Positions 1 to 64,000 of a DNA stretch of 64,000 bases are shown piece by piece. This DNA comes from Prorocentrum cordatum. Lineage: Eukaryota. The DNA lies in assembly GCA_963575745.1 (NCBI GenBank), contig CAUYUJ010000066.1, forward strand, positions 1 through 64,000. The letters run 5' to 3'. How positions within the stretch are numbered: position 1 is the stretch's first letter; every line of letters begins with the position of its first letter. The translations under genes were made by a program, and so were the position numbers. The notes under the pieces are model-generated. The model did not search any database. It was not told where the DNA came from and saw nothing but the letters and a program-made list of their open reading frames with translations.

Positions 1-1065
1 CATCAATCGGCCCGCCTGCCATCGGTGACCCAGCGGTGGCGTCTGCAGCCCGACGAGAACTCCGACCACGGCTGGTCTGCCCCCCGATTGGCAATGGTCC
101 GATCGCCGCCCGAAAGCCCCCCTCAACGCCACGGCTGAACTGGGCTCGACAACGCCGACTGCAGTTTGCATTGCCCGTATGGCTGCGGGCCTGGCTGGGC
201 GCTTGCGGCGGCGGCGTCGGGCGTCGGCGGCCGCGGCAGCAGCTGCGTAGCGGCGGCGACACTGGCGGCCGCTAGAACGATGGCGACGGCTGCAGCAACG
301 ACCCCCAGGGGGCGGGGGTCGAACACGGCCGACTCGAACGCAAAGCTCGGGCGCCCGCCTCGCGATCGCGAGTCGGCGACGAGAGGCGGCCCAAATCCAG
401 CGCGCAAGCCGCAATGCCCCCGCCCCCTCCCCCCGACCCCGACGCCCGACCCCTTGAGAAACACATGGGCCCAAAGGAACCCGAGTGCGCCACGGGCAAC
501 CAAATCTAAACGCACCGCGGGCCAAGATGGCGCCGCTGGTCGGGTCGCCGCGCGCCGCGGCAGCGCCGCGAGGGCGCCACGCAGGTGCCACGGCCAACGC
601 CACCAACCCCCGACAGCACGCGTGCCCCCGCCTCCCGGCCACGAAGGCGCTGAAAGTCTAGATGCGCCTGCCTTGATGCCAGGACCCAGGACCTATGGTG
701 GCGAGACCGAGACCCCCACACAGTCCAACGGTGGCCACTCCAAACTCTGCATCCCCATCCCCCCCCCGAGGCGCTGGGGGGGGCCCTGAGTCGGCTGCTC
801 GGCCGACGGCGACGCCCGTCGCCGCGCGACCCCCCTGGACGGTACATAGCACCCATGCGGGCCGAGGCTGGCAGTGCGAGGGCGAGGCGGAGGCGGGGAA
901 TGATATTACATCGAGGGTGAGGGGCGAGGGCGGCTGGGGCAGGGAGGGGGGCTGCACGCAATTTCGACAGACGGGGTGGGCGATCCCACAGCCCCTGGGA
1001 ACAGTCAGGAGTCGGTGCAAGGGCGAGCGAGGCAGCGCGCCGATGCCCGACGTCAAGGAAGGCGG

Positions 1066-1251
1066 TCAGCTTGCATCCGACGACCCGCCCACGCCCCCGC
1101 CCTCGCTCTGATCGGGGCCGACCCCCTCGGCGAGCGGGAGCACTGGGCGGCTCGGCCCATCCGCGGCGCCAGCCTGGACCACGGCGCGCACGAACGCGGC
1201 CTCCAGGGCGAGGAGCCGCTCCTCGAGGTTGCGGACCCTGGCCCGCAGAGC
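1066..1251 (-). CDS. Possible terminal exon of a small coiled-coil protein
   Basis: CCGCAG|GCT acceptor followed by ALRARVRNLEERLLALEAAFVRAVV... (heptad pattern) to a stop at 1066. Upstream exons not identified. Confidence 0.3.
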   Translation of the reverse strand, partial: ALRARVRNLEERLLALEAAFVRAVVQAGAADGPSRPVLPLAEGVGPDQSEGGGVGGSSDAS

Positions 1252-2693
1252 CTGCGGGATGGCTGGGGAGGGCGGGCATGGGCGCGCGGGCATTGGGCGC
1301 CCGCGGGGGGAGTGCGAAGCAGGAGGCCTCGGGGGGCGGAGGACGGGGCCGACGGCGGTGCGAGCGGCGACACGGTCGCAAGGGGATGGCACATACATGG
1401 GAAGAGCGGGCAGGGTGCGCACAGCTGCAGCGGAGGCGGGCAAGGCCCCGCGGCAAGCAGGGGGAGAGGAGAGACACGTAGATTAGGGGCATAGTCCACG
1501 CCGCATGGAGGGCATGGCGAACTCGGGCGGATGGGGGGGTGGGCGGCGATGAAAGGATGAGGGGTGGTGGAAGGGGGAGGGGGGAGGGGGCGAGTTTGAA
1601 ACCACCTAGGTAAGAAACTGCTAAAGCGGACGAGATGGCGAGGAGCTCGCGGGGCAGGGAGCCTGAACAGTCATCTCGGTCACGGGGTCCATGGGTCGAC
1701 CCCTGCTGCGGCTGCGGCTGCGGCTGCTGGGTCGACGGCCACCCCTGCGGCTGTGCAAGCTGTCATGGCCCGTCGGCGGGGACATGGCCGCGCCCAGCTG
1801 GCAGTCGGCCTGGCCGTCGAGCTGGGCGTCGACCGAGACGCCGCCGACGCCGACCGTCGGGCCCCGATGAGCGGCAGCGCCGCGAAGCCCACGTGGATGG
1901 AACGTTCGATGTCAGAGATGGCGGATGGCTGCAACAATCTTGACCCGATACACTTGGGGCGCATATACACGTGCGCGCCCTGGGTCGGAGTGTGCACGGC
2001 GTGCGAAACGCTATCGGCTGAGCGCCCTTGCCCTGGTGCCACATGCTGGACCTGGGGTCACTGCCCCTCCCCCTCCCCGCCCCCGTGTGACCACGCGCGT
2101 GTTATCCCCCAGCCCCTCCCACCAGCACGCCCGCGCGCGCCCCTACTGGAACACGGCGCTTGAGGAACCCCTGAACCGATGCCGACCACCCGAGAATAAT
2201 AAAGGATCCCCCAAACCCCTGAAACCTACAGTCTAAACGCAATGTTGAAACTGTCGTTTAACTGGGCATCCTGTGCCTCGCGGTTTTCATTGGCATTGGC
2301 ATGCGCGCCCTGGGCCAGCCCTCTCGTTCTGCGCCTGGAGCCTGGATCCCCGAAGCGAGCGCGAGAAGATACAGATGGGCACGGCATCGCCGTAGAGGGC
2401 CCGAGGACCCGAGGGGGCGACGGGCACGAGGGCCCCGACGGCGAGGGGGAAGGAGTGGGCGCGGAACCCCATGGTGCAAACCCACTGCGGGACCGACCGA
2501 TGCAGCGCTGGCTAGCTGCGCGCACGGGGCGAGCCTCTGGCACACAAGCTGGGGCGCGCATCACGTGCATCACGCATGGGACATACTGCGCGCGACGCGC
2601 TGCGCACGCGGTGCCAGAATGACGCTGTGGCGGGAAAGTTGTTGCACCGAAAGACGCCGCTACATGCAGCCATCCGCCTCTCGGCACGCACCC

Positions 2694-5600
2694 CTATTGA
2701 AATAGCTCGTGCTCGGAGTCCTCACCTGGGAGCTTCTCGCGCTCGCACTCGAACAGCACGTGCGAGCCAGGGAGGGTCTTCAACCAGTCCCTGGCAGCGC
2801 GCCGATCTCCCAGCGAGCACCCGAACATCAACTTGTGCTCATCCGCAGTTGCCCAGGAGCCGTGCTCCCTTAACCAACATACCAAGAAGCCCAGGGGTCG
2901 ACCAGTCCCCCGCGCTGTACGCTTGCACTTGATACCAATGCGATTCTTCCTGCAACAATGGCTGGAACGAGGGTCGGCGGCCTGGCCCTTCTTGCGCCTG
3001 GCACCCGCGCCGTCGTCGCGGTGCAGCTCGTCATGGCAGTGCGCGTAGAACCCAGACGTCGCATAATGAACAATGGCGCCCAAACCAGGTATGTCGAAAT
3101 GCACCACGTCACGGTCCCGAGGTTCCAGCGCTACAGGATCAGGAGGAGGTGGAGCGTCCCCGCTAGGTGCAGCGCCACCGTCGCCGCCTGCGCCGTGCCC
3201 ACCATCTCCATCGCCCCCGCCACCCTCATCACCTCCACCACCGTCGTCTGAAATGCCAGCGTCGGGCTGGGGCGGCGTCGGGCCAAACATGGACCACTCA
3301 CCATCGCTGGGGCCATCGTCTCCATGACCAGGGTCATCATCGTCATCCTGAGGGAGCTCACCAGGCCCCTCGCCATCGTCCGAGTCGTCGCCCTCCGCAG
3401 CAGCGCGCCACGAAGCAAGCATCTGACCCGCACTCAACTTCTTAGCTTTCGATGGGCTCCACCACTCATGGACGAGGCCGCCGCCCAACGCGACGACGTC
3501 AAGATATCGAGCCTGTATCGTGCCAACGAGCTCCCCCGTGTAGCCGACTCTGAAGAAACACACGTCCCACGCGATATCGGCCCTGAACTCGCGAACTGCC
3601 GTCCAGTCAGTAAAGTTAGTTGTGAGCGAGGTGAGGCGCGCGCGGCTCAATGCCAACTGCCCTGGGTTGCCCTCCGCGCGCCTCGACGCGTCAACACTAT
3701 CCCCCTCGTCGGATGCCTCCATCTCGTGGATGAACAACGTGAACGGCCTAAGCTTGACGTCGGCCAGGAAGAACCAGCGAGGACGAGGACCAGGACCAGG
3801 CTGGGCGCCGACGCCCACGCCCTCGCCGCCGTCGGCGGCGGGTCGAGGCGCTGGGACAACCAGGAGAACGATCTCAGCGCCGAGCAGGGCGTCCTGCCCG
3901 TCAGCCTTGGGGAACTGGGACGTCACGATCCTGTGGAGCTTGGCCCGCATGGCAACGTGTGCTTTCCCGAGGGGTGAGCACAGGCACGCGTTGGCCGCGT
4001 GGCAGAGGCGGGTCTTCAGAGTTGGCGGGTTCGCAGCGTTGCTGCTGACGTCGGGGACGGGCCTGTGCTGGATGGTGCTGTGGGCGGCGGCCCAGACCTC
4101 GTCGAGCTGCGCGCGCAGGAGCCGAGCGTGCTGGTGCCGACCGCTGTGCGATAAAATAGACCCCGTCATCTTCTGAACGCTCTTGTTCTTGAGCTCCAAA
4201 TGCTGGAAGCAGTCCGTAGAAGTCGGCGAGCTCGATACGTCTGGCGCGTGGCGCCTGGCCCCGTCGCCGATGGCGGCCATGGCGCGATCCACTAGGCAGC
4301 CCGACGCGTCCACGTCGTAAGCCCTGAGGCGCTCCAGCTCCTCCTTCTCCGCAGCCCTCGCCCTCTGCGCCTCCTGCCTCCGAAGCCTGCTCGCGGCCAT
4401 GAGGCCGTCCCAATCGAGGGCTGCGAAGCCGCCGACCGCGACGACGCCAGCGTCGGCGCCAGGGGCAGCGCCCGCATCGGGAAGAGCAGCCCGCCTGCGC
4501 CGAAGCCCCAGCGGCGCCGCCGAGCCATGATCGACAGCACAATTAGCCTCTGCAGCCCGTCTCGTCAAAGCAGCGAACTCGTCAGGGGACAAGTCCGCGT
4601 ACCTGGTGCTCAACTGCGCGAACGTCGGCATCTCTGCAATGGACTTCCCGCGCTTCTGCTCGCTGCAGAAGACGCTCCACTCGGACAACCTCCGCTTCCT
4701 CGCCGCGCCCCTACTGGCGCCTCCTCGGTCCTCATCGCCCCCTTCGTCAACGGCTGCATCATGTTGCTTATCGTTGAATATCTGCCGCCACAGCCCAGAA
4801 GCTTGCATCTGAATGCCCTTGGAGATCCACTCGGCGTTCATGCCGTGCAGGTCGATGGCCCTCCCCTGGGGCGACCATCCAAGAACGAACCGACGAAGTA
4901 CCCCATGGTTCCTCTCGATCGACACCTGATCACGACGAGCTTTCAACGCAATCGCCATCAACTCCATGCCTGCATCGACTGCGTGCACACCACCATGACA
5001 GCCAGTGAAATGTCGAGAGAACGCGTCCATGCGCTTAGAGCACTTCATGTCGTCTGCGATCTCCGACGCAAGGGCGCCGTTGGAAAGGGTGCCGAACAAC
5101 TTGTAGGGGTAGTTGCTCAGCTCGTCAACAAGACTATGAAAGCGACAGGCACTGCGAGCAAGCATCTGGAACGCCATCGTCTGGTACACGTGGGTGCGAT
5201 CTCTGAGGGGGAGACCGTCGAATGCAGCGTCATCCATGATCAGGGCGTGGCATGACTCGATGACGGCCCGCTCTTCCCTAGCAAGGTAGGCCGCCTCCAG
5301 CTGGTACGTCCGAGGGGGGCGACGTTGGGGGCCAGGCTCCATCGATCTATCCAGCTCCACGCGCCTCTGGGATCGTTCCCACTTGACGCTGGCCAGGCCC
5401 AAGAAACCGTAGATGTACGACGCGTGGATGTAAGCAACTCGACACATGATGACGCAATCTTGCAACACGAGGCCACTATCGCACCATGTCAAGACCGACT
5501 CTCGATACTTACTCTGCTCCTGTCGGCGGGCCTCCCAGACATCCTGGCCGTCGGGCTCCCCTGTGGCAGAGGGGCGCTCACTACGCCCCCGCCCCGCGCG

Positions 5601-7430
5601 CGCCGACGCACCCGTGCCGCGGGAAGTGCGCGGAGCGCGCGCGCCTTGAGGCCCGCCCCGTGGCGGGCGGGCCGCAAGGCGCGCGCAGCTGCTGCACCTG
5701 GGGCGGCGTCGGGCACGCTCGGGGCAAACGCGTAGCGTGCGCCCCCAAGACCTGCGACGGCGCCGCCAGCACCTCCTGCAGCAGCGCGTGCATCGGCCTC
5801 GTCAGCATCACCTGCATGATGTCCTGCACCAGCGCCAGGGTCAGCGCCGCCGCCGCCGCCCGCGCCGCCGTCATCAGCGATCGCAGGCAAAGGCGCGCCG
5901 CCGTCGGCAACAGGCGCCGCCGCACGAACGGCTCGAACGTCACCACCTGGACCAGCCTTATCTTGAAGTAGCTGGCAGAAGAGCCTATATATCGGAACGA
6001 AGAGGCCGTGCGCGATCGCCAGGGGCCCAATCCAAGACGGCCCTTTCTCCCAACATGTCCAGCCCCTGCCGGGGTAATTGTGCAACTCGCGGTTCACGAC
6101 GGCGCCGACGAATCTGAAGAGGAATCGCGCCATGACCAGACCACAGACAACGAAAACCGAACATCACCGCCGCGCCTGGCCAGGCCGACCCAACGCCTAA
6201 GATTGGCACGCGCGCGCTCCCCCCCCCCATCCGCACCCCTCGCCCTTAGACCGTATCTCGCGCGCGTCCCCTCCCTCTCGCCGCGCGCCGTGCCCCGCCC
6301 GCCTACGCGGGGGGGCCGAGCGCCAATCTCGGGTTCGGGGTCGGCCTGGCCACGCGCGGCGTTGGCGGCCAGCGTTCGTCGCCCACCTCGCGCTGCGCCC
6401 CTGGCGGAACGAACGTCTCCACGACCTCCTCGTCATCCCAGTTCCCGCCGCACATGGTCAGCACGAGCGCCCGCAGCGGCTCATTCTCCTGGGTGTTCGG
6501 GAGCACCATGTCGAGCTTCCTCGCGTTCCTCGTCCGCGCCTCCATGGACGGCATGCCGTATATGATCTTCAAGCGCTGCGCAATGACGAGACGAGCGGCA
6601 GCCCGGAATACTTTGCGGTGGTTGCCAAACCTCAGGGACAGCACTGCATGCGTCATGTAGCTGTGGGCGGACTTCGCGGGAACTGCAGCGCGCTCCCGAA
6701 CAGTCGCGCCCTTGTGGGCGAAGCAAAGGAGACGCAGCGACGGCGTGCCCAACGATGTCTGCAAAGCGCGCTCTGCGCGGCCAATGGCACCATCGCCGTC
6801 CGTGCAGCTCACCCTGTACGCCCTGGTGCACAGCCTCGATATACCCTCCCACCCGACCAACTGCAACACGAACTCGCAGGCCAGGAAATAACACTCTGCT
6901 GTGCACCGCCCAACGTTCAAAATCGGAAGGGGGACATCGAAGGTGAAGGCCGTATACTGTTTGTCGACCTGCACCAGCAACGTGATGGCACATTCAACCT
7001 GGAGCAGCTTGGTCGGGGCCTTATCTCGGGACGAGCTGACGTGCCAGAAGGAAGTGTCATGATTCAAGATGTCCCTCAAATGCTCGAACTCTTTCGGGAG
7101 AAGGGCGTCTGCTGCAGCCTCAGGGACAGTAACTGACATGGGCGTCTCATCGTACCGAGTCGTGAATATAGCGCAGACGGCCACCCCTTTCTTGGACACC
7201 ACGTCGCCGACGAGAGTGGAAATAAGTAGTTTCACCATGAATATGTGAAGCACCATAGAACAACACGAGGACAAACATTTCATGTTTCTCAATGCTTTGC
7301 GATCGATGCCAAACTGGGCTGCCTGGGACTTGAAACTCCCTCTGGTGCGCACTTCTCGGTTCATTGCAATCTTGACTGTCTCGGCGGCCCTGTCATCTGT
7401 CAGGAGCAAGTGCGGGTGCGAGGTAGCCAT
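2694..7430 (-). CDS. Large DDE transposase-like protein (C/DxxH group) with HMG-box-like and C-terminal Cys/His domains; exons 7430-6387, 6136-5698, 5560-2694 (1449 aa from the ATG at 7430; true start may be further upstream)
   Basis: Three minus-strand ORFs join in frame when introns 6137-6386 and 5561-5697 are removed (junctions ...PPGAQRE|VMARFLFRF... and ...DAAPG|EPDGQDVWEARRQEQSKYR...). Motifs in order: TRYDETP (D, ~7150), SCTDGDG (D, ~6800), LCFAH (CxxH, ~6720), VSIERNH (E, ~4915), RLSEWSVFCSEQ..YADLSPDEFAAL (HMG-like, ~4540-4700), HCHDELH..CCRK..GRPLGFLVCWL (C-terminus). Confidence 0.65.
5561..5697 (-). other. 137-nt GT-AG intron of the transposase gene
   Basis: CCAG|GTGCAG donor and CCACAG|GG acceptor, both phase 1. 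Removal joins the 5489-6133 frame to the 2694-5492 frame. Internal hairpin gcgcgcgccttg..caaggcgcgcgc at ~5635-5686. Confidence 0.7.
6137..6386 (-). other. 250-nt hairpin intron of the transposase gene (GT donor, non-canonical CTG|G acceptor)
   Basis: GAG|GTGGG donor in phase 0; an in-frame stop lies inside; the ends are inverted repeats (6338-6359 vs 6170-6191 match 21/22, and pairing extends to 6386/6143). Removal restores the frame. Confidence 0.6.
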
Positions 7431-7607
7431 CCGCGCAACGTCGGAGATGACCTGGCCGATGGCGTCGATGTCGCAGGCCCCGCAGCGAGCGGCGCCAGCG
7501 CGGGGCGGGCCTCCTGCGACGGGGGGGCGGCATCTCCCCTCCCCCCCCCCCCGCCCTAACACTTAAAACGCAAATGGGGCGCCGCTCTCATCCGCCCAGA
7601 CACCCAA

Positions 7608-7656
7608 TATCCGCGACGACCCCCCTCCCGCGCAGGCAGGGGGGTCGTCGCGGATA
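7608..7656. repeat. Perfect 18-bp inverted repeat with 13-nt loop
   Basis: tatccgcgacgacccccc (7608-7625) / ggggggtcgtcgcggata (7639-7656). Confidence 0.9.
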
Positions 7657-8116
7657 CTAAGCCCGTTCCCGACATGAAACTCCCCCGCGAGAGTCACGCA
7701 AGACGACCCGACCGCCGCCCTAAGTTCGCGCGGCCGCTACGCACGCGGACGCAAACTTATTTTCAAAATGGGGATCTCGCTGGGCTCTTCCTCGAGCGTC
7801 CTGGCCGCGTGTCCAGGCGCGCCTCGCGGCCAGGGGGGCGCAGGCGCCCCGCCGCCCGTCGCGGGGCCCTCGCCGCAATGGCGGGCCCACGGGGCCCTCG
7901 TCATTCTAGGGGGGGGGGCGGGGAGGGGGGACAAGAAACGCTCGCAAGGGGGCTGCGCAAAAGGGCTTGGGGGCGGGGACTCTCACGCCCATGCATCGCC
8001 GATGCGTCTTGAATTTGCCGTGGCCCTCCTCCTCCACCATCCTAGCCCCCCCCCTCCTACCCATCATTCTCATCGTAGTCTCCGTCCGTCAGCGCCCCCG
8101 CCCCGCCCTCGTCCCC

Positions 8117-8543
8117 CTATATTGAATAGGGGGACGGGGGCCCAGGAGGCGTTTCAGAACGCCCGCGTCCTGGGGCCGCCGCGCGGGCGGCGGCGGCACG
8201 GCGCCACGCAGCAGCAGTGCGGCACTGCTGCTGGGCGCCACCAGCCACCGCGACCTCTGCGCCGCCAGCCGCCGCGACGACCCCGCCCGCGGACCCGTCG
8301 GCGCCGCCCCCCTCCTCGCCTCCGCCCTCGGCCCCGCTCTCCTCCTCTGGCCGCCAGGCCCAGGCGCCGAGGGCGGAGGGGGCCGCGCCCTCGGCGGGCG
8401 GGGCCGCGCCCTCCTCGCCCGCCTCCTCGGCGCCTACGCGCCAGGCGAGGAGGGTGGCGGCGGCGCCTGCGGCCTCGGCCGCAGCGCCAGCCCCGACATC
8501 CTCGTCGACGTCGTCGGGGCGGCCCGCCCACTGGGCGAGCATG
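8117..8543 (-). CDS. Possible upstream low-complexity (Ala/Gly/Glu) exon of the transposase-like gene
   Basis: ORF MLAQWAGRPDDVDEDVGAG...EEESGAEGGGEEGG resembles the acidic Gly/Ala linkers in the downstream gene and has the same strand. Splice path not resolved. Confidence 0.3.
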
Positions 8544-9759
8544 AAAGGCCGAAACCGTTTGGGCCAAATCGTGCAATGCGGGACGTGCGTGGAACACATA
8601 TAAGAGGCGCACTACATGATGTGAGTGGCGGATGATGCAATGATATCGATTTTCGCGAAACACCATATTGTAGATGTAATGTGTACGGGCGTTGTGGATG
8701 GCGATAGACAATGATATTGCATGTGCCATGGCGGGAGTAAAAATACAACACGACCTAGGGACAATCACACAGGACAATTTTAGGACAAATCTGCCGTTTC
8801 TACAAATCATGAGCCAAAGGGGCCCCGAACATCTGAAGAAATACTGGCGCAAACATATAAATAGTGGAAATACCGGCGCAAACGTGTGGATGCTGGGGCA
8901 TTCCTGCACAAACGGCCGGCGGAAGGCTCCATTCAGGCGGGATGCCGGCGGAAAGTTGGCGGGAGGCGGTGGACACGAAGGCAGGTCTGTCGAGAGGGCG
9001 ACCTTGCTTGCGGCCAATTCTTCTGCTGGGCCCCAGGCTCACGCAGTACATTCTCTCTTCCCGGCACAGAGAGGCGCGCGCGGCCCTTCGGGATGCGCAA
9101 TACGAGGAACGCTACCAAGACATGCGCAGGGTCCGCGATGCATCCGGCGTGCACGTGCACTGCCACGTGCACTCACTTTCCTGCGGTATCTGGGCCAAGG
9201 CCACAGCGCGCGTCCGCGTTCCGTGCCGCACCAGCCCACGCTGCCCCACGAAGATCTCGCCCAAAACCAGATCTTGTCGCGCCACGAAGCGAACCCGGGG
9301 TCGACCCGTTCGGGGCCGCACCAACGCGCAATGCCCCAGGCAGCGCTGCTGTCAGTGCTTCCCACTCACCAGAGGACGATATCGGGGGCGACCAGCGCGG
9401 GGGCGACCAGCGCGAAACCGTCTACATAGACGGCGACGCGCCATGGACCCCGGTCGGGGAACCCCAGAACATCGGGAACTTTGCCGGACCTTCGTCCGGA
9501 AGGAGCGTTGGAAGCTGCTCCTTTGATTCACTTCTTTTTTCCTCCTCTGTATCATTGCTTTTCCCTATCCTTCCTCCCTGCTCACCCACGCCCCTTTTCC
9601 AGGACTTCGATGGGAAGGCCGTGAATTACGCAAATGGAGGAGAGTTATGCACAACGACGACACCGTGGAACAACACGTGATCGTGGTGCGCAAGCAGCAT
9701 GTGGATCCGGATGGGAACCCATGCCAGATTCTGTTCAAGTGTGTGCTCTACGGAGGGGC

Positions 9760-10549
9760 TTCTTGTAAATCCCACAAGCCCTCTGGGCTTAGGTGGTATA
9801 ACGCGTTTTTTTCTTCTCTCTTCCACTGGGGCCCCTCCCCCCCCCCCTCCCCTGGGCCTGGACGGGGCGCGCCGCGAGGCGTTAGAGCGTCCAAGATGGC
9901 CCAAGATTGCTCCAAGAGGCGTTCAAAATCGCAAGATGGCCTCCAAGATGGCCCATGTTACTTCAAGATGGGTCAAGATAGCCTCCGACCTACCCCCAAG
10001 AGGCCCCAAGACAGCCCCAAGAGGGATCCAAGTGCCCTTCGAGCCCTCCACGGCGCTCTCCAAGATGCCGAAACCCTTCAAAGAAACCTAAGGCAAATCC
10101 ATGTTTTTGGCACTCTCGCCTTTTCGCTCCCGATTGGCTTTGGGAGCCTCAAGATGGCACCATGATGGCCCAAAAGGGCCCCAAGAGGGGCCCAAGAAAG
10201 CCGAAGACGACCCCAAGATCGCCCAAGAAGCGCCCCAAACCGCTCCAAGACGGCCCCAAGACGCCGTTTGAGAGCCTCCGACGGCCCCAAGACCGCTCCA
10301 AGCTGCCCCAGGCGCCTCCTCTTTTTGAGACATGGGGCCCAAGGTGGCCCCAAGAGGCCTCCCAGCCTCTCCCAAAGACCCTCCACCCCGCCCTTTTTGG
10401 CCCAAAGTGGCTCCAAGACAGCCCTAGATAGCCCAAGATGGCCTTCAAATTGGCCCGAGATAGCCAAGCATGGCTCAAGATAGCCTCCGACAGACCTCCA
10501 AGGAACCTCTTGTGAAGCCCACAAGCCCTCTGGGCTTAGGTGGTCTGGC

Positions 10550-10610
<61 letters not shown>

Positions 10611-11380
10611 CTTCTTCTTCTTCTTTCCACTGAAGCCCCTCCCCCATCCCCCTCCCCTGGGCCTGGACGGGGCGCGCCGCGAGGCGTTAGAGCGTCCAAT
10701 ATGGCCCAATATTGCTCCAAGAGGCGTTCAAAATCGCAAGATGGCCTCCAAATGGCCCATGTTACTTCAAGATGGGTCAAGATAGCCTCCGACCTACCCC
10801 CAAGAGGCCCCAAGACACCCCAAGACGGATCCAGGTGCCCTTCGAGCCCTCCACGGCGCTCTCCAAGATGCCAAAACCCGTCAAAGAAACCTAGGGCAAA
10901 TCCATGTTTTTGGCATTCCCGCCTTTTCGTTCCCGATTGGCTTTGGGAGCCTCAAGATGGCACCATGGTTGCCCAAAAGGGCCCCAAGAGGGGCCCAAGA
11001 AAGCCGAAGACGACCCCAAGATCGCCCAAAAGGCGCCCAAAACCGCTTCAAAAGGGCCCCAAGGCGCCGTTTGAGAGCCTCCGACGGCCCCAAGACCGCT
11101 CCAAGACGGCCCCAGGCGCCTCCTCTTTTTGAGACATGGGGCCCAAGATGGCCCCCAAAGGCCTCCCAGCCTCTCCCAAAGACCCTCCACCCCGCCCTTT
11201 TTGGCCCAAAATGGTTCCAAGACAGCCCTAGATAGCCCAAGATGGCCTTCAAAATGGCCCAAGATAGCCAAGCACGGCTCAAGATAGCCTCCGACAGACC
11301 TCCAAGAAACCTCAAGACAGCCTCAATATGGCCCAAGATAGCCGAGCATGGCTCAAGATAGCCCCCAAAGAGGCCTCACT
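9760..11380. repeat. Two tandem copies (~750-bp period) of the 'CCAAGA/CCAAGATGG'-rich dispersed repeat, with a 60-nt poly(T) near the start of copy 2
   Basis: cccacaagccctctgggcttaggtggt occurs at 9771 and 10518, each followed by near-identical sequence; T60 at 10551-10610. Confidence 0.85.
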
Positions 11381-12084
11381 GGCAATCAATTCTGGATGGG
11401 CTGGTGGGGATATTTTTTTTAGGTCGCGGGCGGACGCGGAAACGCTGTCGCCGAAGGAGAGGTCCGGGCCACGGGCCTGCCAAATTGGCCACGCGCAAGC
11501 CTAAAACGAAGCGGCCGAGCCCGCACTCAGAGGCAGCCGCCGATGGGCCGCAGCTGAAGGGGAGCTGGCTGAGCTGACTGCAGAAGGCCAGGGTAGCGGA
11601 TGCAGCATGCGAGAGAATGGCTCCAAAACGCCAGAGTGGAATTAAGTCCTACACGCCAAGAGAGCATGATCGGCTTTGTGTCGGCAAACCACGCATCAAC
11701 CTAGCGGAGCGCCACCGCCGCCGGGCCAGCCTTGTGGGCGGCGCGCTACCAGGAACGAAAGAGCTGGAAGCAACGCGTTCGAGCTCAGGTACCATGGGCG
11801 TGAGTGGCCAGGTACGAACTGACCATGTCGCCACAGGGCGCCAAAGGCCAGGGCCACAGCTGTGGCAGGGTACAAGCCAGACGTGCGGTGACAAGGCGCC
11901 AGTGGGGATGCGTGGTGTCTGCCGGAAGGCTGCACCACTCCGTAACACATCTCACATAACCCCGGAGTCGACGCCAGACACGGACAGCTGCGGCGAGTAC
12001 TGTAGACCAAGGCCCAGGGAGTGCGGACGCAAACTGGGTGCCTGGCCAGGGGAGTGCGTCATGGACGCCGCACGGAGGGGACCG

Positions 12085-12456
12085 CGTATTGCGCGGGAAG
12101 GTGGACCGGGCAGGTGGGAACTGACATCACCAGGCCGGCGAAAGAAGAGGCGTCCACCAGGGAAGTCCAACGCCAGGGGACGGTTGGCCACCCAGACGAT
12201 GCGAAGCTGCAGGGTCGTGCGACAACTGGCCGCCCCGCCCTTATGAAGACCCTCGTGTGGCGTGGGCGGGTGGGAACTGACGCCACCAGCCGGCCAGGGT
12301 GAGAGGGGCCCACAAGGACTGTCCAGCGCCAGGGGACAGCCGATGGCCATGCGAACTAATGCGAGTCAGACTGCGGGAACGTACGGCCGATGGCCGCCCC
12401 ATCCTTGTGTATGCGGGAACATATGGCTGATGGCCGTCCCGCTCATACGGAGAGAG

Positions 12457-12503
<47 letters not shown>

Positions 12504-12857
12504 GAGAGAAGCAGAGAACCAGGGAACGGCTGACGGCCGCACATGTTAGTATGAGAACTCCGCGACCCAAGGGAAATGCTTGGGGACGCTCCTTGCCCAC
12601 AGCAGGTCGACGTCCACTCTCTTGGTATTCCGTGTACCCTCACGGCCCACCCTGTATCCTGGTGGCCCTGGGGGGCGGCCGACATTAGCGTGCACTGCAG
12701 CGCTGGGGAGGTAGTCCGTCTCCCGGCTCATGGCCGTCGGATCGCCAAGGACTGCCAGTGCTTCGGCTGGGTGCGAGTCGGACTGCGGGGACATCCGACA
12801 GATGGCCGCGCTACCCTTGCCTGTACAAGGAAATACGGCTGTTGGCCGTATCGACCG

Positions 12858-12906
<49 letters not shown>

Positions 12907-13400
12907 AGAGTCAGGGAACCAGGGAACGGCTGACGGCCGCAAAGGTTAGTATGATAATGCCACTACTCTTGGGAAAGGCACGGGCAAGCTCTTGGCTCGC
13001 AGTCGGTAGCCGTCCATAAGACGGCGGATCCATAGAGAGCCAGGGAGCGGCTGACGGCCGCAACGGTAGTGTGAACTCTATCCCAGGTGTTGGCCTGGGG
13101 ACGCTCATAGCTCCCAGCAGATGGCCGCCTCTGGGTGACCTGGGCGCCTCTCGGCCCAACCTTTGTCCCGGTGGCCCTGGGGGGGCAACGGTCGTTGGCC
13201 TGCTCTACCGCGCTGGTGCGTTGACCCCTCTCCCAGCTCGTGGCCGTCTGACTGCCAGGGACTGCTAGGGATCCGGCGGATGGCCATATGTTCTTGTAAC
13301 ATTCCTACATGTTGCCAGGGTGCAGCAGACGGCTGCATAAAATTATGGAGAACCAGGGTGCAGCTGACGGCTGCCACGAGAACCTTAGTCGCCGGAGCGC
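12085..13400. repeat. Modular degenerate tandem repeat containing (GA)n and the motif AGGGAACGGCTGACGGCCGC
   Basis: Motif recurs at ~12521, 12921, 13041 and 13354; (GA)n tracts at ~12450-12500 and ~12860-12900 lie in duplicated context (~400-bp period). Confidence 0.75.
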
Positions 13401-14084
13401 GCGGATCGAACAGGGCATCGTTTCTGGATGGGCAGGTGGGGAAACTTGGGGCCAACAGGCACGCGAGGCGGGTCGAAAGCCGCCGTGCAGAAGCATGTTT
13501 CCCGTTCCCATCGCCACAGCAAACCAGAATGGGCCAGCAAGGCCAGCGCGGATGCACTGCTCTTGGTCAGGCCCATCCCAGTCCCGGGAGCATTGCGCCC
13601 GCCTCCTTGGCCACGCCTGGAGGGCGGCGTCACCTCCCGAAGACCCAGTTCGGGCCTGGCCAGAGGAAAGATAAGCAACGCGTTGCAAAAACGATGGCGC
13701 AGAACCCTCTATCAGTGTCCATGCAGATGAGGAAGCGAATTTGGGACGGAGACACCATGAAGACTTTGCCGAAGGAGACCAAGGTGCACGAGGAGCGGTC
13801 TGCTCCCAGGGAGGGCCCCCATGGGACAGGGCCTAGCTCACAGTGGGAAGTCATCGCAAATGAATCGCAATCCAAGCCAAACGACCCTCTGTGGCGTTTG
13901 ACTCTAGACCCGTTGTATTCTTTGCCGCAGCAGCAACTCATCGTTTGACGCTGCAAGTGTCTCCCGGATGTCCTCGCCAGATTCGTTCGCCAACAACCCG
14001 AAGGGTACCAAGTTCGCTCGCGCTGCGATGCCACACAAGATCAGGGGGTGCAAACATCTAAAAGGCTACGCCCGCTGGCTGAAA

Positions 14085-14559
14085 CCAACCACGACGACAA
14101 CCGACGACGACATTGAAAGACGACGACCACGTCGACGACGACGACGACGCCAGCGACGACGACGACGATGACGGCGACGGCGGCGGCACTGGCGGCGAAG
14201 ACGACGACGACGATCGCTGCCTTTTCCTTCGTCGCGGACGGTAGATTTAAGTTATTATTTGTCGGCTGGCTCGGCGTACATTACGAGCGCGGTGAACGGC
14301 GTCGTGCCATGGTCCCCATCGTTTTCGTTCTTGCACCAAAGGAGGACATCTTATCGATAGAAGCAGTTGTCACCCCAGCCATTCAAACAGCGTCGACTGC
14401 ATACCCCGATTTGGACATCGTTCGGAGATCATCCACCGTGTACTTGGACGGGGGAGACGCCCTGGTTGGGGACATTGCGCAGCTTCGATCAAGCCCCGGA
14501 GGCGGAGGTGGAGGAGGACGAGGACGAAAAAACACGACGACGACGACGACGACGACGAA

Positions 14560-14616
<57 letters not shown>

Positions 14617-14760
14617 AGCAGGAGAGGGGGAGGGGGACAAGGAGGAAGAGGAGGAGGAGGAGGACGGCGGCGGCAGAGGCAGGGACAGGGGCGGCGGCTC
14701 GCGACTCGCGGTTCGCGGGTCGCGGTTCGCAGCTCGTCGTCGTCGTTGTCGTCGTCGCTT
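14085..14760. repeat. (GAC)n/(GGA)n trinucleotide microsatellite cluster
   Basis: Long GAC runs at ~14090-14210 and ~14534-14616. Confidence 0.9.
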
Positions 14761-16504
14761 GCCAAAAATAACGCGTCCGAGAAATCATTCACGGATGCCA
14801 CCAAGGTTCAGCACATCCAGCACGCGAAGCAAAATATCTTCAACAACGTTTGGCGGTGGAATAGGGAAGACAGGGGCGAAAGGAATTTCGTGGAGTATTT
14901 CATTTAAGAAAACATGACTACCAGAAACCCGACGTTCATTGCCCCCCGGCAGTCCGCGCCCACTCGGTGTTCACCTCCCCTTCCACCGTATTCGAACAAC
15001 TGCATCGAGTCGTTTTGGGAGGTCGTCGGGCGACGCAGTCCGATATGCAATTTGTGGGAAGGCGCGCCGTGGGCCCGAGGGCCGCGCACGCGCTTTCCTG
15101 ACCGGATTAGGGAAGTGGGAAGTGCACGCACCTTTTTTTTCATCGCACCGCAGCCTTCGAGGACAACCGGCCTTTGCCGATGCATTAGCGCATATCCACT
15201 TTTTGGAGTGGGCGGTCAAAACTCGGATGGCGAAGAACTTATTCGCAGGCATAGCTCTGGACATTTCGAATGGCCCATCGCCATCCAAGCCAAACGTGCG
15301 CATGCACAAGGGGACGGACGGCGGTCCCCTCAGGTGGCACCGAGTAAGCAGCTCACAGCGGCCAGGTCTGCCCAAAATATTAGGGCGCTACGATTGCGAC
15401 GAAGCATTTTTCCGCAGTGCGTTCGCAGCCGCATCGTCTACGGGGGATTCGCAAGAAAAACAGAACGATGGGGCGAAGCCGCCATGCGAGTTCCGCCATT
15501 GGGACCCCGGGCAGGGGGCTCTTGTATGAGACCACGAAACGTGCGAGGGGTGTGCCGACATGGGTGGTGGGGATGATGATGATGACGATGATGACGATGA
15601 TGTGGATGAGGCTGATGTTGCGGATGGTGATATTGATGGATCATGGGTGATGGTGATGATGGTGACGATGAAATTCATGATGGGGAGAGGGGGGACAGCG
15701 AGAGGAGAAAGAAGAAAGGAGGATGCGGGCGAGGATGGTTGGGGGAAGATGGGGGGAGGGTGGGAAACGAAGGCGAAAGCGAAGGCGCTGGGGAGGGGGA
15801 CCGAAGGCGCTGTGTTCCAGGAGCTCTTTTTTCCCATGTTCCCATGTGGAACCGCCCAGAGAAGCGCGGGCGCGCGGACAAAATTGCGAAGATATGTACT
15901 ATTTTGCACTTAGTCCCGTCTTGTGATCCTGGGTGCAACGACCGGGAGGAATTTCCAAAGGGGTCCCGGAGTTTCGGTAACCTTCAGATTTTTGTATTTT
16001 TTTGCAAAATTCGGGAAGGCTAAATTTCGCATCGGGAGGACCGGAGAGGCATGGGGATTGGCGCAAGGAGCAAGACATAAAGTCTTAGGACGATTGCGAT
16101 TTGGAGATCGATGCGCATGGCAGTAAGCGCGATACCGTAAAGGGCATTAGAACACCGGATGGACAAGATGAAAGGAAGGTGGTCGTTTGCAATGGTCTCG
16201 ACGGAATTGCTACTATGAGCATTCCTTGCGGTGTGTTTACTGTTCGTAGGGGTTTCAGCATGGGCAACTACTGAGCGAAATTTCTTGTGGATGTGGGTGG
16301 GCGTGATGAGCTCGGGAATGCAGGTGACGCGCATAAGTAAGCGAATGGTTAAGTATTTTGTATGTTTTTTTTTCCCCCCCCCGTGACCTTTTTCCTCCTG
16401 TTATTCTGAACGCTTCGCGTATCCCCACCAGCCCGTCCAGAAATGAGTCCCAGGGGAGTGGAGCATGCAGAAGAACAATAAGCGGGGTAAGCCGCCATAT
16501 ACCC

Positions 16505-17050
16505 CAAGAGGAGGAGGATGTAGAAGGAGTCGTCGTCGTCAGAGTAGGAGGGGGAAGAGGAGGAGCAGGAGGAGGAGCAGGAGGAGGAGCAGGAGGAGGA
16601 GGGGGAGGAGGAGGAGGAGAAGGATGAGGAGGAAAATGAGGAGGAGAATATGGAGGAGGGCGAGGACGTGGAGGACGAGAAGGAGGAGCAGGAGAAGGAG
16701 GAGGAGGAGGAGGAGGAGGAGAGGGAGGGGGAGGAGGGAGGAGGACAAACAAAAAGGAGGAGGAGGACGAGGAGGAGGAAGAGGAGGAGGAGGAGGAGGA
16801 GGAGGAGGACGAGGAGGAGGAGGAGGAGGAAGACGAGGAGGAGCAGGAGGAGGAGGAGGAGGAGGACAATGGCGAGCTTGGGGGCCTCTTGGCGGTCCCG
16901 GGGGCCTCTTGCGTATCTCGGGGGGCCTCTTGGGGCCTCTTGGGGGGAGCCTCTTGGAGGCCTCTTGGGCGCCTCGTGGGGCCTCTTGGGGCCCTCTTGG
17001 GGCGCTCTTGGGGCGCTCTTAGGAGCCTTCGGGGCGCTCTTGGGGCCATG
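16505..17050. repeat. (GGA)n microsatellite followed by a GGGCCTCTTG decamer array
   Basis: Direct reading of the sequence. Confidence 0.9.
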
Positions 17051-17423
17051 TTGGAGGAGATCTATCAAAGAACGGGGGGTCGTCAATTAGCCCTGCCCCT
17101 CTAGAGTGCCTCGAATCGCCTCTTGGGCCCCAAAAGAAGACCAACTCCTTCCAAAACCTAGGGACATGAATGAATGTTTTTTTGCTTTCTCGCCTTTTCG
17201 CTCTTGGAGCCGTCTTGGGCCATCTTGGACGCCCCAACGATCCGCGGACCCCTCCGTCCAGGTCCAGGGGAGGGGGTAGGGGGAGGGGTCAAGAACCCCT
17301 CCCCGCCCGCAAGCCGTCTCGCTCACTCCCACCCGCCCTCCCAACACATACGTAGCACCCGAGTCTGGCCCGAGCCTGAGCATATTCAGCAGTCGTCTTG
17401 GATGGGCAGCTACTGGGGGCCAA

Positions 17424-17459
<36 letters not shown>

Positions 17460-17606
17460 CCCCTCTGCGAAACCGCCGCCGCCGCCGCTGCCGCCACCGC
17501 CACCGCCACCGCCACCGCCACCGCCGGCGCCACCGCCGCCGCCGCCGCCGCAGCAGCAGCCGCCGCCGCAGACGCCGCAGCCGCCGCAGCCGCCGCCGCC
17601 GCCGCC
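17424..17606. repeat. (GCC)n microsatellite
   Basis: Direct reading of the sequence. Confidence 0.9.
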
Positions 17607-20600
17607 AAGTGTACAATGTATAGTTTTTTGAAAGGGATGGTGGGGGGGGCCGCGTCGGGTTGGCCGCGCATGTTCCGAATTTGGCGGCAGAGTGTGGTTT
17701 GCATTGTTTTTTACAAGGAATGGTGTGGGGGCCGTCATGGACCCTGGTTGGCCCCCAGTCGCCTGGGGGAGGGGGTGTTTATTAATAGGGAACAATGATA
17801 AACACCTCCCCGAAGGGGAAGAAGGGGGTTGGAAGAGGAAGCTCTCTAGACCACCGACGCCCAGAGGGCTGGTGGGATTCCCTTCTTTCCTTTTCCTCCT
17901 TTTTTTTCATAGTGCTGAGCACTTTTGGTTTTCCGCATCGTACATTTCGCCTGGGCCAGGTTTTTAGGTGCGAATTTTGATCGTTGCGTTGTGGCGAAGG
18001 ATTTCGAATCTCCCAATTCAGCCCGTTCCGGTTCTTCTCCGTTGAAGCCGGTTCTCCCGTTTAGTGTTGCTTTTTTTGTGTTAATTCAGCTTTCCTGTCA
18101 AACAGGGAAATTACCCTTAATTAGTTAGTCTCACTTTCTTAGCTCCACAAATTTTTAGTTTCCACTGGGTGAGCGGGTTTCCCGTTTCCTCGCATATTTC
18201 CGCCGATTTACGTGCGCCCATTTGGTTCTTCTCGCTTGTATTCGCTTTCCCGTGTTTTTTTTTGTTGGTTCCTCCAATTCCAATTTCCGACAGCTCTGTG
18301 GTGGGTTGGTGGTGGTGGTGGTGGTGGCGGGGGGGGGGTTTGAACCCCCCCCCTTTGGGTTGCCTCTGGTCATCGTCGCTGCGTCCCCGCCGTCGGCGCT
18401 GCTGGCGGCCGCCGGCGCCAGCGCCGAGGAAGGGGTGGTTTCACCTTCCCCCCCTGGGAGAGGGGGGAGGGGGGGGGAGGGGAGGAGGTTTCGGGAGGGG
18501 GGGGGGGTTGGGGAGGGAGGGGGGTCCCCCTGGTTTTGATCGACGGCGCCGAATGTTGGGGGCGGGGGGCCCACCCCCTGGTTCGAGACGCGCCGCCGAA
18601 CGTTCCAAGGCAAGCGCCCGTGAAAGGCGTTCTCTCCGATGTTAAGATCGTGAATTTCTGGGAATGGGGCAGCGCGCCCAGGAACAAGCAATGCAAGAGG
18701 TCGGTCGCCTAAACCTGCAGAAATCGAAAACAATGGCACGTACCAGGCAGTGATTATCTATGAGTGGGCTTGGCTCTTTTCAATCATTGAGTGCAAGAAT
18801 TTGCGGCCGCCATAAGAAATTGAACTAGTGCCATCGCTGGCGAGGGAAAAAACACAGCTCAATAATGCAAGAGTTCGACGAGGCAGGGTGTTTGGATTGC
18901 AAAATCGATGGTGGGGATTGGTGAGTGTAGCGCTACAACATGTTGCCCACGCCGTTCTGAATGAGTACGACGATCTGCGCGTGCACGCAGTTCGAATCAG
19001 TCTTCCCATTGGCAGATCTGGAAATATTGTAGGCTGTTCCTTCATCTCCTCCTCCTCCACCTCCTCCTCCTCCTCCTCCCCCCTCCTCCTTTGACGATGC
19101 TAAGCTCGCATGAGGCGCCTCGTGAATACGTGCTGCGATTGCCGCATCAATATCACATTGTCCAACAAATACTGGGTCGAGTTCGGGTAAACATTCATTT
19201 GTTCAAAACGAATGTCGGAACAACACTCGTAATGCCAATGCGGCTCAGACGCTGGATCCAATTTTCGGTTCAGCTCAGGAATGCAGTGGGTCCTGCCTGG
19301 AAGCCCCAGTCCGTGTATGACCGAACGCGAATGCACGGCCGCCCTCGCACGCATATGCAAGGCTGTGCAAACGAATCCGTCGATTGCTGGCAAATGGAGA
19401 AAGCCGGTAGCGAGGCTCAGTAATCCAATGGGAAAAAGATGGCCTCCGACCCGTTAGGAGGGCGGGTGGGTGTGGTGGGGGGGCGAACTCGAAAACGCCT
19501 CTGTGGCCCTCGGAGACTCCACATCGACCGTCCGTGACGGTCAAGATGCCTAAGGTGCCTTGTAAGTTGGCTCCAGAAGGGCTCCGACACGCAGAACAGG
19601 CTTAGACGGCCCAATGCCCACTCAAGGCGCCCCAGGAGGGCCACAAGAGGCACAGCTCTTTGCTTTTCCAAAAAATGTTTTGGATCATTTTCGAATTCTC
19701 CTTTTTTCGGGCTTCTGAAACCTAATGCGGCCCGAGAGGCCGCCCCCCAAACTGGTGCAAGAACCCCGAAGAGGCAGCAAGAGAGCCCAGAGACGGCCCA
19801 ATAGGGCCCAAAGACGGCCCCGGAGGCCCCCTAGAAGGCAACAGAAATCTTACAAGAGGAACCCACGAGACATCACGAGGAGGAACTCGCAAGGACCCCA
19901 GCAACCCCTTCCCCACAAGATGGCCTCCAAGACCCGTAACATATCCCCAAGACTCCCCCAAAGGCCCCCCTAAAGCCCCGCAGGATCTTTGAAACGGCTC
20001 CAAGAGGTCGCCCCCTGGGCCTCTAAAGAGGCCCCCAATAAACTCGCCCAACAGACGCGCAGGAAGAGGAAGACTGATCAACATTAGCTACACGCAAGCA
20101 GCACGGCGAGAAATGTCATATAACACATACGCAATTGGATACAACACAAGTCCTCTTCAAGGAGTCGGCGGAACTGTGCGAACCTCATGACACCGCACCC
20201 GTCATATATGGCCAACTGCACGAAACTGTAACACAACAGCGCGACATGTTCTTCTTCCCAACAATAGCAATTACCACAACACCCATCCCTGATTTGCAAC
20301 ACAACGTTCAACATATCAAACGGATGTTACACAGTAACGGAATTAACCCAGAAGCCGGAACGGGAACTCACCACGCAGGGTCCAGGTCGACTGCATTCTT
20401 GTGGCAGTGTCACGTCCAAGGTCCGACCAGCGATATTGGTAACCTAGGGGGGTACCTGTGCTGATCCTGGCATTTAAGTGTCTTGTGCGTTGTTTCACCA
20501 ATTTTGGTACAATGTCGATGGTTTGCTGAGCCCATCTCCAATCGACCTCGACCCCCCAGACTCAGTAGACAACCTGACCCCCTATATTCAGAGAATTCAG

Positions 20601-22361
20601 AGAAAGGTGCGCCGAGGCCAGGGACTACCAATGTGGACGAACGGCTACCTGAGCGCGCGCTGAACCACAACGAAGAGATTACGCGATAGTCCATGGTAAT
20701 GAATACTGAGGACGATGAAGACGGAGAGGCTTTGCGCAATACTGAAGCAAGGCACCACTGAATCAATATATTGGCGATGCTCTTGAAATATTGGCAGATG
20801 GGTGTTGTTTAGGAAGCGACCTATATTTCGATCAAGAGCACGACCATCATGCCCAACCCGCACCAACATACCTGTGTCCAATCATCTATCCCTGCCTCAC
20901 TCCACCCTCTTGATCAACACACGTGTGCAGACTCAGTAAATCCACCAGCTTGTACATACACAACCTCGGAATGTGTGTTGTGGCTCCTCCCATGCACCAC
21001 CATGCACAGACTCTTCCGCCCCAAATGGTTGTGCAAACTCCCCCGTACTTGTTTCAGCAACCGTTCCATTCCCTTGCCTTTCCCATGATGCTGATTTATG
21101 CCCAAGCCTCTCCTCGAATCTAATCCTGCCTGGCCCCGTGCCGCCAGGATCCCCCGCGGCCCGCCGGACGGAGGGCAGGTTGGCATGCGACTTTGGCGCC
21201 AGGAGTAATTTGGACGACGCAAGCGATAATAACGAATACGATGACAATGCGAACAACGGATCCGATTTCACAACCGTGGATATACGCAGGCTCACCAATC
21301 TACCCCTGGTGGCCACAATGCTTCTTGTTCCGACCTTGCGATCGCCCCACGACCCATGACCACTACCGCACCACAACAATGACATTCGGCAATGCCCTTC
21401 CTTCCTTCCCTCACGTCTCGAAAGGTATCTTGGGAGGCTTCTGGTGCTTCTTTTTCAAGACGGCCGCGCCTGTGCACGTCTCTCTGCCGCGGCGGTGCGC
21501 TTTCGCGCGTCCACCTCGCTCTGACTAGAATGCCGAATTCCAGGCAGTGTCTTCCCCACTCCCATTGTGCCTCGTCTTCCATCTCTCGTCTCACTCCTCT
21601 TACTCCTTCCTTCCTTTTCCCCTCCATCCCCCTTCCTTCTCCCGATCCCCTATACATATCGAAGGTGGGTTCAGGAGGGCTCCGAAGAACTCCTGAACGG
21701 CGAGACCGGGGCTCGTGCCGTGCTCCTGACTCGCGCTGTTCGTGGAGGAGGAGGAGGAGGAGGAGGAGGAGGAGGAAGAGGAGGAGGAGGAGCAGGAGGA
21801 GGAGGAGGAGGAGGAGGAAGAGGAGGAGAAAGAGGAGGAGGAGGAGGAGGAGGAGGAGCGAGCGAGCGAACCTCGAGGAATCCACCATCATCCTGCATCT
21901 ACAGTGCCACTGCGCCGAACTCGTGTCGTGACTCCATTGCAGACAGGCTTGGATTCTGAGACGGGACCTTGCATCCCAACGCGGAGGAACAATAAGCGAC
22001 TCTGCGTGCCCTGCCTGCGCTCCCCTTCGGGGCACGGGCCCGCGAGCGACCCCCCTAAGGCACGCAACCCTACGGGAGGCGCCCACTCAGGCGCGAGAGC
22101 CTCGCCCGCCGTCACGACGTCCGCGCCCGCCACGTCTGCTCGGCGCGCCCCGGCCGTGGCCAGGAAGGTAGACCAGCGGGTGGACAGGCAGATCTTCGTC
22201 AGCGCAGCTACTTACCAGCACGGCCCCAGATCGAGCCATAGCCGCGGTCTCTGCACTGATGCTGCCTCGAGCTTCCAGCTCCGCCAATCTCTGAGAGCTG
22301 CTAAACAATTGCCCCCGTCTCCTGTCAATGCCTCCGACACGAGGCGCCAGAGCGGAATGAG

Positions 22362-23042
22362 CTACTTCGCGTGGTTCACCATCTTCGCGATCTCCCTCTC
22401 GAGCGGGCCCCTGGGTGCCGAGCCGTGCACTGCCGTCCCACCCTCGTACTGGATCACATTCCTGATGTGCGGGCGGCAAGCCAGGGCCAACATCGACTCC
22501 TTGTTGAAGTTCGTGATCACCAGGCACTGCTGCTCCTGGCCCTCCTCCTTGCGCAGCACCTTCAGCCTGAAGTAGAGCACCGCCTCCGCGATGTCCTCCA
22601 TGCCGCTCGAGGCGATGTGGTTGGTCCACACCTCCTTGGCCTCGAGCGCGTTGGTCTTCTCTTCCTCCTGCCCCTCCGCCGCCGTGCGCTCCGCCACGTA
22701 CTGGGACGCCGCCAGGAACACGTGAATGTGCGGAGCTCCTGCGAGGCGCCTGACTCCTTCATGGACTTGCTGTCGTTCTCGTATTTCTTGCCCGCCGCCT
22801 GCATGGCGGCGGGGGGCCCCCTTCGAAAGAGGCATCATGAAGGTCACGTATACCACTGCCGCCAAGTCGGCAACCGCTCGAGCCTGCGCCAGCACCAAGC
22901 GCCCGATGGCCGTCAGAAGATTAATGAGTTCGTCCTTCTCGCCCTTCTTGCCCTTCTTGGCGACGTTTCCCTCGCCTCCTGCCGGCCCCGTGCTGCTGCC
23001 TGCCCCCGGGGGGCTGGACCACGACGGCGTCGCCAACGACAT
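22362..23042 (-). CDS. LINE-associated downstream ORF (~226 aa, unknown function), with an internal pair of compensating frameshifts
   Basis: ATG at 23042 overlaps the pol end. Helical, protein-like text (DELINLLTAIGRLVLAQARAVADLAAVV...GAPHIHVF...GSAPRGPLEREI). Segment ~22740-22810 reads better in the alternative frame MQAAGKKYENDSKSMKES. Confidence 0.6.
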   Translation of the reverse strand: MSLATPSWSSPPGAGSSTGPAGGEGNVAKKGKKGEKDELINLLTAIGRLVLAQARAVADLAAVVYVTFMMPLSKGAPRRHAGGGQEIRERQQVHEGVRRLAGAPHIHVFLAASQYVAERTAAEGQEEEKTNALEAKEVWTNHIASSGMEDIAEAVLYFRLKVLRKEEGQEQQCLVITNFNKESMLALACRPHIRNVIQYEGGTAVHGSAPRGPLEREIAKMVNHAK

Positions 23043-26000
23043 CAGTTCCGAAGGCTCGGGTTAGGTGCGTCGCTGGCGCCTGCTTCAACGCCGTCGGAAG
23101 ATGGCTGAGGAGATGGCTACAGTGAGCGGGGAGATCCCCAGCTTCATGACCGCACATCGGGCACTGCAGGGACTGGGGCTCCCGAGGGGCATCATTGCTC
23201 CGCGATGTGGCCCCCGGGGCTCCCTTGTCACATCGCCCTCGCCTGATCGCCGCCTCCAGATGACGTGCAGCCGCGATGCGGGTCTTAAACACCTGTCGGC
23301 ACCCAATGCAGATATTCGTCGGTGTCATCACATGCGCAAGATTGTGGAGGTGGCGTTGTTGGGTCATGTGTTTTAGGAGGGAGGTCTGGGTAGAGAAACG
23401 AGCCCCACATAGTTCCCCATCGTCCGTCCGCACCTCGCATACATAAGCCCCGTCGTCGTCAACCCCCTCCGTCGTGACAGCCGCCTCGTCTGCACAAGGT
23501 CCTGCTGGGAAGGCCCCCGCTGTCGCATCCGCAGGCGGTGGGATCTGCGCGGTATTCAGCGCTGCTCGCAACCTCCCAAAATCCAAAGCCGTGAACTCTG
23601 AAGACCGTTCCGTGTCTGCAAAGATAATGAAATCCTCAAGGATCTCATCCAGGCTGCAAGAATCCATGATCGGGGCCGCAACCCGCAGGTCAGATTCCAT
23701 CTGGCGAAGCCAAGGCGAAGCCGATACCGACGGTCTCCCCCACACAAGCTGCGGTACAGTCGACTCGTGCTCTCCCCGCAGGGTCCCGAAGAGTGCACGC
23801 AGAGGTTGGACGTGCGCCGTCGGAGTTCGAGCCCAGGACTGATACCACTTAAGCCTCCTAATACGAAGGTCCACGCGACTGCCCGACAGTCGCCAGTGAC
23901 GCAGCACCTGAGAGGTTGTCATGCTCACCTTGTGTCCTGTCGACGTTTCGGCGCGCGCTTCCCCGAGCATCGCAGTCCTGCAGAGGGCCGCCATGCAGCC
24001 GTCCAGCTTGCTGTAGTCAGATTCCGTCAACACGAAAGGTTCGAGCCCGCTCAAAAGAGCATTGCCCACAAGACCCTGGAGGGGCTCCCTGCGCCACTTA
24101 TATGGCAGACCTCAAGACCACACCCCTCCCAAGCGAAAGAAAGCCTGCCGAGCAGCGCCGCACCTCCGAGGGATCTCGTGATGTCCTGTCGACAGCATAT
24201 TGATGTATGGGCCCGAATACCGTACACACTCGCGCACTTTGCCCCGACATGGCATGGACCCCTGTGCGGATCTCTCTCTCAGAACGGCCTTCGCTGGCCT
24301 AGGCTGGCTCGCAAAGTAGAAAAGCAATTCTTGTTTATCAGCATTTTGACCGTAACCGTACATCCCCAGATAGTCATCAAACGTCTCGTCGACCCAGTTT
24401 AGCTTGCGCAAGAAATCCGAAACCGTGCTCCCAAGATCAGCCACCACAAACTTGTTTAGGTCGTCCGCATATCTAAGAAGGCTAAGGTCTACTGATAATT
24501 GTTGCCAGCTCGATATCAAAACCTTGGCCGATCGGTCGTGTGTAAAAACGTGGTGTCCCCATGACGTTGTGGCCCGTCCGAAAATCCCCAATAATCCCTG
24601 CACCGTAAAAAGGGTCCCCCATCACACCTCCACACCTCGGACGCACACAGAACGGGCCCTCGCACGATTCCAACTCGATAGCCGCATTCCTGTATCTCTG
24701 TCTACACAAGTCGGCATCGTCAGGGGACGCGCACAATGATACTGTCGTATCCAGCTCCGTCCACAAGGAACTCGAAAAAAAGGCGTTGCTAAGATCTTTT
24801 AGCGACATGCAGTGGGTGCGGCCCGTGCGTCGTAGTCGCCAACTCGTCACAAGTGCAGTGAATATGGCATCCTCCCTCCTTCCCTCCCGAACAAAACCGT
24901 GGTCCTGTGCCGTCGGGCATGCGCGTAACTTGTTAGCAAAGAAAGCCTTGCCCGCCGTTGGAAGGACGTGAATCACTCTCTTGCCCCGCGGCCCTCGCAC
25001 CAGCGATTTATGCAGTCCTACCCCCCGTGACTTATTCCAGTAGAGTGGGATATCTCGATGTTCACGAATTTTGTACAAGCCCAGCTCCACTAAGAACCAA
25101 AACAATGGTGTCCGAGGCATATTACCCGTGTTGCCCACCCCCCTGCGTTGTCGTACCCTGTAATTTGGCCATCGTAACTGCTGCTACAATTCCAAAGGTG
25201 CTGTGCCAGCAGGCGCGGCTCGTCGTTTCGGCGCTCGTCGCACGTATCGTCGGATCGCATTAAGATCCTCCTTCGCCGCCTCCTTCGTCTCCTCCGACTC
25301 CGTGACTCCGTAACCGCCCCCCATGTCCTCTCTGCCGCTCCTCCACTCCTCCCACGCACACTCTTCTACCTGCATCCCTCCTTCTTGTCCCGAGAGCGAC
25401 CAAACCCCGAGCCATTCGGCCCGGCTTGGGAGCATGCCTCTGACCAGGCGTCCGTCCCTCTTCTTGGCACCGTATCTACACATGGCCGCACGCCTGGCTA
25501 ACCGCATACCCTCAGAGACATACCCACTCGTCCATCGCTCCCTCGCCTCCTGCAGTAAAGTAGCACGTCGTTCCCGCTTCTGTGACCGTCGAAACAGAAA
25601 CAGCTCGTGGGATAACTGTTTGAGCTCGGCATCCAGGGCGGCCACTTCCTCCGTCGAAGCCCCCAGCTTGTCTCCACGAAGCCCAGCCCGTCGGGCCAAG
25701 AGCGATCTCCGACGTGATGACGCGGAGGCGGAGTCAATACCGACCCTCCCCACTTTGGATCCGGCGCGAGTATGATGTGGACATGTTCTAAAATATTTTA
25801 GAACATGCGACGTAATACCAAAACGAACCTGCCCTGCCCGCACTATGGCCCCTTCTAGATGTTCGAAGATCTCATCCGCGGAGGCCTGATCCCGCATCCA
25901 AGGTAAGTGGGCCGAACCCTCCAATTCCCGATTTACCTGTTCCAAAAATAAGTCACGGTCCTTCCCCTCCCGCACCGCCTGCATCATAGCATCCTGATTC

Positions 26001-26892
26001 CACCGTTCTCCCCTGCCTGTCTGCAACGCCTCATGGTGAGCCCCGTGCTTGTCATAGCGCAGCACACACACACAATCGGCAGGTGGTCCTTGGGGGGGCA
26101 GCCCCCCAGAGCCTGTAACCTTGCACCCAGGCGCTCATGAGGGCGGCACACATAGATCTGACTGCAAAACCCCTGCGGCACAAACACATAATCAATCCGA
26201 GAGCTCCCCGTCATCCCAAAGAAGGTTGGCTCAGGGCCCGTACCCCTGAATGTGTTCGCCGCACACATAAACTGTGTCTCCATCAGTTGACGTACCCTAG
26301 CCCCAGCTCCCGTGAGTAGCCGTTCCCTGCTCGGAATCCCCACCACCGGAGTGTTTCGCGTAACCCACGCCTGACCGTCATGCCATGTCCCAATGCCGTC
26401 ATTTAGGTCGCCATACACCACAGGCATGCATCGCACTGGTAACTCCGAGAGCACTGCCGACAGCCACTTCGTAAGGATGTCAACTGTTTTGTAGTAGTGA
26501 GCCCGTTGGGCCCTCTTCTGGGGTTGGGGCGGGTAGTACACCACAATCGCACACACGTCCACGTTGCTGTATTTAACCCGTACTCCCAGGGCCCGCCCTG
26601 GGGCCGTCGGCGGTGAAGGCCAAGTCTGCACAGCACTATTTTGCTCCACCGTGGGTCCCAACCCGATAGCACACCCGCACGAGCTGTTGGCATGTTGGGC
26701 CGTCGACGTCGGAACTTCCACCACCCACCTCCCCGCACTCCTCGTCGTCATAACAGGGTTCCCCGAATGAGTACAGTGTTGAGTTCCCCCTAGCAGAACC
26801 AAGTCGAATTTCCTCGTCTCCTGCATAATGTCCTCCAATCTATCCCGTGTGGCATGGAGGGGATCAAAGCCGAAGATGCGGAGAAACGCCAT
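22921..26892 (-). pseudogene. LINE pol: APE endonuclease, reverse transcriptase and C-terminal C2H2-like zinc fingers; several frameshifts
   Basis: APE: FDLVLLGGTQ, YGDLNDG, PTFFG..SRIDYVFV, DHLPI. RT: KRRAAPAG, QDHGFV..R, DLSNAF, GVMGDPF, LLRYADDL. Zinc fingers: CEV..CGARF..LLKHM, CIGC..AARHL, CPMC..HLLSH. Pieces lie in different frames (25984-26892, 25184-26071, 24482-25138, 24112-24603, 22921-24069). Confidence 0.88.
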
Positions 26893-28414
26893 GAGAGCAA
26901 GCATCAACCCCCGCCAGGCAAGGCGAGCGGAGGTCCTCCGCGATGGCACCCGTAAACGAAACCGTGCGGGTGTCTGGCGTGCCTCCTGGGGCGGTCCTGC
27001 CTCGGGCCTGGAGGCTGGAGGAGGGAGGAGGAGGAGGAGGAGGAGGAGGAGGAGGAGGAGGAGGAGGAGGAGGAGGAGGAGGAGGAGGAGGAGGAGGAGA
27101 AAGAGCAGGAGGAGGAGGAGGAGGAGGAGGAGGAGGATTCCGTGAGCGCCAGCCTGGCGGGCGCCACGGGGAAGACGGCCAGGCTGGGGACTGGGCGTCT
27201 GGCTGGCGACTCTTCGGCGAGCACCGTTCAAATATGCGGCCCGTGGTCATCCAACGAATGGTTTCCGAGGTAGCGGGCTCTTTCGTCAGCTGCTCAATGG
27301 TCTCCACTATTCCGCCGATGATCAGTTCATCCCTGAATATGGGTTTAGGCCGCTTTAGGCCTATAGCGAGCTTGGTAATCTTCCTTCTCCTCCTCCTCCG
27401 CCTCCTCCTCTTTCTGTTTTCTTCCCGAGCAGTCTGGAACGTGCGCGTGCAGGGAGAAACGTGCATGGTGGAGCGACAAGGGAAAGCAGTTCGTGCATCA
27501 CCCCTCCGTAAGAGGACGTCGTCGCTGCGTCAGCGCCCCCTGGTTCGTCAAGGAAAGGGAAACAGGAGAACATTGGTGGCTAACTTTTGCCTCGAACTGC
27601 ATGTGTACGAACACAAGTGGCACACATATATTCTTCATTCACCTCAGCAATTCGCCGGCATGCAGCCTGACTTTTCATCTCATTAATCCCACGCTCCTGC
27701 AGGGCATCCCTCAATGCAGCCCTGAGGCGCTTCGGGTTGGCGCGGAACACTGGACCCTATCTCCTGGGCTTGGTTGCGTACTCTGAGAACGCGTCAGAAC
27801 GCGCGAAACTAACATATTTAAATATGCAAAAAACAGCGTGCATCCAAGACCTGCGGGCTGAAAGTGTGAGAGACGGCACAACGCACAACGCACGCGGAGT
27901 ATGCACGCAAACTCTGCTGACGAGCCCAACGCGCATACACAAGATCATGATCGCGGGTGCAATGAAACACTCGTGCTGAGCACTGGAGTCGGGAGACGGG
28001 CAACGAAGGTCGCGCGGACCTTCTTTCAACACGGATGAGTACACTTGCGTCACAGCCGTGTGGACTCTCATCAGCTCAGCAGTGTGCAGCTGAAGCCACG
28101 TACTCGCCTGGTGATGGCTACGCGTAAGCACAAGCCGCGTTCCAACGGGGGCAGAAGTCTATAGCAGCACGGTGTAATGCAATTGTTGGAAGACGCCCCT
28201 CAGAGCGCAGACTTCACCTCCTGGGGTGCCTGGTGTCTGAAGGCGAACGGATCCGTCGGATGCAGCCCTCCCCCCCAAAGCGTGGGGGGTGATCAACCTA
28301 AAGACAGGAGTCGCCGGCTGGTAGAGGTTAACAATAGAAGCAAAGGAAGAACTGACAGACATATTAAGGAGAGAGGGGTGAGAATAGTCGGGGGAAATAC
28401 CTGACCGATTTTTC

Positions 28415-28454
28415 CGCCTCCTTCTCCTCCTCCTCCTCCGCTACCTCCTCCCCC

Positions 28455-28489
<35 letters not shown>

Positions 28490-28503
28490 CTCCTCCTCCT
28501 CCT

Positions 28504-28537
<34 letters not shown>

Positions 28538-28580
28538 CTCTTCCTCCTCCTCCTCCTCCTCCTCCTCCTCCTCCTCCCTT
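28415..28580. repeat. (TCC)n microsatellite
   Basis: Direct reading of the sequence. Confidence 0.9.
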
Positions 28581-31078
28581 CCCGGGTTCCACCACTGGGG
28601 AAAACCAAAAGGTACCGTTACCGCCACCCCCTGGACTTCTCCTGGGGTGCGTTGTGACCAGAACTTCGAGGCGAGTCCAGCAGTGGCGACGAGGCCCAAC
28701 AAAAGGGGAAGAGGAGGGAGGGGTAGTGCCAATGGCATCTCCCCTGCGCCCCTGCGCGGCCGCCTCACAGGCAGGGCACGCCCCCCACCAGCGCCGCGGC
28801 GCCCGCGGGGCCTCGGGAGCGCCGGCATGCCCCCGCGCCGCAGGGCAGGCCCCCGCCGGCCCCGAGGGAGGGAAGGCGGACACCCGCCCTCCGGAGGAGC
28901 AACGCTGGGCGGGGGCTCCTCGGAGCTCCAGGGCTCCCCTCCTGGAAGCTTATTGGGGCTCACGCAAGCTGAGGGCGGGCAGCCCATGAGCTTTGGGGCT
29001 CCGCCTCGAAGCGCCTCGCCGACGCGGAAACCACCAGGGCGACCGGCTCAGGGGGGGAAACATCGAGCTGGAACCGGCGATACACCGCCGATAGATCGGC
29101 GATGGGCCCCCGGGTAGCGCATCCGCGCGCTCCTGGGCGGAGAGGGCTGTCGGCCCCTATGGGTGGTGGATGTGCGATTGGGGGTTGATGCCTGCCTCGT
29201 TGAGCCTATCCTCGGCGGCGAGCGAAGGGGGGAAATGAGAAGGAGAAGGCCCTTTCAAAGGCGGCGGGGCTTCTCAGAAGCCCCCGGCCTTCTGAGACAT
29301 TTTCTGTGTCTTCGGGCAAGGCTTAGAACACTTCTCAGACGGCTGGGGGACTTCCGAGCCCTCCGAGACGGCCCGCCCCCTCTCACTTGCCCCCCCCCCC
29401 AAGCGCGCCGCCGACATCACTCCCCCTATCGTTGCCCCTGACCTCCCGGTGGGGCGGGGGCCAGGGCTCGAGGCTCAAGACGTGGCGAGGCCCGCACGCG
29501 GGGGCCAGGTCCCAGCGAGGAAAGCGAGGACGAGCCTGGCGAGACGACGGCACGACGCCGCCGGCGCCTGCCGCGGGGCCTGGGCACGAGGGAGGGCCAT
29601 CCTGCGAGGCTCGGTGGGGGCTCCGCTGGAAGTGCTGGCTGAGCAGCTCCCGGTCGGGCGAAGGTGCAGCGAGGATGGGCAGGAGAGGCGCTCCCAGCCC
29701 ATCCCCTGTGCGGGCACAGGCGTCCCCCGCACCTCTGGGAAGCGGGGCAGGGGCGCGCGGTAGTGTGGGGAACCGGGAGGGATCCTTCACAATTCCACCC
29801 ACGAGATCACCACGGTAAAGCAAACTGCATCGCATTAGCCTTCTGGTAGCGGGGAGGGATGCGGGAGCCCCGCTGCATCGGGTCCCTGCATCCCGCGTTG
29901 CAGCGAGCCAGAGCAAACTGTGTTCTGATCACCAGCCACAAGGCGGAAACGACACTTGCCCCGATGGGGAAAAGGAGGATAACGCACCACCTGGAATCAA
30001 ATTCTCGACCTCACGACCCAGCTCCGCCGATGAAATGGCCACTGGAACTGTGCCTGCGGTGATCCAGGAAGTATGTCTATCGGAGCGCCGCGGGCATCGC
30101 GCGGATGGGCAACGCGGGGGAGTGGGGCGGATTGGGAGGAAGCAGAGGCGGGAGCGGGAGGAAAGGCGGAGGCGGGGCGCAGGGCCGAGCTGGTGGCTTC
30201 GTGAGCGTGCGGGGGAAGGTGGGGATTACGATCTCAGTCACGGACACGGTGACCCGGCTTCGGGACGGGACATATTGGCTGAAAGGCTCCCATAACCACC
30301 CCAACCCACAAGCAGTAAGCACCCCTACAGCATGCGGCAAACCATATAACAAACCATACTGAAAATCAAACGGGAGACAATGCGTGATAACATACCATTC
30401 GATCATACGGGGGGAAATGCAAGATAACATACGGGAAACAATACGGCAAACCATTCAACAAATCACACCGAGAATCCATGCGGGAGACGATGCAAACACC
30501 ATACGGGAGACTACGAGCCGCCGACTCTGGATCCGGCGAGGCTCGCCCCGGCCTTCGAATCATCATCTACGACCCCTGCGGACAAGCTGCTTAGAGGAAA
30601 CGTCTGTGTAAGTGTGAATGTGTGTGTGTGTGCCAATTTGCTTGCAACTTACGTTCGCACATCCCCTCGACGTACCACGCTCTGCAGACTTGACAGCGCC
30701 GGAATGAGCAACATGCGCTGTTTTGGGTCCGTCCTTGTGCTGTCTCTGGCCCCTTCGGAAAACATCATGGATCGCCTTTGTACTCTCTTGGGTCCTAAAG
30801 GACCATCTTGGTAACCTCTTGGGCCATCTTGGGCCTTTTTGGGGGCCCTCTTCGAACCACCTTGCATCGAACAGCCCGCGAAACCAAACATATAGAAGAA
30901 CCTCTGGACTTGGACGGATGTTGGCTGTCCGGGGGCCTTTCCTGCTGGATCTGAAGCCTCGTGGACGGTCCTTGCTGGCCTTGGGGTGCCCTTTCTTTGC
31001 CTGGCTCCATGTTCAGCACCTGGGCGCCCTCCTGACCTCCGCTGGCTGGACGGTTTCCCCCGGGGCCGTAGCGACCCG

Positions 31079-31371
31079 AGGAGGAGACGGCGAGGAGGGG
31101 GAGGAGGAGGAGGAGGGGGAGGGGGATGAGGAGGAGGAGGAGGAGGAGGAGGAGGAGGAGGAGGAGGAGAGGAGGATCAGGAGGAGGAGGAGGAGGAGGG
31201 GGAGGAGGCGGAGGAGGAGGAGGAGGAGGAGGAGGAGGAGGAGGAGGGGAGGAGGGAGGAGGAGAGGAGGAGGATCAGGAGGAGGAGGAGGAGGAGGAGG
31301 AGGAGGAGGAGGAGGAGGAGGAGGGAGGAGGAGGAGGAGGAGGAGGAGGAGGAGGAGGAGGAGAGAGGAGG
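31079..31371. repeat. (GGA)n microsatellite
   Basis: Direct reading of the sequence. Confidence 0.9.
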
Positions 31372-34300
31372 ACGGGTCGCCTAAGAAGCCCATCGGAGAA
31401 ACCCTCCTCCGCTGACCCTCTGGCTGGGCTCAGCAGGGACGCGAGGGAGGCCCGGAAGGCCTGCGGGGCGGACGGACGCCCAGGGACGGCGTCCTGAAGG
31501 CCGAGGGGGCTGAAGCCAACTTGTGTGTGAAATCAGTTTGTTGATCTCGCGACGTGACGTGGGTCGATGCTTTTCCCTAGCATCAAGGGGGGGACTGTAC
31601 CCCCAGCCCATGAGGGAAGAAGCCTCCAGGAGACGACCCGGTGAATGCCCCCTTATTTGCACGGCTACCTCCGGCCCGGCTCTTGCTGCGGCACCTCCGC
31701 CCCGTGAGGGGCCGACCTGCTTGGCACGCGCGCGCTCGGCACGCGCGTGTGTTGACGGCATGGCGATTCGCCTGCCCGCCGGCGCCCGAAAAGTGTGAAG
31801 GGGGGCACCTGTCCGAGGGCCCCCGCCCTGTAAAAATCCGCTGCCGAGCCCCATGGCACGCTGGGGCGTGCTAGAATGCCAGGTGCTGTCTGGAAGAGTT
31901 TTTGTAATCTTCTAAAGCCCCCCCCATCTCATCACGCTGCCCTGCATGAGCCGCACCCCACCCTTCCGAGGCCACAGTCCATAGCGAGGTGCAATCTATT
32001 CGCGCTACCGAGGACACACTCCCTCGTAACATGCGACGAATTCGCGTCCCAGAGGCCACAATCCCTCCGTCAAATACGGCGGATTCGCGCTACCGAGGCC
32101 ACAATCCGTCGTATTTTTTGTTCGACGGATTCGCGCTCCCGAGGCCAAGATGCCTCCAAGACGACCCAAGATGGCTCCAAGACGGCCCCATTTGGCCCCT
32201 CGACTGCCCAATATGGCCTCAAGATGGCCCAAGATAATCATCATCCTCATCGCGGCTCTCGCAAGCTTGGAGACACGAGAAGTGTCACACGTGACGGCCT
32301 CCCCTGTCATCTCGAACAATCACCACGCAGAATGCGAGACTTGCCGCAGGGGCAAGGAACTCTCTCTCTCTCTCTCTCTCTCCCTCTCTCTGGCCCTCTC
32401 TTTAAGCAGGACGCGGACGGGTGCTGTTGAGTGTGAGGTCAGCAGGCGGAGAGAAAAAACAAGCGATACCCTGCGTAAGTATAAAACACATCCTGAAGAC
32501 AACCACCTGGACTACAACTTGTGTCAGTTCCCTCGGCTGGCACTCAACCTGCAAACCAGTAGAGACTCAACGCTCAGGATACCAACACCTTTAAATAGCG
32601 CACATAATGCTTTAAGCCCAGCGGCTTGGAACCTGCAGCTCTAACAATAACGCTCAAGCGCCTTTGTTTTACGTGTCCTTGACTCAGTCTAGAATTCCCC
32701 GCTCATAAGCTTGAACAGCAAGCGCAAATCAAACATTCAATATCTCCACGTTTTGGTTGCGGACCTAATTACGTTGGCGCCTTTTCGCCGGCTGCGCCTT
32801 TCTTTGCTTGCGTTTGCACTTATGTGCTCTGTAGCCCGCGTCACACGGGATGGGCGCGGGGCGTCCTTGGAAAGAGGAAACCAAAGGTGGAATCGTTGCC
32901 CCTGAACGCAAGCTGACATTTGATCAGACTCGGCATGTACGCTGATACCCAGTGGCCACTTCGAACGCATCGATCATTTCCATCGAAGATTAGCTACAAT
33001 GCAATCGGACTTAAGCCAGAAAAGCAAGAACATGAGAACCTCTGCTGGCCAAACCAAACAGAACATCTAAGGGTATCCTCCCCAGGATGCACAAGACCAT
33101 CCAACAAACACGAGGAACGCTAGGGCACTCTCCCCGAACCGACCTCGATCTCACACCTCGGTCCGACTGTATAGGATATGACTGACTGTCTGGGTCACGT
33201 GCCGATCGCTCGGACAGTGTGTGCTGCATCGCCATGGAGCTCGAGGTAACCCTAAAGAAGAGAACAACTCTGATGCTACGTCTGCTTCGGGCGAGTACGG
33301 CTAATCACAAACATGTGAACAAGCCTGGGGAGCCTTCGTTGGCTGTCGCGTAGCCGGCCTCGCAAGAGGCATGCTAACGGACTGTGAAAAGTAAATGAAG
33401 ACGTGCGCGCAGTGAGGAGATGCTGAGCTACATGTATGGTGAATCCGACCGCCACGCTTCGGTTTCACACCGAGCTTCGCAGACACAGCAAAACGATGGC
33501 TTGTGTGCAGATGTCGGGCAGCGGCTGGAGACGAGGGGCGCCTGAGAACCACTCATAACACGCAGCACATGCCTGAACATAGCGCTCGACTTGCACCTCC
33601 GAGCGCTCTGACAAGCAAAACTGCAGATCAAACTTTCGCGACTGAGCTCAGGCTCGCACGGCCTTGTCGCAACCATCCGAACGGCATTGACTGACCTGGT
33701 GGGGAAAACAAGCGAGCATCCGCTACAGCCGCATTACGAAAAAAACATGGAGAAACATGCGTCCCATGACTTCGGAACACTGTTGAAGCCCTGAATCGTC
33801 TGTATCCGTTCGAGCACACGCGATCAACCAACAACAACTGTAGCCCACCTCTACTGCCTTCTTCCCCCTCTCTTCCCCCTTCCACGCAATCCCCTCTTTC
33901 TTTCCACCCCTCCGCTAGCTCCCCTCCTGCTCCCGGAACCTCAGGCGCGGTCGGCAGGTGGAGGTGCCAATTGCGAACGAACTTAATCGAACGCACCAAA
34001 ATGGAACAGCCCAGTCATGTCCGTGCAGAAGGTAGTGAAAAACGAGAGGCGCTTTAAAGCCAAACTGCAGCGGCCAAGCCCGAGGAACATGAGCTCGACG
34101 CGGGTAGTTTGAAGCGCAGGCAGCAGTCTGGTGCTCATCGGTGCCATTCAACCATCAGGGCGATGTTAGACGGTGAAGATCATGACCTGTAAAACTGCCA
34201 GACCAGCAGATCGGTGAGGTGGCGCTGGGGAAGCTATGGCTGGAACGCACACACGACTACGTAGGTTCGCATGCGAAACCTGCGGAAACCGCGCGCAGGG

Positions 34301-35157
34301 TTTGTGCGACAGGCTGGCGTGCCCAGCCACACGGATGTGCGCCCAAATATGCGCATCCAATCTCCTCCACGATGGCCACGTGATGCTGCCCGCTTCGGCC
34401 CGGAACGAAAACATGTCGCCCGTCATGGAGCTCGAAGGCAGAACAGGACGGCCCCACGACGACCAAAGACGGCCCCGAGACCGCCCAGAGGCTCCCAAGA
34501 CGGCCGAATAGGGCCCCAAGGGGGCCCCAGGAGTCTCTCGAGAGGGGATCACCGACCGAAATTTGGAGCCTTCGCCCCAGAAGGCCCACATGAGGCCCCA
34601 AGAGGCGCCCAAGCATCCCCCAAGAGGCCCTAAAGTGTCCCGCAAGAGGCCCGGGAGAGCCCCAAGAGCACTCCAACACAACCCCAAGAGGGTAATCTCA
34701 ATGATTTTCCGTTGCCGTCGCCGTCTCCGTCGTCGTCGTCATCGTCGCGTCGTCGTCGTCGTCGTTGTCGTCGTCGTCGTCGTTGTCGTCGTCGTCGTCG
34801 TCGTCGTCCCACTTCAAGGTCGGCGGCACCAGCCGTCCTTCGCAGTAAAACATATCACCTATCTTGGAAACACCTTGTGCTTCTGCCGCCTTCCACTGAA
34901 CCTCTGCCAACTTCCGCTGGCGGTGCCGCCCCCGCTTTGCTTCCGCTGGCTTCCACTGGCCCTCTGCAACCTTCCGCCGAAGACGCGATGTCAGCCCCTC
35001 GCTCCCTCGGGTTCGAGCCACCAGATGCATTCAGCTTCCTGGTTCTGCATGGTAGGGTCGAGTTTCCTGCGTGCACAGGTTGTCGATCCCCTCCTCCCCC
35101 GTCCCCGATAAAAAAAACTCGCCCATAACCGGCTCCCAGACCCCTCCCAAGGGTTAG

Positions 35158-35311
35158 GTCGGATATGTCCCCCCACAGGCGGATTTTGAACGACAAATAA
35201 AACATACTCCAACATATTCAAAACTAGTCAAAAATAGTAGAGAAATCGTCCCCAGACTATTTTTTGACGATTTTTGAATCGTTCTCCTGTAGAGAGAGGG
35301 ACATGCCCGAC
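35158..35311. mobile_element. MITE-like element, copy 1 (~154 bp, imperfect ~22-bp TIRs)
   Basis: gtcggatatgtcccccacagg ... cctgtagagagagggacatgcccgac; the AT-rich core (gactattttttgac) is homologous to 46988-47130. Confidence 0.65.
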
Positions 35312-36459
35312 TGAACCCAAAGGTCCATCTTGGACAGATCCTGGATCGATAGTGTGCTGCCCCCAGGCTCGCACGCAGTCTGCGCCCTGATGCTGCGGAA
35401 CCTTGCACAAGGCATCTGTCCTCGATCCTCGCAACTCCTCTAGAGGTCAACAAATCCACCCCCATAATGACCACTCCGACACGCGAGTTCGTTTAGTAAA
35501 CGCGCCCAAAGAAGGAATCAAGCAGGGCAAGGCTATTTAACAAACGCCCAAAGCCGACTAGTGAACGCCAATTGTCGGGTCTGGGTGGTTTTTCCTCCCT
35601 GGATCCTCCTTTCACAAACTTGGCGGCGCGCGCAAAGGGGGGTGCGCGTGGGGGGAGGCCTTCCAAAACTGCGGGGGGCTTCCGAGGAGACAAAGGCGTT
35701 CCCCCCCCTCCTCCCCCCCCTTGGGGAAACCAAGAAGTACCGATACGGCTACTCCCCAGACCTCTCCAGGGGCGCGTTCTGGCCAAGACTTCGACGCGAA
35801 TCCAGCCGTGATGACGAGGGCCTCCCAGGATGCCCAAAAGGGCGACAGCGAGGAGAGGGTACTGGCATGGGTACCTTTACCTCCTCTGACGCCTCCCCTT
35901 TGAAGGCTTGAAACTGTTCACCAACACTAATCACCGAGGTCGGGATCATCTTCCCGCGGTGGAGGCACACCGCCGATGATGGTGGTAGTGCCACCCTCCA
36001 GACCTCCGATTCCCCCCTGCGGGTGGACTTTCATGTCGTCCGCTTTCGTTTCGTCCTCATTCAATTCGCCCTCTTTTGTTTCGACCTCTGTCGACGCCCG
36101 GACAAGCTGAAACTGGCCGAACCAGAACGACCGAATCGAAGCGGACGAACCTGAGCGGACGCATCGAAACGGACGACATATGAAGCGGACGACATGAATC
36201 AAGGGCGAAATGCAGCGAACAATCCCCCCTGCGTGCGCCGCCGACGCGCGCGCTGCGCGGCTGCCTCCCATCTCGGCAGCCGCGCGGCGGGCAGCCGCGC
36301 CGCGGGCGGGGTGTGCGGCGACTCATCGCGCTCGGCGGCGGTGGCGGCCCAGCGCCGGGGAGGCGTCGGCCGCGCGGCCCGGGAGCTGGAGCGGCCCTCG
36401 CGGCCTCGGCGCAGCAGAGGCTCCGATCGGCTGGCGGCGCGCCCCAGGGAGAAGGGTGG

Positions 36460-37105
36460 TGACGACGACGACGACGACGTCGACGACGATGAGGCCGCGA
36501 ACGCCTGCCGATGCAGCGCTGGCGCTCCATCGGCAGGCGGCCGCCCGTCGCCGCCCGTCGCCGTCCGTCGACGAAGACGACGACGCCCCCTGCCCGACGG
36601 GCACGCCTTGCGTGGCGACCTCCGCTCTGGATGGGGGGCGTTTGCGGCGCGGGGGACGACGAGGACGGCAACGACGAACGACGACGACGAGGAGGACGAC
36701 GACGACGAGGACGAGGACAACAACGACGACGAGGACGATGGCGTCGACGACGACGACGACGACGAAGATGACGACGACGGCGCTCGCCTGTCGATGGAGC
36801 GCTCGCGCTGGGCGGACCCGACAGCGGCGAGGACCAGCCATCCGTCGTGCCGCGCCGCGGCGTGGCCCGGGAGTCCAAGCGCGGCACAACTCCTGCCCCG
36901 CCCCCCCTCCGTGATCCTCCGTGCACCCCTGTCGCCCCCTTCCTGCCGCCGCCGCCGCCTCCTCCGCCGCCTCCTCCTCCTAAGCCTCCTCCGCCGCCGC
37001 CGCCGCCTCCGCCGCCGCCTCCTCCGCCGCCTCCTCCTCCTCCTCCTTAGCCTCCTCAGCCTCCTCAGCCTCCTCTGCCTCCGCCTCCGCCTTCTCCTCC
37101 TCCTC
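36460..37105. repeat. (GAC)n and (CCG/CCT)n microsatellite cluster
   Basis: Direct reading of the sequence. Confidence 0.85.
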
Positions 37106-38509
37106 GGGCCGCAACGGCAGTGGTTTCGGTTCGATCATTGGGCAAGGAGCCGTCGGACTCGGAGCTCTGGTCCGTTGTCGCGCGGCCGACACACGGCCTG
37201 TCGTGCAGAAGCGCCAGGCCACTTGCGGCCCTCCGCCGTCCCCCCCTCCGCCCGCCTCGCTCCCCTTCAGCGTCCCCATTCCGTCCTATATCCCTCTCGA
37301 CATCCTTCTGCTCATCCTTCCTCAACGCTGCCATCTCCTGCGTCCTCAATCCCATCCCCATCCTTCATCCTTCCCCTACTCACCTCCGCAATACCTCCCT
37401 CGTGTTTGGCAAAACGTTCCGCCATCCAATATTCAATGTCCTCATCCCACTTCTCCCCACCTGCCTGGCAAAACAATGCACACATGAAATGACGACTTTC
37501 ATCGCCCTGCACCGCTAGCGAAATCAATGGGCCTGCAATTATCTGCGCGCATCCGGTGCCCGCTCACGCTACATTGTATTATTGATGCATGCTGCGTTGG
37601 CGAATGTCTGCGCCCGCCAATTTAGAACTGCCCGTCCTCCCTCCCTGCTCTGACCTTCGTCGGTCCTCTTCGTCGCTTTATCTTGCGATGAGTCTCAGCA
37701 TGGCCGCTTTTTGCCTGTGGCTGTAGACTTTGTGCCTAGGTTGAGGCCTTGGCCTTTCACAAATAGGAGACCAATGAGACTATTCTCATCAAATGTTCGC
37801 ATCCTTACCCGCTTTTCACCTCCTCTTTCTCTCTCTGCGTCTCTCTTTTGATATTGTTTTTTGTTGACTCTCTCTCTCTCTCTCGCTCTGTCCGTCTGTC
37901 TGTCTCTTTCTCTCATTTTCCTCTCTCTCTATGTATATATACCTCCCCCAGTGCTATAAAACATGTGTGCAGAACACTTGGGCTGGAAACCCCACCAGCC
38001 CTTTACGGCGTGAATGGTCTAACGAGCTCTTTCTGCTAACCCGCTTCTTCCCTTCAGGGAGAGGCGTCCCCCCTCCCCTCCCCGCTCCCCCTGGGTCGGG
38101 AACCCGCCCGCCCGCGAGGTGTCAGAGGGTCCTTGTTGGCACCAGGTGGTTCGAAGAGGGCTCCATAGAGCCCAAGACGACCTCCAAGATCGCTCAAGAT
38201 GTCCCAAGATACTTCAAGATAGCCTCCAACATGCCTTAACATGCCCTCAAGACCGCCCCAGGACAGTACCAAGCGCCCTGCGAGTCTTCCAAGGAGGCCC
38301 CCGGGAGGCCAACGTCCTTCAACACCCTCGTGCTGTTAATTTGTTGATTTCCCTTCTGGTCTTTTCGCTTCCGGTTAGCCCTCGAGGCCTCGAGATGACT
38401 CCAAGATTACCTGATATGTGAAGATTGTAGCTTAGGCAATGCTTTGTTTTTTGTTACAACTCAGGGTGCATAGCATGATCCGTGTGAATGCAAAGCTTAT
38501 CCAGAGAAA

Positions 38510-38690
38510 TTGTTTCAGAACTATCACGCGTTTGATTTCGTCTCGCAATCATCCTGGTCCAGAGGCGGCTTCATTCCCAAGAAGGTTCCAAGAGATGATA
38601 ACCCAGCTGACATGCTAATGGAAGTCCCAAGCTCGGCCGAGGTCAAGAAGTTCAGTGAGAAGACGTGCCTATTTCCGATCAACACCCTGG
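38510..38690 (+). pseudogene. Ty1/copia RNase H C-terminal fragment
   Basis: KKVPRDDNPADMLMEV matches the copia pol terminal motif KV.G..NPAD.LTK; no other pol domains nearby. Confidence 0.55.
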
Positions 38691-39542
38691 TCGACCCCGA
38701 GGCGGTCATACGTGCCACGGGTGGTGCGAGGAGTGCGGTTGGCAAAGTTGTGATTACAGAGCTACTGACACACACAGCTCGGGCGACCACGACGGAGACG
38801 ACGACTGAGTCCAATGGAGATGTTCTATGGACGCTTTCAGCAGTGGTGCTACACATGAGTGTAATGCAGTTTTCTATATGTTCTTTGCGTTGCAAGGGAC
38901 ATTCTGCGACGACAGTTCGAGGGACCGCACCACGCCTTTGCTCACAGTTTTTCCTGTGGATACTCAGACGGTGCCAGATCAAGCCAACGCGAAGGTATCA
39001 ACCCAAGTCTGTGTCTGCCCGTTTGGCAGGACAGATCACAAGCGCTGGTAAAATCACGTGAAGCAGAAACTACAATGCGAACGCATGTACGTCCGACAAT
39101 TTCGGCGGATGATTTTGGCTAGGTTGTGAAACACTTCCTGGGGCCGTGCTTCGGGATTGTATGCCCTCTAGCTGAAGGGAGCATGCCAATATTCAAGCCT
39201 AGGCCGTGTTATGGTATTGTACAGCTCAGAGCGCAGAACATTACATATGCGAATGCAGAGGTGATCCAGACAAACTGTTTCAAAGATATTCCTAGCTTGA
39301 GGTCGTGTCGCAATCATCTTGGCTCGAAAGAAGACGTGCCCTGATAATCGGAAATTAGTACTAGCTGGCCGCTCTGCGGTTGATCGGGAGTTTCTGTATA
39401 TAGAAGAAGGGGCGTGTGCTTGTGGGCGAGAAGAGGATGAGCGGGAGGCGGTGACATCCAGCCCTTCCCGCTCCCATGCTGAAAACCTGCTCCATCTCCT
39501 CCACATCCTCCCTGTAAATCTCGTGTGGTCCCTGGAGGTTTT

Positions 39543-39639
39543 TCCTCCTCCTCCGCCTCCACCTCCTCCTCCTCCTCCTCCTCCTCCTTGTCCTCCACCT
39601 CCTCCTTCTTCTCCTCCTCCTCCCCGCCCTCCTTCTCCT

Positions 39640-39678
<39 letters not shown>

Positions 39679-39850
39679 GCTCCTCCTCCTCCTCCTCTCC
39701 TCCTCCTCTCCTCCTCCTCCTCCTCCTCCCCGTCCTCCTCCTTCTCCTTCTCCTCCTCCTCCTCCTCCTCCGCCTCCTCTTCCTCCTCCTTCTCCTCCCC
39801 CTGCTCCTCTCCCCTCCTCCCTCCTCCTCCCCTCCTCCGTCCTCGTACGT
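39543..39850. repeat. (TCC)n microsatellite
   Basis: Direct reading of the sequence. Confidence 0.9.
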
Positions 39851-41681
39851 TTTCCTCCCTACTCATCCTCGTCATCGTCGCCGGGGGCCTTCCTCGAGGG
39901 GCGATTTGACGACTTTGCGAGGGTGTCTCGAGCGGGAACGAAGCCCAGATTGGGAAACGCCGTCACGCGCGGTCAGATCCCAGGCTGGATTTTATCGCAC
40001 GTCGAGGGTCGATTCTGGAACGATGTCATGAGCAAGAGCCCCAAACTGTGACACCCGAAAATAGTCCTCGGGGACGCTGTGAGGCCTGACTTTCTCGCGC
40101 GCCCGGGGTCGACGTTGGGAGGATGTCTCGAGCGAGAGCCCTGGACTCGGACACGCCCGGTGCGCCCTGGCGCGCGTCTCAGGGCCTCCTTGGGGAGGCT
40201 CGGGGGCCGGTTTTCTGAGGATGTCCCACGCGAGAGCGCTGGTTTGGAATTCGTCGCTAGATATCCTGAACTTCATGGAACAGGGGGCAAGGGTTTCCTT
40301 GGGGACTCGGGGGGTTTTCTGAGGTTGCCCCACGCAAGGGGCGCTGGTGTGGAATTGGTCGATGGACTTCCCGGATTTTCCCAATTTCTGGGGATCAAAG
40401 CAAAAGGCCCTCTGAGGGCCTCCTTGGGGAGGCTTGCGGGGCCAATTGTCTGAGGATGTCCCACGCGAGGGCGCTGGTTTGGAAGTCGTCGCCAGACGTC
40501 CCGGATTTCCTGGAAACGGGACAAGGGGGGCGGTTGGCGGGCCCATTCCCTCGCGCGCCGTGGGTCAGGATGACGTGAGTTCTCAAGACAAGCTTCCTCA
40601 AACAAGATGGCCCCAAAAAGGGTCCAGGAAGGCCCAATTCGGCCCCAAGAGTGCCCATGAACCGCGCCAAGAGCGGCCCAAGAGGGCTCCAAGAAGCGAT
40701 TTTCCGGGCCCCCACGGGGGACCTTGTTAGGGTCCCAGGACCCCCCTCTTCTTTGATCGATGACCTCCAGGATGGCTCCAAGACTGCCTCCAAGAGGGCC
40801 CTGAGAGAGCCCTAAGAGGGCCTCAAGAGAGCTTCAAGAGGCCCCCGAAGCTTCTAAAATGGCTCCAAGAGGTTTCCAACATGGCTCCAAGAGGGCTCCA
40901 AGAGAACCTCAAGATCGCCCCAAGAGGGCCCCGAGAGAGCCCCCAAAGGGTCAATAGGCGTCAAAGATGGCTCCAAGAGGGCCCCAAGCCTCCAAGACGC
41001 TCCCTGTTGCGTAAAAATTGCTTGAACGGTTGCTTGTCGCTCCCTGCTTGCGAAAATAGAATATCTGCGAAGACGACCCAGTTCACTGCCGGGCCGCATG
41101 CTGCTACAAATCCATGATCAAGGCAACTCGCCTGGTGTCTGTTTTTGGATGGGCTAGTAGGGATACACGAACCGCCAATACTTAAACCGCACGTATCCGT
41201 TCTACTCCTGCGCAGCTTCCAACAGCGTGCCACAACACGTGCGCCCCAGCCATGTAACAACACATACGGCGATGCTGACTATCCGACCGAAATTCCCAAG
41301 CGCGTATACATGATTCCCCTTTCTTCTTGCACGACTACCTTCCTTCGGTTTTTTCTCGCACACGGAGTAACCCGTCCATGCGATTGCACATGGCTTCTGC
41401 CGAACGAGGAAGAGGAGGAAGAGAAGGAACGATCTGGACTCGTTCCGACAATATAACAAAAATCAAACGAGTTGTACAATGCATCGGCAGGCATATCGTA
41501 CGTGCCTATACCGTTGCCGCTGAAAGGGCCCAACACAACAGGTCACGGCCAGCACACACACCACAGGCAAGCTCTCTTACATCTAATACACAACGGCCGC
41601 AGCGGCCACAACGCAGCGAAGAACAGTACCACAACAACTAAGCCTCGTCAAGCATCTATATCGTCCAGCTCGGCTTCAATA

Positions 41682-43762
41682 TCAGCGCTCTGGGCGGCAC
41701 TGCCGCCCGCGGCGAGCGCACCGTGTCTGCATCTTCATGACCCTGTGCTTCTCCTTCTTCCTCCTCTTGACCTGGGGGCTGGAGGCTGCTCGGAACATGG
41801 AACAACATGTGCGCGTGTCTGTGTGTGTGTGTGTGTGTGCGCCTGTCTGTCGTGGACCGGGTCCCGAGAATCTATCGGGAACAGGGGCGGGGGAGTGACG
41901 GGCATCGTGGAAAAAGGTCTCGGACCCAGTCCCGCGTCCAGGTCTGAACCTGGGGCCTCGACTGGCCTGCGAGCGCGATGGCCAGGGACACCTGGGAGAA
42001 ACGAAAGGAAGAAAAACCCAATCTACGCTTGTGGCCAGGACCTGACCAACGCACGGACGCGGGGGGGGGGGGTCGTGGACTGGGCCCTGGGTGTAGATCT
42101 AGACCAGGGGCCGGGGCGTAACCAGCAGCGGAGGGTCCACATCTACACCTGGGGCAGGGGAGAGACCACGGCACGAGGGTCTGGGCAACCTGAGGCCCCA
42201 CTCGGTGCTTCCGCTTAGATCTGGGCCTCGGGCCTCGGACTGAGACCTGGGCAGGACGAGCACCCCGGGTCAACTTCAAGACCTGCGGCCAGTCCCGGCT
42301 CCGCCTCCAGCGCCGAATCTCAGATCCATGCCCGGGGCTGAGCCTACGATCCCACATCGCCCCAGTTCCACGAGCAAGCCAGAGGCCCTGGTCTACACCC
42401 ACACCCTGGTGGGAAGCGTCTGGGAGGTCTGAAATGGTTGGGGCCCTAGACGGCTCAAGACCCCTCCCTAGGTCCATCAAGTGTAGTTTGTGACCTCGGA
42501 TCCGTTTACACGGTCCAGGGGGCCGAAAACGGCTCCCGGAGGCCGAAGAAGGCAAAAACGAATCCAGAACCTCGAGCTGCCTGCCCTTCCCGCTCGCCAG
42601 AACCAGTGCTGGGCCACGAGACCCCGGACTGTGTCGGTCCAAGTTCTCGCGCCCACACAGCCGACACCCCAAGCCTAGATCTACCCCCCCTGGGGCCAGG
42701 GCCGCGACCTTCGGGGCCATCACAGAAGCCTTGCGATGTCTCTCCCTGCAGATCTCCCCCAGCCCGGGTCCCTGCGAAGACCCCCTGCGGGATCACTCTC
42801 TCCTGCAGCCCCCCCCCGCGATCCCCCCTCGGTAAGAAAGGAGACGGGCGCCATCAGGAGAGGGGGAGAGTGAAGGGGCGGGGGGGGCACATGGGACCCA
42901 GTAGGAGACCCAACAGGGACCCCACACGAGACCCCGCAGAGAACCCCGCAAGAGAGACCCCGTAGGGATGCCGTATGGGGACCCCGTGGGAGACCCGACA
43001 GGGGCCGCGTAGGGATTTCGTGGGGGACCCCGTAGGGGATCCCCTCCTCTCGACCTCGCCGTCCACGCACAAGTGGCAGAAGCTGCACTCGTCGCCCAAG
43101 CGGCAGCCGTCCTCCTTGTACAGGAAGTAAGCGCAGGGCTTGCAGTCGCCGGTCCTGTGGGCCTCCTCCTTCCTGGGGTCGCGCAGGCAGAACGTCCGCC
43201 GCAGCAGCAGCGGTGGAGCCGAAGCGCTCCGGATCGCCGAGCTCGCAGCGGGCTCGGCGTCGGCAGGCTCCACGGGCCCCCTGCCGTCGCTGGTATCAAA
43301 GTGAATGAAGGTGCGCCTGACCGGCATGGGCTCCACGGGCTCCTCGGGCTCGCCTCCAGCTGGTGCGAGCGGCGGCGGCGCCGCCGCGCTGCGCGCCCTG
43401 CATCTTCTCGGCGGCTGCGGCGCGGTGTGGGCCTCGGGCATCCCTGCGCCCGCGGCTGCGTCCTCGCACACCGCGCAGGGGAAACCATCGCAGTAGGCTT
43501 CCCATGGCGTCGCCAGGGGCTCCTGGTGCAGCCAACCGTCGTCAACTCCCCAAGACTGTATAACCGGCATGCAGAAGATAATACCGCCATACAAGCCAGC
43601 CTGCATCTGGTCGCCGTCCGTGAACGCCTGCATCTGGTCGCCGTCCGTGAACGCGGCTTGCTGCTCCTTGAAATTTTCCAGGTTCGCCCACGGCGACGAG
43701 GAGGAGAAGCCGCTGCTAGCAGATGGCGTGAACTCCCCAAAGGACACCTCGCACTCGCTCAT
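41682..43762 (-). CDS. CCCH (C3H1) zinc-finger protein; exons 43762-43055 and 41771-41682
   Basis: MSECEVSF...PVRRTFIHFD...RSASAP...HRTGDCKPCAYFLYKEDGCRLGDECSFCHLCVDGE|VKRRKKEKHRVMK. The basic tail typical of this family is restored by the GT-AG intron 41772-43054. There is a 27-nt internal duplication (AFTDGDQMQ x2). Confidence 0.82.
41772..43054 (-). other. 1283-nt GT-AG intron bounded by a 14-nt direct repeat
   Basis: Donor AG|GTCGAGAGGAGG and acceptor AG|GTCAAGAGGAGG (13/14 identical); phase 0. Confidence 0.8.
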
Positions 43763-45469
43763 GGTGCCAGACTGGCCCGGCGCACTCGATGCCACAGCGG
43801 AGGGAGCACGTGGGCGCGCGTGAACCGCGGCCGTGCACTAGCAGAGTGCGCAGCGCAGGCCTCGCGGAGGCCGCCGCTCGTGCTTCGCGCCCAACGGGGG
43901 GGCTGCGACTCAGAGCAGCGATCGCCAAAGCTTAAGCACACACTGCTATGCAGGAGGACGAGGGGGTGAAGAGGGGGCGAATGAGGGCGAGAGGGTGGAG
44001 AGGGGGCGAGAGAGGGCGAAAGAGGGCGAGAGAGCGAGGGGGGGGCGAGGGAGGGCGAGAGGAGGGGGACTGCGGCGGGGCGGCCGCCAGGGGCAGGTCG
44101 CAGGGGGGGTGGGCGCCGGCGCGCCACGAGGGGGGCGCAGGCCTTCGCCGCCAGGGGGCGGGGCGATCGAGACCCGGGCCCCGCCCCTGGATGGCACGTC
44201 CGATGTCACGCGGTGGGTCCCACTGGCAGGGAGCCCACAGAAGACGTACGCGCCCAACCACGTACATGAACACGGCCCCCAGTACGCAAGACCAACCTCG
44301 TGATACGAACGTTCGCGCAACGCGTGCTTTCGAAACCAACGTGGATTCATGTACGTGTGCGTCCTTCTTTCGCTCCTGAACTGGAGGCAGCCGTGTCGTG
44401 CAGCAGCCCTCGGTGCTTCTACTGGGGGGCGCTCGGCCTGCCTGCGCAGCGCGCTGTGGCAGAATCCACGGGCGCGCGCTCGCGAAGATGTGCGCAGACT
44501 GCTCCAGCTCCGCGGTACATGCAGACTGGGGGCGTCCGAGCTGCGCGATCGACCGAGCAGTCCTGCGCGCGCGCGCAGGCTCACATCACCGTGCTCTCGC
44601 CTCACCGTTTTAGTGTTTCCGCGCTCCTCACTCTTCGTCCCCCCCAGCCTCCCTCTCTCCCTCCCTCCCTTCCCCCTTCCCTTCCTCTTCCTTCCCATCC
44701 TCCCCCCTCCCCTCCTCTTCCTTACCGTCCTCCCCCTTCCGAATCCAAAAGGCTCAGGATGGCTCAGAGGGGCACGCACGCTTTACCTTGGAGTCATGGT
44801 GCCTGGCTGAGCCTTTCTTGCCTCCTGCGGGAGGAGGCAAGTGCACCGTGGGCGCTCCCTCCCTGCCTCCCTCCCTTCTTCTTCCTTCCTTCCCGTCCTC
44901 CCCCCTCCGAGCATGGCTCTCGGCACGTCTCCCCGCCCTCCTTGCGGCGGGGCCGGCGCTGGCATGCACGGCGCCGGCGCGCGTGCACGCCGCCCAGGTG
45001 GCTGCGCGGAGGGGGGGGGGGCGCGGGACCGCGGACCCCCCCTCGGGCTCTCTCCTCCTCCTCCTCCTCCTCCTCCTGCTCCTCCTGCTCCTCCTCCTCC
45101 TCCTCCTCGTCCTCCTCCTCCCCCGCCTCCTCCTCCTCCTCTTCTTCTTCTTCTTCCTCCTCCTTCTCCTCCTCCTGAATTCCGAGGAATGTTTCCTACT
45201 GGATTCCGATTCAAAAACCAATAGCAATGAGTAGGGAATTCTGCTGGAGGCTGGGACTCGACAGTTTTCGATTGAATTCTCATTCGAAAGCCAATCAGAC
45301 ATTAAAGAATTCGGCTGGAAGCTGGAACTCGGCCACGTCCTATTGAATTCCTAGGAATCCCGGGGGTGCCGCACGGGTGTCGGCCAGAGTTTTGGCCGTT
45401 TTAATGGACAATGGGAAACATTACCCCCAGAACCCCTTGTATTTCTATTGGAACCATGCTCTAAATGCT

Positions 45470-45700
45470 GCGACACGAAGGTGACGTGTGAAACTGTTTT
45501 TTTTTGTATTTCGTAATAAGGCCCTGATATGCTTGCTTACTCATGGATAGTACACGAAGGTAACGTGTGGTGCAAGCGACGCGAAGGTGACGTGTGAAAC
45601 TGGCGTTTTCCTTAATTCTCCAATAGGGATCCGATAGTGTCGCTGTACATTCTATAGTATACGAAAGTCACGTGCGGTCAGACACGAAGACCATGTGTGA
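45470..45700. repeat. Short tandem repeat of the motif CGAAGGTGACGTGTG(AAACTG)
   Basis: Copies at ~45476, 45555, 45582 and 45662. Confidence 0.65.
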
Positions 45701-46987
45701 CCCTACTACGACTAGTACTACTACTCGGTAGTGACGAGTAGTAGTACTACCGCATGGCTTGCATCACGCAGATTGCATCACATAACTTCCAGCACATAGC
45801 CAAGAACACATAGCTTGCACCACACAGCGTAAACCACACGGCTTACACCACATACATGGCATACCATAGCCTGAACCACATAGCACACACACACACTCAG
45901 AGTGCAATAACTCATTGTTTGGGGTCCACGGTCGCTCACATGTTTATGTTGTCTTATGTTCCTTCGAATATGCACTGTCGGCTTTGACTGTGGGCTTTCT
46001 GCAGACCTCGCTCACTCCAATCGGGGGGATAAAAGAAGGGGAGTCGAGAATCACTTGCATGCGTTATGGGGCTTCCATCTCAGTTAGAGACCGAATCCCA
46101 GCAATTCGCTCGTCCAACGGGCCAGAGGGGTGCTAAGATCTCCGGTAACAAGTTAACAATATAACAAATTCGCGCGCGCGGGGCGGCCCCTGGGGGCCCC
46201 GACGCGACAAGTACCCCGCCAAGGTCCTGGCAAGTCCCCGGCAAGTGCCCGTCAGAGATGCCAGAAGCGGCCCCAAGACAGACTAAGAGGCGCCCAAAAC
46301 GGCCCAAGAGAGCCCCAAAACGGCCCCAAGAGGGGCCCAAGAAGAGGACCAGGAACCAGAAAGTCCAGCCTTCAGCCCCAAGAGGCCCCCAGGAGGCCCC
46401 AAGAGGCTCCCAAGAGTCCCCAAGGGGCCCACAAGAGGCACCCCAAGAAGCCCAAAGAGGCCCCCAAGAGGCCCCAAGAGGCCCCAACACGGCCCCCAAG
46501 AGGCCTCAAAACTGCCTCCCAGAGGCTCCTGAGAGGCAAACCACGAGAGCCCAACCAACATCCGTGAGGCCTCTGAACCTTCACCTACAGCCTCCGAAAA
46601 ATGGCAGCCGCCCAACCGCACCGCATTGACAACAACACCCCGACACGACAGCGGCGAGGCAATATGGGCCAGCGGAATGAGCGAAGCAATCAAGTACGTT
46701 CGAGCACCCAGAAAAGGTATCGAAACAGTGTCTGCCCGACACGCTAGCGAAGTGTCGAACGAATATCACCTCCCAGGGCCCGACACGTGAAACCCCCCAA
46801 GTCTGGTACTTTCCTGGTGATCGAAATCCTTTCTGGTGATCAAGGCTGAAATAGGTCGGGACATCATAACGCATGCTGCAGATTTCGTACTGCAAGTTCG
46901 TGTCTTAACGACCCTGGCGTTGGTTTCTGACACCGCGTGGATCGTTCAACCTTGAACGATCGGCGGGTTATCTATCGCCAGATTTAG

Positions 46988-47130
46988 GTCGGGCGTGTCC
47001 CCCTACAGGCGGATTTTTTTAAACATGCACAAACAATGCCCTCAAAATGTTCAAACATATTCAGAAAACAGTCCCCCGACTATTTTTTGACTATCTTTGA
47101 ATCTTCCCCCTGCAGAGGGACAGGCCCGAC
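46988..47130. mobile_element. MITE-like element, copy 2 (143 bp, 22-bp TIRs)
   Basis: gtcgggcgtgtccccctacagg / cctgcagagggacaggcccgac are 19/22 complementary; homologous to 35158-35311. Confidence 0.7.
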
Positions 47131-48719
47131 GTAACGTCAGATCGTTCCATACTGGCCGACTCCTGGCCACTGGCGGCGTTCAACCTTGAACGCCCACGCT
47201 GGGATCGCAGCCACGTCGACACGACACGAACCCACTGGACCTCCCCTCTGTTGACGGGCAAAGTCAGGGGGCACCAGGTTAGGGGGTGAAACATCAAGCG
47301 ATACATCGCCGATAGATAGGCAACAGGCCCCTGTCGGCGATGAATGGGCGACTGGGGTCGATACGTTCCCCCGTGGCCCTATCACAGGGAAAGAAGGCTG
47401 CACAAACATAAGCTTTCCGAGGTCCGCGGAGATTTCGTGTTTCTGCGCTGGACCTCCCCTCCATGGCGCGCGGAGCGCGCTGGTGGCGGCGTTGGAGGCG
47501 CCGCCCAGGGGGTCCAACGCAGATCCAAGAGATCATGTAATTTTATCTTCTTCGACTGACGTTGCCCCTGACCTTTCCCAACCTCCACCTCTCGTCCGCC
47601 CCGAGCTTGCTGAAGACTCCGCCTTCGCTCCGAGGGCAGGGATCCCAAACCCCCGACGGCATGATTATTTTTCACAACTTCGACTTCAGAGAACTCGACC
47701 CATCCCCTGGGACCGGTTTTTCATCCCGAATCGTTTTCTGACGGTCCCGGGGCCCGGCAAAGGATTCTGGAGGCCAAAAATAATGAAAAACCTCGCGCCG
47801 TTATTTTTTCATGACTCGAGGGGGTCTGCGGGGGGGTGCACTGCCAAAGGGGTCACCACCAGGGGTGTCGCCACTTCCTAAAGGAACGGCCGCCTCCTCG
47901 AGGGCGTGGGCTCCAGGAGCGCTCCAGGAGCGCCCCCGACGACTTGGGTGACCCAAACGGGGGTCCAACTGAAACGGGGTGGGGCAATAGATTTGGGGCA
48001 GTTCTATTGCGAATGTATTGCGCCGGAGACCTGTATTGCATTGTATTGCGAGGAATGTATTGCACGCGAGAATCCAGCAATGCATTTGCGCCCTGGAATG
48101 TGTTGCACACCCCAACATGTATTGCAACCCCACAAAGCCATTTCACCAAATCTATTGCACGATCCCTTTGTCGCTGGACCCCCTTTTGGGTCAACCCGAA
48201 TGACGACCCCAGACGTCCAATAAAAACCTCCTCGAGCATCGATCCTGGATCCCCGATCCTCGGGACCCAGACAGCCAGCTGCTCCAACTTCTTTGGTGCG
48301 TGGACCCCGGAGGTCCAGACCACTTCTCCATTGAGAAGTCGAAGAATTAAACAGCCAGAGGTTGGGCCAAAGATGGTGCCAGAAGAAGCTAGCCGGATGC
48401 TGTGCCACTATCGTTGCGCCGTTCTGGCCACGTGATTGCTCTGATGTTCCGTGTTGTTCTGTGGTTGGCGTTTGGGCTATTGATGGAGAAATTCTCCAGG
48501 GCCGGCCCTGGAGGAGTTCTCCAGGGCCGGCTGTTTGCCTTGAGTCGTTTCTTGACGCGCCCGGGGCCCGGCGAAGGCCCCCAGAGGCCGAGAACGGCCA
48601 ACAACCGCCGGCTCCGATTATTTGGGAGCGTCGGAGCTCAGGGGAGGAAGCGGTGCCCCCCCCCCTGGAGGCGAACCCCCTGGGCATTGCCTGAGCTGGG
48701 AGCGGGAGAGAGAGAGCCC

Positions 48720-48977
48720 AGAATCGAATCGACAAGTCGGATCGGCGATCGAAATGAATCGGATCGGCGGAAATCGGCAGCCGAGTCGGGAAAAGTCGAA
48801 TCGACAGAAATCGGCAGGCTAGTATGCCTCCGATAATAGATCAAAGCCCAAATCGGAACCCCAAATCGAATCGAATCGGAATCGGAAGCCATCGCAATCG
48901 AAAACCATCGAAATCGAAATCGAAACGGAATCGGAAGCCATCGAAATCGAAGCCGCATCGAACCGGAGGAATCGAAA
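48720..48977. repeat. AATCG(A/G) penta/hexamer minisatellite
   Basis: Repeated aatcga/aatcgg. Confidence 0.8.
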
Positions 48978-50514
48978 CCAGCCCGCCCGCCGCCTCGCTG
49001 CTGCCCTGCCGGGCGCGGAGGCCCGCCGGCGAGCGCCCCCCGGACAGCAGCCAGCCCATCGCTGGAGGGCACGGCGGGGGGAGGGCGGCTCCTCCTCCCT
49101 CCTCCTCTCCTCCTTTTCCTCCTCCTCCTCCTCTTCCTCCTCCTAGCTCCTCCTCCTCCTCCTCCTCCTCCTCCTCCTCCTCCTCCTCCTCCTCCTCCCT
49201 CCTCCTCCTCCTCCTCCTCTCTCCTCCTCGTCCTCTCCTCCTCCTCCTCCCCTCCTCCCTCCCTCCTCCTTCCTCCTCCTGTTCCTGGATCCCAGCGGTG
49301 GAGAGGGGGCGGGGGGGGATCGCCACCACGGACGCGGAGGAGCAGGGGGGATTGCTCTTCAGCGGCCACGGGAGGGAGGGGGGGTGGAGTGGGGGGCAAC
49401 GACACGGGGGGACTGGCATAGAGGGGGACGCATCGACGTGGAATCCCCCCGATAGTGAATCCGCACATTCCTGGTCGGGTTGGGGCTGTCAAACCCCTAT
49501 CGGCGATCAATGGGCGATTGGGGGTCGATGCATCCCCCCCCATGCCTATCCCCCCTATCGTTGCCCCCGAGGGAGGGGACAGCCCTGAGACCGGGAGGGC
49601 AGGAGGGGAGAGGAGGGGAGGTGGGAGGGCGGGAGGGCGCTGGGCAGGAGGGAGCATGAAGGGGCCCAGGGGCACACAAATAAATACACACACACACACA
49701 TCCCAGGACTCCCCATATTTCAGAACATTTTCTGGGCTTTCGTCTCCCCCCCCCCCCACTTCCCATATTTTCCCATATTCTCCGCGGGATCGAGGATTAC
49801 TATGGTGTCTGTGTGCTTTGCCCCCTCCCGAGAGCAACCCCGAGGCCCGGGCGTTGCAAGGGGTTGGCCGCCGGGCGCGCTCGCCAGGTCTCGGGCCCCG
49901 GGGCCATCACAGCTCGACCTGGCTCGAAGGGTACAACAGAAAGACAGGGTCGACCCTCGTCGCCACGGCGGGATTCGGCTTCTGACATTCCGCTCAGTGC
50001 TGAGCGGGCGAAGAGCGGCACAGCACGCGTTTCCCGTCGAGCGGTGTACCATAGTTTTTGTCCGTCACCGGTGGCGCCTGTCCTGGGGCGGCTGGACAGT
50101 TCATACCCTGACGTGCCTGCCACCGTAGGGGTATGAACTTTCCAGCCGCCCTGAGACTGGCGTCCCCAGCGGCGAAGAAGCTTATCTAATACCGTTCTTC
50201 GCCCGTTGAAGAACACGCGCCACGAGAGGACGGGGCTCCGACGGTTGTGGAAGAGATCCATCCAGAGAACGAACGACTTTTTAGGGATCCTAAATCCGTG
50301 TGGTGACAGACCGTGTGGTGACCTCGGAACCCCAAGAGACCTCACCGCACGGTCTGTCACCGCAGAGTCTTGGGACCCTGGAGGCCCCTGTCGCCCAAGA
50401 CATCCCCAGAGAGGGGCCCGAGTCCCAAAACCGTGCGGTGACCCCGAATCCCCACCGACCACCACTGGAGGCCTCCTAGATGGGGTCCGAGTAGATGGGG
50501 TCGACGGAGCTCGC

Positions 50515-50668
50515 CGCATCGCCGATACATCTGCGATGCATCGTCAATGGATCGGCGATGCATCGGCGATGCACTGGCGACGTCGGCGATGCATCGGCCA
50601 CGTCGGCGTAGAGAAAATTTGGCCCCACATCGAGCCGCATCGCCGATGCATCGCCGATGCATCGCCGA
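50515..50668. repeat. Palindromic GCATCGCCGATGC/GCATCGGCGATGC array
   Basis: Multiple direct and inverted copies. Confidence 0.75.
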
Positions 50669-51769
50669 CCGACCCCACCTACTCCGACGCCATCTAGGAG
50701 GCCTAGAACCAGACGGTGTGGTCACCACCCCGCCTGGGGGCCCCCGAGCCACTGCGCTAGCGGGCTCTGCCACATCTTGGGCCTCGGGAGGCCCCTCGCG
50801 GGCCCCCGGGGCATCACAGGAGAGGGGGCGGCTGGGCGTGACAGAAGGGGGGGGGGCGGTACCTTGAGGGGAGAGGCGTGCACCCTCCGTGCCCCTCTTG
50901 GTCCTCGGGCCCCTTTGGGGCACAAAAGGGGTGCACCCCGACCCCCCCCCCAATATCGCACCGCCATTGCTCGACGCCCGAGGGCGGGGCGGGAACACGT
51001 TTGCAAGGCGTGCGTTTGGGTAGCACAGCTGCGCATCTTTCGCCGGATGCGGGCTCTCGCCGCACAACCTGCTGCGGGTGCAGAGGGCGCAGGGCCACGA
51101 AAACGACATGTGCTTGTGAACGGGAACAACGACTCAGCACCGTTCCGACGTGGATTTGGCTATCTGACACGGGGGGGGCTTTTTCAAGACAAATCCAAAC
51201 ATGTGCTCCTATTGCACTGTTTCTGGTGACACGCGCGTGTTCTTTGCGGTGCCGAAGCTGGTTGTCGGAGAATGACCCGCCCTGGGCGCCCTGGGAGGGG
51301 TGGGCAGGCGGGGTCGGGCCCTGGACATAGCACGCACATTATGATATGTCAAGGTCAGGCGCGGCCTTTGGGAGCAGCAGCAGCAGCAGCAGCAGCCGCA
51401 GCAGCAGCAGGAGGACGACCTGTGTAAACGCAAGACTTATCAACAATGTCGGAATGAATCCTCTCTCCAACCTCCTTCTTCACTGGCCCCTGCAAGGGTT
51501 CATTTCCACCCAGGAAACTGCCGCGGTGGGAGACAACTGTTTGCAGACCCTGAAGCGTGCCAGAACCCCAATCTCGGGACTCCAACGCCACGGATCAACC
51601 TGACTGTTGCGTCTTGACAATCATGAATCGCGCCAGAAGGCAATTCCCAGGACCCCAACTCCGCGAATCGACGTAACTGTTGCGCCCTCACAATCCTAAA
51701 TACTTCCAAAACGTCATTTCCAATATGTTGACCATCGGAATTCGTGAAACTCCTGCAAACTCTTAGAGC

Positions 51770-52070
51770 AAATGTGCGCGGCACAAAAGCGATAACCGCA
51801 TTTTGAAAACCAACCGCCCTCAATCCGTGAAGCTCTTGCAAATGTGTAAGCCGAGTGTGCGCGGCGCTAAGGCGAGAGCCACATTTTGAAAACCAGCCGC
51901 CCTCAATCCTTGAAGCTCTTGCACATGTTTCAAACGAGTGCGCACGGCGCTGAGGCGACAACCACATTTGAAAACGGCCCGCCCTCAATCCTTGAAGCCC
52001 TTGCACATTGTGAAGGCGAATGTGCGCGGCGCTAAGGCGAGAGCCACAGATTGGAAACGGCCCGCCCTCC
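51770..52070. repeat. Minisatellite, about 4 copies of ~70-85 bp (..GCGGCGCTAAGGCGAGAGCCACATTTTGAAAA..CCGCCCTCAATCCTTGAAGC..)
   Basis: ccgccctc recurs at ~51813, 51897, 51979 and 52062. Confidence 0.8.
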
Positions 52071-55000
52071 ATCTGCGAAGCGGTTGTCATTGTTCAGCTT
52101 CGGGGTCATAAATGGTGAGCAAATCTCAAGCGAAAGGCCCACCTCACCCTTTCGACCGGCTTCGGGGTGCGACAGGGAGGAGCGAGGAGGAGGAGGAGGA
52201 GGGGGATGAGGAGGAGGAGGAGGAGGAGGAGGAGGAGGAGGAGGAGGAGGAGGAGGAGGAGGAGGAGGAGGAGGAGGAGGAGGATAAGGAGGACGAGGAA
52301 TGAGGAGGATGTGGAGGATGTGCCCTCGCGCTGCCCCGCTGAGATATCTGCTCTGGAGCGGCTCCCGCTCGGAGCTCCTTCACAAACCTACCCCTGGGAG
52401 GGGCCCCTGCCCCAAGCATCCTCACGACTCTACGGCTTAAACGTGCTGGACCCAAGTCGCCCCAGGAGCGGCCGAAAACGCCCCAAGAGCGCGGGCCGAA
52501 ATGTGTCAGGCCCCATGCTGACCCCAATATGGTTCCGAGCTGGTGCCAAGGTGGCCCCCCACATGGCCCACACGATGGTCCAAGACAGGCCGATTTACTG
52601 CACAGACGGCCCAAGATGGCCAAACAACTATTCCCCGGATGCTCACAAAAAAGCCGTCTTTTGGAGAGCCATGTGTTTTTCGATTGTGTTGGCCTCCGTG
52701 TCTGTGCCGACTTCAGTTGGCTTCTCAGGCCACGAGATGGTCTGAAGAGGGCTACAGAAGAACCCCAAGACGGCCCCGAACCCTTCGTAGAGGGTCCCCA
52801 TAAGGTTACATACATTATCCCGCATGGCCCAAGAGCAACCCCTGCGGCGGCTAGTGGGAGACAGGCTCTTATATGGCTTCAAGGCGACCCCAGTGGCCCC
52901 ATGATGACCAAATGGCCCAACATGGCCCAAGACAATCCCCAAGGAACACCGTGGAGCCCCCAAGAGGCCCCTGAGAGGTCCCGGGAAGGCCCCTGAAAGC
53001 CTCCAGAGATCACCAGCGAAAGCCCAAGATGGCCAGAGTCATAAAAACAAACACACTTTTATGTCGCAGCGCGGTAGAAGAGATCCGTTCGCGCCCTATT
53101 AGCTGGGGACGCGCGGCGTACTAATTCGCAGGCAGCAAGCAAAGGAGGAAGAGGGCGGTCGCAGAAAACAGGCGGGGGAGGAGGCACTCACCGTGGAAAG
53201 AGTTCCAGGATGAGCGGCCAGTGCGGCCAGCCGATGCTGGGGCAACGTGGCAGTGGACGCGGAGCGGCGTCACGACCACACCTGGGGGCTGAAGCCAAGG
53301 CTGCAGGCGCTGAGAGTGTAGGGCAAAGCGAACCAGCACGTCAGGAGAAGCGGCGCGCGGTCCCACAGCGACATGAGTGGGAATATCCAAGTGTCCGTCG
53401 CGAAGCCGTAAGCGTCGGACTTTGCTGCAAAAGTACGGCGCCAACAGGATGCAGACACGGACTGAGAGTCTGTGGCGGGAGACGGGGCTGCGAACCGCGT
53501 GCTGCAGTGCTGAGCCCACGGGCTGCTGAGCTGCTGAGCTGCTGAACTGCCGCAGCGCTGCAGCAGGGCGAGCAGCCACCTGCCAACGCCAGGGGAGGCC
53601 CAGGCGGCGGGGGGCGGCAAGAGCAGGGGATAGAGAGGAGCCACCGAGGCGGCTGGTGCACGCATCACCGCCTGGCGGTGCGGGGGCGCCTGGTCACAGG
53701 GCTGGCCAGGCAGGGGCGCCGAGCTGCAGAGGCGGCACGCGGTGCGGCGAGAGCGCGGGGAGGGGCCGCCCAGAGCGCAGCCGGCGGGGGCAGCGCGCAG
53801 GACAGCACCAGGCGCGCAGCACGGCTCACTGGTACCTGCGCGAACAACATGGCGCCTCCAGGAGCTGCACCGGGAGCGCCACCCGGACACCTCAAGCACG
53901 TCACTTGCACTGTAGCACCTGGTCGGTAAACATAACCGAGCGCCCCGGATGATAAAGCATTCCCCCTTCAGACCTGAGAGTTGAAATTCCTGGGCCAAGA
54001 CAGAGTTGGTCGAGGGAAAGGGCCCGCCAGGCCGAACTTCATTAGTGATCACCGGGGCAGCTACGAATGGAAATTTATATCTTCTCATGTTGAGTAGCAG
54101 CACTATCGCGAACGTGTGGCAAGTAAAAGGATTCTCACCATTTCAGCTTTCCAAACTTAAGAACGTGGGGCAGGGCTATGGGGCTCTCACCATGTCACCC
54201 AGGAAAAGCTCTCGCGGCAGCCCAGGCGTGCACCAAGTGCTTGCCCAGCATGAGCGGCTCCAGCGGGTGCCGAGGCTGTATGGGCGAACGCTTCGAGACA
54301 GTTCGCAAGAGAGGCTTCTTGGCGCGCTCCGCCAAGGACCTCCTAGTACACGGCGAGCTCGAAGCCCCTGACGAGCAACACCGAGGTGCTGGGGTCCGAG
54401 AGCCTCGAGGTGCAATCACTAGAGAATCGCATCCGTACATGCAAGTTCTGAAGCCCTCCGAGGGAACCATCCCATCCCTACCTCCGTACGTACGAGCTGC
54501 TGGGAAAAAGAATTGATTATCCCCCCGAGCCCCGATTTTTATCATCCCCCGGGTGTGATTATAGTAGTGAAAGAGAGAGGAGCATCCACCCTTGAGGGTG
54601 GACGCGCCTAGCAGGGCGGGGAACGAGAAAGGAAAGGGGGCCGAATCACCTCGGGGGGCCAGCACGCTTTCCAGGAGCACCTGATCGGTGCAACATCTTT
54701 TTGTTAGCTCTTTCTCTCGGGGACTGTACAGCGAGAAGGTCTTTGAGTAACTACGTCTTGCGTGTAATGCCTTCGCGATGCCGCAAGGCCCGCGCAACGC
54801 AACAAAAACAGGCCACCAGCGCACACCATCTGTCCAGGGTCGGCTGGGCCTCAGCCGCCTGCCCGTGGGCGCAGCGGCTTGATCGCGGGAGGGCCCGCCT
54901 GATCGACCAAGCCTGCATTCAACAAAAAACAACTAATTCGAGACACCCGTCCGACCAAGCTGAGGGGGGACCGTCGAGTGCACGGGCCCGTCGCGGGCGC

Positions 55001-55155
55001 CGCAGCTGCTGACTTCGGCAGCCTCTGCCAAATAGGGGCGCCCTGCGCCCCCCGGGCCCCCGCACCAGGCGCGCGCGCGCAGCCCCGGCCCCGCTGCGGC
55101 TGGCCCTCCCGCGGGGCGCCGCTCGGCACCTGCGCGGTGGCAAGGGGTCCCTCGC

Positions 55156-55968
55156 TCAGGCCTTCGGCCCCCTGCCGCGAGAGCTGGCGGCCGGCACACC
55201 GTCGTAGCACGCGTCTGGCTCCCCGCCGTCCGCCACCACATACGGGCCTATGCTCTCGCAGAACCCACGGGGGTCCTCCGTGATCTCGCCCAGCCGGCTG
55301 CAGACCAGGCTGTCCTGGCCACAGGGCGACAGCGCGGACGCCGCCCTTCCAGCCTCGTAGAAGCTCTCCCGGCAGGCGTCGAACCAGCGCGCGCAGAAGT
55401 CGGGGCAGAGGACGACCCGATCCGACTGCGACTTGAGACCGGTGCCCACATCCCCGTCGCACGGGGAGCACATCGCGAGCCGGGTCATCCGGCCGCACCT
55501 GCCGGAGGCGCTGTGGGAGAACGGCGCGTAGCGCACGAGCGCCTCGCGGGTATGGTTGCCCTCGCAGCACGTCCTCCCGTGGTGCTCGGCGCAGAACCTC
55601 AGGCCCTGACCGCTCCTGACCACCTACCAGACCACCCCAACCTAAGCCGAAGACCCAAGTTTCGGGTTGGCGGGGGCACGGGCTCCACGTGTTTTTTCCG
55701 ATGTTCCCCGACCGCCCCCCCCCACTGGAAATCAAGGGTAAATTTGGGCCTTCGGGTTGGGTTGGGGCGGTTTGGTGGGTGGCGCGCTCCTGTCCATCGG
55801 CACCGCGGCGCCGCTGAAGCCCAGCGCCGCCGAGCAGCGCCCCCTCTCGCCGGGCACGGGCCCCGCGCCCGCGGCCGTCAGCCGCAGCGCTGCCAGCGCC
55901 GGCAGCAGCGCGAGCCTCGGCGCCCGGGCGGCACGGGCGGTCGCGACGGGCGGCGTGGCGCGGGCCAT
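55156..55968 (-). CDS. Secreted folate-receptor-domain (Folate_rec-like, Cys-rich) protein, copy 1; exons 55968-55790 and 55615-55156
   Basis: Signal-peptide-like LALLPALAALRLTAAGA; FC..H.GRTCC...C....CSPCDG.VG....LC.DFC.RWFDAC..SFY....LSPC...SLVCS.L.EI......FCE pattern. Spliced length 212 aa; a further 3' exon via the AAG|GC donor is possible. Confidence 0.82.
55616..55789 (-). mobile_element. Introner: GA-AG intron with 43-bp TIRs and an 8-bp direct repeat (also at 58787-58960 and 61952-62127)
   Basis: TIRs 55620-55662 and 55740-55782 (36/43 complementary); CGCTCCTG at both 55611-55618 and 55785-55792; in-frame stop inside. Confidence 0.8.
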
Positions 55969-56038
55969 GGCCGCGCAGGGCTGGTCGGCGATCCTCGGGG
56001 CGTGCGCTGGCGCCAGCGTGCGCTTGCTCAGCAGAGCT

Positions 56039-56056
56039 CTTGAGCCAAAGGCTACG
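56039..56056 (-). promoter_or_regulatory. Relict dinoflagellate spliced leader (also at 59210-59227 and 62377-62394)
   Basis: CGTAGCC--TTTGGCTCAAG vs DinoSL DCCGTAGCCATTTTGGCTCAAG, ~70 nt upstream of the ATG and on the sense strand. Confidence 0.8.
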
Positions 56057-58326
56057 CATCACAGGAAAGACATGAAAAAGGTTCCATGATGTCGGCCTTT
56101 CTGCCTCTGCGGGCTGCAAATGGTCTTCTGGGCCCCCGTGGTGGCCCCACCCCGAGAGGCCCAAGAGGGCTCCAAGAGAGCCCCCCAGAGCACCAAGACA
56201 GCCTCAAGAGGTCCCATGACGACGCCAAGGTGGTCCAAGACAGACCCCACGAACCCTCCACGTGGCCCCACTAAATCCCTGAGGCGCCCCTGAGAGAACC
56301 CCATAAGGTGGGGGTGGTCAGAGACATAGGAGAACATAAGAAATTCAATGATTTTGGGCCTTTTGCCTCCGCGGGCCCCAGGTGCCCCTAGAGAGGGCCC
56401 CAAGAGGGCTCCAAGAGAGCCCCCCAGAGCACCAAGACAGCCTCAAGAGGGCTCATGACGACTCCAAGGTGGTCCAAGACAGACCCCACGAACCCTCCAC
56501 GTGGCCCCACTAAATCCCTGAGGCGCCCCTGAGAGGCCCCGGATAGCCCCCAGAGTCATTCCGAATTCTCCCGGTATCATATGTCCAGGATCGTATTAAA
56601 ACAAGGACTTGTCTTACATGACTGTGGTGTTCCTGCCTCTGCGGGGACCCCCAGGGGCCCTATCGCAGGAAGATGAGCCCCGACCTCGCCCTCTCGACCT
56701 CCTCTCCCCCTCCCCCGCCCACCACTTTCAGAGGTCTTTGTCAGTCTCTTGAGTTCGCAGGGCCCCGAGAGGCCCAGCAGCGGGGGACCAGCGGGAGCCA
56801 GGCACCAAGATTACCCCACGATGCCTCGAGATGACCCGAAGGTGGCCCAAGACAGTGTAAAGCCAGTTGGAAGACCCAACCTTGCTTCTTGTATCGTATG
56901 AGCGATAATGCCAAAGATAGGGCATGGCCGCGTGAGCGGCGAGAGAGCATCTCAAGAGTAAGATTGCGGGCCGATGTCAGATAGCGGGCCGCGGTGCGAC
57001 CCGGTCAAATTAGCGGCTGGTCGCTTGGGCCCAAGCGGCCGCGGACGAACGCTCGATACCTCTCGCCTTTGCCCTTCCTCCTTCAGAGTCGGGGTGGGGA
57101 GAAGACGAAGCGTGAGTCCGCTACCTGCCTTACTCAGCCAAACAGCTCTATTCCAAAGGAAAGGCAGCAGCCAGCGGGCTCAACCTTAGCAGGTTACCCC
57201 GAAGGTGGCCCAAGACAACCCCCAAGAAACCTCGAGGTAGCCCGAAGGCGGCCCACAGGAGGCCCGAACGAGCCCCTGAGAGGACCCCAGGAGGCCGCCT
57301 CCAGAAGCCTCCCTAAGACCCCCAAAATACACCCCGACAGCCCTGAAAAGGGCTTCTCAAATTGCCTTCTCGTACTTTTGGCCTTCGACGGCGAGACTCG
57401 GCTGGGGGCGTGATCCGCTGAGTGTTGCACTCAATCTGACAAGCGGCAGCTTCTCCCCCACGCGAGCTTCACGCAACAGATGGGGGCACCACCGCTCAAC
57501 AAATCCCAATGCCCACGAGCACGCACGCAAATTGCAAGCACGACGCAATGTGGGCCCGCGGAATGAAACAAACGAACAAACCATGTTCGGCGGTCCCCCT
57601 GCGGGCCCTCGCCGTGCAGACCCACGCGGGTTGACCAAGATATGGAAGAGTATGGATTGAGATGCATGCGTAAATGCATGCTTGGAACGGCTTCGTGCAT
57701 TCCGCCGGTCCGAAGAAGCCCGATGACGGCATCCGCAGGCCAGAGCGCGGGGATTACATGAGGATTGCCGAATCGCTTGAGACGTCCTCGAGAAAGGAAA
57801 GGGGGCCGAATCACCTCGGGGGGCCAGCACGCTTTCCAGGAGCACCTGATCGGTCTTTTTGCAACATCTTTTTGTTTGCTCTTTCTCTCGGGGACTGTAC
57901 AGCGAGAGGGTCTTTGAGTAACTACGTCTTGCGTGTAATGCCTTCGCGGTGCCGCAAGGCCCGCGCAACGCAACAAAAACAGGCCACCAGCGCACACCAT
58001 CTGTCCAGGGTCGGCTGGGCCTCAGCCGCCTGCCCGTGGGCGCAGCGGCTTGATCGCGGGAGGGCCCGCCTGATCGACCAAGCCTGCATTCAACAAAAAA
58101 CAACTAATTCGAGACACCCGTCCGACCAAGCTGAGGGGGGACCGTCGAGTGCACGGGCCCGTCGCGGGCGCCGCAGCTGCTGACTTCGGCAGCCTCTGCC
58201 AAATAGGGGCGCCCTGCGCCCCCCGGGCCCCCGCACCAGGCGCGCGCGCGCAGCCCCGGCCCCGCTGCGGCTGGCCCTCCCGCGGGGCGCCGCTCGGCAC
58301 CTGCGCGGTGGCAAGGGGTCCCTCGC

Positions 58327-59139
58327 TCAGGCCTTCGGCCCCCTGCCGCGAGAGCTGGCGGCCGGCACACCGTCGTAGCACGCGTCTGGCTCCCCGCCGT
58401 CCGCCACCACATACGGGCCTATGCTCTCGCAGAACCCACGGGGGTCCTCCGTGATCTCGCCCAGCCGGCTGCAGACCAGGCTGTCCTGGCCACAGGGCGA
58501 CAGCGCGGACGCCGCCCTTCCAGCCTCGTAGAAGCTCTCCCGGCAGGCGTCGAACCAGCGCGCGCAGAAGTCGGGGCAGAGGACGACCCGATCCGACTGC
58601 GACTTGAGACCGGTGCCCACATCCCCGTCGCACGGGGAGCACATCGCGAGCCGGGTCATCCGGCCGCACCTGCCGGAGGCGCTGTGGGAGAACGGCGCGT
58701 AGCGCACGAGCGCCTCGCGGGTATGGTTGCCCTCGCAGCACGTCCTCCCGTGGTGCTCGGCGCAGAACCTCAGGCCCTGACCGCTCCTGACCACCTACCA
58801 GACCACCCCAACCTAAGCCGAAGACCCAAGTTTCGGGTTGGCGGGGGCACGGGCTCCACGTGTTTTTTCCGATGTTCCCCGACCGCCCCCCCCCTCTGGA
58901 AATCAAGGGTAAATTTGGGCCTTCGGGTTGGGTTGGGGCGGTTTGGTGGGTGGCGCGCTCCTGTCCATCGGCACCGCGGCGCCGCTGAAGCCCAGCGCCG
59001 CCGAGCAGCGCCCCCTCTCGCCGGGCACGGGCCCCGCGCCCGCGGCCGTCAGCCGCAGCGCTGCCAGCGCCGGCAGCAGCGCGAGCCTCGGCGCCCGGGC
59101 GGCACGGGCGGTCGCGACGGGCGGCGTGGCGCGGGCCAT
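58327..59139 (-). CDS. Folate-receptor-domain protein, copy 2; exons 59139-58961 and 58786-58327
   Basis: Same translation as copy 1. Confidence 0.82.
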
Positions 59140-61491
59140 GGCCGCGCAGGGCTGGTCGGCGATCCTCGGGGCGTGCGCTGGCGCCAGCGTGCGCTTGCTC
59201 AGCAGAGCTCTTGAGCCAAAGGCTACGCATCACAGGAAAGACATGAAAAAGGTTCCATGATGTCGGCCTTTCTGCCTCTGCGGGCTGCAAATGGTCTTCT
59301 GGGCCCCCGTGGTGGCCCCACCCCGAGAGGCCCAAGCGGGCTCCAAGAGAGCCCCCCAGAGCACCAAGACAGCCTCAAGAGGTCCCATGACGACGCCAAG
59401 GTGGTCCAAGACAGACCCCACGAACCCTCCACGTGGCCCCAATAAATCCCTGAGGCGCCCCTGAGAGAACCCCATAAGGTGGGGGTGGTCAGAGACATAG
59501 GAGAACATAAGAAGTTCAATGATTTTGGGCCTTTTGCCTCCGCGGGCCCCAGGTGCCCCTAGAGAGGGCCCCAAGAGGGCTCCAAGAGAGCCCCCCAGAG
59601 CACCAAGACAGCCTCAAGAGGGCTCATGACGACTCCAAGGTGGTCCAAGACAGACCCCACGAACCCTCCACGTGGCCCCACTAAATCCCTGAGGCGCCCC
59701 TGAGAGGCCCCGGATAGCCCCCAGAGTCATTCCGAATTCTCCCGGTATCATATGTCCAGGATCGTATTAAAACAAAGACTTGTCTTACATGACTGTGGTG
59801 TTCCTGCCTCTGCGGGGACCCCCAGGGGCCCTATCGCAGGAAGATGAGCCCCGACCTCGCCCTCTCGACCTCCTCTCCCCCTCCCCCGCCCACCACTTTC
59901 AGAGGTCTTTGTCAGTCTCTTGAGTTCGCAGGGCCCCGAGAGGCCCAGCAGCGGGGGACCAGCGGGAGCCAGGCACCAAGATTACCCCACGATGCCTCGA
60001 GATGACCCGAAGGTGGCCCAAGACAGTGTAAAGCCAGTTGGAAGACCCAACCTTGCTTGTTGTATCGTATTAGCGATAATGCCAAAGATAGGAAATGGCC
60101 GCGTGAGCGGCGAGAGAACATCTCAAGAGTAAGATTGCGGGCCGATGTCAGATAGCGGGCCGCGGTGCGACCCGGTCAAATTGGCGGCTGGTCGCTTGGG
60201 CCCAAGCGGCCGCGGACGAACGCTCGATACCTCTCGCCTTTGCCCTTCCTCCTTCAGAGTCGGGGTGGGGAGAAGACGAAGCGTGAGTCCGCTACCGGCC
60301 TTACTCAGCCAAACAGCTCTATCCCAAAGGAAAGGCAGCAGCCAGCGGGCTCAACCTTAGCAGGTTACCCCGAAGGTGGCCCAAGACAACCCCCAAGAAA
60401 CCTCGAGGTAGCCCGAAGGCGGCCCACAGGAGGCCCGAACGAGCCCCTGAGAGGACCCCAGGAGGCCGCCTCCAGAAGCCTCCCAAAGACCCCCCAAATA
60501 CACCCCGACAGCCCTGAAAAGGGCTTCTCAAATTGCCTTCTCGTACTTTTGGCCTTCGACGGCGAGACTCGGCTGGGGGCGTGATCCGCTGAGTGTTGCA
60601 CTCAATCTGACAAGCGGCAGCTTCTCCCCCACGCGAGCTTCACGCAACAGATGGGGGCACCACCGCTCAACAAATCCCAATGCCCACGAGCACGCACGCA
60701 AATTGCAAGCACGACGCAATGTGGGCCCGCGGAATGAAACAAACGAACAAACCATGTTCGGCGGTCCCCCTGCGGGCCCTCGCCGTGCAGACCCACGCGG
60801 GTTGACCAAGATATGGAAGAGTATGGATTGAGATGCATGCGTAAATGCATGCTTGGAACGGCTTCGTGCATTCCGCTGGTCCGAAGAGGCCCGATGACGG
60901 CATCCGCAGGCCAGAGCGCGGGGATTACATGAGGATTGCCGAATCGCTTGAGACGTCCTCGAGAAAGGAAAGGGGGCCGAATCACCTCGGGGGGCCAGCA
61001 CGCTTTCCAGGAGCACCTGATCGGTGCAACATCTTTTTGTTTGCTCTTTCTCTCGGGGACTGTACAGCGAGAGGGTCTTTGAGTAACTACGTCTTGCGTG
61101 TAATGCCTTCGCGGTGCCGCAAGGCCCGCGCAACGCAACAAAAACAGGCCACCAGCGCACACCATCTGTCCAGGGTCGGCTGGGCCTCAGCCGCCTGCCC
61201 GTGGGCGCAGCGGCTTGATCGCGGGAGGGCCCGCCTGATCGACCAAGCCTGCATTCAACAAAAAACAACTAATTCGAGACACCCGTCCGACCAAGCTGAG
61301 GGGGGACCGTCGAGTGCACGGGCCCGTCGCGGGCGCCGCAGCTGCTGACTTCGGCAGCCTCTGCCAAATAGGGGCGCCCTGCGCCCCCCGGGCCCCCGCA
61401 CCAGGCGCGCGCGCGCAGCCCCGGCCCCGCTGCGGCTGGCCCTCCCGCGGGGCGCCGCTCGGCACCTGCGCGGTGGCAAGGGGTCCCTCGC

Positions 61492-62306
61492 TCAGGCCTT
61501 CGGCCCCCTGCCGCGAGAGCTGGCGGCCGGCACACCGTCGTAGCACGCGTCTGGCTCCCCGCCGTCCGCCACCACGTACGGGCCGATGCTCTCGCAGAAC
61601 CCACGGGGGTCCTCCGTGATCTCGCCCAGCCGGCTGCAGACCAGGCTGTCCTGGCCACAGGGCGACAGCGCGGACGCCGCCCTTCCAGCCTCGTAGAAGC
61701 TCTCCCGGCAGGCGTCGAACCAGCGCGCGCAGAAGTCGGGGCAGAGGACGACCCGATCCGACTGCGACTTGAGACCGGTGCCCACATCCCCGTCGCACGG
61801 GGAGCACATCGCGAGCCGGGTCATCCGGCCGCACCTGCCGGAGGCGCTGTGGGAGAACGGCGCGTAGCGCACGAGCGCCTCGCGGGTATGGTTGCCCTCG
61901 CAGCACGTCCTCCCGTGGTGCTCGGCGCAGAACCTCAGGCCCTGACCGCTCCTGACCACCTACCAGACCACCCCAACCTAAGCCGAAGACCCAAGTTTCG
62001 GGTTGGCGGGGGCACGGGCTCCACGTGTTTTTTCCGATGTTCCCCGACCGCACCCCCCCCCTCTGGAAATCAAGGGTAAATTTGGGCCTTCGGGTTGGGT
62101 TGGGGCGGTTTGGTGGGTGGCGCGCTCCTGTCCATCGGCACCGCGGCGCCGCTGAAGCCCAGCGCCGCCGAGCAGCGCCCCCTCTCGCCGGGCACGGGCC
62201 CCGCGCCCGCGGCCGTCAGCCGCAGCGCTGCCAGCGCCGGCAGCAGCGCGAGCCTCGGCGCCCGGGCGGCACGGGCGGTCGCGACGGGCGGCGTGGCGCG
62301 GGCCAT
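61492..62306 (-). CDS. Folate-receptor-domain protein, copy 3; exons 62306-62128 and 61951-61492
   Basis: Same protein; two synonymous changes (ATA>ATC, TAT>TAC) and a 2-nt longer intron. Confidence 0.82.
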
Positions 62307-63423
62307 GGCCGCGCAGGGCTGGTCGGCGATCCTCGGGGCGTGCGCTGGCGCCAGCGTGCGCTTGCTCAGCAGAGCTCTTGAGCCAAAGGCTACGCATCAC
62401 AGGAAAGACATGAAAAAGGTTCCATGATGTCGGCCTTTCTGCCTCTGCGGGCTGCAAATGGTCTCTGGGCCCCCGTGGTGGCCCCACCCCGAGAGGCCCA
62501 AGAGGGCTCCAAGAGAGCCCCCCAGAGCACCAAGACAGCCTCAAGAGGTCCCATGACGACGCCAAGGTGGTCCAAGACAGACCCCACGAACCCTCCACGT
62601 GGCCCCACTAAATCCCTGAGGCGCCCCTGAGAGAACCCCATAAGGTGGGGGTGGTCAGAGACATAGGAGAACATAAGAAGTTCAATGATTTGGGGCCTTT
62701 TGCCTCCGCGGGCCCCAGGTGCCCCTAGAGAGGGCCCCAAGAGGGCTCCAAGAGAGCCCCCCAGAGCACCAAGACAGCCTCAAGAGGGCTCATGACGACT
62801 CCAAGGTGGTCCAAGACAGACCCTACGAACCCTCCACGTGGCCCCACTAAATCCCTGAGGCGCCCCTGAGAGGCCCCGGATAGCCCCCAGAGTCATTCCG
62901 AATTCTCCCGGTATCATATGTCCAGGATCGTATTAAAACAAAGACTTGTCTTACATGACTGTGGTGTTCCTGCCTCTGCGGGCTCCCAAGGGCCTCTTGG
63001 CCTCGTGGTCGCCCCAAGGGGGGCCGCCAAAGAGCCCTGGGAGGGCTCCGACACTCCCCATAAGGACCCCCAGGGGCCCTATCGCAGGAAGATTAGCCCC
63101 GACCTCGCCCTCTCGACCTCCTCTCCCCCTCCCCCGCCCACCACTTTCAGAGGTCTTTGTCAGTCTCTTGAGTTCGCAGGGCCCCGAGAGGCCCAGCAGC
63201 GGGGGACCAGCGGGAGCCAGGCACCAAGATTACCCCACGATGCCTCGAGATGACCCGAAGGTGGCCCAAGACAGTGTAAAGCCAGTTGGAAGACCCAACC
63301 TTGCTTGTTGTATCGTATTAACGATAATGCCAAAGATAGGAAATGGCCGCGTGAGCGGCGAGAGAACATCTCAAGAGTAAGATTGCGGGCCGATGTCAGA
63401 TAGCGGGCCGCGGGGTATAGAAC

Positions 63424-63890
63424 CCAGGGGGGTAGCCTACCCTAGGCCCTACCCAAGGGCCTAGGGTAGCCTAGGGTAGGCCCTACCCAAGGCCCTAGGG
63501 TAGTCTACCCTAGGCCCTACCCAAGGCCCTAGGGTGGCCTAGGGTAGGCCCTACCCAAGGCCCTAGGGTAGACCTAGGGTAGGCCTTACCCAATGACCTA
63601 AGGTAGACCTAAGCATATAGAGCCCGGAGGGTAGGCCTACCCTAGGCCTACCCCTAGGCCTACCCCCTAGGCCTACCCTAGGCCTACCCCCTGCCCTACC
63701 CCCTAGGCCTGCCCTAGGCCTACCCCGTAGGCCTACCCCCTAGGTCTACCCTAGGCCTACCCCCTAGGCCTACCCCCTAGGCCTACCCTAGGCCTACCCC
63801 CTAGGCCTACCCCCTAGCCCTACCCTAGGCCTACCCCTAAGCCTACCCACCCCTAAGCCTACCCCCTAGGCCTACCCCTATAGGCCTGCC
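63424..63890. repeat. Palindromic satellite (CCCTAGGCCTAC / TAGGGTAGGCC)
   Basis: 10-12-nt units, inverted in the first half; immediately abuts the end of the array. Confidence 0.9.
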
Positions 63891-64000
63891 CGCCCGCCGG
63901 ATCGAGCAGACGGACCAGAACGGATCGGGTAGGATCGGGCAGGCATTAAAGTGTGGAGCATGTTCGCACTAGCACGCGTGAACCCTAACGGGCGGGTCGG

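Follow-up and report, generated by a model that had tools for sequence, protein, structure and literature searches.

The window (the whole stretch of 64,000 nucleotides that was analysed, on contig CAUYUJ010000066.1) contains a multi-copy, transposase-like gene of Prorocentrum cordatum that belongs to an unnamed family. A hairpin insert of 250 nt (6137..6386, minus strand) lies in sense orientation within the coding frame of this gene. It begins with GT, ends with TG and is the putative intron 1 of its host; among the 57 inverted repeats of the window it is the longest. The exons, the parts of the insert and the neighbouring AG dinucleotides are listed in Table 1.

Table 1. Features of the host gene and the hairpin insert in the order of transcription; in this table and in the text a slash marks an exon-intron junction.
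Feature	Position	Strand	Remarks
Exon 1, RNase H-like transposase-type domain	6387..7460	-	tblastn of 5 homologues; open frame to 7562
Direct repeat GGT, 5' copy	6385..6387	-	last exon base + GT; AGGT including the preceding A
Outer 5' arm, intron nt 1-27	6360..6386	-	GT donor is the first two bases; partner 6143-6169
Middle 5' arm, intron nt 28-49	6338..6359	-	21/22 Watson-Crick with 6170-6191
Central G-rich spacer between arms, 104 nt	6213..6316	-	
Middle 3' arm	6170..6191	-	partner of 6338-6359
Outer 3' arm	6143..6169	-	T-rich, 48% T vs 19% in gene; stops 6 nt before the 3' junction
Direct repeat GGT, 3' copy	6135..6137	-	last insert base + first two exon bases; preceded by T6138, where an acceptor needs A
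Exon 2, homology-backed part	5940..6136	-	tblastn; frame probably on to ~5812
First AG past the insert, CTCTTCAG/A, likely cryptic acceptor	6114..6115	-	out of frame with the GT6386 donor
AG of alternative in-frame GT-AG intron, 301 nt	6086..6087	-	would delete 17 conserved residues
Candidate intron 2, ordinary GT...CAG/G	5561..5811	-	from enumerated frame-keeping GT-AG pairs; other GT donors 5772, 5751 possible
Exon 3, long open frame to family C-terminus	2697..5560	-	1035 codons; equals CAK0788495.1 apart from one modelled gap

A representative search with the exon 1 product returned 383 homologues. Its structural model (pLDDT 86.1) has an RNase H-like fold, with a best VIA-align Z of 8.9 over residues 34-190 (Argonaute PIWI, retroviral integrases and RuvC-like proteins); values of 7-8 are often reached by models that match nothing clearly. 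Foldseek gave weak matches only, the best at E 0.012 (RNase H, ISCth4 and Hermes transposases). In MULE DDE transposases certain acidic residues are conserved, and a C-x-x-H motif follows the second Asp. Among 30 sequences of the host family D163 and H191 are invariant and C188 is nearly so, and D46 lies in a consensus RxDETP; a third acidic residue was not identified. No Pfam family, the MULE DDE profile included, matched the three host ORFs at E up to 0.1, and among 40 homologues searched at E up to 0.01 there was none for 39 and one sub-threshold YABBY match. In the protein atlas, MULE/Mutator clusters appeared only at scores of 0.80-0.83, which serve as leads only. Because no Pfam family matched, the label “transposase” is a putative one that rests on fold and motifs. 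A search of 1800-8600 for terminal inverted repeats of the host transposon gave no convincing candidates.

By comparison with homologues, removal of 6137-6386 restores the conserved protein to within about one codon. The exon ends given by tblastn fall at 6387-6399 and 6136-6142, and homologues align from the first codons past 6136. The spacing of two anchor motifs across the junction is 46-50 residues in 21/159 stored homologues with both motifs (47 in 14), and in the window it is 46 after exact removal of the insert. There is an annotated protein of P. cordatum with 99% identity, and the window's own model and two further models are on three different contigs. No close gene model was found to extend across the junction among proteins of 165-525 or of >264 residues; relatives came from the representative search alone. 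The deposited models over the locus begin in the wrong frame and are without the catalytic exons. Candidate intron 2 holds a hairpin of its own, of 22 nt and 95% identity, at 5637-5686.

As minus-strand RNA the insert folds at -152.6 kcal/mol (z -4.66). The pairing given in the preliminary description was reproduced in full: intron nt 1-12 pair throughout with nt 233-244, 6 nt short of the 3' end (7 Watson-Crick, 5 G-U); the outer 27 positions comprise 14 Watson-Crick pairs, 9 G-U pairs, 1 A-C pair and 3 transversion mismatches; and the inner arm (intron nt 28-49) holds 21 Watson-Crick pairs out of 22. When strict Watson-Crick pairs only are counted the terminal run is short (5 pairs and isolated ones), with runs of 8 from nt 26 and of 15 from nt 35. 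Over all arm positions 22/70 are non-Watson-Crick, and these are distributed unevenly, 13/27 in the outer arm vs 1/22 in the middle arm (Fisher P 0.001). Such a difference in decay is not predicted by uniform neutral decay. An Rfam search of 5900-6600 gave no match.

The 5' border of the insert reads CGCGAG/GTGGGC, a GT after an exonic AG as in the dinoflagellate donors (GT, GC or GA after AG). The 3' border is GTGGTCTG, followed by exon sequence GTCATGG, and thus reads TG/GT. The insert sits between codons, and an exonic G (GH) stands directly after the 3' site since exon 2 begins with GT; the 3' AG of a canonical dinoflagellate intron is missing, as the sole junction that preserves the conserved residues is TG. 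By chance, a 3-nt match such as GGT would be expected at a given place about once in 64 cases. There is no AG dinucleotide on the minus strand between 6175 and 6116, the nearest being 39 nt upstream and 21-23 nt downstream, so that no canonical acceptor yields the conserved protein. The TG had been called the only in-frame acceptor. Strictly this does not hold, as AG6087-6086 (301 nt) and AG6048-6047 (340 nt) also keep the frame from GT6386; every such alternative removes residues that are conserved among homologues. GC donors at 6393 and 6396 are likewise in frame with AG 6115-6114 or 6067-6066, again with loss of conserved residues.

Other ways of drawing the borders were rejected. GTGG, present at nt 1-4 and once more 8 nt before the 3' end, might be read as a 4-nt target duplication, but with the 242 nt removed the frame is wrong and soon meets a stop. 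The sequence has no U12-type or AT-AC borders, and sliding the cut within the GGT repeat gives GG-CT, TG-GG or GG-GT, none of them nearer to canonical.

An excess of G-U over A-C pairs (9:1) in the outer stem had been taken as evidence of selection on the transcript. This argument is weak, as local substitution bias alone predicts about 63% G-U. The binomial P of 9:1 is 0.011 at a naive 1:1 expectation, 0.031 or 0.088 with the base composition of the gene or the insert, and 0.068 with the substitution spectrum between copies of the host gene; with all 70 arm positions included, G-U and A-C stand at 12:3. Among the differences listed between host-gene copies, 27/35 transitions are C<->T on the sense strand, and given this strand bias the G-U excess alone is no proof of selection on the transcript. 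The T of 7/9 outer G-U pairs sits in the 3' arm, and of the outer stem's three transversion mismatches, two likewise place a T in the 3' arm opposite C; these C-T mismatches fit the T-enrichment of the 3' arm rather than the keeping of pairs. When both strands were folded, the plus strand gave the better z-score (-6.0, against -4.7 for the minus strand). The outer 27-nt stem forms in the sense-strand RNA only (-21.8 kcal/mol vs -13.0 for a different fold on the other strand). No such G-U bias was found in four other hairpin elements of the window.

Further copies of the locus were sought in contigs from three public runs, which were taken as DNA; they contain no exon-exon joints and are uninformative on splicing. 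One contig crosses the 3' junction and has the same TG (CTG), with 4 substitutions and one 2-nt indel relative to the window in 512 nt and positions 6137-6139 unchanged. The indel of this copy consists of two additional bases after 6218, in the spacer; another contig crosses the 5' junction. The TG, being common to at least two copies, did not arise as a recent change in one of them alone. Among the public contigs compared, none with CAG and none free of the insert was found, and metagenome contigs gave 0 matches to a pattern for the gene with the insert absent or spliced out (exon-end and exon-start motifs separated by 0-12). In a public protein set labelled Pyramimonas sp. CCMP1952, an ORF of 80 residues runs from exon 1 into the insert; it was not counted as RNA retention. 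The host-gene copies are about 0.5-1% apart. Of 23 coding differences among those listed, 9 are synonymous and 14 non-synonymous (the count used 24 of 30 listed rows, of 55 in total, and left out 6 upstream of exon 1), and there is no clear constraint among these differences.

Within the window, BLAST with the insert returned the insert itself and short chance words only. A two-motif pattern of the insert had 0 matches in viral contigs and 1 in metagenome contigs, an unrelated bacterial gene without the repeat. The preliminary description had compared the 3' end with that of a “folate-gene introner”, and the sequence it cited, GTGGTCAGG, is indeed present at 55623, 58794 and 61959 (minus strand) in a tandem-repeat hairpin element. 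The two 3' ends are alike in 21/27 bases, including GTGGTCTGGT (equalled in 23/2000 shuffles, for a region picked post hoc). Over their whole length the insert and this element are not similar, 137/500 shuffles scoring as high. The long ORF of the supposed folate gene has no Pfam match, and 113 other long ORFs of the window gave three sub-threshold Pfam matches only, elsewhere than in the host gene.

Introner elements of Amoebophrya and P. cordatum have been defined as introns whose ends carry inverted repeats (8-20 nt) as well as direct repeats (3-5 nt) (PMC7789003, PMC10666404); the introns of P. cordatum reportedly show an enrichment of such elements, at 2.4% of introns (PMC10666404). For the class described in Polarella, a duplicated AGGH target gives both splice sites (10.1101/2020.10.14.339549). 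The insert has inverted repeats of this length within about 30 nt of each end and a direct repeat, GGT, over its borders. It shares with the introners of dinoflagellates (Polarella, Symbiodiniaceae and P. cordatum) the inverted repeats at the ends, the short direct repeat over the junctions, a sense GT donor from an AGGH-type target with GH past the 3' site, a length of a few hundred nt and a position within a coding exon. It differs from them in its 3' TG in place of AG, in a host that is itself a transposon-type gene, in unusually long arms (about 70 nt) with decayed tips, and in that no further family member was found in the window or in the viral and metagenome contigs searched. By analogy with the published anatomy of dinoflagellate introners, the insert is an element of a known kind, and it is from anatomy only that we infer its origin as a mobile element.

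Certain introners of the parasite Amoebophrya also combine a hairpin near the ends with a 3-5 nt direct repeat at the borders and are not GT-AG (Farhat et al. 2021, PMC7789003). Non-canonical introns make up more than 60% of those with RNA support in that genome, and some of them have the layout of inverted and direct repeats; their junctions have RNA-seq support of at least 3 reads, whereas the insert is known from DNA alone, and Amoebophrya apparently is without U1 snRNA (PMC7789003). In the insert, unlike these introners, only the acceptor is non-canonical. We know of nothing comparable to the loss of U1 snRNA for Prorocentrum. Euglenid non-conventional introns have no GT-AG, and base pairing in short stems draws their ends close to each other; euglenids are a lineage different from Prorocentrum. 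Human TG acceptors reportedly adjoin a normal AG. The nearest AGs of the insert lie 39 nt upstream and 21 nt downstream, whereas the human sites, in which TG likewise replaces AG in an otherwise GT-type intron of the U2 class, are alternative sites, verified in 36 genes (Szafranski et al. 2007, PMC2374985). MITE-type insertions nested in transposases resemble the insert as short inverted-repeat elements with a small target duplication in transposon coding sequence, and transposase genes disabled in this way resemble the host in having near-identical copies without clear constraint. The insert differs from such insertions in that its ends mimic sense-strand splice signals and its arms pair better as sense RNA.

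With moderate confidence we favour an introner-type insert with a defective acceptor, which disables this copy of the host transposon. The insert would be a non-autonomous hairpin DNA transposon with long imperfect inverted arms and a GGT repeat in an AGGT target. Introner elements become introns because the duplicated target supplies AG/GT at both ends. At this locus the 5' copy, AG/GT, makes a good dinoflagellate donor, while the 3' copy, TG/GT, leaves the usual spliceosome without an AG at the sole place that restores the protein. Transcripts might then retain the insert and run into a stop after 27 of its codons, or use the next AG at 6114, 23 nt downstream, which shifts the frame; by both routes no full-length protein would be made from this copy. 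The insert would thus be a crippled intron, or one that never functioned, in a transposon copy and not a regulated gate, and the G-U excess would be mostly a by-product of C-to-T-type change on the sense strand that made the 3' arm T-rich. Several observations count against a defect. The arms are non-Watson-Crick at 22/70 positions and the copies only about 0.5-1% apart, yet exon 3 is open to the family C-terminus; if the arms were once a perfect repeat, a gene that is still open would imply that the insert was long removed from the RNA. The sense-strand G-U excess, the T-rich tract just before the 3' end, the outer stem that forms in sense RNA only and the far stronger decay of the outer than of the middle arm also count against it, and the TG shared by at least two copies counts against a simple defect.

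These same observations bear on a working GT-TG intron, in which the long stem leaves only a few nt between donor and TG and a cut at TG/GT gives the full-length protein; we regard this as rather unlikely, and give the same standing to its wider form, a core-dinoflagellate counterpart of the Amoebophrya hairpin introners that is cut by the spliceosome or by another activity. Exact removal gives back the conserved protein, the insert lies between codons and shares with dinoflagellate introns both AG/GT at the 5' border and GH past the 3' one, the TG recurs in the second copy, and the arms are far older than the copies of a gene that is still open. To these are added the G-U excess on the sense strand with the T-rich 3' arm, the non-canonical introns of Amoebophrya (>60% of those with RNA support, some with the same layout; PMC7789003) and the TG sites verified as alternative sites in 36 human genes (PMC2374985). 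Such an intron would also be invisible to the annotation of P. cordatum, because its gene models, as described, were built with only GT, GC and GA donors allowed as non-canonical (PMC10666404). Against a GT-TG intron, the G-U excess is not significant given composition or local substitution bias (P 0.03-0.09), the plus strand has the better z-score, and non-AG acceptors are absent from the sites described for core dinoflagellates in these accounts (PMC10666404, 10.1101/2020.10.14.339549). Moreover, the copies of a multi-copy transposon need not function, and non-synonymous differences outnumber synonymous ones among those listed.

Ordinary splicing at other sites could yield a shorter in-frame protein, through GT6386-AG6086 (301 nt, 17 residues fewer), GC6393-AG6114 (280 nt) or GC6393-AG6066 (328 nt), but we consider it improbable. 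All three pairs leave the frame open through exon 2, GC, at 51.4%, is reported to be used more than any other donor in P. cordatum, a pyrimidine run is present in CTCTTCAG, which supplies the first AG after 60 nt free of that dinucleotide, and an AGG motif occurs at CCCCGGCAG/GG. Each pair nevertheless loses conserved residues, either the hydrophobic stretch past the junction or an FP-x-R-x-W/F motif. The GC donors are not preceded by an exonic AG, and the base after AG6114 is A and that after AG6086 is T where G is expected, the AGG motif being reported at 79.7% of acceptors in P. cordatum gene models; the best donor, AG/GT6386, does not keep the frame when joined to the first AG, 6114. It is very improbable that T6138 is an assembly or sequencing error and the real acceptor CAG: a change of one base would give the GTGGTCAG/G of another hairpin element in the window, but the contig from a public run is unchanged at 6137-6139 while it has 4 substitutions and one indel elsewhere in 512 nt.

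If the insert is a crippled introner, as we favour, it would be an unremarkable outcome of the intense transposon activity that earlier work has described in the P. cordatum genome, and its importance would be limited to the annotation of the host locus. A broader proposal, drawn by analogy with Amoebophrya and in our view doubtful, is that P. cordatum, with a normal-looking spliceosome, removes some hairpin introners at non-AG acceptors, the stem and the duplicated target setting the cut. If true, such introns would be invisible to dinoflagellate annotation, which admits G[T/C/A]-AG only, and they could explain truncated “partial” models such as those over the host locus. Splicing at the TG would mean that hairpin-defined non-canonical splicing reaches from Amoebophrya to free-living, bloom-forming dinoflagellates, and gene prediction in the very large genomes of dinoflagellates would have to admit such junctions. 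The host locus, in a red-tide dinoflagellate, offers a clean test case between both readings.

The 250-nt insert on the minus strand (6386 down to 6137), the putative first intron of its host gene, is a real feature and an example of the hairpin introner-type elements already known; it lies within a transposase-like gene that has several copies. It starts GTGGGCGACGAA and ends GTGGTCTG. Nucleotides 1-12 are fully paired (7 Watson-Crick and 5 G-U pairs) with a 3' partner offset by 6 nt from the end. The outer 27 stem positions comprise 14 Watson-Crick pairs, 9 G-U pairs, 3 transversion mismatches and 1 A-C; from position 28 to 49, 21 of 22 are Watson-Crick, and the arms as a whole (70 positions) contain 48 Watson-Crick pairs, 12 G-U, 3 A-C and 7 transversions. 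The pairing, G-U count and ends given in the preliminary description proved correct. The insert is the longest of 57 inverted repeats in the window (seed 10, minimum arm length 28 nt, separation of at most 600 nt). The folding energy of its minus-strand RNA is -152.6 kcal/mol, against -130.2 (sd 4.8) for shuffles (z -4.66), and that of its plus-strand RNA is -128.3 kcal/mol, against -100.9 (sd 4.6; z -6.01). The isolated outer 27-nt arms form the stem on the minus strand only (-21.8 kcal/mol), the other strand giving a different fold at -13.0. An Rfam search over the insert region returned no match.

PMC7789003 and PMC10666404 describe introner elements with inverted repeats at the intron ends and direct repeats of 3-5 nt; 10.1101/2020.10.14.339549 describes one Polarella introner class in which a 4-nt AGGH target duplication provides both splice sites, with a highly conserved GH after the acceptor. 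The insert resembles dinoflagellate introner elements in its terminal inverted repeats and in a direct repeat spanning both junctions, but differs in its TG acceptor, the misfit to the introner layout. Its 5' border is AG/GT (slash, junction) and exon 2 begins GT; the repeat is GGT (3 nt) or, with the preceding base, AGGT at the 5' and TGGT at the 3' junction.

Other hairpins occur in the window. In each of three tandem units of ~3.17 kb (54800-63000, minus strand) there is a hairpin element that ends GTGGTCAG/G and has an 8-nt direct repeat, CAGGAGCG, on its two sides; its 3' end has 21 of 27 bases in common with that of the insert. Three inverted-repeat elements are possibly further MITE- or introner-type insertions (see table).

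Coordinates of the host-gene blocks, alternative splice pairs and other hairpin elements
Feature	Position	Strand	Detail
tblastn block, exon 1	7460-6387	minus	frame -3
tblastn block, exon 2	6136-~5940	minus	frame -1
tblastn block, exon 3	~5560-2697	minus	frame -3
Alternative in-frame pair	GT6386-AG6086	minus	301 nt; enumeration
Alternative in-frame pair	GT6386-AG6047	minus	enumeration
Alternative in-frame pair	GC6393-AG6114	minus	enumeration
Alternative in-frame pair	GC6393-AG6066	minus	enumeration
Tight hairpin in candidate second intron	5637-5686		22-nt arms, 95% complementary, 6-nt loop
Hairpin just 5' of exon 1 open frame	7608-7656		22-nt arms, 95% complementary
Tandem-unit hairpin element (example)	55620-55782	minus	39-nt arms, Watson-Crick 33/39
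Inverted-repeat element	47946-48196		51-nt arms, 80% complementary
Inverted-repeat element	50058-50179		56-nt arms, 75% complementary
Inverted-repeat element	50469-50704		35-nt arms, 91% complementary

The window is Prorocentrum cordatum DNA. An annotated P. cordatum protein shares 99% identity with the long minus-strand frame 2697-5801, which is identical to model CAK0788495.1 save one modelled gap. Other models of the host gene, CAK0887469.1 and CAK0909931.1, lie on further, separate contigs, so that the copy number is three or more. A search of a representative protein library with the frame 5' of the insert (6387-7562) gave 383 relatives at E ≤0.001; a Pfam search with this frame and 40 homologues assigned no family. 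The AlphaFold model of the frame (pLDDT 86) has an RNase H-like core, aligned by VIA-align over residues 34-190 (Z 8.9) to Argonaute PIWI domains, retroviral integrases and RuvC-like proteins, while Foldseek gave weak rows only, including RNase H and the ISCth4 and Hermes transposases. The conserved residues, D46, an invariant D163 and a C188-x-x-H191 motif, form a pattern that resembles Mutator-type transposases, to which a protein atlas also points weakly. A transposase-like identity is thus reasonable but not proven. Placeable coding differences between copies (9 synonymous, 14 non-synonymous) give no clear sign of constraint.

Models CAK0788495.1 and CAK0887469.1 (locus 5489-6100 and 2697-5801, minus strand, and a paralogue) begin MHALLQEVLAAPSQ, in a frame unsupported by homology, and leave out the RNase H-like exons 1 and 2; homologues place the start of exon 3 farther upstream (...DVWEARRQ) and exon 2 in another frame. 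In the family, exon 3 encodes a basic, K/R-rich stretch with an HMG-like segment after it (3700-4000; P0002 residues 771-800), and one homologue matches the YABBY C-terminal (HMG-like) domain at a sub-threshold level (E 6.9e-5). Short ORFs (P0003, P0016, P0154) from the EukProt set labelled Pyramimonas sp. CCMP1952 are 98-100% identical to the P. cordatum family, which suggests that this set is contaminated or mislabelled.

Five long homologues, aligned by tblastn, run unbroken across the 6387/6136 break, which falls between codons. Among the 21 of 159 stored relatives with both flanking anchor motifs, the motifs are spaced by 46 (3), 47 (14), 48 (3) or 50 (1) residues; omission of exactly 6137-6386 gives 46, and the residues directly past the break (VMARF...) align to a conserved hydrophobic stretch. 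Precise excision, within one codon, would therefore restore the protein. Such restoration is expected of any insertion into an intact frame, and so shows insertion rather than splicing.

The 9:1 ratio of G-U to A-C pairs had been read as selection on the transcript, a view left unsupported after controls for composition and substitution bias. The chance of at least 9 G-U in 10 is 0.011 at 1:1, 0.031 when the gene's base composition is assumed and 0.088 for that of the insert. Comparison of the window with public-run contigs (2600-8000) gave 35 transitions, 27 of them C<->T when read on the sense strand (P 0.002); this strand bias in the host transposon family could reflect transcription-linked or deaminase-type mutation. 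The observed rates, in a 77% G-C stem, predict a G-U share of 63%, under which P is 0.068 for 9/10 and 0.14 for 12/15. The primary signal is T-enrichment of the 3' arm (48% T, against 19% in the gene), which supplies the T in 10 of 12 G-U pairs and also holds two C-T mismatches of no gain for pairing. Minus-strand G-U:A-C ratios in four other hairpin elements of the window are 4:5, 1:2, 1:0 and 2:3, and at 6208 the copies differ such that a G-U pair becomes G-C. Non-Watson-Crick positions are concentrated at the arm tips (13/27, versus 1/22 mid-arm; P 0.001), the opposite of the pattern expected for transposase binding sites; it would be compatible with ends reshaped to meet splice-signal needs, or with clustered deamination.

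There is no AG between 6175 and 6116, and pairing of the best donor with AG6114, the first one downstream, gives a frameshift. The gene's next break has ordinary solutions, e.g. GT5811...CAG/G5561. The TG acceptor had been called the only one in frame, which is not strictly right, as four other donor-acceptor pairs hold the frame (see table); each costs 10-26 family-conserved residues, and splicing at these canonical sites seems improbable. A base-call error at TG is more improbable still: in the public run, presumed to be DNA, contig 6267-6593 spans the 5' junction and contig 5742-6251 the 3' junction, the latter with four base differences and one 2-nt indel but TG unchanged. No contig of this run joins exon 1 to exon 2. 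The acceptor comparison proposed earlier thus yielded one further copy, also TG; searches that covered the window, viral contigs and metagenome contigs gave no CAG-bearing copy, no insert-free copy and no further element of this family. An 80-residue ORF of a public protein set runs from exon 1 directly into the insert.

Genuine GT-TG splicing assisted by the stem is unlikely. It is kept in view by an argument from age, which counts against a defective intron: divergence between the arms far exceeds that between the gene copies, yet the 1035-codon exon is still open. That the insert gates transposase expression is speculation. The most likely reading, to which we would give an even chance, is that the insert is an intron, defective or never functional, by which this copy of the host gene is disabled, and the transcripts of which would meet a stop 27 codons inside the insert or shift frame at a cryptic AG.

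Follow-up and report, generated by a model that had tools for sequence, protein, structure and literature searches.

Results

A folate-receptor-like gene in a tandem array

The window, by which we mean the whole stretch of 64,000 nucleotides analysed, has a G+C content of about 60-65% and contains a tandem array of 3165-bp units that are approximately 99% identical to one another (Table 1). Each unit holds one gene on the minus strand, whose second exon encodes a Folate_rec domain (PF03024, E value 3.4e-13, 50.2 bits as against a cut-off of 29.8); the N-terminus encoded by the first exon looks, by eye, like a putative signal peptide. Between the two coding parts lies an element of 166 bp, flanked by direct repeats, which contains a stop in the reading frame of the gene and is devoid of any Pfam-bearing ORF. 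The element is present three times, from 55611, 58782 and 61947, and as the three copies are located at the same place in tandem units they are not independent insertions.

The differences among the copies within the element amount to a 2-nt insertion in copy 3 and one substitution in copy 1, all of them in the interior. A preliminary description of this DNA had stated that copy 3 carries a 2-nt indel while its exons are unchanged, which holds for the indel and for the exon sequence flanking the element (identical among the copies over the 291-293 nt aligned) but not for the whole of exon 2, where copy 3 shows two substitutions farther along, at 55240 and 55249.

Seventy nucleotides upstream of the start codon a gapped pattern search detected a spliced-leader-like relic, CGTAGCCTTTGGCTCAAG, once per unit (three matches, 0 expected). 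Aligned to the spliced leader of dinoflagellates, the relic shows a 2-nt gap and one different base, and the canonical leader, with up to 3 mismatches allowed, had 0 matches in the 64-kb window. The leader sequence used here appears in 28 publications, a study on retrogenes (PMC5585692) being one of them.

Table 1. Coordinates of the element, its host gene and the surrounding array
Feature	Position	Strand	Remarks
Exon 1, coding part	55790..55968	-	start codon at 55968; 59 residues and two nucleotides of the next codon (Arg)
Exon 2, coding part with stop	55156..55615	-	Folate_rec domain
Intron under the GA..AG reading	55616..55789	-	174 nt, phase 2, within the Arg codon of ..MDR/SGQ..
Upstream copy of the 8-nt repeat	55785..55792	-	exon 1 ends in it with ..CAG, followed by the GA donor
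5' arm of the terminal inverted repeat (in the RNA)	55740..55782	-	
Interior of the element	55663..55739	-	77 nt; includes the in-frame TGA, the site of the 2-nt indel in copy 3 and a stretch that repeats part of an arm
3' arm of the terminal inverted repeat	55620..55662	-	the arm closer to the other family copies, whose similarity continues to 55615-55619
Downstream copy of the 8-nt repeat	55611..55618	-	contains the acceptor CAG and the first exon 2 bases GAGCG
Element copy 2 with both direct repeats	58782..58963	-	same insertion, second tandem unit
Element copy 3 with both direct repeats	61947..62130	-	third tandem unit; 2-nt insertion in the interior
Tandem unit 1	54624..57788	-	3165 bp; next units from 57789 and 60960; array to about 63413
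Spliced-leader-like relics	56039-56056, 59210-59227, 62377-62394	-	CGTAGCCTTTGGCTCAAG

The spacer of each unit has repeats of its own, namely a stretch of about 145 nt that is directly repeated at 96.5% identity, the two copies 237 nt apart (56154-56296 and 56391-56535, and likewise in units 2 and 3), within which there are 11-nt tandem repeats (AGAGAGCCCCA). At the end of the array, 63430-63891, dense tandem repeats with periods of 11-37 include palindrome-like units (CCTAGGGTAGG.. and TAGGCCTACCCCC).

Anatomy of the element

Repeat search reproduced the 43-nt terminal inverted repeats and the 8-nt direct repeat that had been claimed for this segment. The two arms are complementary at 36 of their 43 positions (84%) and the octamer is perfect, reading CGCTCCTG on the forward strand and CAGGAGCG on the minus strand. 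In the direction of transcription the order is ..ATGGA, CAGGAGCG, CG, the first arm (CCACCC..), 77 nt, the second arm (..GGTGG), T, CAGGAGCG and GTCAGG.., so that the element ends are asymmetrical beyond the arms, with CG on one side and T on the other. The seven arm mismatches, taken on the transcribed strand, are two G-U, four A-C and one C-C, just as first reported.

Scanning the 64 kb for inverted repeats with 43-nt windows, at least 36 complementary bases and arms no more than 300 nt from the centre returned solely the element described here and its sister copies in the other two units. At random places, an exact 8-nt direct repeat abutting two points 163 nt apart, with a slack of 0-3 nt, was found at 710 of 200,000. 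The RNA of the region folds with a predicted energy of -110.6 kcal/mol (z = -3.84), and none of 200 shuffled sequences was equally stable; in the predicted fold the arms make up a single long stem, by which the two borders of the intron are brought side by side.

The interior forms a second hairpin (55660-55731) and includes an exact 10-nt copy of arm sequence, TTCGGGTTGG, 55661-55670 being identical to 55751-55760; the interior may derive from a partial duplication of an arm. If a single mismatch is tolerated, the direct repeat itself lengthens to 12 nt (TGGaCAGGAGCG and TGGtCAGGAGCG) by way of 55793-55796 and 55619-55622, and the resemblance of the target flank to the end of the arm may be due to chance or may hint at a target preference.

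Removal of the element from the RNA

Logan contigs of four sequencing runs were aligned to 54800-56200 at 80% likeness. One of the runs, X15, is recorded as a polyA metatranscriptome, the kind of the other three (X1, X3 and X4) is not on record, and none of the four is recorded as DNA. Every run yielded one contig from which exactly 174 nt are missing, its sequence passing from 55610 straight to 55785 with an ambiguity of 8 letters; the missing stretch corresponds to the element plus one copy of the direct repeat. The contigs carrying this joint show zero other differences over 1013-1164 nt (926 nt in X15). Exact excision of the element together with one repeat copy, with a junction 55790/55615, had been predicted from the DNA and is thus borne out in all four runs. 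The depth of X1 is 1.38 in the interior bin 55693-55739 as compared to 453 on the exons, and the same bin is at 0 in X3, X4 and X15. The latter three runs are without cover both in the element interior and upstream of about 56053, a pattern that would fit RNA libraries and that we do not use as evidence; the X3 and X4 contigs terminate within the relic leader, at 56053 and 56050.

Removal of the 174 nt yields MDRSGQGLRFC, the peptide that splicing had been expected to restore, and the public protein P0001 already has this junction (..AAVPMDRSGQGLRFC..). P0001, 212 aa long, labelled Prorocentrum cordatum and 100% identical, consists of exon 1 joined to exon 2 with the junction PMDRSGQG, and therefore the same intron is already contained in a public gene model. 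Taken with the G+C content, this match marks the window as dinoflagellate DNA. The homologue P0003, from a 1252-nt contig and 82% identical over exon 2, aligns across the junction free of gaps. As 174 is a multiple of three, the reading frame alone is no proof of an intron; the proof is the internal stop codon, since the unspliced frame runs into an in-frame TGA at 55734-55732.

The joined RNA could conceivably originate from units of the array, or from an allele, that never had the element or have lost it, the element-bearing copies being silent or truncated and the element a plain insertion and no intron. Such a source would be in line with the records of the four runs, none of which is given as DNA, with the large size that dinoflagellate arrays can reach, three units being visible in the window, and with the relic leader, which indicates that cDNA-derived copies exist in the lineage. 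However, all three units of the window have the element, and the joint contig of X1 continues without a single difference as far as 56126, some 70 nt beyond the relic leader on its upstream side, and therefore comes from a unit with this same upstream spacer. Moreover, the public gene model that splices the same 174 nt was made on a genome assembly, and a GA..AG/G intron fits the splice signals of P. cordatum. We therefore consider an element-free source very improbable and retain the reading of a spliced intron.

A second public model, P0002 (197 aa), belongs to a sister copy and corresponds to about 55586-55803 on the minus strand; it drops 15 codons (VPMDRSGQGLRFCAE) by way of an apparent GT..AG pair. 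A joint that fits P0002 is absent from the joints listed for the contigs of the four runs, an absence from the list that is not proof. The P0002 model is probably wrong, a canonical intron having taken the place of the 174-nt GA..AG intron.

Splice borders

The 8-nt ambiguity permits nine placements of the intron, which on the minus strand read CA..GT, AG..TC, GG..CA, GA..AG, AG..GG, GC..GA, CG..AG, GC..GC and CG..CG. GA..AG is alone among the nine in having an AG acceptor that is followed by G. Table 2 of the P. cordatum genome paper (PMC10666404) gives GT, GC and GA as 24.7%, 51.4% and 23.8% of the donors, and AGG as 79.7% of the acceptors, in agreement with the statement in the preliminary description that GA donors are known in dinoflagellates. 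Because GA..AG is the sole placement with an AG acceptor plus G, and because it matches these donor and acceptor frequencies, GA..AG/G in phase 2 is by far the likeliest pair of borders and is an ordinary one for P. cordatum. In this placement the GA is situated in the upstream copy of the repeat and the AG at the junction between the element and the downstream copy.

Alternatively, the segment might be removed under the guidance of its structure and without the usual splice signals, in the manner of the hairpin introns of Amoebophrya or the nonconventional introns of euglenids, in which case GA..AG would be a coincidence. The long hairpin does set both borders side by side, the ambiguity of 8 nt does permit CG..CG, GC..GC and other boundaries, and the Amoebophrya introners with inverted and direct repeats have variable, undefined boundaries according to the accessible text of their description (PMC7789003). 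Yet the GA donor and the AG plus G acceptor agree with the 23.8% of donors and 79.7% of acceptors cited above for P. cordatum, and the published spliceosomal model for core dinoflagellates suffices with nothing extra assumed. We give a structure-guided removal hardly any weight, and proceed with the GA..AG/G intron.

Other copies of the termini

Aside from the contigs with the joint, the alignment to 54800-56200 returned many partial matches: 33 of the 45 records of X1, 14 of 15 in X3, 11 of 13 in X4 and 2 of 3 in X15. Some of them are GC-rich chance matches in exon 1 (55883-55926 and 55983-56026), and the rest pile up on the arms. The arm pieces listed are 41-68 nt long with 4-10 differences and belong to contigs of up to 3040 nt. 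The contigs that cover position 55646 (17 in X1, 4 in X3 and 3 in X4) all have C there as against G in the window, and C is the base predicted by the opposite arm. The flanks of the arm-bearing contigs disagree with each other (agreement of loose ends 0.53 and 0.66), and two joints hold both arms with just 36 letters (X1) or 7 letters (X4) between them, representing short versions that are little more than arms; the 77-nt interior is not common to the other copies seen. Since other contigs bear the same termini beside differing flanks, some of them as short arms-only versions, the termini are those of a multi-copy family, whose other copies were seen as partial contigs, the 8-nt duplication being read at the present insertion alone. 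Copies elsewhere had been anticipated, and contigs of X1, X3 and X4 show the arm beside other flanks.

The pieces that match the low-coordinate arm bear on the question of which nucleotides are part of the element. All nine of those listed pass the arm end at 55620 by 2-5 nt, ending at 55615 (one piece), 55616 (four), 55617 (three) and 55618 (one), and one contig of X4 proceeds beyond the end of the other arm (55782) with TGCAGG.., so that T(G)CAG is again found beside GGTGG. The family consensus thus seems to include TCA, and often TCAG, next to GGTGG. It follows as a possibility, somewhat short of an even one, that the element and the intron are the same as described above and yet the acceptor is borne by the element, or its AG spans the border between element and duplication, the terminus reading ..GGTGGTCA(G) on the minus strand and just the GA donor stemming from the duplicated target. 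In addition to the nine pieces and the X4 contig, an element-borne acceptor has in its favour that most published classes of dinoflagellate introners are arranged in this way. Against it, the perfect octamer of this copy includes CAG, whereas the alternative register, GAGCG plus three bases, matches at just 6 of 8 positions and requires that the element has lost a few bases from its 5' end, where CG is found and the mirror of TCA would be expected; furthermore, the overlap is explained as well if the two extra bases match by chance (1 in 16) or if there is a target preference. For this copy we lean modestly towards the register given in the preliminary description, with CAG inside the duplication. 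That description had derived both splice sites from the duplication; the GA donor in the upstream repeat stands, while the AG may be element-borne, considering that 8 of the 9 listed pieces reach 55617 and 5 of the 9 reach 55616.

In the 64-kb window itself no further independent copy was detected by blastn with 7-letter words, and nhmmer (--max, both arms) returned below an E value of 0.1 just the 6 arm matches of the three known copies. A 23-letter degenerate arm pattern had 0 matches in a metagenome scan, and the viral contigs scanned likewise gave 0 matches. A 17-letter terminal pattern matched at least 119 metagenome loci, which we rejected as family copies and regard as chance matches, as the best 30 of them, compared with the element by blastn, match over no more than 17-24 nt.

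Candidate transposase genes in the window

It had been suggested that the element could be mobilised by a transposase encoded at the other end of the window, and this link found no support. The two minus-strand ORFs in question, 2694-5801 (1035 aa) and 6303-7562 (419 aa), match no Pfam family at E values up to 10, bar one unrelated weak match. Atlas gave no usable match for the former ORF and leads of at most 0.83 for the latter; among these the leads with MULE/Mutator families score 0.79-0.80, a level that shuffled proteins often reach and that lies below the 0.9 at which the tool rates a match as more than a lead. The 6303-7562 ORF has a CFAH motif. No terminal repeats flank the ORFs at 2694-7562 beyond GC-rich matches of 70-79%, and neither blastn nor nhmmer found any similarity between this region and the arms of the element. 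A 63-nt inverted repeat (73%) at 6150-6379 is located between the two ORFs and overlaps them.

Target duplications measure 8 bp for hAT and about 8-11 bp for MULE elements. The 8-nt repeat fits these lengths, which are common to several superfamilies and do not discriminate among them, and an 8-bp duplication alone names no superfamily. A hAT terminal motif is not obvious at the ends of the element.

Discussion

Based on the terminal repeats, the joint in the RNA and the other copies of the termini, we consider it highly likely that the segment is a non-autonomous DNA transposon of 166 bp with 43-nt terminal inverted repeats, inserted in the 5' coding region of a folate-receptor-like gene, that is to say an introner, or introner-like element. 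The spliceosome would remove the segment as a GA..AG/G intron, and the hairpin of the two arms, which would set the splice sites within a few nucleotides of each other, may help the weak GA donor. The preliminary interpretation was thus largely right, yet the kind of element that it described is already known.

A likely order of events can be read from the array. A processed, leader-bearing cDNA of the folate-receptor-like gene would have reintegrated into the genome, leaving the relic of the leader; the element would then have inserted at ..CAG/GAGCG.. with an 8-bp duplication, an insertion that would be tolerated since GA..AG/G splicing restores the frame; and the 3165-bp unit would have been amplified in tandem thereafter, carrying the intron along. 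The spliced-leader-like relic upstream of the start codon suggests the cDNA origin, so that the unit probably began as a reintegrated cDNA without introns, and in that case the intron would be a true gain. As the insertion preceded the tandem amplification in this scheme, two of the three copies would be the product of gene duplication and not of transposition. The arms differ from each other by 16%, whereas the three copies differ by about 1%, which suggests that the tandem amplification acted on an element already old or imperfect, or else that the arms of this family are imperfect by nature.

Introners of Aureococcus anophagefferens and Micromonas pusilla are DNA transposons that reportedly (Huff et al. 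2016) bring one of the two splice sites with them and obtain its partner from the target duplication; unlike the element here, they are said to have canonical GT-AG sites, and they belong to unrelated lineages. Much closer are the dinoflagellate introners of Roy et al. (preprint 10.1101/2020.10.14.339549), which, in the accessible text of the preprint, have inverted repeats, duplications of 3-8 nt and a GH donor supplied by the duplication, with GA donors enriched in recent gains. Fifteen introner classes with duplications of 3-8 nt are described there for Polarella glacialis: classes 6, 8 and 10 have 8-nt duplications (GHN6) and function whichever way they are inserted, class 3, likewise with duplications of 8 nt, gives rise to introns in 5 frames on both strands, and classes 12-14 take both splice sites from the duplication. 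By that description the 8-nt classes (3, 6, 8 and 10) resemble the present element in being short and non-coding, with inverted-repeat ends, an 8-nt duplication and a GH donor, here GA, from the duplication; the AG acceptor lies at the element end or in the duplication, and the downstream exon begins with that GH again. Class 3 already includes the case of a frame in which both sites fall within the octamer. The differences are the species, the 43-nt arms matched at 84% and the local copies made by tandem gene duplication, and the comparison is one of architecture.

In P. cordatum, 2.4% of the introns contain introner elements according to Dougan et al. (2023, PMC10666404). Their survey pattern, as given in the accessible text, called for inverted repeats of 8-20 nt and direct repeats of 3-5 nt at most 30 bases from the intron ends, and neither families nor termini nor duplication lengths are named in that text. 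The species label is the same as that of P0001, the nearest public protein, while the element described here has arms of 43 nt and a repeat of 8 nt. Our literature search, in which the work of Roy et al. was represented by its preprint, found no description of a P. cordatum introner family; the later version in Current Biology and the Gozashti et al. datasets may hold more.

The introners of Symbiodinium (Roy et al.; Gozashti et al. 2022, PMC9860276) also have terminal inverted repeats; their 3' splice site likewise lies at the end of the element, their 5' site is taken from the duplication and GA donors are enriched among their recent gains, but in the accessible accounts their duplication is of 4 nt, which implies a different mobilising machinery. 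In Amoebophrya (Farhat et al. 2021, PMC7789003) a hairpin of inverted repeats likewise joins the exon borders and direct repeats overlap them; there, however, the repeats are of 8-20 nt and 3-5 nt, the boundaries vary greatly and can often not be defined, and according to the available text no family-specific repeat motifs were found, whereas here one placement fits the ordinary dinoflagellate signals.

The mechanism and the kind of element are therefore known, and at most the family is new. A bolder proposal, which we find rather doubtful as a whole, is that this is the first described member of an uncatalogued Prorocentrum introner family with an 8-bp duplication, whose termini are 'half splice sites' (TGA..TCA by the arms) that would, whichever way the element lies, give an acceptor or, if a G flanks them, a GT donor. 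According to this proposal the hairpin would be needed for the weak GA donor, and copies would increase both by transposition and by tandem amplification of cDNA-derived units, which would date the gain of the intron between retroposition and the expansion of the array.

What the locus offers is a single, RNA-backed case in which a DNA transposon has given a gene of a very large and poorly charted dinoflagellate genome a new intron, and in which the succession of a cDNA-derived unit, an insertion and a tandem amplification is readable. It also illustrates that gene duplication can inflate counts of introner copies. The picture drawn by the published work on dinoflagellate introners is unchanged by it.

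Elsewhere in the window there are other inverted repeats. The one at 47946-48196 has 51-nt arms that are 80% complementary and separated by 149 nt; GACGAC occurs on both of its flanks, though not at quite the same offset, and its ends show no obvious splice sites. It may represent a second family of small transposons. At 50469-50704, 35-nt arms matched at 91% lie 166 nt apart with no flanking duplication visible, and at 50058-50179, 56-nt arms matched at 75% are separated by 10 nt; the latter two structures sit in a region rich in tandem repeats of 11-25 nt.
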